Below, piece after piece: positions 1 through 64,000 of a DNA stretch of 64,000 nucleotides; the stretch's first letter is position 1, and each line of letters starts with the position of its first letter. A program made the position numbers and the translations under genes. Origin of the DNA: Octopus sinensis (taxonomy: Eukaryota); the NCBI RefSeq assembly GCF_006345805.1, contig NC_042999.1:37448001-37512000 (forward strand), given 5' to 3'. Below the pieces are notes generated by a model. That model searched no databases. It saw only the letters and a list, made by a program, of their open reading frames with translations, and had not been told where the DNA came from.

Positions 1-546
1 CTGAGTTTCAAAGTCAAGGTTGTCACTGCAGAGCCTGCGCATACGGAGGAATTGGGAGTAGGGGATGGAGAGCTTGGTGTAAGTAGGGTGGGAGGCGGAG
101 AAGTTGAGGTATGAGTGTAAGTCTGTGTGTTTGTGGTGGATGGAGATAGTGAGAGTGGAGTTGTGTATGTTGACTGAAATGTCGAGAAAGACGGAAGTGT
201 TGGAGATGGTGCAGGAGAATTCGAGAGCAGGATGGAAAGATTGGACAAAAGAGAGGAAGGAATCTAGTTGTTTGCAGGAGAGCAGGGTCGCGGCGATATA
301 ACGACCGTATAGTTAGGGAGTGAGACCAGTGAATCTTGAAAATATTTGGGCCTCAACGTAGCCAACGAACAGGTTCGCATAGTTGGGGCCCATTTTCGTT
401 CCTATGGCCATTCCCGAGAAATGCTGGTAAAACTCTCCCGCGAACAAGCAGTTGAGGGAGAGAACAAGTTTGGCCAGACGAAGAAGTGTGGACGTGTTAT
501 GTTGGGGGTCGGGTCGAAGGTCTAGGAAGTGTTTGAGGGCAAGAAG
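1..546 (-). mobile_element. Penelope-like element reverse transcriptase fragment (degenerate)
   Basis: Minus-strand translation gives ...LNCLFAGEFYQHFSGMAIGTKMGPNYANLFVGYVE...*LYGRYI... and later HKHTDLHSYLNFSASHPTYTKLSIPYSQFLRMRRLCSD, which are PLE RT motifs. In-frame stop; YIDD motif destroyed. Confidence 0.85.
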
Positions 547-1142
547 TTTTCATGGTGTGGTATAACCGTATATAGACACTTGATATCTAAATGTAGAGAA
601 ATTTAGAGGGGCATATTAAGATAACTTAGTGTTCGGGAAATCTGTTTCGATAATGTAAGTTCCAAATATGTACTGCTGTTGATATGTACGAATACGACGT
701 TTGAAGATAGTGCTCCAGCAGAGCCGAAGCAATTATAACGCAAGACTTTTTTTCTTTAAATCATGGAAATTCACTTCAGTTGAAATTAAATCCAGTTCTT
801 GAAAATATTTGAAACATCAAATACTGTAACTTAATTATATAAAATCCCATTTTACCTAATTATTTTTAATTAACTTCCCAATGGGACGCTACAATGCTGT
901 ATTACTTAAAAGCAAAATATTCTTAGGCAATTTTTCAAAACTTACTTTGTGTGTTATTTTTTAGTATTGTTTCTAAAATTTTCTGTTGCTTAACCCTCAT
1001 GTTCACACTGGTCAAACAAATGTATTCCAGACATGGCCATCCCGTCTGAAACTAACTTATCTAATCCGAAATTTCAGTGTTAGGCTATCAAATAAATTCG
1101 TTGGTTTTTTTTTTCTTACCAGTTATTTTAGTCCCTTCCAAT

Positions 1143-1538
1143 ATTGGATGGATGGAAGCACTCCGTCGGTTACGACGATGAGGGTTCCGGTTGATGCGAA
1201 TCAACGGAACAGCCTGCTCGTGAAATTAACGTGTAAGTGGCTGAGCACTCCACAGACACATGCACCCTTAACGTAGTTCTCGGGGATATTCAGCGTGACA
1301 CAGAGAGTGACAAGGCCGGCCCCTTGAAATACAGGTACAACAGAAACAGGAAGAAAGAGTGAGAGAAAGTTGTGGTGAAAGGGTACAGCAGGGATCACCA
1401 CCATCCCCTGCCGGAGCCTCGTGGAGCTTTTAGGTGTTTTCGCTCAATAAACACTCACAACGCCCGGTCTGGGAATCGAAACTGCGATCCTATGACCGCG
1501 AGTCCGCTGCCCTAACCACTGGGCCATTGCGCCTCCAC
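1143..1538 (-). mobile_element. tRNA-derived SINE family A
   Basis: Head with A-box TGGCCCAGTGG and B-box-like GTTTCGATTCC; near-identical copies at 11701 and 13165. Confidence 0.85.
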
Positions 1539-2642
1539 CTTCCAATATTATTTGAATGAACACGAAAAATATTTCTATCGCAGTGTTTTTATGGTATTTT
1601 ACGACTCTATTCTTCGTCTACAATTTTTGTTTATCGTTTTAGAAATCTGAATAAATTTTGCCTTTTTTTTAGGCTTATGATGATCGAATGCCTAGCTAAA
1701 GATAAAAAAACCCCAACGAAATCATCCAATAAAAAGGACTTGATTTTAGAGAGATTTGATAGCTATTTCTACCCTGTCGTGCATCCAGGTCGTAGGCTCC
1801 TCTTGTTTTAAATCTGTTCTATAAATATATGGTTGTTATTGCTTTGTTGTTTAACTCCAGACCTGTCCTAATTGAGTAGTTCTATGATCGAAGGCATTTC
1901 AACCATCTTTTTACAAATATATAGGGCTATATTAGCCAATGTATCCCTTACTTTCTAAAGACAGTAGAGCGTGATTTTAGGAAAAGTTGGCTGCCATTTA
2001 CAAGAAAATCGGAGACAATACAGTCTTCTTCGTTAGCTCATCTAAGCATGGTTGTCTCAAATGTTTATTTCTTATCAACCAAAATTACAATTGGGATGTT
2101 TGCTATATTCTCTGACAATTCTGGAATTTTGTTCAAAATCTGAAGCAACTACAGCCACAGTGTAGAAGAGTCATTGAATAAAGCTGCTCAGTTAACTTCA
2201 AATTTGAATTTATCTCACGAGGTGTCAAAATTTCATCGCACAACTACATGGTCACTAATAATTGTATTTTTTTATTAGGTCATCTTTATAAAAAAACATC
2301 AATGCAGATCCGGCTGTTGATTGATATATTTCTTATGGTCATACTGGTAAGATATTAATAATATATTGGCGTATTCAATCTGACATTTTGTCGCACATGT
2401 GAAACAATAGCTTAACATCTATATTTAGAAAAAGGAAACACGCATAGAATTTTAATTTAATGATTTTCTTTCCCTTCTATATTTCAGGTTATATAACAGG
2501 CATCATGGTGAAATACCGAATTACTGCATTCAGGCGACAGAATTCTTCAAATAACTTACAAAATATATTCAAGAAGAATCCGTTTGGATATAACTATATT
2601 CGATAAGAAGAAATAGATTAATTTATCAGTGAATACTTCACA

Positions 2643-3638
2643 ATGAAAGAACATACAAATTTATCTTCAAATTTTACTTTGATAGATAAACCGAATCAGA
2701 TCCTTGAGATTGCTGGAACTTTACATATATATGCGTTGCCCGTCCTAATAGCCTTTGGAATCCCAAGCAATTTGCTGTCTCTGGTTGTTTTCACATGTAG
2801 CACAGCCATGAATAAGCTTCCATCCAGTACATATATGGCAGCACTTGCTCTATCAGATTCAGGCTTTCTTTCAATTCTCTTATGCATCTGGCTGCAACAA
2901 ATGAAAATACAAGAATATGTCACACAGTTGTGGTGTCAAGTAATTGTTTTTGGTGCGTATATATTTGGCTTTTTGTCGGTTTGGTTCACAGTTTTATTTA
3001 CAATAGAACGATACAAAGTAATATGCTATCCCTTGAAAGCAACACAGATTTGTTCTAAACGGAGGGCTCGGTTATCTACTCTTATAATCTGTATAATCGC
3101 CATGTTTCTGTATTTTTCCAGTTTTTGGACGACCATCAATCACCAAGGAGAATGCACATTTCGTGAAGAACTGTTCATATTACTTACAATAATAACTTAC
3201 GTCGATACTATAATTACGTTTTTAATACCATTCTTAGCCATTGTTTTTATGAATATAAGAATAATCTTCGCTGTGCGCGCGTTAAAAAAGCGCATCAATT
3301 GGCTACAGGAATCTCAGCCTCACGAAAAGATCCAAAATTTGTTGTCAAAAACACAAATGAAGCTGACCAAGTCGTTGGTAATCGTTTCAAGCGTTTTCTT
3401 AATGTTAGTCCTTCCCAGCCATTTTACGAGATTTTATTTTCTAATTTTCACCCATTTTTTATCTTCTGATTTAAAATTAACTTTGCAAACTGCTCAGTAC
3501 ATCTTGCAATTTCCTTACTATTTAACATTTGGCATCAACTTCCTTCTTTACACTTGTACAAGTTATATGTTCCGACAAGGTCTTTTGGAAATTTATCGAA
3601 ATATTAAAGAGAAAGTTCGATCGATAAAGTTTAAATGA
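2643..3638 (+). CDS. Class A (rhodopsin-like) GPCR, FMRFamide/TRH-receptor-like orphan peptide receptor, 331 aa, single coding exon
   Basis: Seven hydrophobic segments; N-glycosylation sequons NLS/NFT; TM2 LALSD; ECL1 WC and ECL2 Cys; TM3 ERY followed by ICYPLKA; TM6 LVLP; TM7 INFLLY. Polypyrimidine tract plus AG acceptor at 2486-2487 upstream. Confidence 0.93.
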   Translation: MKEHTNLSSNFTLIDKPNQILEIAGTLHIYALPVLIAFGIPSNLLSLVVFTCSTAMNKLPSSTYMAALALSDSGFLSILLCIWLQQMKIQEYVTQLWCQVIVFGAYIFGFLSVWFTVLFTIERYKVICYPLKATQICSKRRARLSTLIICIIAMFLYFSSFWTTINHQGECTFREELFILLTIITYVDTIITFLIPFLAIVFMNIRIIFAVRALKKRINWLQESQPHEKIQNLLSKTQMKLTKSLVIVSSVFLMLVLPSHFTRFYFLIFTHFLSSDLKLTLQTAQYILQFPYYLTFGINFLLYTCTSYMFRQGLLEIYRNIKEKVRSIKFK

Positions 3639-3844
3639 ATTTGCGGAGGAATACAAAATATCGTCATTTTTTAATTATTTTTCAAGAAACAAGCTGCTAA
3701 TATAATCGACCATATGTGTACATTAACTGTTTACTTTTTTAAATTAAAATTTGTGTCACTATTATTGCCTAATCCAAGATGTATTTTATGGATATAGTGA
3801 CAGCACAACAATAAATCCGATTATTCACTATATACCCATACACC

Positions 3845-3862
3845 TGTATATCTATCTATCTG

Positions 3863-3936
<74 letters not shown>

Positions 3937-3972
3937 CACCAGTCTGCCTGTCTGTTTGTCTGTCTGTCTGTC

Positions 3973-4004
<32 letters not shown>

Positions 4005-4110
4005 TGTATGTATGTATTATGTATGTATACACACACATGTGTGTATATATATAAGCACAAAATGTTGCTTAAAACACACACACACACACATATATATAAA
4101 TATTTATATA

Positions 4111-4181
<71 letters not shown>

Positions 4182-4187
4182 ATATAG
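3845..4187. repeat. Compound microsatellite (TATC)n/(TATG)n/(CA)n/(TA)n
   Basis: Directly visible simple repeats. Confidence 0.95.
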
Positions 4188-7100
4188 TGGATTAACTGTT
4201 AAAGTGGACGGACGTCTATTTGTTTCTCTCCCAAGTCAGTAGCAAGCTACACAGCTTCAAAACTAACTGACCTTAAATATATATATATATTTGTAACCAC
4301 GTGTTTGCCTACAAACCCGTAAGTACGTTTTCATTTAACTACAAATTGTTATATACACCTGTTTTTCTTTTAATATCCTCAAACAACCAAATAATCAAAA
4401 ACTCACACCCTTAAGAGAGAACATTTATATATATATACACTTCTTTAACTCCCAAGAAAGAATATATATATTTTCAAAAATCAAAAGGAAAACAAACAAA
4501 AGAAAAACAAACATGACTAACTTGCAGGCCTGCAACAGACGAATTGGTCTGATAACGAAATTGATTTTAATAAACACATGGTTCTCTCTTTCCCAAACAG
4601 AAAATCTAAATGTTTTGTGTTTGAATGAGATTGCCGAAAAAACATCACAAGTGGTCAACACACGATCCGTCAAACAGATTCGTAACAAGCTGAAACATAT
4701 CGAAGTATCTTTCAACTGCAAACTGACCAAAAAGCCTTTTGAAAAGCTTCTTCATATTTTCACAGTTCAAGAACAGAAACAGCTAGAAAATCAGCAGCCA
4801 CAACAACAAACACAACAGAATGAGCCACTCCTAGTTCCCAGCACAATGGCTGACCCTAACATCGGTCAAGCACGACAACAACAACAACAGCCACAGCAAC
4901 AAGAAAAACAACACACTCCTCAACTCTAGCTTACTAGACGATTCACTAAATGCCAGTATCTTTTCACCGCTCTCACAGCAACCACCACAATTATCATCAT
5001 CATCATCACCACCGCTGCCACCATCGTCTTCTATCACCAAAAATACCAACAGAAACCAAATAAGAAACCATTGCCCTCTTCCCCCACATCACCACCTCAA
5101 TACTACTGCAGTAACAAAAACTTAAGAAACATAGGAAGCAGAATGCGCCCCCACGGCACAAACAAGAAATCCCCAAATATGCCGCTATTCACTGCGCCAG
5201 AGACTCTGCACAAATAGTGACTGCATCTTCACGCATCTACCGGCACTAGACGCACTACCGGCCAAGGCCAAAGCACGCATCCCACAATAACATCAACACC
5301 ACCAAATAGTAAATCGAATTCAAAACACACACACTCGGAGTCCCAAAATCTGCCGGTATTCCCAACGTGAGAGAACATGTCTACTGAGTGACTGTCCCTT
5401 CACTCATCTTCCAGGGACCCGACGCACAAACAGAAACGGGGCTTCAAGCCAACACACAAACCTGAATAAAAATAAAAATAGAAACACACCATGCTGCAGT
5501 AATGCTGGTCCAGTCTTTTCAGGAAGACACAAAAACAACAACAACAAAAGTGGAAACTACAACCCTATCCAACAGTGCAACCACACCTCCAGCCAAAAAC
5601 TGCTCCCTAAGCAGGAAAATTCTTTTTTAGCCATGTTGAACATGGCAAAAGAGATACACAAAAACATTCTAGCCATCACTCAACACCATCCTATGCTATT
5701 ACCCCAGTGCACCAATTCCCCACATTGCTGCCAAACACACACAAAAAATCCAAGCCCCCTGCAACAGTCAAAACCAGCCACTACACTAACCTCCACATTC
5801 CTACTCAATGCACAAGGTGTCAGCCCTTCCATCAATGCACAAAAATGGAAGGTCCAATTCATTGAAGACTGGGTTGGTAACCATTCACACCACATCCCCT
5901 TCTTCATTCTCACTGAGACCCACCTTGACAACTCCCACTTGGAGGCCGAACCGAAGTGAGAGTGAAGAATTTCACAACCATCCGCGCGGATCGTATCGGC
6001 AGGAGGAAGGGTGGAACTGCCATTTTCCTGCATGATTCATTTACGGCAGATGGAAATAGTATATTCTCCAACGGCTACTGTGAATCAGTCACCGTGCACA
6101 ACAAAGCCAATGACCTGACAGTAATTGGGCTCTATAGGCCGCCCCAAACACCCATACTGTGCTTTAAAGAATGCCTCAACAGCATTAAGTGCTTTATTCA
6201 ACAGTGCCATTCTAGCAACATACTCATGATGGGAGACTTCAATCTACCCTGTGTTGACTGGACTACAAACTGTTTGAAACCAAGCACTCCCGCCTCAACC
6301 GCTGACAAAGAAGCAGCAGAGTCACTTTTCGACTTTACGAATGAGTTTTTCTTGTCCCAACTTGTCCTTGCACCAACAAGACATCAGAACATTTTGGACC
6401 TAGTGTTTAGTAACCACACTAACACTATACATAACGTTACAGTGGAAAAAACCCTTCTTTCAGACCATGACATGGTTCTCTGTAACATGAAATTCCACCA
6501 GCCGAAAGCTAATCCTAGTGACCTTCCTCCAGCCCACCCATTTGACAACATGGATCTCCATAATGCCAACTGGGATGCAATCAGGAACGAGCTATCACAT
6601 GTTGACTGGTCCTTTACACATACACACATCTCCACCAACCATAAAACATCTTGGCAGATCTTTGTAGACACCGTCACAGACATATGTGCAAAACACTCCC
6701 CACCAAGACCTGTGAACAAAAGTGCAGAATCCCCAAAACAGAAAAACCATTATCAGAAAAATAAAAAGAACAAACAAAAAATTAACAAACTAAAGTACTG
6801 CCAACAGCAACACACACATTCGACGGCTATCGCACTGCTTGAATCTAAAAAATATAACCTCCAACAATGCATGAAGACCCTCATCAATAACAAAGATCAG
6901 CTGAGGAGAAGTGGGCCATTGAAAAAATCAAACTCAACCCCAAAGTGTTCTTTTCATTTGCGAGAGGAAACGCAGGGTCACTGTCTCCACTGTAGGCCCT
7001 CTAATTGACGAAACTGGCACTCTCCAAGATAATGCCAAATCCATGGCCGAGATACTGCAGAAACAATACTGCTCTGTTTTCAGCAATCCTGATATGGCCG

Positions 7101-8815
7101 ATCTGGGCTGTATCAGTGATGTCAACCCCCAACACACTATATCGGACATAACGTTTAGTGCCCCTGATGTCTTAGCGGCGATAAACGAAATAAAACACAA
7201 TTCAGCAGTAGGCCCCGATAGGTTCCCTGCTTGTGTCCTGAAGGTGTGTCGACACCAACTTGCATCTCCCCTTGCTAATCTGTGGAGAAACTCACTGGAT
7301 GCTGGCTATATTCCAAAAAACCTTCTGTCCCAGTCTGTTGTCCCAGTTTTCAAAAAGGGAAACAAGTCCCTTGCAGTGAATTACCGTCCGATCTCACTCA
7401 CCTCTCATATCATCAAGGTATTTGAGAGGGTGGTGAGATCTCGAATAACCCAATTTCTGGAAAGCAACAGACGGCTGATCTCCAACCAACATGGGTTCCG
7501 TAATGGAAGGGACTGCCTAACGCAGCTCCTGCATCACTTTGAGGACATTTTGAGAGCTTTGGGAGAGGGCTCCAACACCGATGTCATCTACCTTGATTTC
7601 AGTAAGGCCTTCGACAGGGTCGATCACAAGATCCTATTGAAAAAACTATCCAACATTGGTGTCTCTGGAAAGTTACTGAAATGGATCAAGTGTTCCTGAC
7701 AGACAGATCTCAACATGTTGTAGTTGAAGGGGTAAAATCAAGCCCAGCCAAAGTCAGTAGTGGCGTTCCGCAAGGCACTGTGCTGGGCCCACTTCTTTTC
7801 ATCATTTACATTAATGATATTAATGACATCATCAAGCACAGCAACATAAAAATCTTTGCAGATGACTCCAAGCAACAGAAGGTCATAAATGAGGCGAGTG
7901 ACCGGACATGCCTTCAGTCAGATCTACTGGCTGTTATCCAATGGCAGAAAAAAACAATATGCTGCTGAACGAGGATAAATTTGAGCTAATCCACTTTGGA
8001 AAGAGGATGCCCTGAAACTCCCATACTCCCTTCCTTCAGGTGAAACTCTCGCGGCGTCCAACAACATCAGAGACTTGGGAGTAATTGTGGACAACAACAT
8101 AAGCTGGGCCACTCATATAAACACCAAAGTTGACATGGCCCGCAGAATGTGTTCCTGGATTCTCAGAACTTTCCAGTCGAGAGATATCCACACCATTATC
8201 CTTCTCTTCTCCACTTTTGCCCGACCCCACCTTGAATACTGTTGTCCACTGTGGTCTCCCCACACAATACAAGGTATCATAAAAGTTGAAGCACCTCAAA
8301 GGGCAATCACAAAAAAGATAGATGGCATGACAGGCCTCGACTATTGGGGTCGACTAAAAGCTAAAACTCTATTCTCTCCAACGTCGTCGTGAGCGCTACA
8401 TCATCTGCATGATGTGGAAAATATTCCATCAGCATTGCCCAAATGATGTTGGCATCACCTTCAAGGTACATCCCAGGCTTGGGCCCCGTGCCATCCGCCC
8501 AAAACAAAAATCGCACTCTCATCTCATAACAACAATACGGCACAATTATTTCTCCTCAATTGGCCCCGCTCTCTTTAACATTACACCCAAACACATTAAA
8601 ACAGAAACTGACCCTATAGGGTTCAAGAAGTCTTTGGACAGATTCCTTCAAGAAATCCCGGATAACCCCCTACACCCGGATATGTCTCTGTAAACAATAA
8701 CTCTCTACTTGAGTGGGCCATAGTGCCCAAATTCTGACTTGAAAGACTTCACCAGGTGGTGCTATTAAGTTAGACATGGCCTGGGCCAATAATGGCCGAA
8801 ACCTATCAAAGTATA
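4188..8815 (+). mobile_element. Near full-length CR1/L2-group non-LTR retrotransposon (ORF1 remnant plus frameshifted APE-RT ORF2)
   Basis: APE motifs GLYRPP, MGDFNLP, PTRHQNILDLVF, SDH (5956-7008). RT motifs NYRPISLTS, QHGFR, YLDFSKAFDRVDH, SGVPQGTVLGPLLF, FADDSK (7043-7968). C-terminal RPHLEYCCPLWSP (8075-8392). Flanked by TA-rich repeats. The 5' boundary is approximate. Confidence 0.92.
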
Positions 8816-8865
8816 TATATTACTCCTTTGTCGTCCTTCTGTGCAATGTTTTAATCCATACACAC

Positions 8866-9227
8866 ACGTGTGTGTGTATGTATGTATGTATGTATGTATG
8901 TATGTATGTATGTATGTATTTATGTATGTATGTATTTATGTATGTATGTATGTATGTATGTATGGTATGTATGTATGTATGTATGTATGTATGTACGTAC
9001 GTACGTATGTATGTATGTATGTATGTATGTATGATGTATGTATGTATGTACGTACGTATGTATGTATGTATTTATGTATGTATATTCATGGGTTTAAAAA
9101 GCTGCACAAAAAGACGACAAACGAGCACAAGGAAGATCACACCAAGAGATTTGGATATTCTCATCCCACGTCAGTTTTCGTTCAAGAATCATAACAATTT
9201 TGCACCTGTAATGATAATATATATATG

Positions 9228-9307
<80 letters not shown>

Positions 9308-9582
9308 TACATATATATATATATAAATACATACATACATACTACATCATACATATTATATTAATTAAATAACGAGGGAGATGAATTGAATATTAATTTA
9401 ATTACTATCAATTTAAAACCAGTAGCCTAGCATATATAAAAAAAATCTGAAAAATCAGAAAAATTTCAATATATGTGTATATTTATCCCTAAATATATAC
9501 ATATATACATACATACATACATGCATACATACATACATACACTACATACATACATACATACATACATACATACATACATCAT

Positions 9583-9629
<47 letters not shown>

Positions 9630-9650
9630 ATATATATATAATATATATAT
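8866..9650. repeat. (TATG)n / (TA)n / (CATA)n microsatellite tracts
   Basis: Directly visible; interrupted by a short unique spacer. Confidence 0.9.
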
Positions 9651-9863
9651 AGTTAATCCAAACATGAAAACACAAAGAGAAAACACACCAACGCGAGAAC
9701 GTGGAACAAGTATAGTATTATTGGACACCCAGGAAAGGAAAGAAAGAAGGAGGGTTTAATGTTTCGAGCGGAGTTCTTCGTCAGAAACATAGGAAAAGGA
9801 AAGATCCAGAGAAGGGAAGACGGAGGAAAAAAATCGCCAACGATACACACGCGGTCACATTTT
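9651..9863 (-). mobile_element. PLE pseudo-LTR-type remnant carrying a minimal hammerhead motif (9754-9788)
   Basis: Minus strand reads gttt-CTGACGA-A-GAAC-tccg-CTC-GAAAC-ATT-aaac; inserted between (TA)n tracts. Confidence 0.6.
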
Positions 9864-9880
9864 ATATATATATATATATA

Positions 9881-10145
9881 CATGAGGTATGATGAAAAAG
9901 TATCGGGACTGGTATAGAAAAAAAAAGAAACCTACAACACATTAATATTCGGTATTTATTCCCCTTCGAAGTAACCCACTGAAGTCTCACACATTATCTA
10001 GTGTCATTTCCATTAATGGAAGCATTTCTGGAACTCCCTTTTCTGGTGATAACGAGCATCTACTTTGTCGAATGCTCTTGGATTTCCTCGACGACTTAAA
10101 ATCTTGTTCCTTTCAAGTGAGATTTCAGTTTTGGAAAGCTCCTTA
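9881..10145 (-). mobile_element. mariner transposon 3' end fragment
   Basis: Minus-strand FPKLKSHLKGTRF*VVEEIQ remnant; terminal catgaggtatgatgaaaaagtatcgggact resembles a mariner TIR. Confidence 0.7.
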
Positions 10146-10444
10146 GCCGTAATAACTATCAAACCATGTCTCTTTGCATGTACACACGCGCACTCTCTAT
10201 CTCTCTCCCCTCCCCCGCCCGCATATTTTCTCTGCTATGGTCACTGATGGAAACTCCGTGGTGCGGTGAGACGGCCACACTCTACACCCTTTACTTCGAA
10301 GCACTGCTATAAAAACTGCGAAAGTTAGCAAGAACTTAGTGTGCATGCGCGATAGTGTTCAAAGTCAATCTGTGCCAAGCGGCTTAACTCTATGTACTTT
10401 CGTTCCATTGCCATAGCAACAGTCCCGATACCTTTTGATCAGAT

Positions 10445-10591
10445 CTCGTGTGTGTGTGTGTGTGCGTGCGTATGTGTGTGTATGGATGTGTGTGCGTTTA
10501 TATATATATATATATGATGTGTGTATGTATATATATATATTATATATATATATATGATGTATGTATATATATATATATGATGTATGTGTAT

Positions 10592-10622
<31 letters not shown>

Positions 10623-10687
10623 GATGTATGTAATATATATATATATACACACACACATATGATGTATCTATGTATGTATGTATATAT

Positions 10688-10744
<57 letters not shown>

Positions 10745-10795
10745 TATGTATATATATATACACACACACACATATGATGTATCTATGTATGTATG

Positions 10796-10867
<72 letters not shown>

Positions 10868-10960
10868 CATATATTACATATATATACATACATACATTCA
10901 TATATATATATGTGTGTGTATATATGTACGAATGTATGTATATAAATCAATGTATGTATA
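10445..10960. repeat. (TG)n/(TA)n compound microsatellite
   Basis: Directly visible. Confidence 0.95.
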
Positions 10961-11700
10961 TCTAGTCTGTTGCCTCGCCTACCTGAAATGATGTCTTTCT
11001 TCTGGATATATAACATGTACCAGTAATATACTGCTTGATTCTGTCACCTATGTTCATTCTGTATATAATTTGAATCTTCTCTTATCAAAAGGCGTACATA
11101 CCACCGTGTATTGTAATTATTTACGTATCTATTACATAATTATACATATGTTATATTCTGCATTGCTTTATTTTCTGCTGTCTTAGGTCACATTTTTATG
11201 TCTGCTTGCAAATATATTAGCAATAAATGTATAAATAAAATGAATTTTCCGAAAAATTTTATATATTTTGTTAATGTTCATTTGATTTTAAATGCCTTCT
11301 TTAAATTTGCAGCTCGTAAACTTGTACGTATTTTCTTACATAATGTAAAAGCCATGTTGTTCGCTTAAAGGAATATCTTTTTATGACGGGTATTATAATG
11401 TTATTTCTTCTTGTTCCTTCAATCTGTCTGTTTTCGTCCGTGTGTTACGCCTAGGGAGTTAGTAAGTTGAATGGCGGAGGCTGTATACAGGGGAGACGAA
11501 GAGGGAAATATAAAGAGGGGAATCAGTGAAAAAATAGAAAGACAAAATACGCGGGAAAGAGAGAGGGGAGATGGAAATGTTTATATTATTCTGCATTTGT
11601 GTGTTCAAAGCGGGGGCACAATCGAAATGTTTAACATAATGAAACAATGTTATGAAGATCTGTAAATGTATGCATTAAAAGATGTATTAATAGATAGTTA

Positions 11701-12089
11701 TGGAGGTGCAATGGCCCAGTGGTTAGGGCAGCGGACTCGCGGTCGTAGGATCGCGGTTTCTATTCCCAGACCGGGCGTTGTGAGTGTTTATTGAGCGAAA
11801 ACACCTAAAGCTTCACGAGGGTCAGGCAGGGATGGTGGTGATCCCTGCTGTACTCTTTCACCACAAACTTTCTCTCACTCTTACTTCCTGTTTCTGTTGT
11901 ACCTGTATTTCAAAGGGCCGGCCTTGTCACTCTCTGTGTCACGCTGAATATCCCCGAGAACTACGTTAAGGGTACACGTGTCTGTGGAGTGCTCAGCCAC
12001 TTACACGTTAATTTCACGAGCAGGCTGTTCCGCTGATCGGATCAACCGGAACCCTCGTCGACGTAACCGACGGAGTGCTTCCATCCAAT
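11701..12089 (+). mobile_element. tRNA-derived SINE family A
   Basis: Reverse complement of 1143-1538 at high identity. Confidence 0.85.
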
Positions 12090-12279
12090 AGATAGTTAAA
12101 TTAAAGTGAAATTACCTTAGTTAGCAAATAGCTGTGGATGTTACACTTCTAACTTTTAAGAGTTATTAGGTTTAATTGCTTATCGGTATCATGAGAACAA
12201 CCAGATACATACACCGGTAGAAAGGAGAGTAGATATAATTGATAATTAGATAGGCAGGTAGACAGAAAGACAGACAGAC

Positions 12280-12359
<80 letters not shown>

Positions 12360-12595
12360 GTTTCTTTATTGGCCACACAGGGCTGCACACAGATGGGACA
12401 AGTTACAAGGTAGAGCTTTTCTTTTGGGGGATGAAAAAACAAAAAACAAAAGAAAAAAAAGGGGGTGGCGTAGGTTTTCGATCAAGAGGGATCGTAAAAG
12501 GAAGAAAAGAACAAAAAAAATTAATAAATAAAATGAAAAATAAAAAGAATAAAAAGAAAAAAAGAAAAGGAAAAGGAACAAAAGAAAAGAGAAAT

Positions 12596-12669
<74 letters not shown>

Positions 12670-13164
12670 CAGATGATAGATAGATATGTGAGTTTACACA
12701 TATCTCAATAGATATGCAAATAGAGAGATATATTAATAGACATACAAATAGATTGGCGAACTGAACTGAAATGAAAATAATCTCCATTGGCAAATAACTT
12801 GAACTGAGCCTTGGTGGTAGTTAGATAGCGAAAAGTGCTTTATCTTTTCACATCATCTCTATTTCCTTAAACTATAAAGTACATAATATTTGTCAAACAC
12901 ATTAAAAGAAGGTAGATAAGCAATACCTTTTAAGTTCCTTTCAATTATATTTAAAAGTTGTTGTTGTGACCCCCTTCGGTCAGACACTGACCATGGGATT
13001 GCACCTAGAAAGTTACCTTCCCAGGCACAGGTCTGAGCAAGGTTGTTTATGGAAGGCCAGCAGTCGCCCACGCATGCCAGCCTCCCCTCTTCACGCCACC
13101 GATGTTATCCAAGGGAAAGGCAAAAGCCGATACAGCTTGGCACCAGTGACGTCGCAGCTCATTT

Positions 13165-13466
13165 ATTAACGTGCAAGTGGCTGAGCACTCCACAGACACG
13201 TGTACCCTTAACGTAGTTCTCGGGGAGATTCAGCGTGACACAGAGTGTGACAAGGCTGGCCCTTTGAAATACAGGTACAACAGAAACAGGAAGAAAGAGT
13301 GAGAGAAAGTTGTGGTGAAAGAGTATAGCAGGGTTCACCACCACCCCCTGTCGGAGTATCGTGGAGCTGTGAGTGTTTTCGCTCAATAAACATTCACAAT
13401 GCCCGGTCTGGGAATCGAAACCGCGATCCGACGACCGCGAGTTCGCTGCCCTAACCACTGGGCCAA
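13165..13466 (-). mobile_element. tRNA-derived SINE family A (3' part missing)
   Basis: Same head and body as 1143-1538. Confidence 0.8.
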
Positions 13467-14257
13467 GTACAGTTTTGATTAAATGGCAGGATTTCAAAAG
13501 AACGTAGTGCTTAATATATTAACGTAGTGTTTTCAAATATACTGACTTATACGGTGGAATTTCCTCGGGTCCTGCTAGTAAAGAAATGCTTGTGGAATTG
13601 CAGTCGGATATTCGTAACATAGTGAATAATGAACGGAGGAGACTACCAGGATTTCTACTCTGAGATCACTTTAAAATTTGCTACTTGTATCTGTGTAAGC
13701 AAGCTTCCTTTAAGCGCGTATACGCATGCTCGCGCGCATGCCTACACACACACTCGTTTGTCTTCGGTAGTAAATTTTAAAACCATAATGTTCTCTTCTC
13801 TTTTTTTTTTTGTACAAGTGTGGGTCTTATGCCTGTTGGAGTGAAGGTAGGACAACTGTTGTACGGATGACGCCTAAAGGGACAGAAACGACTGTCCATC
13901 GTCACCGTTGTCGTATTTTTACTATTTCATAAAAAAAGAAACACTATTTTTCCTGAGTGGAATGTCTATTCTGAACAATCTTGATCCTTGAGATTCTCTC
14001 GCCTCATTCGGAGTCAGCTGCGATTGGAAGCCGTCGTTTGTATACAGGATCCTGAAGCAAAGATAATTTCAATAATTTAAGACTTTATCTTGTACAGTAT
14101 ATAATATATATATATATATATGCCGAAATTGCGAAGATGATCCGGTTCTTGACTGATGATTGAGGGCTTCGAATGTCCCGTCCTGTGTTTCTTGTGTCGT
14201 CTTCTAGGTGTTTCACGTTCTTGTCCCAGTTTATATATATTTTTTTACTTTTATATA

Positions 14258-14308
<51 letters not shown>

Positions 14309-14825
14309 ATTTATTGGAAAATTTTTAAATCAAGTATCAAAACTATAAATTCAAAAAGGTCTTTACTCAAGTTAAATATAGCTGTAGAGCAAGTAGCTGT
14401 ATTTTACAGATTTATTGTTTTAGCAAAGAAACTCCGCTTACACTAAGTCAACAGCTCATCAAGAGGTGAGTTGTTGATCTAGTGTAAGCGGAGTCGCTTT
14501 GCTAAAACGTTATCTATAAAATACAACGTTCTATATTTATTTGTATATTTAAATCGTTTCTAACGATGGGGCCCAAAGTAGATAATGGTATAAATAATAG
14601 CTTGTAAACATTGGGTTAAAAACCCCTTGGATGGAAAAAGTGAAAGGCAACCATCAACTTTTTTCCATCAAAGGAAGGCTATTATCTATAGCCTTATCTA
14701 CTTCTAGTTCCACTGTTAAAAGCAATTCATTTTCATGTCTTATGTGTTTTACTTAACATGGATATACTGCAAAAATCCAGAAAACTGCTGTCTATTTGCG
14801 ACAGCAGTGATTTTGTTAATCACTG

Positions 14826-15070
14826 TTTTTCTATATCTATTTCTTTACTACCCACAAGGGGCTAAACACAGAGAGGACAAACAAGGACAGACAAACGGAT
14901 TAAGTCGATTATATCGACCCCAGTGCGTAACTGGTACTTATTTAATCGACCCCGAAAGGATGAAAGGCAAAGTCAACCTCGGCAGAATTTGAACTCAGAA
15001 CGTAACGGCAGACGAAATACTGCTACGCATTTCGCCTGGCGTGCTAACGCTTCTGCCAGCTCGCCGCCTG
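14826..15070 (-). mobile_element. tRNA-derived SINE family D (central GCCTTTCATCCTTTCGGGGTCGAT domain)
   Basis: Head ggcggcgagctggcagaa...gagttcaaattc; further copies at 30198, 32337, 46300, 57040. Confidence 0.8.
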
Positions 15071-16157
15071 TTTTTCTATATCAATAGAGGCTACATTTGG
15101 CTAAGTATGTGGTCGCTAGTGGATTCATGCTATTGATGCCATTCAAAGAAGTCGCGAATAAGCGATTCCGCAGCTTGACGCTTTTCGTCTGCTACTGACA
15201 TGCTCCTATTATTTTTTTGTTTGTTCTTATTATTATTTTTTTTGAGTACTATACGTCAATAGGAGTTTCTTTCTTGAGACAAATACTACAGTTTTGTGGC
15301 TTTCTACAAAATACTCAATTTGTGTAAAATATACAGAATTGTGTTTTGAACTAAAACTGCTTCCGTTGCTAATAACGGTTTTATGCATTTATTTATTTAA
15401 GCTAATTGATGAATTTACAAACCGTAAAAAAAAAAACCCCGAAGAACACAGTAGAGCTAGAACTACTGATAGACAGTGAATAAATAAACGAATCGAGATA
15501 ATTTATACTTGGTAAACAAGACATCCCCATAAGGGTATGCAACTATACAAATTATCAAAAAGATGATCTCTGTGATGAAGATATATAAAGAAATAGTCTC
15601 ACATTTGAATTACTGTCGAGTGTTCGTAGTACAGCAATGTAGAAGAAGACATCATACATAAAAGAAAAATTATTGTCACGCCGAGTAGGAATGTTTAATT
15701 CTCTTTCATGTCCCTTTTATTCCTGTGTATACATAGTTTAACAGAATAAACAACGAATTCTTTGTTGTTTCTGGTGATGTTGGATGTAGCGGTGTTGGTG
15801 TAGTGGCCATCTTCTGTTTCAAACAATATGTCTAGAACTGCAATATCTAGTTTATTCTGTATATAAATAAAATAACAGTATGGAGTGAGTTAATGCGAAA
15901 TTTGACAGCATTTCGAATAACCTCATCACCACCACTGTTATATACATATTTATACATACATATGTATGTATGTATCTCTCTCTCTCTCTCTCTCACTCTT
16001 TCCCCCTCTTTCTCACTCTTCCCCCTCTCACTCTTTCCCTCTCTCTCACTCTTTCCTCTCTCTCACTCTTTCCCTCTCTCTTTCACTCTTTCCCTCCCTT
16101 TCTTTCTCCCTATATATATATATAATATATATAATATATATATTATATATATATCTG

Positions 16158-16228
16158 CCCAGGTGGTGCTATTAAGTTAGACATGGCCTGGGCCAATAAT
16201 GGCCGAAACCTATCAAAGTATCAAAGTA
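16158..16228 (+). mobile_element. Extremely 5'-truncated copy (about 70 bp) of the CR1-group LINE 3' end
   Basis: ccaggtggtgctattaagttagacatggcctgggccaataatggccgaaacctatcaaagta is identical to about 8752-8813. Confidence 0.85.
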
Positions 16229-16237
16229 TAATATATA

Positions 16238-16306
<69 letters not shown>

Positions 16307-16360
16307 TTATGCATAAATGTGTGAATATATACATATATGCATACATATATATATTATATA

Positions 16361-16394
<34 letters not shown>

Positions 16395-16469
16395 ATACAT
16401 GTATATAGATGTGTGTGTGTGTATATAAGTGTATGTGTGAGTGTGTGTGTGTGTTTGTGTGTGTGTAAA

Positions 16470-17570
16470 ATAAAATGAGACAACAAAGCCAAAGCTTTGT
16501 GGAATTTTCAGGATATTTATAAAGAGAGAGTTAGTCTTGCAGCTGTTTCCCCTTATGTTAGGGATATCCCTTCGTCAGAGACGATGTAAGATGGGTACAT
16601 AGTGAGAAATAGTAGAGTTCAATATAAAGAGTTATTTGGGAAAAGGATGGAGATGAGAAGTATAAAGGGAAATAAGAGAATAAACCTAAAAATATATGTA
16701 GGATGTTATAAAGAAAGAAGTGTATATCGATATACGCACGCACACATGTACATATATGTGCGTGCTTATGCATTATTATACAGGCATGTGTACTTGTGTA
16801 TTTAAACCCAAACGCATGCATATATATACACATATACACACATACATATACACGTACATACGTATACGTACATACGCATGCATGCATACACATGCATATA
16901 CAAACATACATATACATTCATGCCCATATATATATATATGCACACACGCTCATAACCGTAAATACATGCACATATACACGCACACACACACACGCAAACA
17001 CACACATATACATATATGTACTCACATACATTCGCATACGTACACATATGCATGCCCATATGTGTAGAATTAAACATTTAAAAAATTAATGAAAAGCCAA
17101 ATAGGTTTGTTGGGAATTACCTAAGTGGTGTTCTGGATATGTGCTGTGTGGTTATTTAGGTTGCATTTAGATTTGTGGCAAAATTTGAAGGTATGGAAAA
17201 AGCGGTGGTTGCATGTACCTAGGGCCTCATTATTTAGTAGTAGTGAAGAGTTGTGTTTTAATATGTGGAATGCCTCTTTTAGACATAACTTACAGTCTGA
17301 GCGTTGACCTTGGTTTGGAAGTTCTGGATCTATTATTGACCATGACAAGATGTAGGGAATATTTTTAGTTTTGAGATGATGTATGTGACTTGCGAGTGTT
17401 GTGGATTTACTGTGTTTCTCGTATCTAAAAGAATTGAGATGCGGAGCGTATCGTTGTTTAAAATTTATAGTTGATCCTATATATATGGTTTTAGAATTGT
17501 GTAACGTGTTGAGGACGGTGCATTTATAAATTACATTAGACCTTCTGCAATGGTTTGTAGAGGGTAGATG
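16470..17570 (-). mobile_element. Penelope-like element 3' part: GIY-YIG endonuclease followed by pseudo-LTR with degenerate hammerhead
   Basis: Minus-strand NVIYKC...IYIGSTINFKQRYAPH...LSWSII...CKLCLKEAFHI...LLNNEALGTCNH (open from about 17555 to stop at 17121). Downstream gtct-CTGACGA...GAAACAGCTGCA-agac at 16534-16582. Confidence 0.8.
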
Positions 17571-17594
17571 GCCCTAGGACGGCAAGGTCCCAAT

Positions 17595-18312
17595 GATGAA
17601 CATTGGGACCTTGCAAGGAAACTCCGTAACCCTTTTCGCAATTATAGTGAACATGTGTCAACTTGGCAGTCCCCTACAGTTTCGGATGAAACATCGTGAG
17701 GACATGGCTGAGGACTTAAAGTATACAGTTCAACAGGAAAACTGAGATATCAATATTCAGTTCTCTGAAACAATTTTTAACCAAGCACTGATTGAAACTG
17801 AGGATCAAGTTTTGGCCATGGGAGGCAAAAATTTGCAAGAGTCTGGCTCTGGACTGCCAAAAACAAACTGTCAAATTAGTGATTTAACTACAAGAGACAT
17901 AGAAAGAGAGACAAATTATGCCATCACAGACTTGGTTGCATTTGTGAATAAACATGAACCTAAACTTCTTCCAGAACAACGCTGTGCATATGATAAAATT
18001 AATTCGTTAGTCAGAGGAAAAAGCGGAGGAATTTTCTTTCTTGATGCTCCTGGTAGCACAGGTAAAACATTTGTAACAACTTTGCTTCTCTCCAAAGTAA
18101 GGCAACAAAAAAGAATTGCAGTTGCTATAGCATCGTCTGGCATTGCTGTCACCATTCTCTCAGGAGGATGAACAGCTCATTCTGCTTTCAGATTACCGCT
18201 GAACCTGGTCACAAATGACAGTCCAAATTGTAACATAAGCAAAGGTTCAAGTTCAGCAGAAGTGTTGCGCCAATGACACCTTATCATTTGGGATGAATGC
18301 ACCATGTCACAT
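17595..18312 (+). mobile_element. Helitron Rep/Hel fragment (PIF1-like helicase N-part), pseudogenised
   Basis: FFLDAPGSTGKTF (Walker A), AIASSGIA, GG*TAHSAFRLP, LIIWDECTM; in-frame stops. Confidence 0.9.
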
Positions 18313-18329
18313 ATACAGGTACAATGAAA

Positions 18330-18770
18330 GCTCTTATGTGTGTGTGTGTCTTTGTGTTTGTCACCCCACGGCCCTGTAACTTAGCGGGTCAGCAAAAGAT
18401 ACCGATAAAATAAGTACCAGACTTTGAAAAATAAATCCTTGGGTCGATTTGTTCAACTAAAAAAACCCTTCAAAGTGGTGCCCCAGCATGGCCGCAGTCA
18501 AGTGATTGAAACATATAAATGATATGTGGGGTGTGTGCATGTGGGTGGAGGGCGACAAATACAAAGACATACGTATATGCATATCTATACACGGCGGGCC
18601 TCCCTAAATTTCCATCTCCCAAATTCACTCACAAAGCATTTGTAGGACCAGGCCTATAGTCGAAGACACTTGTCCAAGGTGCCGCGCAGCGGGAGTGAAC
18701 CCAAAAGCACATGGCTGGAAAGTGAGTTTCTTAACCACTTAGCCATGCCTGCACCTAGGAAAGTTAAAGA
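18330..18770 (-). mobile_element. SINE family B (CORE-like), diverged copy
   Basis: Matches the family consensus (agacacttgtccaaggtgccgcgcagcggg...). Confidence 0.7.
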
Positions 18771-21542
18771 CATCGGCGGCAACGTTCTGCGCCAATTAGA
18801 AAAACAAATCAAACCCAAGATTTCCTATGGTTTTTCTCTGGTACTCGAACCAGCTGACATATCTGACAATTTAGAGTTAATATTGTTCACAAAGATGAAT
18901 TAATGCTGACTGTGAAGTGACGGAAGAACTAACTTCATTGAGTATCATTCGCAGAAGAACTACTACTGAATAAATTTTCAAATAGATGAAGAAAACATTG
19001 ACTAAGCACAATCTAGCTTGGAGCTTTCAAAGTGTATTACAACTGATGACAGAAAATATGTGTGGTGAAGGAAAATGTGAATTAAAAGGTTATGTTGGAC
19101 AGGATCACAAACGGTTTCGGACTGATTGGACACAACCAAACACACTGTGCCTCGTCTTCTCCTCCCATGTGGTGCTCTTGGTCATCAACGACAACGACGG
19201 ACCAAATAATAAATAATACTCGTGACGATATGAGATGTGGAGTTTCACTATATCATTCATCAACAGGAACTTTACAGAAACATTTAGATCTTTTGAGCGT
19301 GAAAACACCAGTTCAGCTCTGCCTCTTCAGACCTTTAGCTAGTTTTTGTTTCATACGTTCTGAAATAAAGCTTTTCTTTCATAAATCCAAATTGACTCTG
19401 ATAGCTGACAAAAATTGGTGATGTGTATCGTATATGATACATGGACACCACGAAAATGCGTCCTGTGAATCAAATGCGATACACAGGACAGGCAAAAGAT
19501 TAAGTGAATTTTATTTGATTGCTATAATCAAGTACCGTCAAATTAGAACATTCTTTTAGAAGTAAAAGAAGCTGAACATAAGAATTTGTAAGGTGGTGTA
19601 GCAGAGTTAAAGTTAGGTCACAATTTTTTAAAACTACGGACGGAGGTTAACATTTGTTTTTTAAATGACAAAGTCGTGCTCAGCTGCTTTTCGCAAACAG
19701 CGAACGGGTGTGGAAATTTACATTCTCAGCTGGCTAAATAGCGGAACCTTCACAAGTTCTGTCTTCAGGTATAAGGCGATTCTGGGTTTATATGTACTAT
19801 ATATATATACTCTGCAGTGAAAGCTTTCCAGTGAAAATTAACCTTTCCCTCCCAATCCCAGTTAATGATAAATAACTTCAACCATCTACTTGATGCGAAA
19901 AATACACCCAAAAATTAAATTCATTTATTTTCGAATTCACTCAAGAGATTCTAAAGCCAGTTTCGACAAGTTTTTCATTCACATCCATCCATCCATTTTC
20001 TCGGCTATTCTTTGGAGAGTCATAGGGGTAGAGTCCTCAGTCCCCTTCATAGGGACCTCTCAGAAGCAACCGTCGTTAGACTTTCCGGCTGGATTCCGAA
20101 GCGTGACCAAATGAAACTATTTATTTCTTTGTCTACCCCGAGGTCTCCTGCTGTTTGGATCGGCTTGAACAAGCTATTTCTTATTCGGTCCATAATACTG
20201 GTGCAGTGATCTCTCGATGCGGAGAAATAACGGCTCGATCTGGAGAGACTCAATGAATATGTGAAAGCATCAAAAATCTTTCAAAATCCATTTTAACAGC
20301 AACACCGAGAAATTTCCATCCGATCTTTAACTGCAAGATATTAATCTTCAGTCAAAAATCTGCGTTAAAAAAGAAAACAAGTATAAAATGGAAACATTGA
20401 CTGACTTCGTTAAATTTTTCCCAGACGATTATATTTCTTTGACTTTGCTCAGGGTGAATTTTAATATTCAGCATAACCTATTTATGTGACATAAAAATGT
20501 TCAATCTTGATGCATATTAAATTCATTTGCCTGATTACTCTTGCGGTAAGCTGTGATTACTGATCTACAAAATTAGAAATACAATTCAGCAATGTTTTGT
20601 TCCTCTCTCTGTAGTTCTTATTGATTAATGTTAGACTGAAGTTTATGTAAGTATATACTTCTAACCACATCTCTCTGTTCCCCTCTAATCACTTTTTCTT
20701 TTTCAGTCTCCTCCTTTACATTTCTTCTATTCTATTTTGATAAAGGACTAGAGCCCGAAACGTCAAGATTTCTTCCCTTCCTTAAACGCTAAGCTAATAC
20801 AACATTTGTTACAAGTCATTCTTGCATTGTCTATTTTTTTTGGTTTGTTTTATGTTCATTGCTTTCATTTTTCTAAACTAAAAAATATTAAAGCGATTAA
20901 AAAAAATAGAAACAAGCTACTTCCATAGCTTTGTATGATTATGGTCTTTTTTTTTTAAATCAACCTTTGCTCACCTGACATAAAAATATTTCCAATCCAG
21001 CCCTCCTCCAAAAAGGTTTGTCATCCCTTTCTATATCGATACTGCTAGTACATTGACAATTAGTAAACATGATTGAATTAACTTCAGTTTATTACTAGCA
21101 CTGACGAATATCGAACTACGTGTCTGTCTGTTTCGAGTAGAATGTCCTACATACTATATCCAACCAACTTATTCCAATAATTTACTTGTTTATCTCGAAT
21201 CGAGGTGTCATCCTAAGTATCAACTAGTTACACATCGAGCGATTCAAATCATCAAGATATAATAGTTTCATATTCTAACTAGGTTATTAAATTTGTTGAT
21301 GACTTGTATTTCCTTAAAGCTGTTGCCCCAAACTAACCTTGACATGCTGCTGGAGTTAGAAGTACACCTAACAGCAGACAGTTTCTAAGCTTGGAGGAGC
21401 AATAACCAAGTAAGTTTTATGCTGTGTGATTTCTAAACCAGTGGCTTGTAACAGGATGAGAGGTCTGTAACACTTGATGGATGCAGCTCGCATCCTTTAC
21501 ATTAAAATATTAATCGAAGGAAAAGCCAAGACTTCCGATTAT

Positions 21543-21964
21543 TTTTACTCTTTACTCTCTTTTACTTGTTTCAGTCATTTGACTGCGGCTATGCTGGAGC
21601 ACAGCCTTTAATCGAGCAACTCGAAACCCGGGACTTATTCTTTGTAAGCCTAGTACTTATTCTATCGGTCTCTTTTGCCGAACCGCTAAGTGACGGAGAC
21701 ATAAACACACCAGCATCGGTTGTCAAGCGATGTTGGATGGGACAAACACAGACACACAAACACACACACACACACACATATATATATTTATATATATATA
21801 CGACGGGCTTCTTTCAGTTTCCGTCTACTAAATCCACTCACAAGGCTTTGGTCGGCCCGAGGCTATAGTAGAAGACACTTGCCCAAGGTGCCACGCAGTG
21901 GGATTGAACCCGGAACCATGTGGTTGGTAAACAAGCTACTTACCACACAGCCGCTCCTGCGCCT
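21543..21964 (-). mobile_element. SINE family B (tRNA head plus ACCTTGGGCAAGT CORE-like domain, internal microsatellite)
   Basis: Head ggcgcaggagtggctgtgtggtaag...ggttcagtccc; more than 10 copies in the window. Confidence 0.88.
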
Positions 21965-22079
21965 ATCTTCTTAACAAAATAAATATTTTTTTCCGGATTC
22001 GCAATATATACATTTTTTCTTCAGGGCGAATCGACAGTCTAGGGGTTCGTCGCAGTAGTCAAGTGGGGTGAGCCAAATC

Positions 22080-22450
22080 CTGTCCGTTCAAGCATAGCGT
22101 AGCAACGCCACGTGGTGTGGCTTGAGAGAGCTGCTAGAACACGTCCGTCCTGATTGGCTGTCAGCATTTGAGAGACCGATACGCGGGAAATTTTGCTGCT
22201 GCTAGTTTTCTGCGCATGCGCATGAGCGCATGAAGGGAGTTCCGGCAGGCCTCCCGGAAGAATCCAGTTCTGCGCATGCGTGCTGGAGATTTCCAAAATA
22301 GCGTCACTACAGGCTGTTGTATCGAACAAAAGGTTCTCTTGCCAGACGTCGTCAAATGTTTTGCTGATGATAATTACAGCATCATTGCTTTCGCAAATGT
22401 ATTTTCGTGAATTTTCTGCTGGCGAGGGTTCACTAGTGAGTAACATGGGA
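22080..22450. promoter_or_regulatory. CpG-rich candidate core promoter/enhancer
   Basis: Perfect NRF1 palindrome TGCGCATGCGCA (22211-22222), second NRF1-like site (22271), ETS sites TTCCGG/CCGGAAG (22240-22260), reverse CCAAT (22153), E-box CACGTG (22109). Confidence 0.5.
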
Positions 22451-22611
22451 AACAGGTTCCCCACTAGATCTGGTGTTGGTTAGATAGAAGCTGTACTTGT
22501 GATCACCGAAGATAAAGATAGAATGAGAGAGGGGAGGAGGAAAGAGATAGTGAGAGAGAGAGAGAGAGAAGAAAGGGGGGACAGAGATGACTCAAAGTGT
22601 CGGAGAAAGAA

Positions 22612-23240
22612 ATTTTGGTTAATGTTTACATCTTGACCCGGAGATGAAAATCAAAAAAAAAAAAAATACTGGAATGGGTGTAAAACAATGTGTAGGAAAC
22701 GAATAGGGAAAAAAATGCGGAAAATTCACAAAATCCGAGTTTTTCCTTCATAACTTTTAGGAAAATGGGGAATTTTTGATGAAATTTTATAGAAATACCA
22801 TTCAAAGGGCATACATTACAATTATAAAGAAATTTATGGGGAAAATCTTTTCCAAGGACTGGGGAGAGGACTTCGGAAAATTCACAAAATCCGAGTTTTT
22901 CCCTCATAACTTTTAGGAAAATGGGGATTTTTTAATGAAATTTTAGAAATACCATTCACAAAATCCGAGCTTTTCCCTCATAACTTTTAGGAAAATGGGG
23001 GTTTTTTTCAATAAAATTTTATATTTCTATAAAATTTCATTGAAAAATCCCCATTTTCCTAAAAGTTATGAGGGAAAAGCTCGGATTTTGTGAATTTTCT
23101 GAAGTCCTCTCTCCACCCTCCCATTGCTTTGCACGCATTTTTTTTTTCATATTCGTTTCCTACACATTGTTTTACACCCATTCCAGTATTTCTTTTGGAT
23201 TTTCATTTCCGGGTCAAGATGGAAAACTTTAACCGAATTT
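22612..23240. mobile_element. Foldback/MITE-like element with long TIRs and internal subrepeats of about 60 bp
   Basis: Left catcttgacccggagatgaaaatc...ggaatgggtgtaaaacaatgtgtaggaaacgaat mirrored at 23150-23240; internal aattcacaaaatccgag... subrepeat 3x direct and 1x inverted. Confidence 0.75.
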
Positions 23241-23526
23241 TTTTACAGTTGTTTCAATCACGTTTTTACGGTATGAGATGTTGACTATCGATAGATCGAA
23301 AGTTAACAGGATCAGAGAGGTTGCACTCCCTAAGACTATGATACTACATAGCACGTATTGTGCGTACCCACAATACAACATATATATATACATATGAGTG
23401 CATATACTCACACTCCTATACATATAAAATATACATTTACATAATGATATAAATAAATAATATAAATATTGTGGGTACGCACCCACACCCATGTGGGTAT
23501 ATATGTAGACTAAGTTATATTACATA

Positions 23527-23653
23527 ATCTCCGAAGAGGCCTTGTGATATTTTTGTTAATGTCTCATTTATATCTATATATTGACCAACCATAAAGGGCT
23601 AATATTGGTAAAATGAGACATAATTATCGACATGGCCGAAACAGCTGTAAGAT
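23527..23653 (+). ncRNA. Type I hammerhead ribozyme motif with about 95-nt extended stem II (PLE pseudo-LTR context)
   Basis: atct-CCGAAGA-GGCC...GGCC-GAAAC-AGCT-GTA-agat; insert contains the inverted repeat atgtctcattt/aaatgagacat; AATAAA about 170 nt downstream. Confidence 0.6.
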
Positions 23654-24218
23654 CTAATTTATACTTATATTTATATTTACTTGTATTATATTCTCTTTTT
23701 TATATATATTCTACTTATTATACAACATTACTCTTTTATGTACACTTTTTTATGTATATTCCTTTATGTACACTGATTTGCTCTGCTTTTTATATTTAAC
23801 CCTACAGTCTCTTATGTGGTGGTTTAATAAAGTATGTGATTAAGTACTATCTGGTAATTGATATTTGATTTAGATGTATTTCTCCATTTTCTTATCTTGT
23901 ATTAGTAATTTGTGGTAGATCATTTTACCTTTGCCCATATAATACAGTAAACGAATTGATTGCATCGCAATCATTAACATTTATGTATTAACTTTGTTGG
24001 GTACTTCACTAGCAGTATATTGGATATACGTTATCCCATAGAGGGTTGCATTTACAAATCTCAATTTGTAACTATAGTTAACTTTCTGAGGAATATGAAT
24101 TGCTAATGCTTGTATACTTGAAGCATCCACTCATTACTCTAAGTACTGACAGAGTATGTGAATACACCCAAGTATAGTACATTTATTCCTGTTATTATAT
24201 ATATTATATTATATATTA

Positions 24219-25064
24219 CTAGCAGAATTGCCCGGCGTTGCTCGGGGCTGAATTGCTTGAAAGTACTGTTAATGATTGCACTGAATTATGATGATTATTC
24301 AGGCAAATATTGATATAAGCTTACGGTGGGAAATAAGAACTTAACGATCAAACGTGTGCTATTGCATTGTTTGGGGGGGAACCAAATTTCTGATGAGCAT
24401 TATAGGGGCACCAACTTTAAGTTTGAGAAAGTGTGGTGGGTAGTCCGGGGGCTCAAAGGAATTGAGTACCTCTATTGGATAGTTGATGACGTCCTCTGGG
24501 TCAGGAGTTGTATCGATAGACTGATATACATAGACTTCCCCAGGAATGAGTTTTAGCATTTCATCATTAATATGGTGAACAGTTTTATTCCTCGGGGCCA
24601 GTATAGCCTTTTTGCCAATCCAATCCATATTCTGATAATTAGCTTGTAGATCTGGGAACACTGCATCTCTGAGATCAGAAGGCGTCTTAACAATGGGTAC
24701 AAATGGAATCGATGGCAATATTACCATTTTCATCCCCTGGTATTTTGCCTTCGCCATGTGCAAGGAGGGTGTGAGGAAATGCTGCTGATGTGATATTACG
24801 TCGCATATGAGCACGCATATTGGTGTGAAGTTTGAGAGTTACTTCCGTTTATTAAAAAAATATGCATTAAAATGGAAAAAAATGATGGTAAATTATTTGT
24901 AAAATCATAGACTCATCGTAGACGCGCGCTAATACCTAGAAGGGCTCGATATGAATCACGACTATAAGATACCCGGTTTTGGTTAAACTGCATCGCAAAA
25001 TGTGGGAGTAGTTAGGAATCTAAATCGGAGTAGACAGACACACAACCTCTTTTATATATAAATA
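24219..25064 (-). mobile_element. Internally deleted Helitron retaining a helicase fragment
   Basis: 3' hairpin cccgagcaacgccggg plus CTAG at 24219-24222; ORF 24359-24814 has AILAPRN, YPIEVLNS, LKLKVGAPIMLIRNL; 5' end shared with 36340-36737. Confidence 0.88.
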
Positions 25065-25065
25065 T

Positions 25066-25542
25066 TTTCGTCCTAAAAAACTTTGTATGGATTGAATGGT
25101 TACCTCTATGGAAATATATACACGCACATTATACATACATGTGTGTATAGATGAATATATAAATACATTTAAATATCTATATACACTTTTGGGCGATCTT
25201 TCTGTTTCTTAGAGATAACTTTAGATCTTATTCGTGCTAAAAAACTTTGTATGGGAGTGAATGGTTACCTCTATGGAAATATATACACACACGTTATACA
25301 TACATGTGTGCATAGATGAATATATAAATACATTTATATATCTATATACACTTTTGGGCGATCTCTGTGCTACTTAGAGATAACTTTAGATCTTATTTTC
25401 GTCCTAAAAAACTTTGTGCAGAGTGAATGGTTACGTGTATGGAAATATATACACACACATTATACATACATCTGTGTATAGATGAATATATAAATACATT
25501 TAAATATCTATATACACTTTTGGGCGATCTTTCTGCTACTTG
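25066..25542. repeat. Tandem repeat, about 165-bp unit x3 (probably Helitron-internal minisatellite)
   Basis: Units begin ttcgtcctaaaaaactttgt near 25066, 25230 and 25397. Confidence 0.8.
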
Positions 25543-25550
25543 GATATAGG

Positions 25551-25989
25551 GGCGATGTTTCGCTTGTCGTAGCACACGTTTCCGTCGATTTCCGTAAAAA
25601 ATGTAAACACTGAATCGGCCATACATACATACACACACACATACATACACACACACACACACATACATGCATACATACATATACACATAAACCGAGTAAA
25701 AAATTTCAGTTATCTCTCTCTTCACACATTACTCTCTCTGTCTCTTCACACACACTAACAGAAGCACTTCACTTACACAAAACATACTGTCTGTCTCCCA
25801 CACTCCATCAAACACACACACAACACATGTACATCAATGCGTCCCATGCACGGTAACTTCAAAAGAACTTCCCTCGTCATACAATCGCTTTCTCTTAGTC
25901 TCTTTCGCTCTCATTACTTATGTAAAAAAATAAAAAGTTTTTTACGGAAATCGACGGAAAACCTGTGCTACGACAAGCGAAACATCGCC
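25551..25989. mobile_element. MITE with 51-bp TIRs and 8-bp TSD (Merlin-like)
   Basis: TIR GGCGATGTTTCGCTTGTCGTAGCAC...; TSD GATATAGG at 25543-25550 and 25990-25997; GGNRM terminus. Confidence 0.8.
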
Positions 25990-26529
25990 GATATAGGTCT
26001 TATATTCGTCCTCCTAAAATACTTCCTGTAACACACTCACGCACACGCACGCACACACACACACACAACACAGCACCCTCACACACACACACACGCACAC
26101 ACACACTCACACACACGCAACGTTAGCTTACAATTTTATTTATATATTTGCGTGTCTATGTGTGTAAAGAGGAAGTGGCAGAGTGAAAGAGTCACTCACT
26201 ACAAAAGGTGAATTACTTTCATTTTATTCGTTGCACACTGTGTGTGTGGTGTGCGTGTGTGTGGTGGTGTAAAACACATTAAGAAAAGCATTTGACATAC
26301 ACACCAGAATGTGAGTTTTCTGTAAATTTTGCTTAATTGGAGTTTAAATTTTAAAAAGTGGACCTGGCAAAACCCGATGCATTCTACTCTTAAAAATGCT
26401 AAGTAAATTGTAATTGAAGAAATCCTATATTGTAGATTTCTATAACTGACAAAGGGAGGCAGATAAAATCTGCCTTTTATAATAAGAGATATATTATATA
26501 TATTATATAATATATAATTCTCTTTTATT

Positions 26530-26915
26530 TCTCTTTTACTTGTTTCAGTCATTTGACTGCGGCCATGCTGGAGCACCGCCTTTAGTTGAGACTTATTCTT
26601 TGTTAGCCCAGTACTTATTCTATCGGTCACTTTTTGCCGAACCGCTAAGTGACGGGGACGTAAACACACCAGCATCGGTTGTCAAGCAATGCTAGGGGGA
26701 CAAACACAGACACACAAACACACACGCATACAATAATATATATATACATATATACGACAGGCTTCTTTCACTTTCCGTCTATCAAATCCACTCACAAGGA
26801 TTTGGTCGGCCCGGGGCTATAGCAGAAGACACTTGCCCAAGGTGCCACGCAGTGGGACTGAACCCGTAAACATTTGGCTGGTTAGCAAGCTACTTACCAC
26901 ACAGCCACTCCTGCG

Positions 26916-26918
<3 letters not shown>
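26530..26918 (-). mobile_element. SINE family B
   Basis: Full-length copy matching the family. Confidence 0.88.
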
Positions 26919-26954
<36 letters not shown>

Positions 26955-29018
26955 TATATAATATATATATATATATATTGTATAGAGGGCATTATTACAC
27001 ATAAATGCCTCACCTAGGAGGGACAAAGTCATTACTACCAAATTATACTAATCATACCCAATGCAGTTTTTCAAAGCAAGACATTTAAAAAAATGAATTT
27101 ATGTCTGTATCACCGTGATTTCACATTCAACTTTACGTCTAATGATCGTCAGCAGAACTGATTCTGAATACATCATAATAAACTACCAACCTTACGTAGC
27201 GAAGACAAACAGACAACTGCTCACTCCGGCCAAGCACATGGAATGTTTATAAATCATATATCCGGTAAATGGCGGGCTTTTTTCGAACTGCATGTCGGGT
27301 AATGAAAAGTATTTCGGATAAGTTTAGCAATTAAGGATAATCTCTTAATAAGGGATCTTAACAAGAAATTATCGGGTAGCTAGCGTGAAAACCTCATAAA
27401 AGAAAAGAATTCGAAAATAATTTTTTTCTTTTGAACAAATTAATTATATCTATATTGTATAGAGGGCATTATTACACATAAATGCCTCACACTAGGAGGG
27501 ACAAAGTCATTACTACCAAAATTATAACTAATCATACCCAAATGCAGTTTTTCAAAGCAAGACATTTAAAAAATGAATTTAGTTCTGTATCACCGTGATT
27601 TCACATTCAACTTACGTCTAATGATCGTCAGCAGAACTGATTCTGAATACATCATAAATAAACTACCAACCTTACGTAGCGAAGACAAACAGACAACTGC
27701 TCACTCCGGCCAAGCACATGGAATGTTTATAAATCATATATCCGGTAAATGGCGGGCTTCTTACGAACTGCATGTCGGGTAATGAAAAGTATTTCGGAAT
27801 AAGTTTAACAATTAAGGATAATCTCTTAATAAGGGATCTTAACAAGAAATTATCGGGTAGCTAGCGTGAAAAAACCTCATAAAAGAAAAGATTCGAAAAT
27901 AATTTTTTTCTTTTGAACAAATAATTATATCTATATTGTATAGAGGGCATTATTACACATAAATGCCTCACACTAGGAGGGACAAAGTCATTACTACCAA
28001 AATTATACTAATCATACCCAAATGCATTTTTTCAAAGCAAGACATTTAAAAAAATGAATTTAGTTCTGTATCACCGTGATTTCACATTCAACTTTACGTC
28101 TAATGATCGTCAGCAGAACTGATTCTGAATACATCATAAATAAACTACCAACCTTACGTAGCGAAGACAAACAGACACACTGCTCACTCCGGCCAAGCAC
28201 ATGGAATGTTTATAAATCATATATCCGTAAATGGCGGGCTTTTTTACGAACTGCATGTCGGGTAATGAAAAGTATTTCGGAATAAGTTTAACAATTAAGG
28301 ATAATCTCTTAATAAGGGATCTTAACAAGAAATTATCGGGTAGCTAGCGTGAAAACCTCATAAAAGAAAAGAATTCGAAAATAATTTTTTTCTTTTGAAC
28401 AAATTAATCTATCTATATTGTATAGAGGGCATTATTACACATAAATGCCTCACACTAGGAGGGACAAAGTCATTACTACCAAAATTATACTAATCATACC
28501 CAAAAGCAGTTTTTCAAAGCAAGACATTTAAAAAAATGAATTTAGTTCGTATCACACGTGATTTCACATTCAACTTTACGTCTAATGATCGTCAGCAGAA
28601 CTGATTCTGCTTTGAAAAATGTCTTGCTTTGAAAAACTGCATTTGGGTATGATTAGTATAATTTTGAGTAATGACTTTGTCCCTCCTAGTGTGAGGCATT
28701 TATGTGTAATAATGCCCTCTATACAATATAGATATAATTAATTTGTTCAAAAGAAAAAAATTATTTTCGAATTCTTTTCTTTTATGAGGTTTTCACGCTA
28801 GCTACCCGATAATTTCTTGTTAAGATCCCTTATTAAGAGATTATCCTTAATTGTTAACTTATTCCGAAATACTTTTCATTACCCGACATGCAGTTCGTAA
28901 AAAAGCCCGCCATTTACCGGATATATGATTTATAAACATTCCATGTGCTTGGCCGGAGTGAGCAGTTGTCTGTTTGTCTTCGCTACGTAAGGTTGGTAGT
29001 TTATTTATGATGTATTCA

Positions 29019-29088
29019 GAATCAGTTCTGCTGACGATCATTAGACGTAAAGTTGAATGTGAAATCACGGTGATACAGAACTAAATTC
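29019..29088 (+). ncRNA. Type I hammerhead ribozyme (satellite monomer, representative copy)
   Basis: agttctg-CTGACGA-t-cattagac-gtaaa-gttgaatg-t-GAAA-TCAC-G-GTGA-TA-cagaact: 7-bp stem I, 5-bp stem III with 1-nt loop, predicted AUA cleavage after 29075. Confidence 0.75.
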
Positions 29089-29501
29089 ATTTTTTTAAAT
29101 GTCTTGCTTTGAAAAACTGCATTTGGGTATGATTAGTATAATTTTGGTAGTAATGACTTTGTCCCTCCTAGTGTGAGGCATTTATGTGTAATAATGCCCT
29201 CTATACAATATAGATATAATTAATTTGTTCAAAAGAAAAAAATTATTTTCGAATTCTTTTCTTTTATGAGGTTTTCACGCTAGCTACCCGATAATTTCTT
29301 GTTAAGATCCCTTATTAAGAGATTATCCTTAATTGTTAAACTTATTCCGAAATACTTTTCATTACCCGACATGCAGTTCGTAAAAAAGCCCGCCATTTAC
29401 CGGATATATGATTTATAAACATTCCATGTGCTTGGCCGGAGTGAGCAGTTGTCTGTTTGTCTTCGCTACGTAAGGTTGGTAGTTTATTTATGATGTATTC
29501 A

Positions 29502-29571
29502 GAATCAGTTCTGCTGACGATCATTAGACGTAAAGTTGAATGTGAAATCACGGTGATACAGAACTAAATTC
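29502..29571 (+). ncRNA. Type I hammerhead ribozyme (second plus-strand satellite copy)
   Basis: Identical to 29019-29088; core CTGACGA at 29514-29520. Confidence 0.75.
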
Positions 29572-29889
29572 ATTTTTTTAAATGTCTTGCTTTGAAAAAC
29601 TGCATTTGGGTATGATTAGTATAATTTTGGTAGTAATGACTTTGTCCCTCCTAGTGTGAGGCATTTATGTGTAATAATGCCCTCTATACAATATAGATAT
29701 AATTAATTTGTTCAAAAGAAAAAAATTATTTTCGAATTCTTTTCTTTTATGAGTTTTCACGCTAGCTACCCGATAATTTCTTGTTAAGATCCCTTATTAA
29801 GAGATTATCCTTAATTGTTAAACTTATATATATATATATATATAAGTTTAACAATTAAGGATAATCTCTTAATAAGGGATCTTAACAAG

Positions 29890-29926
<37 letters not shown>

Positions 29927-29930
<4 letters not shown>

Positions 29931-30110
29931 GGAGAATTCACAAAAAACAAAAGACGAAGACACGTGGTGTAGACAACAAACAAATGTATAGTATAACGCT
30001 CGGGAAGTGAAGAAGTCTTTAACGTTTCGAGCCTACGCTCTTCCACAGAAAGGAACACAGAAAGAAACAAGGAGAGAAGATAAAGAATGTGTAATGGCTA
30101 GCGATCTATC
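29927..30110 (-). mobile_element. PLE pseudo-LTR-type remnant with minimal hammerhead-like motif (30017-30052)
   Basis: Minus strand cttt-CTGTGGA-A-GAGC-gtag-GCTC-GAAAC-GTT-aaag; flanked by (TA)n. Confidence 0.6.
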
Positions 30111-30197
30111 ATATATATATATATAAACAGCGCGACACCTATGATTCAAAAGTTCAGGCCTGATACCTATATTACAAAGAATTATTTTAATCCGATC

Positions 30198-30420
30198 TTA
30201 AGGCGGCGAGTTGGCAGAATCTTTAGCTTATAGGATAAAATGCTTGGTAGCATCTTCTCCCAGTTCTTTAAGCTCTAAGTTCAAATTCTGCCAAGGACAG
30301 CTTTGCCTTTCATCTTTTCGAGATCGATAAAATAAGTATTAATTGAGGAGTTGGGCCGATGTAATCGACTAACCTCCGCTCGTAAAAATTTCTGGCCTTG
30401 TACCAAAATCTGAAACCATA
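30198..30420 (+). mobile_element. SINE family D (diverged)
   Basis: taaggcggcgagttggcagaat...gcctttcatcttttcgagatcgat. Confidence 0.75.
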
Positions 30421-32336
30421 TCAATCTGAGCTTACCAAGTAAAGGCAACAGCTTCAGGCATATTTCGGATTTATAAGACATGATAATGCAAAACTCCGCT
30501 TTGTACACACCAAAATAAGTTATAAGAGAACCAATATATAAAAGTATTAGTAATTTTTTCCTGAATACAGTAAGTATGGTGACACAGACTTAAATTATTT
30601 TTGCTGCGGATGGAATCCCTGGGTAAGTCGCTACATCTGCTGACTTCTTTCATTTTTTTCTTTTCACTGTAACTTGCAGCTTGCTACAAAACACAAGACG
30701 TTCAACAGAGTTGAGTCGCAGAATTAATATACAAATTAATGAAAAAATAAGTATTATTTTTTTAGTTGCTATTTTTACAGTAACCCTTAGTTAACTCAGA
30801 TCTAACAGACCTATGGATCAAAGATATTCTAAGAGCAATCATCCCAACCTTACCTAACCCAGTGTATCCCACCACACCTGTTTTGAGGATAGGACGGTGT
30901 GATTTAGGGAAATTTGGCTGCCTTTTCTAGAGGGTCAATTATACGAAATTCTTGGCCCTCGAGTCAATTCGTAATTTCTGCCGATAATAAATGTTCGTTA
31001 CAAATCCTGTTTTTAGAAATAGTAATTTCAAAGTAATGTCCCTTGAATTTCTTTTAAAGTTGCTTCCCTTGATCTAAACTAATTTTGTAGTCGGTAAAAT
31101 TACTCTCAGAAACAAAATGATATTTATGGTACTTCTGATTTTAGAAATATTATTAGATAATTAATCAATTAATGTTTTTTTCTTCCCTATTTTTTTTTCT
31201 GTCTTCAGCAGTGATTTCTCAAAATATGTTTGAAAGATTGACATTTCTCTTTCTCTAAAGGGAAAATTTGCAATTTATTTTTCGATGGTGAGAAATATAA
31301 CCCAATTTACAAAAAAGTAAACAGCTGGAAAATAGTTTTAAATAAAGAGTAAAAAAAACCCAGAAATCTGCAAATGAACAAAATAAGAACGTGCACACTC
31401 ATACATTGCGCCAGAGGGCACTGGTATTCTCCAGTTAAAAGAGCAAAACACTTAATGACATTACTACAGCAATTGCAAGCCTGAGGCATTGGATTAGCAA
31501 GACACCTTCCCAAGTATCATCTGATACTTCAATGAAATGGGATTCTACCGAAGTCAAAAACCTTTCTTGTCATCAGTACTCTCCAACATCCCAAAAACCG
31601 TAGGGAGAAAAAGTAATTACTGGAATTTCAGTGACTTATTTTATTTGGCTACTGACGCAGTAAGCCTCACCTCCAAACGCAGTTTCGAAGAGTTGTGATG
31701 GAGAAGAAAAGAAAAAAAGGTACAGAGAAGAAAGAAAGTCGCAAGTGCTGAAATTTCCTACAAAGCATCTCTATTTAGTTCAGATGCGAAGAGTGAGTCC
31801 ATTGGGTTTCTTCTTGTTGTATTCGGATAATTACACTGGTTCCAGAATTGAAGGAATCTTTACCCTAGCCATGGCTCATTTAATGATAAAAGTGATCATG
31901 TTGTAACAACTAAAGTGCATTTCATTAAAATGACAATCTGTAAAAAAATTCCAGAATTGAAAGATTTACTATAATGGACACATCATTTCCTTACATCACC
32001 TCCAACTCTGAAATCGGTGGAAATGAGGAACCTATCTGGGCTAAATAAACCACTGCTGGCTGCCACAGGTGAAGCTTCAGTCTAATCTATAGAAAATTTG
32101 GCATTCACAGAAAATTGGCAACATCCTAAGTATTGATTAGATTGATCAAAAAAGACAGTCGAAAATTTTCTTGACTATCATGTTTTTCAGATATATTGAT
32201 TTCTAACCTAGACAGAAGGCTGTATGTTTTAATGGGATAAAACAAAATCAATTACATTGATATACTGGCAATTATATAAAAAGAGATGTTTTTAGGAAAC
32301 CCAAGCTATCTATTTAGTGAAGATGGTACAGATGTT

Positions 32337-32560
32337 AAGGCGGCAAGCTGGCAGAATCGTTAGCACGCCGGACGAAATGCGTAGCTGTATTTCGTCTGCC
32401 GTTACATTCTGAGTTCAAATTCCGCCAAGGTCGACTTTGCCTTTCATCCTTTCGGGGTCGATAAATTAAGTACCAGTTACGCACTGGGGTCGATGTAATC
32501 GACTTAATCTCCTTGTCTGTCCTCTCTGTGTTTAGCCCCTTGTGGGTAGTAAAGAAATAG
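32337..32560 (+). mobile_element. SINE family D
   Basis: Full copy matching the family. Confidence 0.85.
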
Positions 32561-32784
32561 GTACAGATGTTAAAGCTAACATCATCATCATTTTTTAAGG
32601 TCCACTTTTCCATGCTTAAACGAGTCAAACGAAATTCATTTTCAAAGCCGATTTTCAATGGCTGGATGCTTTTCCTTCAGCCAACCCTTGCCTGTTTCCA
32701 AGCAAAGTAACATTTTCACATGGCTAGACATATTCTTCACAGAAGATTGGAAATGAATGATATCATTTGTATGACAGTAACACA

Positions 32785-33175
32785 CCTCACACACACATAA
32801 TGGCTGTCTGGTAAGATGCTTGCTTCCCAAAAACTTGGTTCTGGATTCAGTCCCACTACATGGCACCTCGGGCAAGTGTCTGCTACTATAGTCTTGGGTC
32901 GACCAAAGCCTTGTGAGTGGATCTGGTAGACAGAAACTGAAAGAAGCCCAACATACATGTGTGTGTCTCTTTGTGTTTGTACCCTCCCCACCATCATCGC
33001 TTGAAGACTGATGTTGGTGTGTTTACGTCCCAGTAGCTTAGCAGTTGGGTAAAAGAGAATGATAGAATAAGTGCTAGGCTTTAAAAAATCAGTCCCTGGG
33101 GTCAATTTGTTTGACTAAAACCCTTCAAGGCAGTCTGCAGCATGACCAGAGTCAAATGACTGAAACAAGTAAAAG
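32785..33175 (+). mobile_element. SINE family B (diverged)
   Basis: Matches the family body and tail. Confidence 0.75.
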
Positions 33176-33959
33176 AATATATATATATTTTTTTATATAT
33201 TTATTATTCTAGATGTTATAATGTTAAAAAAATTTTTTTTTTTAGTCGTTAAAGTATTAATTATTAATTGTTAATCCCGATAGACTGTACTCACACGTTT
33301 TTCTTATATGCTTGTCTAAATGAATTATGTTTCATCTTCTGGATTTATGCATCTATATTCTATGTATAAGAAAAAGCATTATGTGATTAAAATTTCAAGA
33401 TGTGATATGTTAGGTGGATGACCTTATATCTGTTGTTTGTTCTACAACCAAAGTTTATTATATTTGTCTCATTTACTTGAGCACTTCTATAGCAGTCCTA
33501 TTAAACATTTTGTTCCTGATAAGAAACTATCACTATTATTATTGATATATATATATACATGATGGGGTACTGACAACTTCCTGGTTTTATGGGTATCGTA
33601 AAAGTCCTGCTTGGAAGCCCGACCTTTCGAGTTTTTTTACGGGGCTTAGAAAATCTGAAGGACTCTGGCAGTATGTTGAATAAAATCATAATTGATCCTC
33701 TTGTATTTTATTTTACCCACAGCTAGGAACTTCTCAGCACCCACCCCCACCGAATATAAATATATATGCATTGACGTTAGGAAGGGCATCCAGCTGTAGA
33801 AACACTGCCAGATCAGACTGGAGCCTGGTGCAGCCCCGGCTTCCCAGACTCCGGTCGAACTGTCCAATCCGTGCTAGCACGGAAAACGGATGTTAAACGA
33901 TGATGATGATGATGATGATGATGCATCCAGTTGGCAAGAAAATAATTTTGGTTTTTTAG

Positions 33960-34628
33960 TGTAAAATAAAAGTCAATTTTTTTTTCATACAAAGAATGAA
34001 CTTTAATCAGTTATGTATTTTCCATTTTGTTTGATGACCGTTTGCCATCTTTCCGGCAACTTCATGATTCCATGCTCATAGAACTTCTGGTCCTTATCAA
34101 CCAAAAACTAAAGCAAGTGCGATTTCAGGTCATCATCATTATTGAAAGTTTTACCATTCAAGGAATTTTGCCAACTTTGAAGTAAATGGTAATCTGATGG
34201 TGCAAGGCCAGGGCTATATGGTGGATGTGACATCACTTCCCAACCAAGCTCCAATAATTCCTTTACGATTTGGCAATTCTGGCCGTCTTTCTTGGATTGC
34301 TTCCTCCAGTTTCATTAGTTGTTGACAGTAAACATCTGGATTGATTGTTTGGTTTCTTGGAAGCAGCTCAAAATACACAACACCTTTGTAATCCCACCAA
34401 ATTGACAGTATGACCTTTATTTTATGCAATTTAGCTTTCAATGTGGCTTGTGCTGAATCATTACACTTGGACCATGATCGTTTTCAATTGATGTTAATGT
34501 AAACAATCCATTTTTCACCACCAGTGATTATTCATTTAAAAAAGAAAGGTCAATTTCATTGCGTTTGAGATGCATATTGCAAATATTGATTCATTGTGTT
34601 AAATGAATCTCTTTCAATTTACGTAGAA
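33960..34628 (-). mobile_element. mariner transposase remnant (rearranged)
   Basis: KVILSIWWDYKGVVYFELLPRNQTIN (34214-34441) and HPPYSPGLAPSDYHL...LPERWQ in the adjacent segment. Confidence 0.85.
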
Positions 34629-35255
34629 CCCTGTCCAAGACACTTTATGTGATTTTCAATTGCTGTGTGTGATATATTTAACCTCTCTGCAATCTCTCAC
34701 AGTTTTAAGCATTCTTTTTTCCTACAATGTAAGAGTTGTAAATCTTACAATGAAGGAAAGTGAAGCATTAGTGATTCGAAAAGTTTCCATTTTTTTTTTC
34801 TTTTTTTGGCAAAAAGCATGAATTCCTACCAGAAGAAATGACCACTGCGTTGATAAGGTACTCAAACTCTATGATGAATGGAAAGGTTTACAGAAAAATT
34901 TGACTAGAACTGCAAGCAAGGAAAAAGAATAACTTTCGACGGAAATGATGGACGATCTCTTTGACGTAGCTCATTCAGATGCTTTGGGAAAGAGAAAAAT
35001 TGAAGAGGGTAATAAGTTCTTAATGCTTCAGTACCAAAAAGGACAACTAGGATCCATGGTTAGAGTAGATCAAAGACTAAAGCACAAGGAAGAAAGAGCA
35101 CTGAAGTGCACTTCAATGGAAACTGTCACGAAAAAAGTCTTATGAAGAAATGGAACAAAATTTTGCTATTCATTAGTTTGCTACATCAGAAACTGAAGAT
35201 TCAACATCAAGCAGCCAAAGCAGTGGTGGTGATGATGACAGTGAAAATTCCTCTG

Positions 35256-35930
35256 TCATCATCATCGTTTAACGTCCGTTTTCCATGCTAGCATGGGTTG
35301 GACGGTTCGACTGGGGTCTGGGAAGCCAGAAGGCTGTGCCAGGCCCAGTCTGATCTGGCAGTGTTTCTACAGCTGGATGCCCTTCCTAACGCCAACCACT
35401 CCGTGAGTGTAGTGGGTGCTTTTTACGTGCCACCTGCACAGGTGCCAGACGAGGCTGGCAAATGGCTACGATCGGATGGTGCTTTTTATGTGCCACCAGC
35501 ACGGGGGCCAGACGAGGCTGGCAATGGCCACAATCGGATGGTGCTTTTTACGTGCCACCGGCACTGGTATCACAGCTACAATTTCCATTGATGTTGATCG
35601 ATTTTGATTTTGATTTTCACTTGCCTCAACAGGTCTTCACAAGTAGGGTTTGTGTCACAAGAAGGAAAGGTATGCATAAGTGGGCTGGCTACGTCCCAGG
35701 TAGAAGCCACGGGTTATGGTCTCACTTGCCCTGCCTGGTCTTCCCACGCACAGCATACTTCCAAAGGTCTCGGTCTCTGGTCATTTCCTCGGTGAGACCT
35801 AAAGATCGAAGGTCGTGCTTCACCACCTCGTCCCAGGTTTTCCTGGGTCCACCTCTTCCACAGATTCCCTCAACCGCTAGGGTGTGGCACTTTTTCACAC
35901 AACTATCTTCATCAGCAACAGCATCAACTC
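35256..35930 (-). mobile_element. 5'-truncated RTE LINE (ORF end plus 3' UTR with (GAT)n tail)
   Basis: Reverse complement matches 58610-59595. Confidence 0.85.
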
Positions 35931-36339
35931 GAGGTACATTGCAATTTTTTTTACTCCCCGTCTCTCTGAAGTTTTTGATGGGTGTAAAATCACTGACAGA
36001 AATGGGGTTTACATATTAATGGCTGCTGCAGAAGCTTTTGGGCATGACATTGAAACCCTAGTAATAAATCGTACGTCTTTTCAATGCCTTAGAAAAAACT
36101 TTAGAGAAGCAAGACACACAGAAATACAGCACAGATTTAATCTAAATAACTGTCAATAATTAGTGTTGCACTGGGATGGAAAGCTCCTCCCAGCACTCAC
36201 AGGTATTGAAAAGGTTGGTAGACTGGCAATAATAGTAACTTTCCAAGGCAAGTAGTAATTGTTGGGAGTCCCTGAAATTCCAATATCTTCAGAACAGCAA
36301 GCCATAGCTGTTTACCAAGCAGTGGAGAAATGGGGTATA

Positions 36340-36737
36340 TCTTTATATATAAAAGTAAGGTTGTGTGTCTGTCTCCTACGATTTAGATTCCTAACTACTC
36401 CCACATTTTGCGGTGCAGTTTAACCAAAACCGGGTATCTTATAGTCGTGATTCATATCGAGCCCTTCTGGATATTAGCGCGCATCTACGATGAGTCTACG
36501 ATTTAAAATAAAATTTACCATCATTTTTTCCCCATTTTAATGCATTTTTTCGCTATTATATAAGGGAAGTAACTCTCTAGAAATGTCTACGATGAGTCAA
36601 AGATTTAAAAAAAATTTACCATCATTTTTTCCCCATTTTTAATGCATTTTTTTGCTAATTTTTGGCTATAACTCTCTAAAAATGCTTATATAGTTATTTC
36701 CCTTACAAACCTGAGCAACGCTGGGCGATACTGCTAG
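36340..36737 (+). mobile_element. Complete non-autonomous Helitron (398 bp)
   Basis: 5' TC, 3' hairpin cctgagcaacgctggg plus CTAG, inserted between A and T; removing it restores the host transposase frame. Confidence 0.88.
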
Positions 36738-37079
36738 TAACTGACAAAATTCAGTCACTTTGCTGTGATATGACAGCAAGCAACACAGATTGAGGAAATG
36801 GTGCTTGTACAAATCTAGAAAAATTGTTCAATTGCAAAATGCTTTACTTCCTTTGCTGTCATCACATTTTTTTTGGTAGTTTTTAGGGGCTGTTTCAACT
36901 CACTGATGGGTGCAACTTCTGATCCTAACATGGCATTTTTCATAAGGTTTCAAGAAACCCGGACGAAACTCAACAAGAAATGTTACATAACTGGTTACAA
37001 TGAAGTGCTTGATGATGTCCGCTCTACCATTCTTGGATTTCTTGAATACCACCTTTCTTTTACATTTTAAATTAAGTTT

Positions 37080-37469
37080 AGTAGGAGTGGCTGTGTGGTA
37101 AGTAGCTTGCTTACCAACCACATGGTTCCGGGTTCAGTCCCACTGCGTGGCATCTTGGGCAAGTGTCTTCTGCTATAGCCTCAGGCTGACAAATGCCTTG
37201 TGAGTGGATTTGGTAGACGGAAACTGAAAGAAGCCTGTCGTATATATATATATGTGTATATGTTTGTGTGTCTGTGTTTGTCCCCCTAGCATTACTTGAC
37301 AACCGATGCTGGTGTGTTTACGTCCCCGTCACTTAGCGGTTTGGCAGCAAAAGAGACCGATAGAATAAGTACTAGGCTTACAAAGAATAAGTCCCGGGGT
37401 CGATTTGCTCGACTAAAGGTGGTGTTCCAGCATGGCCGCAGTCAAATGACTGAAACAAGTAAAAGAAAG
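37080..37469 (+). mobile_element. SINE family B
   Basis: Full copy. Confidence 0.88.
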
Positions 37470-37626
37470 ATATAATTTTTTTCATTTTTAAATGTTTTCC
37501 CCTTTATATTTTTTTCTCCATATATCCTTTCATATCTTCATTCGTATTTTACACGTAACATTCACCTGAATTTTTGTCATTCGTATTAGCTTACATTCAT
37601 CTCTTAATCATCCTCTTCATTTGGAT

Positions 37627-38024
37627 ACTCTTTTACTTGTTTCAGTCATTTGACTGCGGCCATGCTGGAGCACTGCCTTTTAGTCAAGCAAATCGATCCC
37701 AGGTCTTATTCTTTGTAAGCCTTTTACTTATTCTATCGGTCACTTTTTGCCGAACCGCTAAGTTACGGTGACGTAAACACACCAGCATCGGTTGTCAAGT
37801 GACATTGGGGGGACAAACACACACACACACACACATACGCATATATATATACACATATACGACAGGCTTCTTTTCAGTTTCCATCTACTAAATCCACTCA
37901 CAAGGCTTTGGTCGACCTGAGGCTATAGTAGAAGACGTTTGCCCAAGGTACCACACAGTGGGACTGAACTCGAAATCATGTGGTTGGTAAGCAAGCTACT
38001 TATCACACAGCCACTCCTGTGCCT
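37627..38024 (-). mobile_element. SINE family B
   Basis: Full copy, tail-to-tail with the previous one. Confidence 0.85.
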
Positions 38025-38611
38025 ATATAAGATATATATATATCTAATTAATTTTTATTCTTATAATGTTATATTTTCTTCTCATTAGTATATATTTTTT
38101 CCGCATTGGTATACATTTTCCACATGGTATATATTTTTTTAGGCGTAATTCACTTTTAATTCATAATTAATTATGGTTTAAACTGCAAGGTTCAATGAAT
38201 TTATTTACACATTTATATGTTTTGATATACTAGGAATTCATTTATACATCTGTTTAGTTTGATATACTTTTAAGTTGGAATATATAATGATAGATAAAGT
38301 TATAAATGGGGGATCGGCGGACCTGAAGCTTGGGGTTGTATATAAGGGGAGGTTCTGTAAGAGACAGCGTGTCTCAGGAACATAGTACACAACCTCATGA
38401 AACAGGTGTAGTCGACAACTTTGAACATGAATAGTAAGTATTAAATATAATATTCTAGGACATGGTTGAATTTATATTCTGATTTTTTGAATTTTATGGA
38501 GATTTTTGTCTCTAATGATACTTTGATATATATGTATATATTTATTGAGAATAATTCAACTTAATATTCTTAACTTGAATATCTCATCCCTGTGACGCTG
38601 GAATTGATATT

Positions 38612-39348
38612 CGCTGTGTGGTAAGTAGCTTGTTTACCAACCACATGGTTCCGGGTTCAGTCCCACTGCGTGGAACCTTGGGCAAGTGTCTTCTACTATA
38701 GCCTCTGGCTGACCAAAGCCTTCTGAGTGGATTGGGTAGACAGAAACTGAAAGAAGCCCGTTGTATATATGTATGTGGCCGTAGCCAGTACCGCATCGAC
38801 TGGCCTCCGTGCTGTGGGCACGTAAGAAACACCATCCGATCGTGGCCGTTCGTCAGCCTCGTCTGGCACCTGTGTCGGTGGCACATAAAAACACCATCCG
38901 AGCGTGGCCGTTCGCCAGCCTCGTCTGGCACCTGTGTCGGTGGCACATAAAATCACCCACTACACTCTCGGAGTGGTTGGCGTTAGGAAGGGCATCCAGC
39001 TGTAGAAACACTGCCAGATCTGACTGGCCTGGTGCAGCCTTCGGGCTCCCCAGACCCCAGTTGAACCGTCCAACCCATGCTAGCATGGAAAGCGGACGTT
39101 AAATGATGATGATGATGATGATGATATACGTGTGTGTGTTTGTGTGTCTGTGTTTGTTCCCCTAGCATTGCTTGACAATACTGGTGTGTTTATGTCCCTG
39201 TTACTTAGCGGTTCGGCAAAAGAGACCGATAGAATAAGTACTGGGCTTACAAAAGAATAAGTCCCGGGGTCGAGTTGCTCGATTAAAGGCGGTGCTCCAG
39301 CATGGTCGCAGTCAAATGACTGAAACAAGTAAAAGAGTAAAGAGTAAA
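38612..39348 (+). mobile_element. SINE family B interrupted by an RTE 3' UTR fragment (38776-39125)
   Basis: SINE head 38612-38775, RTE tail ending (GAT)n at 39125, SINE resumes to 39348. Confidence 0.82.
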
Positions 39349-39360
39349 AATATATATATA

Positions 39361-39615
39361 TATCCAGAAGTTAAGGAATGGATTAGATAAAATCCAGGCT
39401 ACATATGTTTCATAGCTAGGAGAATCTTGGAAGTAGTAATTGCCCAACCAAGGGGTAGTCTGCTAGCTACTTGTTGGGCCAAAGATACCTTAATCAAATG
39501 AAGCTTACATTGTCATCAAGGGATTTCATGTTAACTTGCAGAAGATTTGACTGAAAATGTCACATGAAGCATATGTAGCCTGGATTTTATCTACTCCATT
39601 TCCTAACTTTAGGAT
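39361..39615. mobile_element. MITE with TIRs of about 47 bp
   Basis: aagttaaggaatggattagataaaatccaggctacatatg mirrored at 39569-39610. Confidence 0.7.
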
Positions 39616-39837
39616 TTTTATTCTCATACACAGCAACCCCAGCTGCTAACAGTTAGCCATAAAAAAACATCTTTCAGGTTATTGAACTTCGATATGGAAA
39701 AAATTTACAACCATCTTCGTCAATAAACCACTATTGTTCCTGAAAACTATTTATTATACCTTCTATTGACTGCTCAAACATTACTAACTTCCTACACTTT
39801 GATCATTGGATCTTATCTTTACATATTATGTATATAC

Positions 39838-39873
<36 letters not shown>

Positions 39874-39888
39874 ATGTGTACATACATA

Positions 39889-41307
39889 CAAGGTGTCCCA
39901 AAAGTCACTGATGGGTTTCAATTTTTTATAACTTCCTTAACTTTACAAATAAATTCATGAAATTTTGACGCAATATAAAGGACATAATGGAAATTAATAT
40001 GAACAAGCCAAATTTTGTAACACCTCTACATCACAAATGAATAATGACATCGCTTAAATGGCAGCCATTTTCAGCTTTGCACGCCTGCACTCTTTCCAAA
40101 ACTTGCACCATAACACACTCAAGAGTTTCAGACCCCACTTCTCTGATTTCTATATTGATGTTCTCCTTCAGTTGCACCAGGGTCTCAGGTTTGTTGACGT
40201 AAACCCTCTCTTTCAGTTATCCCTACAAGAAAAATCTGGGCTAGTCAAGTCTGGGGAACATGATGGCCAGTTGACATTGCCATGGCAGAAGATTATTCTC
40301 TTTCCAAAGCACTGCTGTAGCAACTGCATTGTTTTCCTTGCAGTATGAGTAGTTGCCCCATCTTGCTGGAACCATATTTGAGGTCTGCTTTGAATGGCCG
40401 GGTACAAAAAGGTCTCATCATCATCATCCTCATCATCATTTAACGTCCGATTTCCATGCTAGCATGGGTTGGACGGTTCAACTGGGGTCTGGGGAGCCAG
40501 TAGGCTGCGCCAGGCCCAGTCTGATCTGGCAGTGTTTCTACAGCGGGATGCCCTTCCTAACGCCAACCACTCCGTGAGTGTAGTGGGTGCTTTTTACGTG
40601 CCACCAGCACAGGTGCCAGACGAGGCTGGCAAACGGCCACGATCGGATGGTGCTTTTTAATCATAGATACCAGAAATAGAAGGTTTACATCAACAAACTG
40701 GAGACCCTGGTGTAACTGAAGGAGAATATCAATAGAGAAATCAGAAAAGTGGGGCCTGAAACTCTTGAGCATGTTATGGTGCAAGTTCTGGAAAGAGCAG
40801 AGGTGTGTGAAGCCGAAAATGGCTGCCATGTGATGGAAATTGCAGCTGTGATACCAGTGCCAGTGGCATGTAAGAGAACCAGCTAAATGTGGCCATTGCC
40901 AGCGCCGCCCCGACTGGCCTTGTGCCGGTGGCACATAAAAAGCACCATCCATTCGTGGCCATTGCCAACCTCGCCTGGCACCTGTGCCAGTGGTACATAA
41001 AAAGCACCCACTACACTCATGGAGTGGTTAGCGTTAGGAAGGGCATCCAGCCATAGAAACACTGCTAGATCAGACTGGGCCTGGTGCAGCCTTCTGGATT
41101 CCCAGACCCCAGTTGAACTGTCCAACCCATGCTAGCATGGAAAGCAGACGCTAAACGATGATGATGTATTAGTGTTGCAGAATTTGACTTGTGCATATTA
41201 ATTTCCATTATGTCATTTATATTATATCAAAATTTCATGCTTTTATTTGTAAAGTTAAGGAATTTATTAAAAATTGAAACCCATCAAGTGACTTTTAGGA
41301 TACCCTG
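39889..41307. mobile_element. Tc1/mariner-superfamily foldback derivative (rosa/DD41D-like motifs) with nested RTE tails
   Basis: TIRs of about 140 bp (caaggtgtcccaaaagtcac.../...gtgacttttaggataccctg), TA flanks, WFQQDGATTHTA...WPSCSPDLTSPDF remnant (40213-40407, minus). Confidence 0.8.
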
Positions 41308-41599
41308 TATGTATGTGTGTGTGTGAATGTGTGTGAGTGTAATCCAAATAAGATGAAAGTCTTTAGCATTTCTTTACTAGTTAACAATTGCTTTGGCATC
41401 AGTCTGTTTTAGCATCATTGCATGTAAATGTTTTCATGTCAAAAATTATGGAATATTTGCAGTTGATTATACTGAAGCAGCACTTCATCTTGCAGGCTGT
41501 TAAATTGTCTTACACACACACACACACACACATATATAAACACAAAAGAATGGAGATTTATTCATGATTTAAAAGCTATATCAGCACTGCAGTGGTATT

Positions 41600-41812
41600 C
41601 ATCATCATCATCATCATCATCATTTAGCGTCCGTTTTCCATGCTAGCATGGGTTGGACGGTTCAACTGGGGTCTGGGGAGCCCGAAGGCTGCACCAGGCC
41701 AGTCAGATCTGGCAGTGTTTCTACAGCTGGATGCCCTTCCTAACGCCAACCACTCCGAGAGTGTAGTGGGTGATTTTATGTGCCACCGACACAGGTGCCA
41801 GACGAGGCTGGC
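41600..41812 (-). mobile_element. RTE 3' UTR fragment
   Basis: Matches 59400-59595; (CAT)n tail. Confidence 0.8.
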
Positions 41813-41890
41813 CAATTTAAAATATTGTAAATTTAAAATAAAATATGAAGAACTTGTTAAATACTGAAAAACCTTCGTACACACATATGC

Positions 41891-41924
<34 letters not shown>

Positions 41925-42125
41925 ACATATTAAAGATAGGAGTACATTAGGGTTGAGAGACTGCCTTCATCTTGTCAAAGACATGACAGCCTTTTTAATG
42001 TTGGCGCCATGAAACAAAACTGCATCCAGTGTGCTGTGTAAAGTGGCTTAATGTCAAGAAGAGCATCCAGCTGTAGAAACCAAAAAAAAAAAAAAACTCC
42101 AAGTGCATCTATGAGATGCAGAAAG

Positions 42126-42156
<31 letters not shown>

Positions 42157-42303
42157 GACATTGACCTTCAGAACTGGAAACAAGAAAACACATTACTTAG
42201 GAGTAGAGTTCATTTATTTCTATAATGCTGAGGATTCACTCCACAGGTTTTTCTCACAATAGATTTGTTCAGCATGCGAGGGAGTGCATATCGACTTCAT
42301 ACC

Positions 42304-43170
<867 letters not shown>

Positions 43171-43378
43171 AGAGTCTGTTAAAAAATGTATACACACTTC
43201 AGAAAAGGAAAAAAAAAATGTATAAATATTTTAATTCAGTGTTATTGCAATTTACCGAGTGTCATCGGGATTTGAGGTATCTATACTTCTAGGGGTATTT
43301 ATACAAGTCAAATATTTATACAGATTTTTCCTTTCCTAAATATACATTGTCTTGACAGACTGTGTGTGTATGTATGTG

Positions 43379-43421
<43 letters not shown>

Positions 43422-43515
43422 TAATATAGGGTGAAATTAATTAATTTGGAATAATCATCAATTTCACCAAGTAGATTTCGGCATGTAAAAGCCCCATTCA
43501 AGGAAGGTTTAAGTA

Positions 43516-43700
43516 ATACTAAGTAATTAAGGGTTTAGCAACGATTTGCTTCACCACACACCGAATTTAGAAATAGCAGTCAAGAGTTATGGCTATTCTT
43601 TCTACTTAAGTAGAAAGAATAGCCATAACTCTTTGACTGCTATTTCTAAATTCGGTGTGTGGTGAAGCAAATTGTTGCTAAACCCTTAATTACTTAGTAT
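43516..43700. repeat. Zero-spacer palindrome, arms about 92 bp
   Basis: Centre tctact-taagtaga at 43607/43608; one mismatch and one indel between arms. Confidence 0.9.
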
Positions 43701-44127
43701 ATATATATATATACATATATATATCTATATATACACATATATATAAATATCTGTGTGTCTATATACACATATGCACATATATTCATGCACACATTTATAT
43801 ATACACATATATATATTTACATGTATGTATACATGTATATACAACACACACACACACACTCATGGGAGGTGACTTGCTATTATTTCTCCTGTCATCAAGA
43901 CATCTGCTGACTTGGTGCTTTCAGAGACATGTGGAATAAAATATTCCTTATTTAAAATGGTTAATGACAGGAAGGGCATTCAACTGTAAAAGAACGCCTC
44001 AATAATATGTTTGTCTAACTCAGGCTAGCAGAAAATGGACTTGAAACCAAACGAGCAAAATGTGTACACACACACATTAGATAAGTACATAGATATCCTC
44101 ACATATACGTACAATAATCATATATTG

Positions 44128-44157
44128 ATATGTGTGTGTGTGTGTGTATATATATAT

Positions 44158-44188
<31 letters not shown>

Positions 44189-44305
44189 CATATATGTATG
44201 TATATATATATATATGTGTATGTATATATATATATATGTGTATATACATATATGTATATATATAATATATATATATATGTATGTATATATATACATATAT
44301 GTATG

Positions 44306-44336
<31 letters not shown>

Positions 44337-44640
44337 GTATGTATGCATATATATACATGTATGTGTATATATATATATATATATGTATGTATATATATAT
44401 ACATATATATATATATTACACATATATCTGTATGTGTAGATATGTGTATATATGCATATGTATAAATGTGTGTACATGGGTATGTATATATATTATATAT
44501 ACACACATATGCATATACATATGTGCATACATGTGTATATGTGTGCGGGTGTGAGTGCGTGTGTGTATATGTATATGTGATTGCACACACACACATACAT
44601 GTACACAAACACACACACACACATATATATATATATACTT
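44128..44640. repeat. (TG)n/(TA)n compound microsatellite
   Basis: Directly visible. Confidence 0.95.
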
Positions 44641-44753
44641 GTATGTGGGTATGTTATTGAATGATTATGTATAGTTGAAAATTCCCAATTTGGTATTAAG
44701 GAACTGCATGATATTTGCTATTGGTCACTCCACTTCCTGTGCTTTCAGATCGG

Positions 44754-44858
44754 TCACGTCTTAGCAAGGGTCCTCTTCATTTTGATAGGAACAGAACCAA
44801 TGATTATATCTAAAGGGACCTCCAGGTCAAATGGTGGCTCTTCAAGTTTAACATGCAG
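44754..44858 (-). CDS. ARRDC: Alpha-arrestin (arrestin domain-containing protein), last coding exon
   Basis: ttttag acceptor then LHVKLEEPPFDLEVPLDIIIGSVPIKMKRTLAKT*; IIGSVP matches the arrestin-C terminal strand; phase 0 fits the upstream exon. Symbol is family-level only. Confidence 0.82.
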   Translation of the reverse strand: MHVKLEEPPFDLEVPLDIIIGSVPIKMKRTLAKT

Positions 44859-44903
44859 CTAAAATATAAAAAGAAAAGACACAGTATTACTTCAGTAATT
44901 TAA

Positions 44904-45536
44904 CTCTTTCGTTATTGTATTTATTTTGAGATGCTCTGAGTTTCTTTCAATTACTTTATATACAACAAAGAATTTAATACAATAACTTAGTTATCATTAA
45001 GCTAGTGTTAGGAACATAAATTGTGACCGAGGTTTGATGGAAGATTTTAATTCAAAACTTATGAAAACAAGACATTTGTAGCCAGAGCCAGAGCGCAGGA
45101 GTGGCTGTGTGGTAAGTAGCTTGTTTACCAACCACATGGTTCTGGTTTCAGTCCCACTGCGTGGCACCTTGGGCAAGTGTCTTCTACTATAGCCTCAGGC
45201 CGACCAAAGCCTTGTGAGTGGATTTGGTAGACGGAAACTGAAAGAAGCCCGTCGTATATATGTATATATATATATGCGTGTGTGTGTGTTTGTGTGTCCG
45301 TGTTTGTCCCCCTAGCATTGCTTGACAACCGATGCTTGTGTGTTTATGTCCCCATTACTTAGCGGTTCGGCAAAAAAGACCAATAGAATAAGCACTGGGC
45401 TTCCAAAAGAATAAGTCCCGGGGTCGAGTTGCTCGATTAAAGGCAGTGCTCCAGTATGGCTGCAGTCAAATGACTGAAACAGGTAAAAAGAGAGTAAAAG
45501 AGAGAGCCGGTTTCAGCCGGATTGGTAACGAAAGGG
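44904..45536. mobile_element. piggyBac-like MITE (TTAA flanks) with SINE B inserted (45092-45505)
   Basis: ttaa|ctctttcgtta...taacgaaaggg|ttaa; uninterrupted sibling at 47417-47638. Confidence 0.75.
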
Positions 45537-45896
45537 TTAAAACTAATAACATTGTATAAATCAAAGTATTATGGCTGTTGACATAATGACAAATCCTAAA
45601 TAAGTGGTTTAGTGGTTTTCATGTTAGTGTCCTCTTGGTGGCACAGTGAGCTGACAAAGAAGTGGCAAATAGGCAATGTGCTCAGAGGGGCTTGTGATTT
45701 CTCTAAGAAATACAATATGAAGGCAGCTGCATCGAACTCTCTCATGCACCAAATGGCAATTGCTAAAAAGCATTCGTGAAGTAAAATCATGTAGCAACAC
45801 CAAATGGCGGTGCCCCAGCATGGCCACAGCTCGTGAGCTGAAACTAGATAAAATAAAATTTTAAAAAAAATAAACAAGAAACAATTTTTTATTTTC

Positions 45897-46270
45897 TATC
45901 TTTTACTTGTTTCAGTAATTAGACTGTGGTCATGCTGGGGCACAGCCTTGAACTGATTTTAGTCGAATGTATTGACCTCAATACATTTTCTTAAAGTCTG
46001 GTACTTACTCCATCAGTCTCTTTCACCAAACTGCTAAGTTACAGGGACATAAACAAACCAACACCGGTTGTTAAAGAGTGGTGGGGTACAAACATAGACA
46101 CAAACACGCCTGATGAACGGGAATGTGAAACTCTGAGTAGCAGTTTTTTTGTGATGTTTTTTGCAGCTTTAATAATAAAGTATGTGTGTGTGTACACATG
46201 ATGAGCTTCTTTCAGTTTCCATCTACCAGATCCACTCACAAGGCTTTGGTTGGTCCAAGGATATAGCAGA
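45897..46270 (-). mobile_element. SINE family B (diverged) containing an insert of about 80 bp with a hammerhead-like motif
   Basis: Family match on both sides of 46102-46180. Confidence 0.75.
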
Positions 46271-46299
46271 TGATAATTGAAGATGAAAAGAAGATAATA

Positions 46300-46522
46300 A
46301 TGAAAATAACCCTTTCTACTATAGGTACAAGCCCTGAAATTTGTGGGAGTGGGGTTAGTTGATAAAATCAATCCCAGTACTTGACTGGTACTTAACTCAT
46401 CGACCCCTAAAAGGATGAAAGGCAAAGTCGGCCTTGGCAGAATTTGAACTTAGAATGTAAAGATTACTGAAATACCACTAAGTATTTTGCCAGCATGCTA
46501 AGAATTCTACCAGTTCACAGCC
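46300..46522 (-). mobile_element. SINE family D (diverged)
   Basis: aaaggatgaaaggcaaagtcggcc...gaatttgaac. Confidence 0.7.
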
Positions 46523-47027
46523 TTAATAGTAATAATAATAATAATAAATAATAAATGCCCTGATGCAGTACCAGGAAGTGGCTCTCAATGCCCTGATGCA
46601 TCTCTGATCATGAGCAGAAAGTAGTGGGGGAGCATCATAGCCATGTGTTGAGAGGAATTCTTTGGGGTTTGAATAATTCACCTTTGGAAACATGGGTGTT
46701 TCGTTCAACATCTTTAAGCAATCCTTATTCAGGGACCTTTTGAGTGGGATGGGTTACTCGACCAGACGAAAATTCCAACTGGGCCCCACCTGCAATGTCA
46801 TGCACTGTTTATCTTGATATGAGATCACCATGTTGCGCACATATGGTTGTGATGCATGTGCCTGGTGTACCCTTATCAGATGGGTAGTCATGATGGGTAT
46901 ACTGGGCTTCGTATATTTTACCCCAGTGTCACTTTGATGGCATGCACTGCTCTCTCACTCAAAATAATAATAATAATAATAATAATATAACAACAAGAAA
47001 TAAATAATGATAGAAACTTGATGTTAC

Positions 47028-47210
47028 CACTAAAAAGTATTTGATGTCAATCACATTACAACCTTCCAGATTTGAGGGTGACAAAGGAGGTACCAGCATC
47101 GTATCACCACTCCACACATCTGTTTCACCAGGTGGAATACTAGGATGATTCACACAAGACAAAGTTTGAACTTCAGTTCCTTGTGTTAGTTTTCCATGGT
47201 ACAAAACATG
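47028..47210 (-). CDS. ARRDC: Alpha-arrestin coding exon (arrestin-C domain)
   Basis: ttgcag/gtaaca borders, 61 codons: HVLYHGK...IPPGETDVW...LVPPLSPSNLEGCNVIDIKYFLV. Confidence 0.9.
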
Positions 47211-47416
47211 CTGCAATGATATAAAAATGGCTAAGAAATAACACTGTATTAATTGATTTTAAATTTTGGCAAAAGACCAGTAATTTTAGTGGTGGGGTAG
47301 TTTGATTACATTGACTTTGAAAGGATGAAAGGCAAAGTTAATCCCAGTGGCATTTGAACTCAGAACATAGAGACAGATGAACTGCCATGAAGCAATCTGT
47401 CAGCTTGCCACCTTAA

Positions 47417-47638
47417 CCCTTTTGTTACTGTATTTATTTTGAGATGCTCTGTGTTTCTTTCAATTACTTTAAATATAACAAAGAATTTAGTAAAATAACT
47501 TAGCTATATCATAAAGCTAGTGTTAGGAACATAAATTGTGATTAAAGTCTGGTGGAAGATTTTAACTCAAAACTTGTGAAAACAAGACATTTGTATTCAG
47601 AGTCAGAGCTGGTTTCAGCCGGGTTGGTAACGAAAGGG
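47417..47638. mobile_element. piggyBac-like MITE (222 bp)
   Basis: ttaa|cccttttgttac...gtaacgaaaggg|ttaa. Confidence 0.78.
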
Positions 47639-47977
47639 TTAAAGCACCTGAAACACTCAAGCATGGCTCAGTGGTTAAGAAGGTTGCTTTGTAACCATGA
47701 GATCCTGAGTTTGTCATCTGAATTATTTTATTAAGATGGCACCAAATTATTAATCCAAACTGATAATGATAAAAGCAAACTTTTACTCACCATTTTATTT
47801 ATGACAATTATCTATTCGTTAGTGAAACACAAGAATGAGGGGAGTTCTATTCTCATGTCAACTAAATATGTCTCATCCTTAATACATTCTATCTTTTTTC
47901 TTTTTCTGTTTCTCTCTTCCTTGTGTTACCCCAGTTCTTTTATTCTTCTTGTCTTCCTGTCTGCACACACCTTGACT

Positions 47978-48296
47978 TAAGGTGGTTCGGTCATGCATCC
48001 CAGTGTCCAGAGGGTGAGCTGATTCGCGATGTCCTCCTCCCACTTCTACTTCCCAGCTGGCGCAAACACACAGATGGACACCTGAAGACCTGGGCAACGA
48101 CAATAAAGGAGGACCTCTCCAAACTCTCAGGTCCGCAGGTGGTCGGTCTGCGCAGATGGAACAGCGAATGGCTCGATATCTCCAGTGACCTCGCATGGGA
48201 CCGTCGAGCGTGGGTCATCATGGTTCGTGATGCTGTTAGGACCAGAGAAGAAGCCGGCTCAATCCACCTTGGGTGAACGCCGTCACAAGTACAAGT
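47978..48296 (+). mobile_element. 5'-truncated RTE LINE 3' end with 13-bp TSD
   Basis: LRWFGHASQCPEGELIRD...; (CAAGTA)n tail; TSD ACACACCTTGACT at 47965-47977 and 48297-48309. Confidence 0.85.
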
Positions 48297-48738
48297 ACAC
48301 ACCTTGACTGAATACAGCTTACAATTTTATCTCCTTCCTTCTTTTTCTTTCTCTTTCCCACCTTCTATGTCCACCTGCATTGATATGTAAATATGTAAAC
48401 AACAAACAAAACTATCCTTCTCAAAGTTATTGCCTCTACTAATACATCCACCTATCTTAGTAGTTTGTAAGAATTCATAAGCACTGCCCATTAATCCAAA
48501 ACTTTTGGATTGGTGTAGAATAATTAATATCCTGAAGTCTAAACAACAAGAAAATCTGATGTAAACTAATGCAAAAATTGCCTGAAGCATGTGTGTCAAA
48601 TTAATAGGTTCCTATAGGTCTCATGGATATTATAAATAATATATAATAATATCCTATGGATATGGTGAGGTCCTATAAAAATACGTCATACCGAAACTAT
48701 TAATATAAAATCTCCATCTGTGAAGTATTTCCTTTTAT

Positions 48739-48784
<46 letters not shown>

Positions 48785-48989
48785 TAGTTATCACCAAGCT
48801 AACGTGGCAGTCTAGATAAATAGGGCGAATGCTGCTGTTGATTAGCTCCAAGAGGCCATCGCTTCTAGCTAGCTATGTGATGCACAAACCTGTGTGCATA
48901 GCTAGCTAGAGGTGATGGCCTCAAGTAGTTAATCAACGGCAGCATTCGTCTTATTTATCTGGACTGCCACGTTAGCTTGGCGATAACTA
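48785..48989. mobile_element. Almost fully palindromic MITE (about 205 bp)
   Basis: tagttatcaccaagctaacgtggcagt... mirrored by ...actgccacgttagcttggcgataacta; TTAA/TA flanks. Confidence 0.8.
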
Positions 48990-49142
48990 TTAATATCCAG
49001 TACCGCTGCCGTAGTCTCCTTTAGAGAGAATTAGAAACAATGATATTTCTATATATATTTCTATATATATATATATATATATATAATGCATAAAATAATT
49101 AAATCAGAAAGTGCCACAATTATAAAAAACTGTACAGCTTAC

Positions 49143-49325
49143 CATGTATAACTTTACATTGGAACCAAGTACTTCTTTTTCTGAATGGTTTGATATCTCA
49201 ACATTTAATCCTATTAGTTCACCTGGGGAGTAACCTAGTTTGTCAACCCCAAGGAAGGCTGTGACCGGTCCTGAACGACAGCAGAATATGTTGGGCTGTT
49301 TAATAATTTGGTTTTTCACACTTTC
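49143..49325 (-). CDS. ARRDC: Alpha-arrestin coding exon (start of arrestin-C domain)
   Basis: ttgcag/gtaagc borders, 61 codons: ESVKNQ...CCRSGPV...KLGYSPGELIGLNVEISNHS...KLYM. Confidence 0.9.
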
Positions 49326-49879
49326 CTGCAACACAATTCCAACAGACGTTATTTTAGCATAATAATATCAGAATGAAAATTGCAAAGAAATTTGTAAGAA
49401 AGAAAAAGATCCTGGTTTTATTTATGTATTATTTTTTTTATAGTTTTAATGGTCATTGAAAATATTACTTATTAAGAAACTGAATATTACAAATACAAGT
49501 GACCAAACTGGGATTCCTCTAAAGGATCTCTGAAGTAATGTTACTTGATTGTGTAGTTCAGAGATCAGGGAGTCTCTCCGGGTTGAGCTGTTACTTCTTT
49601 GCATTGAGAAGGGGTCACAGCCCCAGTGCCAAAGACGTGATTAGAATGTCACAGGAAAGAAACACAAGATGGACAAACCAGCCTACAAGAGACCTAGGGG
49701 TAGACCAAGAATGAGATTGTTGGATAATATCCATAGTTTTAGCTGGTTATGCTTGGGAACCCACAGGTAAGTTAAATGATGGTTGCTTCTGATAGGACCC
49801 TATAGAAGAGATACCTGAGGACTTTCCTCAAAACCCACCCATGAATAGTGGGTGGAGAAGATGGATGGAGATGTTAATA

Positions 49880-50446
49880 TTGGGTTGTCCGGAAAGTTCA
49901 TGCCGATTTTTAAAGGAAAGAAAAGGGTCAATAAATACTTGCCATTACATTTTTAATCAACCAAATATGAACCATTTCGTTGCACAATGTGTCTCCATCT
50001 TTCCTTTAACTTGAAAATACCCTCGTCCCAGAATTGAAGTGGTTTAATGGCAAAGAATTCATCAAGGTATCTTTTTATGTCATCCAAGGAATTGAAATTT
50101 TTACCATTAAGACTATTCTGAGAGACCTGAATAAGTGGAAATCCGAAGGAGCAATATCTGGTGAATATGGAGGGTGGGGGTAACAAATCCCAGCCGAGCT
50201 GCAGCAATTTTTGTCAGGTTCCCAAAGCATCAAGTGCCGAAAATGAACTTTCTTATCTTCCATTTTTAAAGGATTACAAAATTAACACAGGTTATAGGAA
50301 CATAAACCTTCATCCATGAAAAGATAGCTTAAACTGTGCTCTAAATGGAGGTGTAGTCAAACCCTATTTTATGGACTCAACCACGTTCTAAAATAAGTCG
50401 AAAGGTAAGCTACTATAAACAGGCACATACTCTCCGGACAACCCAA
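49880..50446 (-). mobile_element. Internally deleted mariner with both TIRs and TA TSD
   Basis: TIR TTGGGTTGTCCGGA at both ends; N-terminal MEDKKVHFRHLML fused to C-terminal HPPYSPDIAPSDFHLFRSL...ERW. Confidence 0.9.
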
Positions 50447-50880
50447 TACATATGTATTCCCAATGTTGTTGTTACTTTTGTTCAGCTGCAAATAAGATCT
50501 AATTGAGAAACTCTATGACAAAAGGCATTCCAACACTTGGTTTTTCTCTTTTTCATGCATTATCTAAAATTTCATACATTATCTAAAATGTTATCCTTTC
50601 TACATTTTTTTAAAGATAGCAAGATATGATTTTTAGAGAAATCTGGCAAATTCAGCATATTAAACAACCACATACAGGCTCACATTCCTAGTTGTTCCTG
50701 ACAGATGACACTGAAATATTCTGACATTAAATTATTGAGAGATGATGCTCTTTCTGTAAAGCTAATATCAGTCAAATAACCTTTGATCATATATAATTGA
50801 TTTGAACTGTGTAGAGCAAGCTAACAAAATATAGACAATATCTGCTATAATAAACTATGTAGTAATATAGTAATATATAA

Positions 50881-51235
50881 TTCGAGCTTTGGTGTTGGAG
50901 AAGACTTTTGCGGATTCCATGGACAGCGAGGCTCACCAATGGAGAAGTTCTTAAGCAGATAAGGCCGAAAATGTCGCTAGAAGCTGGGATCACCAAGCGT
51001 AGATTGGCATATTTCGGTCATATTATGCGGAGAGAATCCCTGGAGAAGGACATTATGCTCGGAATGGTCAGTGGCAAGAGAGGCCGACCAAGAACCCGCT
51101 GTCTTGACACCATCAGGAGTGATACCGGAATGGACATGGCCAGTCTGAAGGAAGCGGCCCAGGATAGAACTGACTGGAGGACACTGATCTAAAGAGTGAC
51201 CAAGAGTCGACTTCGACTGAGCGGTTAGAGAGAGA
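50881..51235 (+). mobile_element. RTE-BovB-like LINE 3' fragment
   Basis: FELWCWRRLLRIPWTARLTN...LAYFGHIMRRESLEKDIMLG; (GA)n tail. Confidence 0.82.
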
Positions 51236-51576
51236 ATATAGTGAATTTTTAAAAAATTCATTATTGCCAGTGTACATCTAGATCTAAGACAATGATTTGT
51301 ATAATTATTCTTAATATGTTCCAGCAGATTCAAATGCAAGTATGCTAGTTGCTGTTGTGTATGTCACAAGAGAACAACTTCTCCCTTTTAGATAGCGGTG
51401 TATTCATAACAGACATGGCTCATTCGTACAAGGTATTCTGAGACACCAGTGTTTCTGTTTCACCATGTTGTATCTCATCAACTAGTAACATCTGGATCTT
51501 TGAGCCAAAGCAAGTCACTGGATTTGCTTATACATTCAGTGAATAAACTGTTTACTGATCAGTGCTTAATTCTGTC

Positions 51577-51992
51577 AACAGCAGTGGTGTAATTCTCATA
51601 TGGGACTGTCATGTTATGTTGACAGTATACAACCAATCTATCGCTCCACCACTGCTCATGTCTCTTTGAGACATTTAGAAATTTAATATTTCTATTACGG
51701 TGACCAGTGAATAGATTTCACTGTAAATATATGTTTGTGAAGGCTAGACAGGCACCTCAGTCAGCAGATCTCACTATCCTGGGCTGATGACGGGTTAAGA
51801 CCCAGAAACATGCATGTCCTCAGGTGTGAATCTTGGCTGGTGGGGTTGCTTGCCTCCCTTTCACAAATATAAGGACACAGGATATGTGTCAAAGCCGACA
51901 GGAAGCATCGATGCTTCCTAGGGCTAAACAGCGGTGGTGTAATTCCCATACGGGACTGTCACGTTAAGTTGACAGTATACAACCACAATAAA
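51577..51992 (+). mobile_element. 350-bp terminally redundant element carrying a hammerhead (candidate retrozyme monomer)
   Basis: 59-bp direct repeats at 51577-51635 and 51927-51985 (5 mismatches), HHR between them, AATAAA immediately after. Confidence 0.7.
51766..51833 (+). ncRNA. Type I hammerhead ribozyme, GUC cleavage site
   Basis: cctggg-CTGATGA-c-GGGT-taag-ACCC-a-GAAAC-ATGCAT-GTC-ctcagg; stem I extends via an internal loop (tcac/gtga, agat/atct). Confidence 0.82.
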
Positions 51993-52111
51993 TAATAAAT
52001 TATATAGTAAATATACCATACAATAAACTATGAAGAGGGAAGAACATCAGTTGGCTATGATGTAACGGGCCAAGAAAAGATCCTTGCTGGGAATATCATT
52101 ATGAGAGGATA

Positions 52112-52419
52112 TTTGGACTGGTGGTACGTAAAAAGCACTATCCGACTCGTGGCCGATGCCAGCGCCGCCTCGACTGGCTTCCGTGCCGGTGGCACGTAAA
52201 ATGCACCAATCCGACAGTGGCCGTTGCCAGCCTCGCCTGGCACCTGTGCAGGTGGCACTAAAAAGCACCCACTACACTCATGGAGTGGTTGGCGTTAGCA
52301 AGGGCATCCAGCTGTAGAAACATTGCCAGATAAGACTGGAGGCTGGGGCAGCCTTCTGGCTTCCCAGACCCCAGTCGAACTGTCCAATCCATGCTAGCAT
52401 GGAGAACGGACATTAAACT

Positions 52420-52447
<28 letters not shown>
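52112..52447 (+). mobile_element. RTE 3' UTR fragment
   Basis: Matches 59280-59595. Confidence 0.8.
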
Positions 52448-52450
<3 letters not shown>

Positions 52451-53577
52451 GAAATAAGAAAATATGAAAATGGAGCAGAGTGAAACATATGCTCACAGAA
52501 TGCTGAAAGCACAAGTTCAGATGGGTCAGACATGTTGCAATGTTCACAGACAACAGGTAGACCCATACAGTCATTGAGTAGTATCCAAGAGATCAGAAAA
52601 GGTCACTTGGAAGGCTTCCATGATGATGGGAAGACGATTTTGTTAAGTGATTTTGGACATGATGGAAAAGAAGGGTGCAATCAAGAAAGAATTTGAAGTA
52701 CCATGGTAACCAGTGATGTGTAACAGTATCAGATAGTCTGGTCGATACTGTGATATAATAAACCAACTATAAATACTATTTATAGTTATATGGAGTTAAG
52801 GCTTCGAGTAGTTAAGTGATGTCCTCAAGAATACAGTTTAATGTTGATTTCAGATTTTGGCACAAGGCCAGCAAGTTTGAGGCAAGGTTCAAGTTGATTA
52901 CATCAACCCAAGTACTCAACTGGTACTCATTTTATCAACCCTGAAAGGATAAAAGACAAAGTCAACCTTGCTAGAATTTGAACTCAGAATGTGATGCCAT
53001 TAAACATTTTGCCCGGCATAGTAATGACTGCCAGCTTGCTGCCTTAATACAGGCAGTGAATTGACAGAGTTGGTAGACGTCGGATAAACTACCACCTCAA
53101 GGTGTATATTGATATTTGGCATTCTGAGTTCAAATACCATATAGGCCAACTTTACTGTTTATCCTTTTGAGTTTGATAAAAATAAAGGTATCAAATCCAG
53201 GGTCATGTTTAGCAAAACCGTAAGAACATTGGACTAGATGCTTTGCAGTATTTGTTCTAGCAGTTTGTATTCTGAGATTAAATCCTTCCATGGTGACAGA
53301 CTAAATCCATCGCCACCTTTAACACCACCACAAGACTGCTTTATCTAAACCTTATACTTAATTGTTATGTACTTCCTACCACCAACCACTTTACAAAGTG
53401 GACAAGGTGCATTTTATTATGCCATTAGTTCTAGAGAGCCGTTTGCTATATAGCAAAGGAGACCCTCACTGTAGTGTTAGTTGTTTTTCTTTAAGAGCTA
53501 CTGCTCACTTAGGTGGGTTGCTTATACCACACTTACAAAGCCTGCATCTCTTCCATCCATAACTTCATTTTATGACA

Positions 53578-53700
<123 letters not shown>

Positions 53701-54103
53701 CCCTCTTCTCCATTTCCTAACCACGCTGGATGCCAAAGTGACCAGTCCTGTTTCTCTGGTCTCCCACTTTTAACACAATTTACTGTCTCCCCGCTGTTCC
53801 TTTCATTTCCAATCCTTTGGAATAATTTTCCTGGCATGACCCATATTTTCATCTCACATTCAAGATGTGAGGCTTTATTCTGTTTGTAGTACTGCTGACT
53901 GGCTCTTGTGCTGGTGGCACATAAAAGCACCCACTACACTCTCAGAGTGGTTGGCATTAGGAAGGGCATCCAGTGGTAGAAACTCTGCCAGATCAAGACT
54001 GGAGCTTGGTGCAGCCATCTGGTTCGCCAGCTCACAGTCAAACCATCCAACTCATACTAGCATGGAAAGCGGATGTTAAATGACGACGACGATGATGATG
54101 ATG

Positions 54104-54134
<31 letters not shown>

Positions 54135-54172
54135 GTATGCATGTATGTATGTATGTATATATGTGCATATAA

Positions 54173-54567
54173 AGGCGCAGGAGTGGCTGTGTGGCAAGTA
54201 GCTTGCTAACCAACCACATGGTTCCGGGTTCAGTCCCACGGCGTGGCATCTTGGGCAAGTGTCTTCTACTATAGCCCCGGGCCGACCAATGCCTTGTGAG
54301 TGGATTTGGTAGACGGAAACTGAAAGAAGCCTGTTGTATATATGTATATATATATGTGTGTTTGTGTGTCTGTGTTTGTCCCCCTAGCATTGCTTGACAA
54401 CCGATGCTGGTGTGTTTACGTCCCCGTCACTTAGCGGTTTGGCAAAAGAGACCGATAGAATAAGTACTGGGCTTACAAAGAATAAGTCCCGGGGTCGATT
54501 TGCGCGACTAAAGGCGGTGCTCCAGCATGGCCGCAGTCAAATGACTGAAACAAGTAAAAGAGTAAGA
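54173..54567 (+). mobile_element. SINE family B
   Basis: Full copy. Confidence 0.88.
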
Positions 54568-54743
54568 GTATATATATATATGTATGTATTTATATGTATA
54601 TATATATATATACATATATAACACACATATATATATATATATTAATATATATATATATATACATATATAATACATACATACACACACACACACATATCTA
54701 TATATATATATATACATATATATATACATACATACACACACAC

Positions 54744-54783
<40 letters not shown>

Positions 54784-54786
54784 TAT

Positions 54787-54817
<31 letters not shown>

Positions 54818-54950
54818 TATATATATATAATACATATATATATACATACATACATACACACACACACATATATATATATTATATACATATATATATACAT
54901 ACATACACACACACACACACACCATATATATAATATATACATATATATAT

Positions 54951-55020
<70 letters not shown>

Positions 55021-55034
55021 TAATATATATATAA

Positions 55035-55110
<76 letters not shown>

Positions 55111-55152
55111 TATATATATATATAAATATATACATACATACATACACACATA
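54568..55152. repeat. (TA)n/(CA)n compound microsatellite
   Basis: Directly visible. Confidence 0.95.
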
Positions 55153-55248
55153 TTCAAAAGCCATGCTGCATGGTACCCTGGTAATTATCATAAAATAAAC
55201 TGAAAAGGGGAAACACAGATAAAGGAAATAGGATTCTCTTTAACTTAC

Positions 55249-55490
55249 ATTTGCTTTTGGAAGAGTATTGAGGTCAAGTGGTTTTATCACATTGAAATCT
55301 TTTTCAAGCCGGAAGTCAGATTTTCCTGGCCGTTTAATTATCGCTTTTGCTGAATGGCTGACATAGCCGCGGTTCCCTCGGAAAGAAGATGGTACATTTG
55401 GAAGTAAAAACTCAAATGGGAATGTATGTGTTCCAGCATCTAATTGCCATTCTTCATCTGTCTGAGTCAAGCCATCAGGAATAGTAGAAC
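55249..55490 (-). CDS. ARRDC: Alpha-arrestin coding exon (arrestin-N domain, C-terminal half)
   Basis: ggcag/gtaagt borders, 242 nt, phase 1 to 0: LDAGTHTFPFEFLLPNVPSSFRGNRGYV...KAIIKRPGKSD...FNVIKPLDLN. Confidence 0.92.
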
Positions 55491-55571
55491 CTGCCAATAT
55501 AACAATATAATTACATGTTTCATCATATATATATGAATGCACACATACACACATGTATGTATATATATATG

Positions 55572-55620
<49 letters not shown>

Positions 55621-55660
55621 GTGTGTGTAGATATATATATATACACACATGTGTGTGTAG

Positions 55661-55691
<31 letters not shown>

Positions 55692-56099
55692 TGTATATTT
55701 GAGTACATACACATGTTATAAGTACACACACATACACATTGAGATGTGACAGCTGAAACACGATGAAAAAGAAATTAAAATATATAGATTCTGATAAAGA
55801 AAATTTAACAAAACATGATAATTATTTACACATCAGGCATTGCTTACACAGTAAGTTTTAAGAAGAGTCTATAATTAATAATTAGTCTTCTAAATGATAC
55901 TATTTAAAGCAAGACAGAAATGTAATTTCATAATAGTAGTGATCCATCACTATCATAGAAAAGTGAAAATGAGACTTTAATGATGAGGTCAGAATAAGAC
56001 TAAAACATGTCAAAATTTGTCTCCCATATTTTCCAGTAAATTGAAAATAATATTAGTCAGTGATTTTAGTTAGCTTTTAGCCCTTCATCTCCTAACATA

Positions 56100-56608
56100 A
56101 AGCCTCCCGCCATGCTGGGTTCTTGCAGCCAGCATTGTGTGGCATGGTGCAGAGTCCTGTTGCCAGACATCAGGTCTTTCAGCAGCCACCCTTTTGACCC
56201 AGGGCAGCACTACCTCCTCCAGGCACTTGATGTAGACTTCCATGTTGAGTCTGAGGCTGTGTGGGAAGATGAATGGAGGCATAACATCACCATCCCTAGA
56301 GATCACTCCAAGCACAATGATGTTGACTGGATGCTTGATTTTTATCACTCTCGGTACATGTCCTCAGATTGATGCTCAAATACTCTGAAATGTTCATAGT
56401 GGAGTTTCCAGCGTGAATACCAAGCAATATAGCATGTCATTTCCAAATTTCTGGCAGAGTGATTTGCATCATAGTGCTGTTTTTCTCACAGACGATGCCC
56501 AACTGACCCTACTATACTGTGTAGTCAACAAAATGAAAAACAAACAACGCGTATGTGCAAAATTAAAAATATAAAATGGTGACAATTTACCCATCACACC
56601 CTCTACAT
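56100..56608 (-). mobile_element. Tc1/mariner (maT/DD37D-like) transposase remnant
   Basis: KHPVNIIVLGVISRDGDVMPPFIFPHSLRLN...PWVKRVAAERPDVWQQDSAPCHT. Confidence 0.8.
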
Positions 56609-57039
56609 ATCTTTTACCTTTTACTTGTTTCAGTCATTGGACAGCGACCATGGTGAGGCACAGCCTTGAAGGGTTTAGTTGAACAAATTGCTTCTAATAC
56701 ATCGTTTTTTAAAGTCTGGTACTTATCACACCAGTCTCTTTTGCCAAACTACTAAGTTACAGAGACATAACCAAACCAACATTGGGGGCCAAGTTATTTG
56801 ATTAAACCCCAACATGGCTAATAACTGAAACAAGTAAAGATAAATGATAAAAGATTATAAAGCCTTAAATAGCCAGACATGATCAGACATATTCGAGCAG
56901 ATTACTGGAAATGAAGGACACTGCTTGTATGACAGTGATACTTATTTACAACTACCATGCAAAGTCAAGATAAAGACACACACAAATACTTAACAAAAAC
57001 CTGTTATATAATTATATAACAGGTTTATTTTTTTGAGTT

Positions 57040-57273
57040 TCTAATTTTTTTACTGCCCACAAGGGGCTACACACAGAGGGGACAAACAAGGACAGACAAA
57101 TGGATTAAGTCGATTATATCGACCCCAGTGTGTAACTGGTGCTTATTTAATTGACCCTGAAAGGATGAAAGGCAAAGTCAACCTCAGCGGAATTTGAACT
57201 CAGAATGTAGCGGCAGACGAAATACTGCTAAGCATTTCACCTGGCGCACTAACGTTTCTGCCAGCTCGCCACC
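57040..57273 (-). mobile_element. SINE family D
   Basis: Full copy. Confidence 0.85.
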
Positions 57274-57381
57274 TTTTTTTTTTTCAGTTTTTGCCAACCA
57301 AATCCACTCACAAAGCTTCTGGCAGAAGACACTTGCCCCAGGTGGAACTGAATTGAAATCACATGATTAAGCAAACTGCTT

Positions 57382-59590
57382 AAGGTATCAAGCTGTTGGA
57401 TCAAGTAATGAAGGTTACGGAGAGGGTCATAGCCCAACTAATTAGAGAGAGAGTTAGTTTAGATGAGATGCAGTTTGGGTTCGTGCCAGGGAAAAGTACC
57501 ACTGATGCTATATTCCTGGTAAGGCAGCTGCAGGAGAAATACCTAGCCAAAGATAAGCCCCTGTACCTGGCTTTCGTTGACATGGAGAAAGCTTTTGATA
57601 GGGTCCCCCGATCCCTTATCTGGTGGTCAATGAGGAAACTAGGGATAGATGAATGGCTGGTGAGGACTGTGCAAGCCATGTACAGAGATGCCGTAAGTAA
57701 GGTTAGGGTTGGCAACATGTACACAGAAGAATTCAAAGTAGAGGTTGGGGTCCACCAGGGTTCAGTACTCAGCCCCCTCCTATTTATCATAGTACTCCAG
57801 GCAATTACGGAGGAATTCAAGACAGGCTGTCCCTGGGAGCTCCTCTACGCTGACGACCTTGCTCTTATTGCTGAGTCACTATCAGAACTGGAGGAGAAGT
57901 TCCAGGTGTGGAAGGAGGGTTTAGAATCAAGGGGCCTTAGAGTCAACCTAGCTAAAACCAAAGTACTAATAAGTAGAAAGGTAGACAATCCACAAATATC
58001 TTCAGGAAGATGGCCCTGCTCGATCTGTAGAAAAGGTGTGTAGGTAGAAACTCTATAAGATGTACCCAGTGTAAGCTATGGACACATAAGAGGTGCAGCA
58101 ATGTCAAAGGTAAGCTAACTGGGAAGATAGTTTTTGTATGTGGCAGATGCTCGGGAGCATTAACCTCCGAAAATCTGCAGAAAACAACTTCCGTCACTTT
58201 CCAGGGGAAAAACTAGAAGTAGTTGATAGCTTCCGTTATCTAGGTGACCAAGTCAGTAGTGGGGGGTGGCGCTGCGTGAAAGTGTAACTGCTAGAATAAG
58301 AATAGCCTGGGCAAAGTTTAGGGAGCCTTACCTCTGCTGGTGACTAAAGGCCTCTCGCTCAGAGTAAAAGGCAGACTGTATGATGCGTGTGTACGAACAG
58401 CCATGCTACATGGCAGCGAAACATGGGCCGTGACTGCTGAAGACATGTGTAAGCTCGTGAGGAATGAAGCCAGTATGCTCCGATGGATGTGTAATGTCAG
58501 TGTACATACTCGACAGAGCGTTAGCACCTTGAGAGAAATGTTGTACCTAAGAAGCATCAGTGTGGGTGTGCAAGAGAGACGATTGCGCTGGTATGGTCAT
58601 GTGGCGAGAATGGATGAAGATAGGTGTGTGAGAAAGTGCCAATCCCTAGCAGTTGAGGGAAACCGTGGAAGAGGTAGACCCAGGAAAACCTGGGACGAGG
58701 TGGTGAAGCACGACCTTCGAACTTTAGGCCTCACTGAGGAAATGACCAGAGACCGAGACTTTGGAAATATTCTGTACGTGAGAAGACCAGGCAGGACAAA
58801 AGTGAGCCCAGCCCACTTATGAATGCCTTTCCTCCCTTGGACACAAAGACCGGTTGAGGCAAGCGAAGTCGATATAGAACCTCATCCGACGACAGACACC
58901 CATGCCAACCCCCCATGCTTGCGAAGACATGTTGGGGCAAGCGAAATCGAAATCGAAACCGAATTGAACCAGCCAGGATCCCTGGCCTGGTGGTACGTAA
59001 AAAGCACTATCCGACTCGTGGCCGTGGCACGTAAAATACTCCAATGCGACCGTACGACAGGCACCCATGCCAACCCCCTTTGCTTGTGAAGACATGTTGG
59101 GGCAGCCAGGATCCCTGGTCTGGTGGTATGTAAAAAGCACTATCCGACTCGTGGCCGTGGCACGTAAAATACTCCAATGCGACCGTACGACAGGCACCCA
59201 TGCCAACCCCCTTTGCTTGTGAAGACATGTTGGGGCAAGCGAAATCGAAATCGAATTGAACCAGCCAGGATCCCTGGTCTGGTGGTACGTAAAAAGCACT
59301 ATCCGACTCGTGGCCGATGCCAGCACTGCCTCGACTGGCTTCCATGCCGGTGGCACATAAATACACAATCTGACCGTGGCCGTTGCCAGCCCCGCCTGGC
59401 ACCTGTGCAGGTGGCACGTAAAAAGCACCCACTACACTCACGGAGTGGTTGGCGTTAGGAAGGGCATCCAGCTGTAGAAACATTGCCAGATTAGACTGGA
59501 GCCTGGTGCAGCCTTCTGGCTTCCCAGAACCCCGGTCGAACCGTCCAACCCATGCTAGCATGGAGAACGGACGTTAAACGACGATGATGA

Positions 59591-59595
<5 letters not shown>
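57382..59595 (+). mobile_element. 5'-truncated RTE-clade LINE (RT, PHD-like finger, C-terminus, about 800-bp 3' UTR with tandem subrepeats, (GAT)n tail)
   Basis: QFGFVPGKSTTDAIF, FVDMEKAFDRVPR, GVHQGSVLSPLLF, LLYADDL; LRWYGHVARM, GRGRPRKTW; frameshifted. Confidence 0.92.
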
Positions 59596-59625
<30 letters not shown>

Positions 59626-60224
59626 CATATACACATATAAAAGGGATAACCACTATGTGGACATCCTTATGCTAGAAGTAGATCCGCTATGGTCTTACCA
59701 CTAAGAAATATTCTCAAGAAAAATTCAGCAAACAACCAAAACCTAATCAAGAAAGACAAAAGAAAAGCAATAAAAATATGCATTATTCACATACATGTCT
59801 CACTATTACCATTTTATGTAATTTTACTCACATAAATGTCCGTAGATCTTTGGTGTGACCGTCCAAATTAATATAATTTGCAGAACTATATACTAGGACG
59901 TCTGCACAAAGTCAGTATATATATTATCACATACATGCATATATATATATGTATGTATGTTTTCCTCTCTCTATTTTTAATTTTGAGTAAATTTTGACCA
60001 GCCAGCCAGCCACTAGTTAGCAAGGTTGTGAAGGAAAATATCTTCTTTTAGCCATCATCCTTTAAATCTTAAGAAGGTCTTGCAGATTTTTATAATCCCA
60101 GATATCACCTTCATTTGTAACAGATGAATTAAGGATTTGCATTTTCTCCCCACGATCTCAAATTCAGCCATACTTTGATCCAGATGGATTGGTATGTGGC
60201 CTCTTATGCATGTGTATATATGTA

Positions 60225-60273
<49 letters not shown>

Positions 60274-60370
60274 GTGTGTGTGTGTGTGTATGTGTTCCTT
60301 TTGTCTTGACATGTGCACACTTATTGTACACAAAGGTCACCATCATACAAATGATGTTATTTGTTTACAA

Positions 60371-60775
60371 TAGGCATAGGAGTGGCTGTGTAGTAAGTAG
60401 CTTGCTAACCAACCACATGGTTCCGGGTTCAGTCCCACTGCGCGGAATCTTGGGCAAGTGTCTTCTGCTATAGCCTCGGGCCGACCAAAGCCTTGTGAGT
60501 GGATTTGGTAGACGGAAACTGAAAGAAGCCTGTCGTATATATGTGTGTGTGTTTGTGTGTCTGTGTTTGTCCCCCTAGCATTGCTTGACAACCGATGCTG
60601 GTGTGTTTACGTCCCCGTCACTTAGCGGTTCGGCAAAAGAGACCGATAGAATAAGTACTGGGCTTACAAAAGAATAAGTCCCGGGGTCGAGTTGCTCGAT
60701 TAAAGGCGGTGCTCCAGCATGGCCGCAGTCAAATGACTGAAACAAGTAAAAAGAGTAAAAAAAAAAAAGAGAGTA
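60371..60775 (+). mobile_element. SINE family B
   Basis: Full copy. Confidence 0.88.
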
Positions 60776-61177
60776 AATCCTCTGTGAAGGAATGTTGGGC
60801 CATTGTTATTTAAAGGACTTGGGGGAAAATGCTACCATAACTGAAAACAGGCAATGTTTGTCAACAGGAAAAGCATCTTGTAGAAAAATCATCATCAACA
60901 AACTCCTTCTAACCCATGCGAACATGGAAAAGTGGGCATTAAAGCGATGACGATGATGATGGTGATGACGATGACAACAATGGAAGTGTTAGTTGTGAAA
61001 GATGATAATACATTTAGTTAATTATTGTTTATAACTAGTATGTGTGGTTCTAGTAAATTTCCACGTTTAATTACTGACATCCATCATTAATCCTCCTCTG
61101 TGTGTGTGTATATATATCATTATCATCGTTTAAAGTCCGCATTCCATGCTAGCATGAGTTGGACACATTTTTTAAAT

Positions 61178-61377
61178 TTATATATATATATATATACACA
61201 TATATACATATATACATACATATATATATACACACACATATATATATATACATATACACATTATATATATACACATATATATATATATACACACACATAT
61301 ATATATACACACATACACACACACATATATATATATATACACACATACACACACACATATATATATAATACACACAT

Positions 61378-61418
<41 letters not shown>

Positions 61419-61485
61419 TATATATATATATATATGCACATAATATATATATATATATGCACATAATATATATATATATATGCAC

Positions 61486-61581
<96 letters not shown>

Positions 61582-61590
61582 CACACATAT
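61178..61590. repeat. (TA)n/(CA)n compound microsatellite
   Basis: Directly visible. Confidence 0.95.
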
Positions 61591-62108
61591 GAGCTTGGTT
61601 TGATAATTAATTGCTTGTCTGGAACATTTCAAAGAAACCATTATCTTGTAAAAGCTTCATGTACTTACAAGTATATTCATGTAATTTATTTCTAAGAGTC
61701 AGTTGGATCAATTAAAAATAACTCACTTGGGAATTGTATTATGTCTACAAAGATAATGGCCAAACGAAGGTTACTGAGTAAAAAGGAGGGACAGAAAGAG
61801 AGAGAGAGAGAGAGAGAAGGAGAGAGATGTAAAAACAAAAGAAGCTAGAATGTGTTGAATGTAAAGTTAATTGAAAGTCATTGGACTGTGTGCCAAAATA
61901 AAATTAATGGTAAATGGAAACTTTTATGGGGTATGATAAATCTTCAGAGGAAGAACATTTTGGTCCATGAGTTCTTGACACTCTAAAGGAGGTAGGTCCA
62001 CCTAGGTCATCACTCCAAGGTGCCCTCTTGCTGTTTTTTGAAATATTAGAAAAGAAATATAAATTACAAAAAAAAAAAATTTTGTTGGAAATTTATAAAT
62101 TCTTTTAA

Positions 62109-62327
62109 CCCTTTAGCATTTAAACCGGCCATATCCGGCCAAAAGTATTCTGCTTGTTTTATGTTCAAACTGGCCATATCTGGTTTCTCACACCAACCCT
62201 ACAATATCGTTTGAAAAATTAACAGCTACCTCATCAAAATCTCATAGCTACAAGGTAATGCATTAGTTCAAAACGATGTGGATGAAAAGGCATTAATTTT
62301 GGCAGAATGATGTGAACACTAAAGGGC
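62109..62327. mobile_element. piggyBac-like MITE (second family)
   Basis: ttaa|ccctttagcattt...aacactaaaggg|ctaa. Confidence 0.65.
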
Positions 62328-62445
62328 TAAAGACATGTTCTATTGCTAATGACGCCTAAACACACATACTAAAAATTTAAAAAAAAAACAAACATAAAAG
62401 AAAATACATTATTTTAAAAGACAATGAGTAGAAAGGTTTAATTAC

Positions 62446-62580
62446 CCGTTTCATAGAGCTTCATATTGAAGTAGTAATATGTTTCTGTAGCATCTTCAGC
62501 CCCAAAATTTGAACCAGTGTCGGATGAACTGCTGTCAGTTTCTTTGAAATACGCACGTCCCCAGAATTGAATCCAAACAC
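62446..62580 (-). CDS. ARRDC: Alpha-arrestin coding exon (arrestin-N domain, most 5' exon found)
   Basis: ttttag/gtaatt borders, 135 nt, phase 1 to 1: GVWIQFWGRAYFKETD...ETYYYFNMKLYETG; phase joins exon 55249-55490. Confidence 0.82.
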
Positions 62581-62624
62581 CTAAAAATTTATAGAAATAT
62601 GAACATACATTAGTATACATAGAC

Positions 62625-62803
62625 CAATGGTTTTCAACCAGGGTTCCGCAAGAAGTTACAAAAATGCTAAAATCGACAGTAATTTTTAATTCTTCTGTGC
62701 AGATATGTGTGCATAAGACAATTAAATTATTGCACAGGGGTTCCTTGAGCCAGTGGAACGTTTCCTTGGGGTTCCGCTTCAGCAAAAAGTTTGAAAAGCA
62801 CTG
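62625..62803. mobile_element. hAT (Charlie-like) MITE with 8-bp TSD
   Basis: Ends caatggttttcaacc/gtttgaaaagcactg; TSD ACATAGAC at 62617-62624 and 62804-62811. Confidence 0.82.
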
Positions 62804-63189
62804 ACATAGACATTATAAAACCAATTTGAGAGAGAAAAGAGAAATAGAGACACAGGCATATTTACAGGCTAACCCAAAAGTCTGGATCATTACAAAAACT
62901 TCTTATATTCTAGTTGGGTTGTATTTTATATTTTATCCCTTCCAGATCAACCCAAAGCTTGTGAGTGAAACAGAGTAGATGGAAAATGTGTGGAGGCCCA
63001 ACAAGTAGCAGGCCCATCACCAGCCTTTGATGCCTGATGCTTCCAAATACTCTGGGTGGGCACTAATTTGTATTGTGAGAAGAATTTTGTAAGCTGTATT
63101 TTCTAAATTTGAGGGTGCATCATTGATTAGTGAGGGGGCAGTGTCATCCAGTGCACCCCCTTAAGTCAGTCAGACTTCAAAAAAGTATT

Positions 63190-63254
<65 letters not shown>

Positions 63255-63378
63255 AAAAAGAAAGTCCTTGGTACAGTACCATATATTTGAAAAAAATAAA
63301 TAGAAATGGCATTTCTGATAATTTTTTCACTTTAATAATTAGAAGTTTATAAGTTATTAGGTGTACCTTATTAACATC

Positions 63379-63413
<35 letters not shown>

Positions 63414-64000
63414 GAAATATGTTACAAAAGGAAAATAGGAACTAACGTGGAAATGTAAGGGGGAAGTAGGAAGAAAAATAAGTGAAAATTGCACATTGGA
63501 AATCAAAAAATGTAAAGGTTTTTTATGAAAAGTAATGATAGATATATAAAATTAGATGAACCGAGGTAGGAATAAAAATAATAAAAGTCATTATTGTGAA
63601 TTGTTAAAGAGATTCAAAAGCATACTGGTTTCGTGATATATATATATATATACACATATATGAAGAAAGAACACATGTAAACACTGCACCTGGAACCTCC
63701 CCTACATTGGATCTGAAACTTACAGTGGATTGTGAAATGGCATGCCAGTGAGCATGTGTATATAATTTCATATACAGGTATATTTGTATGGATGCGTGTA
63801 GTGATTTGTTCATGTGCATGTATGTGTAAGTGTTAGGACATGTCTGTATATGCATGGATATCAGCAGGCGCGTCTGTATATGGTACATACATAGATATGC
63901 TAATCTCAACCCTAACTTGATATCCTTATTATTAAAAATACCTTGATTCAAATGAATCCTACAAATAATATACATATATATATATATATATCACCACCAT

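What the first reader, a model, noticed from the sequence alone, without database searches (positions are those of the whole stretch)
26972..29826. 483-bp tandem satellite with a type I hammerhead in every unit: candidate cephalopod non-LTR retrozyme
Seen: about 6 tandem copies of a 483-bp AT-rich unit between (TA)n tracts. Each unit covering the site contains agttctg-CTGACGA-[stem II]-GAAA-TCAC-G-GTGA-TA-cagaact (minus-strand copies near 27095, 27575, 28056, 28538; plus-strand 29019, 29502). Stem I is 7 bp plus an internal loop and 4 more bp; stem III is 5 bp closed by a single nucleotide. Known: tandem HHR satellites (newt satellite 2, schistosome Sm-alpha, cave-cricket pDo500, coral and mussel retrozymes) are transcribed as multimers and self-cleave to monomers; several circularise and are thought to be mobilised by Penelope-like RT. 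A 1-nt-loop stem III is the hallmark of double-hammerhead folding between adjacent copies. Inference: this is a retrozyme family releasing 483-nt monomer RNA or circRNA by AUA cleavage. I do not recall such a family described from cephalopods but cannot verify that.
Basis: partly seen in the sequence, partly recalled or inferred. Interest (0 to 1): 0.93.

Follow-up and report, generated by a model that had tools for sequence, protein, structure and literature searches.

The report
Hammerhead-ribozyme tandem repeat in octopus DNA
A 483-bp repeat in the Octopus sinensis genome carries a hammerhead self-cleaving RNA motif in every unit and looks like a "retrozyme", a known kind of small parasitic element in animals that I found no report of in cephalopods; its layout at this site points to copying-in by a Penelope-like retrotransposon.

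Summary
About 5.9 units of a 483-bp, 33% GC repeat lie at 26968-29896 inside a (TA)n microsatellite. Each of the six unit junctions carries a type I hammerhead-like motif: three are identical and three carry 1-2 small changes.

A hammerhead descriptor finds this quality of match in about 0.0005 shuffled windows. The cause is a long helix II with a U.U mismatch at its base and an 11-nt helix III. Axolotl retrozymes have the same U.U mismatch and still cleave.

Three results support an RNA element of the hammerhead polarity:
- The circular 483-nt RNA is 67% paired (z -5.4, against -3.0 for the antisense strand).
- Two hammerhead domains co-fold into a double hammerhead.
- The array is two head-to-head blocks whose 3' ends abut (TA)n, plus a 55-bp inverted tail. 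This matches insertion by Penelope-like elements.

A second, unrelated hammerhead element lies at 51577-51985.

Cleavage, expression, circles, other genomic copies and covariation could not be tested here. Verdict: a probable non-LTR retrozyme, a new member of a known kind, of moderate interest.

The parts
26918..26977 (.). Left part of the (TA)n microsatellite target. It starts directly at the 3' end of a ~430-bp SINE-like repeat (26489-26917).
   Evidence: Other copies of the SINE-like repeat end in CCTAT, some followed by TA-rich tails.
26968..28609 (-). Left block of the array, 3.4 units with the hammerhead sense on the minus strand. Its 3' end (unit position ~138-143) merges into (TA)n. 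Its 5' end (unit position 425) is at the central junction.
28610..28616 (.). A 7-nt filler (CTTTGAA) at the head-to-head junction. With the following AAA it repeats CTTTGAAAAA found 13 nt further on. The junction is not symmetrical (unit position 425 against 22).
28617..29827 (+). Right block of the array, 2.5 units with the hammerhead sense on the plus strand. Its 5' end is at unit position 22 and its 3' end at unit position 270, abutting (TA)n.
29019..29088 (+). Type I hammerhead-like domain (reference copy). Stem I is 7+4 bp; core CUGACGA / GAAA; helix II is U.U + 4 bp + A.G + 3 bp + GUAAA; helix III is AUCAC-G-GUGAU. Predicted cleavage is after A29075 (triplet AUA).
29502..29571 (+). Identical hammerhead-like domain. 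Predicted cleavage is after 29558.
28056..28125 (-). Identical hammerhead-like domain on the minus strand. Predicted cleavage is between 28069 and 28068.
27575..27643 (-). Hammerhead-like domain with a 1-nt deletion in loop 2.
27095..27164 (-). Hammerhead-like domain with the stem I 3' strand changed to CAGACAT (stem I reduced to 4 bp).
28538..28607 (-). Hammerhead-like domain with an extra U in the helix III loop and a 1-nt deletion in the stem I 3' strand. The descriptor misses it.
29825..29844 (.). Short (TA)10 tract. Two unit-position-270 ends face each other across it.
29842..29896 (-). A 55-bp inverted fragment (unit 216-270), the 'tail'. With the end of the plus block it forms a perfect hairpin, which draws spurious microRNA hits.
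29894..29927 (.). Right part of the (TA)n target, (TA)17.

Best explanation
This is a young insertion of a non-coding, hammerhead-bearing retroelement. It is a non-LTR retrozyme, that is, a non-autonomous passenger of Penelope-like elements (PLEs), in Octopus sinensis.

Proposed mechanism, with each step marked as shown or inferred:
1. The array is transcribed as a multimer of the hammerhead polarity. This is inferred.
2. Hammerhead domains of neighbouring units pair through the nearly palindromic AUCAC-G-GUGAU to form a double hammerhead. They cut after the A of AUA, releasing 483-nt monomers. The fold is computed; cleavage is inferred.
3. Stem I (7+4 bp) holds the two ends together, and a host RNA ligase closes a circle that is 67% paired. 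Pairing is computed; the circle is inferred from coral, mussel and axolotl retrozymes.
4. A PLE reverse transcriptase/GIY-YIG nuclease nicks both strands of a (TA)n tract. It primes at internal sites of a circular or multimeric template (unit positions ~140 and 270, the latter used twice).
5. It then copies more than one unit in each direction. The two cDNAs meet 5' end to 5' end and are joined with a 7-nt filler. Steps 4 and 5 are inferred from the architecture of the locus.
For: **Motif**
- All invariant core residues and three helices are present at six sites.
- Chance expectation is 0.0005 per window at helices 6/4/5 and 0 of 4000 shuffles at 7/4/5.
- A second, independent hammerhead with the same odd base of helix II lies in the same window.

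**RNA structure**
- The hammerhead fold lies within 1.2-1.6 kcal/mol of the MFE.
- Two domains co-fold at -34.5 kcal/mol against 2 x -11.4, with an intermolecular helix III.
- The linear monomer folds at -125.7 kcal/mol, z -6.0; the antisense at -95.9, z -3.7.
- As a circle the sense strand gives -120.2, z -5.4, 67% paired, 18 G.U pairs. The antisense gives -92.1, z -3.0, 55% paired, 7 G.U pairs.

**No coding capacity**
- The longest ORF is 69 aa and has no homologue.
- GC is 33%.

**Precedent for the U.U mismatch**
- Axolotl HHR_Amex2 has a U.U mismatch at the base of helix II. It cleaves 22% in one hour as a monomer and much better as a dimer (PMC7229834).

**Architecture**
- Head-to-tail multimers, a head-to-head inverted 5'-truncated block, a short tail at one end, and a (TA)n target.
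- These are the hallmarks listed for PLE insertions, with (TA)n the preferred target of Naiads (PMC8557442).
- A purified PLE protein cleaves and extends both strands of AT-rich DNA and starts reverse transcription at internal sites (PMC11167929).

**PLEs in the host**
- Octopus spp. carry Naiads. O. vulgaris carries Penelope families.
- Retrozyme consensus lengths of 51-972 bp, with 7 or fewer units in 75% of families, bracket this array.
Against: - Rfam Hammerhead_1 scores only 14.4 bits against a cut-off of 34, and helices II and III are not aligned. There is no hit at all in the larger searches.
- 10.1/11.1 is U.U, not the G-C that is highly conserved even in PLE hammerheads (PMC4209133).
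- The loop 1-loop 2 contacts of canonical type I hammerheads are not recognisable.
- Only one array was seen and no other genomic copy could be retrieved, so 'mobile family' and covariation are untested.
- No PLE reading frame lies in the window. The two RTs present are LINE type.
- There are no expression data.
- Three of the six motifs carry small defects.
- The copies differ mainly by homopolymer indels typical of a PacBio assembly. Copy number and the inversion could therefore be partly mis-assembled.
Confidence: 0.68

Rival explanations
1. This is an ordinary satellite or minisatellite that expanded by unequal exchange or replication slippage at a (TA)n tract. The hammerhead-like motif is a chance or long-dead resemblance with no catalytic role.
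For: - Rfam is sub-threshold.
- There is a U.U mismatch at 10.1/11.1.
- Only a single array was seen.
- There are no covariation or expression data.
- (TA)n tracts are prone to fold-back rearrangements, which could make the palindrome at 29792-29877.
Against: - Chance expectation is at most 0.0005 per window.
- A second independent motif with the same architecture lies in the same window.
- The strand-specific excess of RNA structure, with 18 against 7 G.U pairs, is not expected of plain DNA satellites.
- Stem I closes the whole monomer fold.
- The central junction (unit position 425 against 22) is not at a TA tract and is not symmetrical, so fold-back does not explain it.
Confidence: 0.14
2. 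This is not a separate non-autonomous family. It is a string of pseudo-LTRs or 5'-truncated ends of an autonomous octopus Penelope-like element whose reading frame is simply absent at this locus.
For: - The long helix II, the unpaired nucleotide after A9 and the palindromic helix III resemble PLE min-hammerheads (PMC4209133).
- The insertion hallmarks are those of PLEs.
- Retrozymes and pLTRs are sister sequences in Xenopus.
Against: - There are six consecutive units of constant length with no trace of an RT/EN frame.
- Stem I is longer (7+4 bp) than the 4-5 bp of PLE min-hammerheads.
- The whole 483-nt unit folds as one closed, highly paired molecule.
Confidence: 0.13
3. The tandem repeat is real, but the inverted arrangement and copy number are artefacts of a PacBio-based assembly, such as a chimeric or palindromic read.
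For: - GCA_006345805.1 is a PacBio plus Hi-C assembly.
- The left block carries 1-2% single-base indels, mostly in homopolymers, while the right block is nearly clean.
- PLE-type insertions are known to trouble assemblies.
Against: - A missed-adapter palindrome would be symmetrical about its centre. Here the arms break at unit positions 425 and 22 with a 7-nt filler.
- The two arms have different lengths and different outer ends (unit positions 143 and 270).
Confidence: 0.05

Closest known systems
Metazoan non-LTR retrozymes: coral Acropora, mussel Mytilus, axolotl Rtz_331/Rtz_353 (PMC7229834)
   Same: - Head-to-tail repeats of a few hundred bp, low GC and no coding capacity.
- One type I hammerhead per unit, with a weak palindromic helix III suited to dimeric cleavage.
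- A highly self-paired monomer RNA.
- The U.U mismatch at the base of helix II is shared with axolotl HHR_Amex2.
   Different: - The unit is longer (483 nt, against 170-400 nt in that paper, though within the 51-972 bp of the 2026 preprint).
- Helix II is long (9 stacked positions) and helix III is 5 bp around one G.
- No recognisable loop 1-loop 2 contacts.
- The host is a cephalopod.
- Expression and cleavage are not shown.
Newt satellite 2, Schistosoma Sm-alpha and cave-cricket pDo500 hammerhead satellites (from established knowledge and the introductions of PMC4209133 and PMC7229834)
   Same: Tandem satellite units transcribed as multimers and cut to monomers by a type I hammerhead. In newts this works as a double hammerhead.
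   Different: Those motifs reach the Rfam Hammerhead_1 score and have G10.1-C11.1, a 4-bp helix II and a helix III of 1-2 bp with a small loop. This one does not.
Min-hammerheads in the pseudo-LTRs of Penelope-like elements (PMC4209133)
   Same: Larger than usual helix II, an unpaired nucleotide right after A9, a palindromic helix III region, and a predicted need to act as dimers.
   Different: - PLE motifs keep G10.1-C11.1 and have a short helix I (4-5 bp).
- They flank an RT-EN reading frame. Here there is no frame, helix I is 7+4 bp, and an extra U also precedes G12.
Insertion architecture of PLEs and their non-autonomous derivatives, e.g. Naiad, and Chlamys/MRC1 (PMC8557442; PMC11167929)
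   Same: Multicopy head-to-tail insertions, an inverted 5'-truncated copy joined head to head, a short tail at one end, a (TA)n or AT-rich target with no discernible target-site duplication, and internal starts of reverse transcription on both strands.
   Different: - The tail here is 55 bp and inverted, against 30-40 bp.
- Naiads, the (TA)n-targeting PLEs known in Octopus, lack hammerheads.
- The autonomous partner is not identified.

Membership tests
Non-LTR retrozyme (PMC7229834) | Head-to-tail repeats of a few hundred bp, in multiple copies | tested here: met
   483-bp unit, 5.9 unit equivalents. This lies within the 51-972 bp range, and 75% of families have 7 or fewer units.
Non-LTR retrozyme (PMC7229834) | A type I hammerhead in each unit: CUGANGA, GAAA, A15.1-U16.1, H17, an open helix I and closed helices II and III | tested here: met
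   Descriptor hits with helices of 7, 4 and 5 bp. Present at six sites, three intact and three with small defects. Chance is at most 0.0005 per window.
Non-LTR retrozyme (PMC7229834) | Weak, palindromic helix III that allows a dimeric (double) hammerhead | tested here: met
   AUCAC-G-GUGAU. The co-fold MFE of -34.5 kcal/mol against 2 x -11.4 shows an intermolecular helix III.
Non-LTR retrozyme (PMC7229834) | Conserved G10.1-C11.1 pair | tested here: not met
   U.U at the base of helix II in all copies. Axolotl HHR_Amex2 is a documented active exception.
Non-LTR retrozyme (PMC7229834) | Loop 1-loop 2 tertiary contacts of canonical type I motifs | tested here: inconclusive
   There is an internal loop (C / AA) in stem I and a GUAAA loop on a long helix II. 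No conserved contact pattern is recognisable. Mussel retrozyme hammerheads also lack most of these nucleotides.
Non-LTR retrozyme (PMC7229834) | Low GC (<50%), no LTR, no coding capacity | tested here: met
   33% GC. The longest ORF is 69 aa with no homologue. No tRNA-like sequence. No other Rfam family.
Non-LTR retrozyme (PMC7229834) | Monomer RNA predicted to be stable and highly self-paired | tested here: met
   The circle folds at -120.2 kcal/mol, z -5.4, 67% paired. The antisense gives z -3.0. The linear monomer gives z -6.0 against -3.7.
Non-LTR retrozyme (PMC7229834) | Self-cleavage at the predicted site | not testable with these tools
   Needs in vitro transcription of monomer and dimer.
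Non-LTR retrozyme (PMC7229834) | Expression as linear and circular monomer RNA | not testable with these tools
   No cephalopod RNA-seq is reachable. The ORF-based proxy search found nothing.
Non-LTR retrozyme (PMC7229834) | Dispersed copies at many loci (mobility), with hammerhead helices kept by compensatory changes | not testable with these tools
   No cephalopod genome collection is available. There is one array in 64 kb. The metagenome and viral scans were empty or gave a chance hit. In-array copies are too alike for covariation.
Non-LTR retrozyme (PMC7229834) | Co-occurrence with Penelope-like elements in the same genome | tested here: inconclusive
   No PLE frame lies in the window. The literature reports Naiads in Octopus spp. 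and Penelope families in O. vulgaris.
Rfam Hammerhead_1 (RF00163) | Score at or above the gathering cut-off of 34 bits | tested here: not met
   14.4 bits, E 0.56 on 106 nt, local alignment of stem I and CUGACGA only. Nothing was found.
PLE pseudo-LTR with min-hammerhead (PMC4209133) | The motif sits in direct repeats flanking an RT/GIY-YIG reading frame | tested here: not met
   No reading frame lies within or next to the array. The RTs in the window are LINE type.
PLE-type insertion (PMC8557442, PMC11167929) | Partial or multiple tandems, an inverted 5'-truncated copy head to head, a tail at one end, and a microsatellite or AT-rich target | tested here: met
   Two blocks have their 5' ends at 28609/28617 and their 3' ends in (TA)n. 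There is a 55-bp tail at 29842-29896. No target duplication is discernible.

The most novel reading that the evidence does not exclude
The locus is a preserved product of two-strand, internally primed, more-than-unit reverse transcription of a circular hammerhead RNA at a (TA)n tract. That would make it direct locus-level evidence for which machinery integrates animal retrozymes.

(TA)n is the preferred target of Naiads, the hammerhead-less PLEs known in Octopus. So it may show hammerhead elements parasitising a PLE clade that carries no ribozyme itself. Unit position 270, next to a stable hairpin at about 216-253, would be a defined start site for reverse transcription.
Probability: 0.2. Interest if true: 0.65.

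Novelty: new member of a known kind. Interest (0 to 1): 0.45.

Why it matters
Tandem repeats with type I hammerheads are already known from cnidarians to amphibians, including one mollusc (the mussel). A cephalopod example extends the range rather than the concept.

Two points make it worth a short follow-up:
- **The motif escapes the standard Rfam model.** A second hammerhead in the same 64 kb escapes it too. Cephalopod genomes may therefore hold many hammerheads that routine annotation misses. The recent O. vulgaris repeat annotation mentions neither ribozymes nor retrozymes.
- **The locus hints at the integration machinery.** Reviews state that animal retrozymes show no motif betraying the machinery that moves them. 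This young, nearly undamaged insertion carries the structural signature of PLE integration. That fits the 2026 proposal that retrozymes are PLE derivatives and gives a concrete site at which to test it.

Tried and rejected
1. **Rfam at the gathering score on the whole window:** nothing.
2. **Rfam at E<=10 on 26800-30000:** only microRNA-like hits caused by the perfect hairpin at 29792-29877 and TA-tract noise, and no ribozyme family.
3. **Protein search with the 69-aa ORF of the unit,** as a proxy for finding other copies in public assemblies: no candidate.
4. **Exact-pattern scans:**
   - The hammerhead pattern found 0 hits in metagenome contigs and 0 in viral contigs.
   - A 21-mer of the unit hit one 69% GC bacterial contig (L002). 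BLAST showed only a 22-nt chance match.
5. **Looking for a PLE partner in the window:** the RT frames at 7043-7699 and 57396-58043 are LINE type (APE endonuclease, YADD motif). No GIY-YIG or PLE frame was seen among the ORFs scanned.
6. **Covariation within the array:** copies are 96-100% identical and differ mostly by 1-nt indels, so this is uninformative.
7. **tRNA-like or SINE head in the unit:** none.
8. **Similarity between the 483-bp unit and the second hammerhead element:** none.
9. **Considered and not run:**
   - Fetching PLE proteins of Octopus through the large protein search. Hits cannot be filtered by organism and the cost is high.
   - Comparing orthologous loci in sister species. 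No called gene lies within 10 kb of the array.
Full report
**Source of the window.** An intronless GPCR frame at 2643-3638 (Pfam 7tm_1) is encoded on CM016861.1 of GCA_006345805.1 at 37.45 Mb. A paper in the library names that assembly as Octopus sinensis, built from PacBio and Hi-C data.

**The repeat.** TRF finds two adjacent arrays with periods of 482 and 483 bp. BLAST of one unit (29076-29558) against the window resolves the structure:
- A block of 3.4 units with the motif on the minus strand (26968-28609).
- A 7-nt filler.
- A block of 2.5 units on the plus strand (28617-29827).
- A (TA)10 tract.
- A 55-bp inverted fragment (29842-29896, unit positions 270-216).
- A (TA)17 tract.

On the left the array starts inside a (TA)n tract. 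That tract begins at the 3' end of a ~430-bp SINE-like repeat with at least eight other copies in the window. The unit is 33% GC and occurs nowhere else in the 64 kb. Copies are 96-100% identical and differ mainly by single-base indels, many in homopolymers. This suggests a young array, assembly noise, or both, and it rules out any covariation test within the array.

**The motif.** At all six unit junctions the sequence reads GAAUC-AGUUCUG-CUGACGA-U-CAUU-AGACGUAAAGUUG-AAUG-U-GAAA-UCAC-G-GUGA-UA|CAGAACU-AA-AUUC. In standard numbering:
- C3-A9 is present (CUGACGA), as are G12-A14, A15.1-U16.1 and A17.
- Helix I is open, which makes this a type I hammerhead. It has 7 bp plus 4 more beyond a 1x2 internal loop.
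- Helix III is AUCAC/GUGAU around a single G.
- Helix II is a U.U mismatch, 4 bp, an A.G mismatch, 3 bp and a GUAAA loop.

Three sites are identical and three carry small defects. My descriptor (core boxes plus three helices, allowing one unpaired nucleotide on each side of the base of helix II) finds only these sites and one other locus in the window. Across 4000 dinucleotide-preserving shuffles, matches with helices of at least 6, 4 and 5 bp occur 0.0005 times per window, and matches of 7, 4 and 5 bp never occur (a first run of 300 shuffles is).

**The Rfam test fails.** There is no hit at the gathering score and none at E<=10 on 3.2 kb. On 106 nt alone Hammerhead_1 scores 14.4 bits against a cut-off of 34, aligning only stem I and CUGACGA and skipping helices II and III. 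The motif is therefore not a member of that Rfam family by its own criterion.

The reasons are visible in the sequence: a 23-nt helix II region, an 11-nt helix III, and no G10.1-C11.1 pair. That pair is highly conserved even in PLE hammerheads (PMC4209133). There is a documented exception with measured activity. The roughly 60,000 HHR_Amex2 motifs of axolotl retrozymes have a U.U mismatch at the base of helix II. They cleave 22% in one hour as monomers and much better as dimers (PMC7229834). A long helix II and an unpaired nucleotide after A9 are typical of PLE min-hammerheads.

**RNA-level evidence.**
- The 70-nt domain can adopt the hammerhead fold at -9.8 to -10.2 kcal/mol, against an MFE of -11.4. 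On its own it is not unusually stable (z 0.42).
- Two domains co-fold at -34.5 kcal/mol, against -22.8 for two separate monomers. The MFE contains the intermolecular helix III of a double hammerhead.
- The 483-nt monomer cut at the predicted site folds at -125.7 kcal/mol (z -6.0), with stem I closing the whole molecule. The antisense strand gives -95.9 (z -3.7).
- Folded as circles, the sense strand gives -120.2 (z -5.4, 67% paired, 18 G.U pairs). The antisense gives -92.1 (z -3.0, 55% paired, 7 G.U pairs).
- G.U pairs become C.A on the other strand, so this asymmetry points to structure on the RNA of the hammerhead polarity. Such self-pairing is a listed trait of retrozyme circles.

**Architecture of the insertion.** The two blocks point away from each other.
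- Their 5' ends meet at 28609/28617, at different unit positions (425 and 22). The 7-nt filler, together with the next three bases, repeats a nearby decamer.
- Their 3' ends lie in (TA)n at unit positions ~140 and 270, each with 3-5 nt of TA microhomology.
- The 55-bp inverted fragment also ends at unit position 270, facing the plus block across (TA)10. Position 270 was therefore used twice.

None of the ends coincides with the ribozyme cleavage site at 483|1. That fits priming at internal sites of a circular or multimeric template rather than at the 3' end of a cleaved monomer.

The literature describes exactly this set of features for PLE insertions (PMC8557442):
- Partial or multiple tandems.
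- An inverted 5'-truncated copy joined head to head.
- A short tail at one end.
- Microsatellite targets that hide any target-site duplication, with (TA)n preferred by Naiads.

A purified PLE protein cleaves and extends both strands of AT-rich DNA. It starts reverse transcription at defined internal sites, which generates the tail (PMC11167929). Octopus species carry Naiads, and O. vulgaris carries Penelope families. No PLE frame lies in this window; the two RTs present are LINE type. I infer a PLE-mediated, two-strand, more-than-unit insertion. This is inferred from structure, not shown.

**A second hammerhead.** At 51778-51824(+) the descriptor finds CCUGGG-CUGAUGA-C-GGGU-UAAG-ACCC-A-GAAA-CAUGCAUG-UC|CUCAGG.
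- It has a fully palindromic helix III region, as PLE min-hammerheads do, and again one unpaired nucleotide on each side of the base of helix II.
- Rfam does not report it even on 101 nt.
- It lies between 59-bp direct repeats 350 bp apart (51577-51635 and 51927-51985, 91.5% identical). That is 1.17 copies of a 350-bp unit.
- The unit folds at z -6.8. Its hammerhead domains co-fold into a double hammerhead (-34.9 against 2 x -11.8). It has no similarity to the 483-bp unit.
- Two independent motifs of this quality in one window are far beyond chance. They suggest that octopus genomes hold hammerhead families that Rfam-based annotation misses.

**What is known.** Non-LTR retrozymes were defined in coral, mussel and axolotl and are said to occur in many invertebrate phyla. 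A 2026 preprint finds consensus lengths of 51-972 bp, 7 or fewer units in 75% of families, and a sister relation to PLE pseudo-LTRs. Full-text searches found no paper that links hammerheads or retrozymes to cephalopods. The only exception is the PLE survey, which mentions Naiads in Octopus. The detailed O. vulgaris repeat annotation mentions neither.

**Limits.** No tool here reaches cephalopod genomes or transcriptomes. Other copies, conservation of the helices, transcription, cleavage and circles are therefore all untested. Attempts through protein and pattern searches failed. The inversion and the copy number rest on a single PacBio assembly.

**Verdict.**
- The most likely reading, at about 0.68, is a young non-LTR retrozyme insertion made by a PLE.
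- It is a new member of a known kind and of moderate interest.

Noticed in passing
window 51577-51985 (hammerhead at 51778-51824, + strand): A second, unrelated hammerhead-like motif of the PLE 'min-HHR' style (palindromic CAUGCAUG helix III, G-C at the second position of helix II, one unpaired nucleotide on each side of its base). It sits in 1.17 copies of a 350-bp unit that folds at z -6.8. Rfam does not report it.
   Followed up: partly
window 29792-29877: A perfect hairpin formed by the end of the plus block, (TA)10 and the inverted 55-bp tail. It draws sub-threshold hits to mir-549, mir-3688 and other microRNA models on both strands. These are artefacts of the palindrome, not microRNA genes.
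   Followed up: yes
window 26489-26917, with copies at about 21556-21963, 37083-37475, 37628-38023, 45093-45503, 54174-54607, 60378-60763 and others: A ~430-bp SINE-like interspersed repeat with at least eight copies at 83-87% identity. Copies end in CCTAT, and some are followed by TA- or CA-rich microsatellites. The hammerhead array sits in the (TA)n tail of one copy. ARAGORN finds no tRNA-like head in 24000-32000.
   Followed up: partly
window 2643-3638 (+): An intact intronless 331-aa rhodopsin-family GPCR frame (Pfam 7tm_1, E 7.5e-25). It was used only to identify the source record.
   Followed up: partly
window 5956-7699 (+), 57396-58822 (+), 50908-51192 (+): Fragments of LINE retrotransposons: an APE-type endonuclease plus RT at 5956-7699, an RT with a YADD motif at 57396-58043, and LINE C-terminal tails at 58340-58822 and 50908-51192. 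None is a Penelope-like element.
   Followed up: partly
window 25063-25548: A separate 165-bp tandem repeat (2.9 copies, 90% matches) 1.4 kb upstream of the array. It has no hammerhead descriptor hit, and its relation to the array is unknown.
   Followed up: no
window 26968-28609 compared with 28617-29827: The left block carries 1-2% single-base indels, mostly in homopolymers, while the right block is almost clean. This looks like uneven polishing of a PacBio assembly and cautions against reading the small defects in three hammerhead copies as real mutations.
   Followed up: partly
window 29291-29345 (unit positions 216-270): The segment duplicated as the inverted tail contains a stable hairpin (unit ~216-253 in the MFE fold), followed by UUGUUAAACUUAU and ending at the twice-used end point 270. 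It may be a protein-binding or start site for reverse transcription, by analogy with the stem-loop start site of the anole PLE.
   Followed up: no
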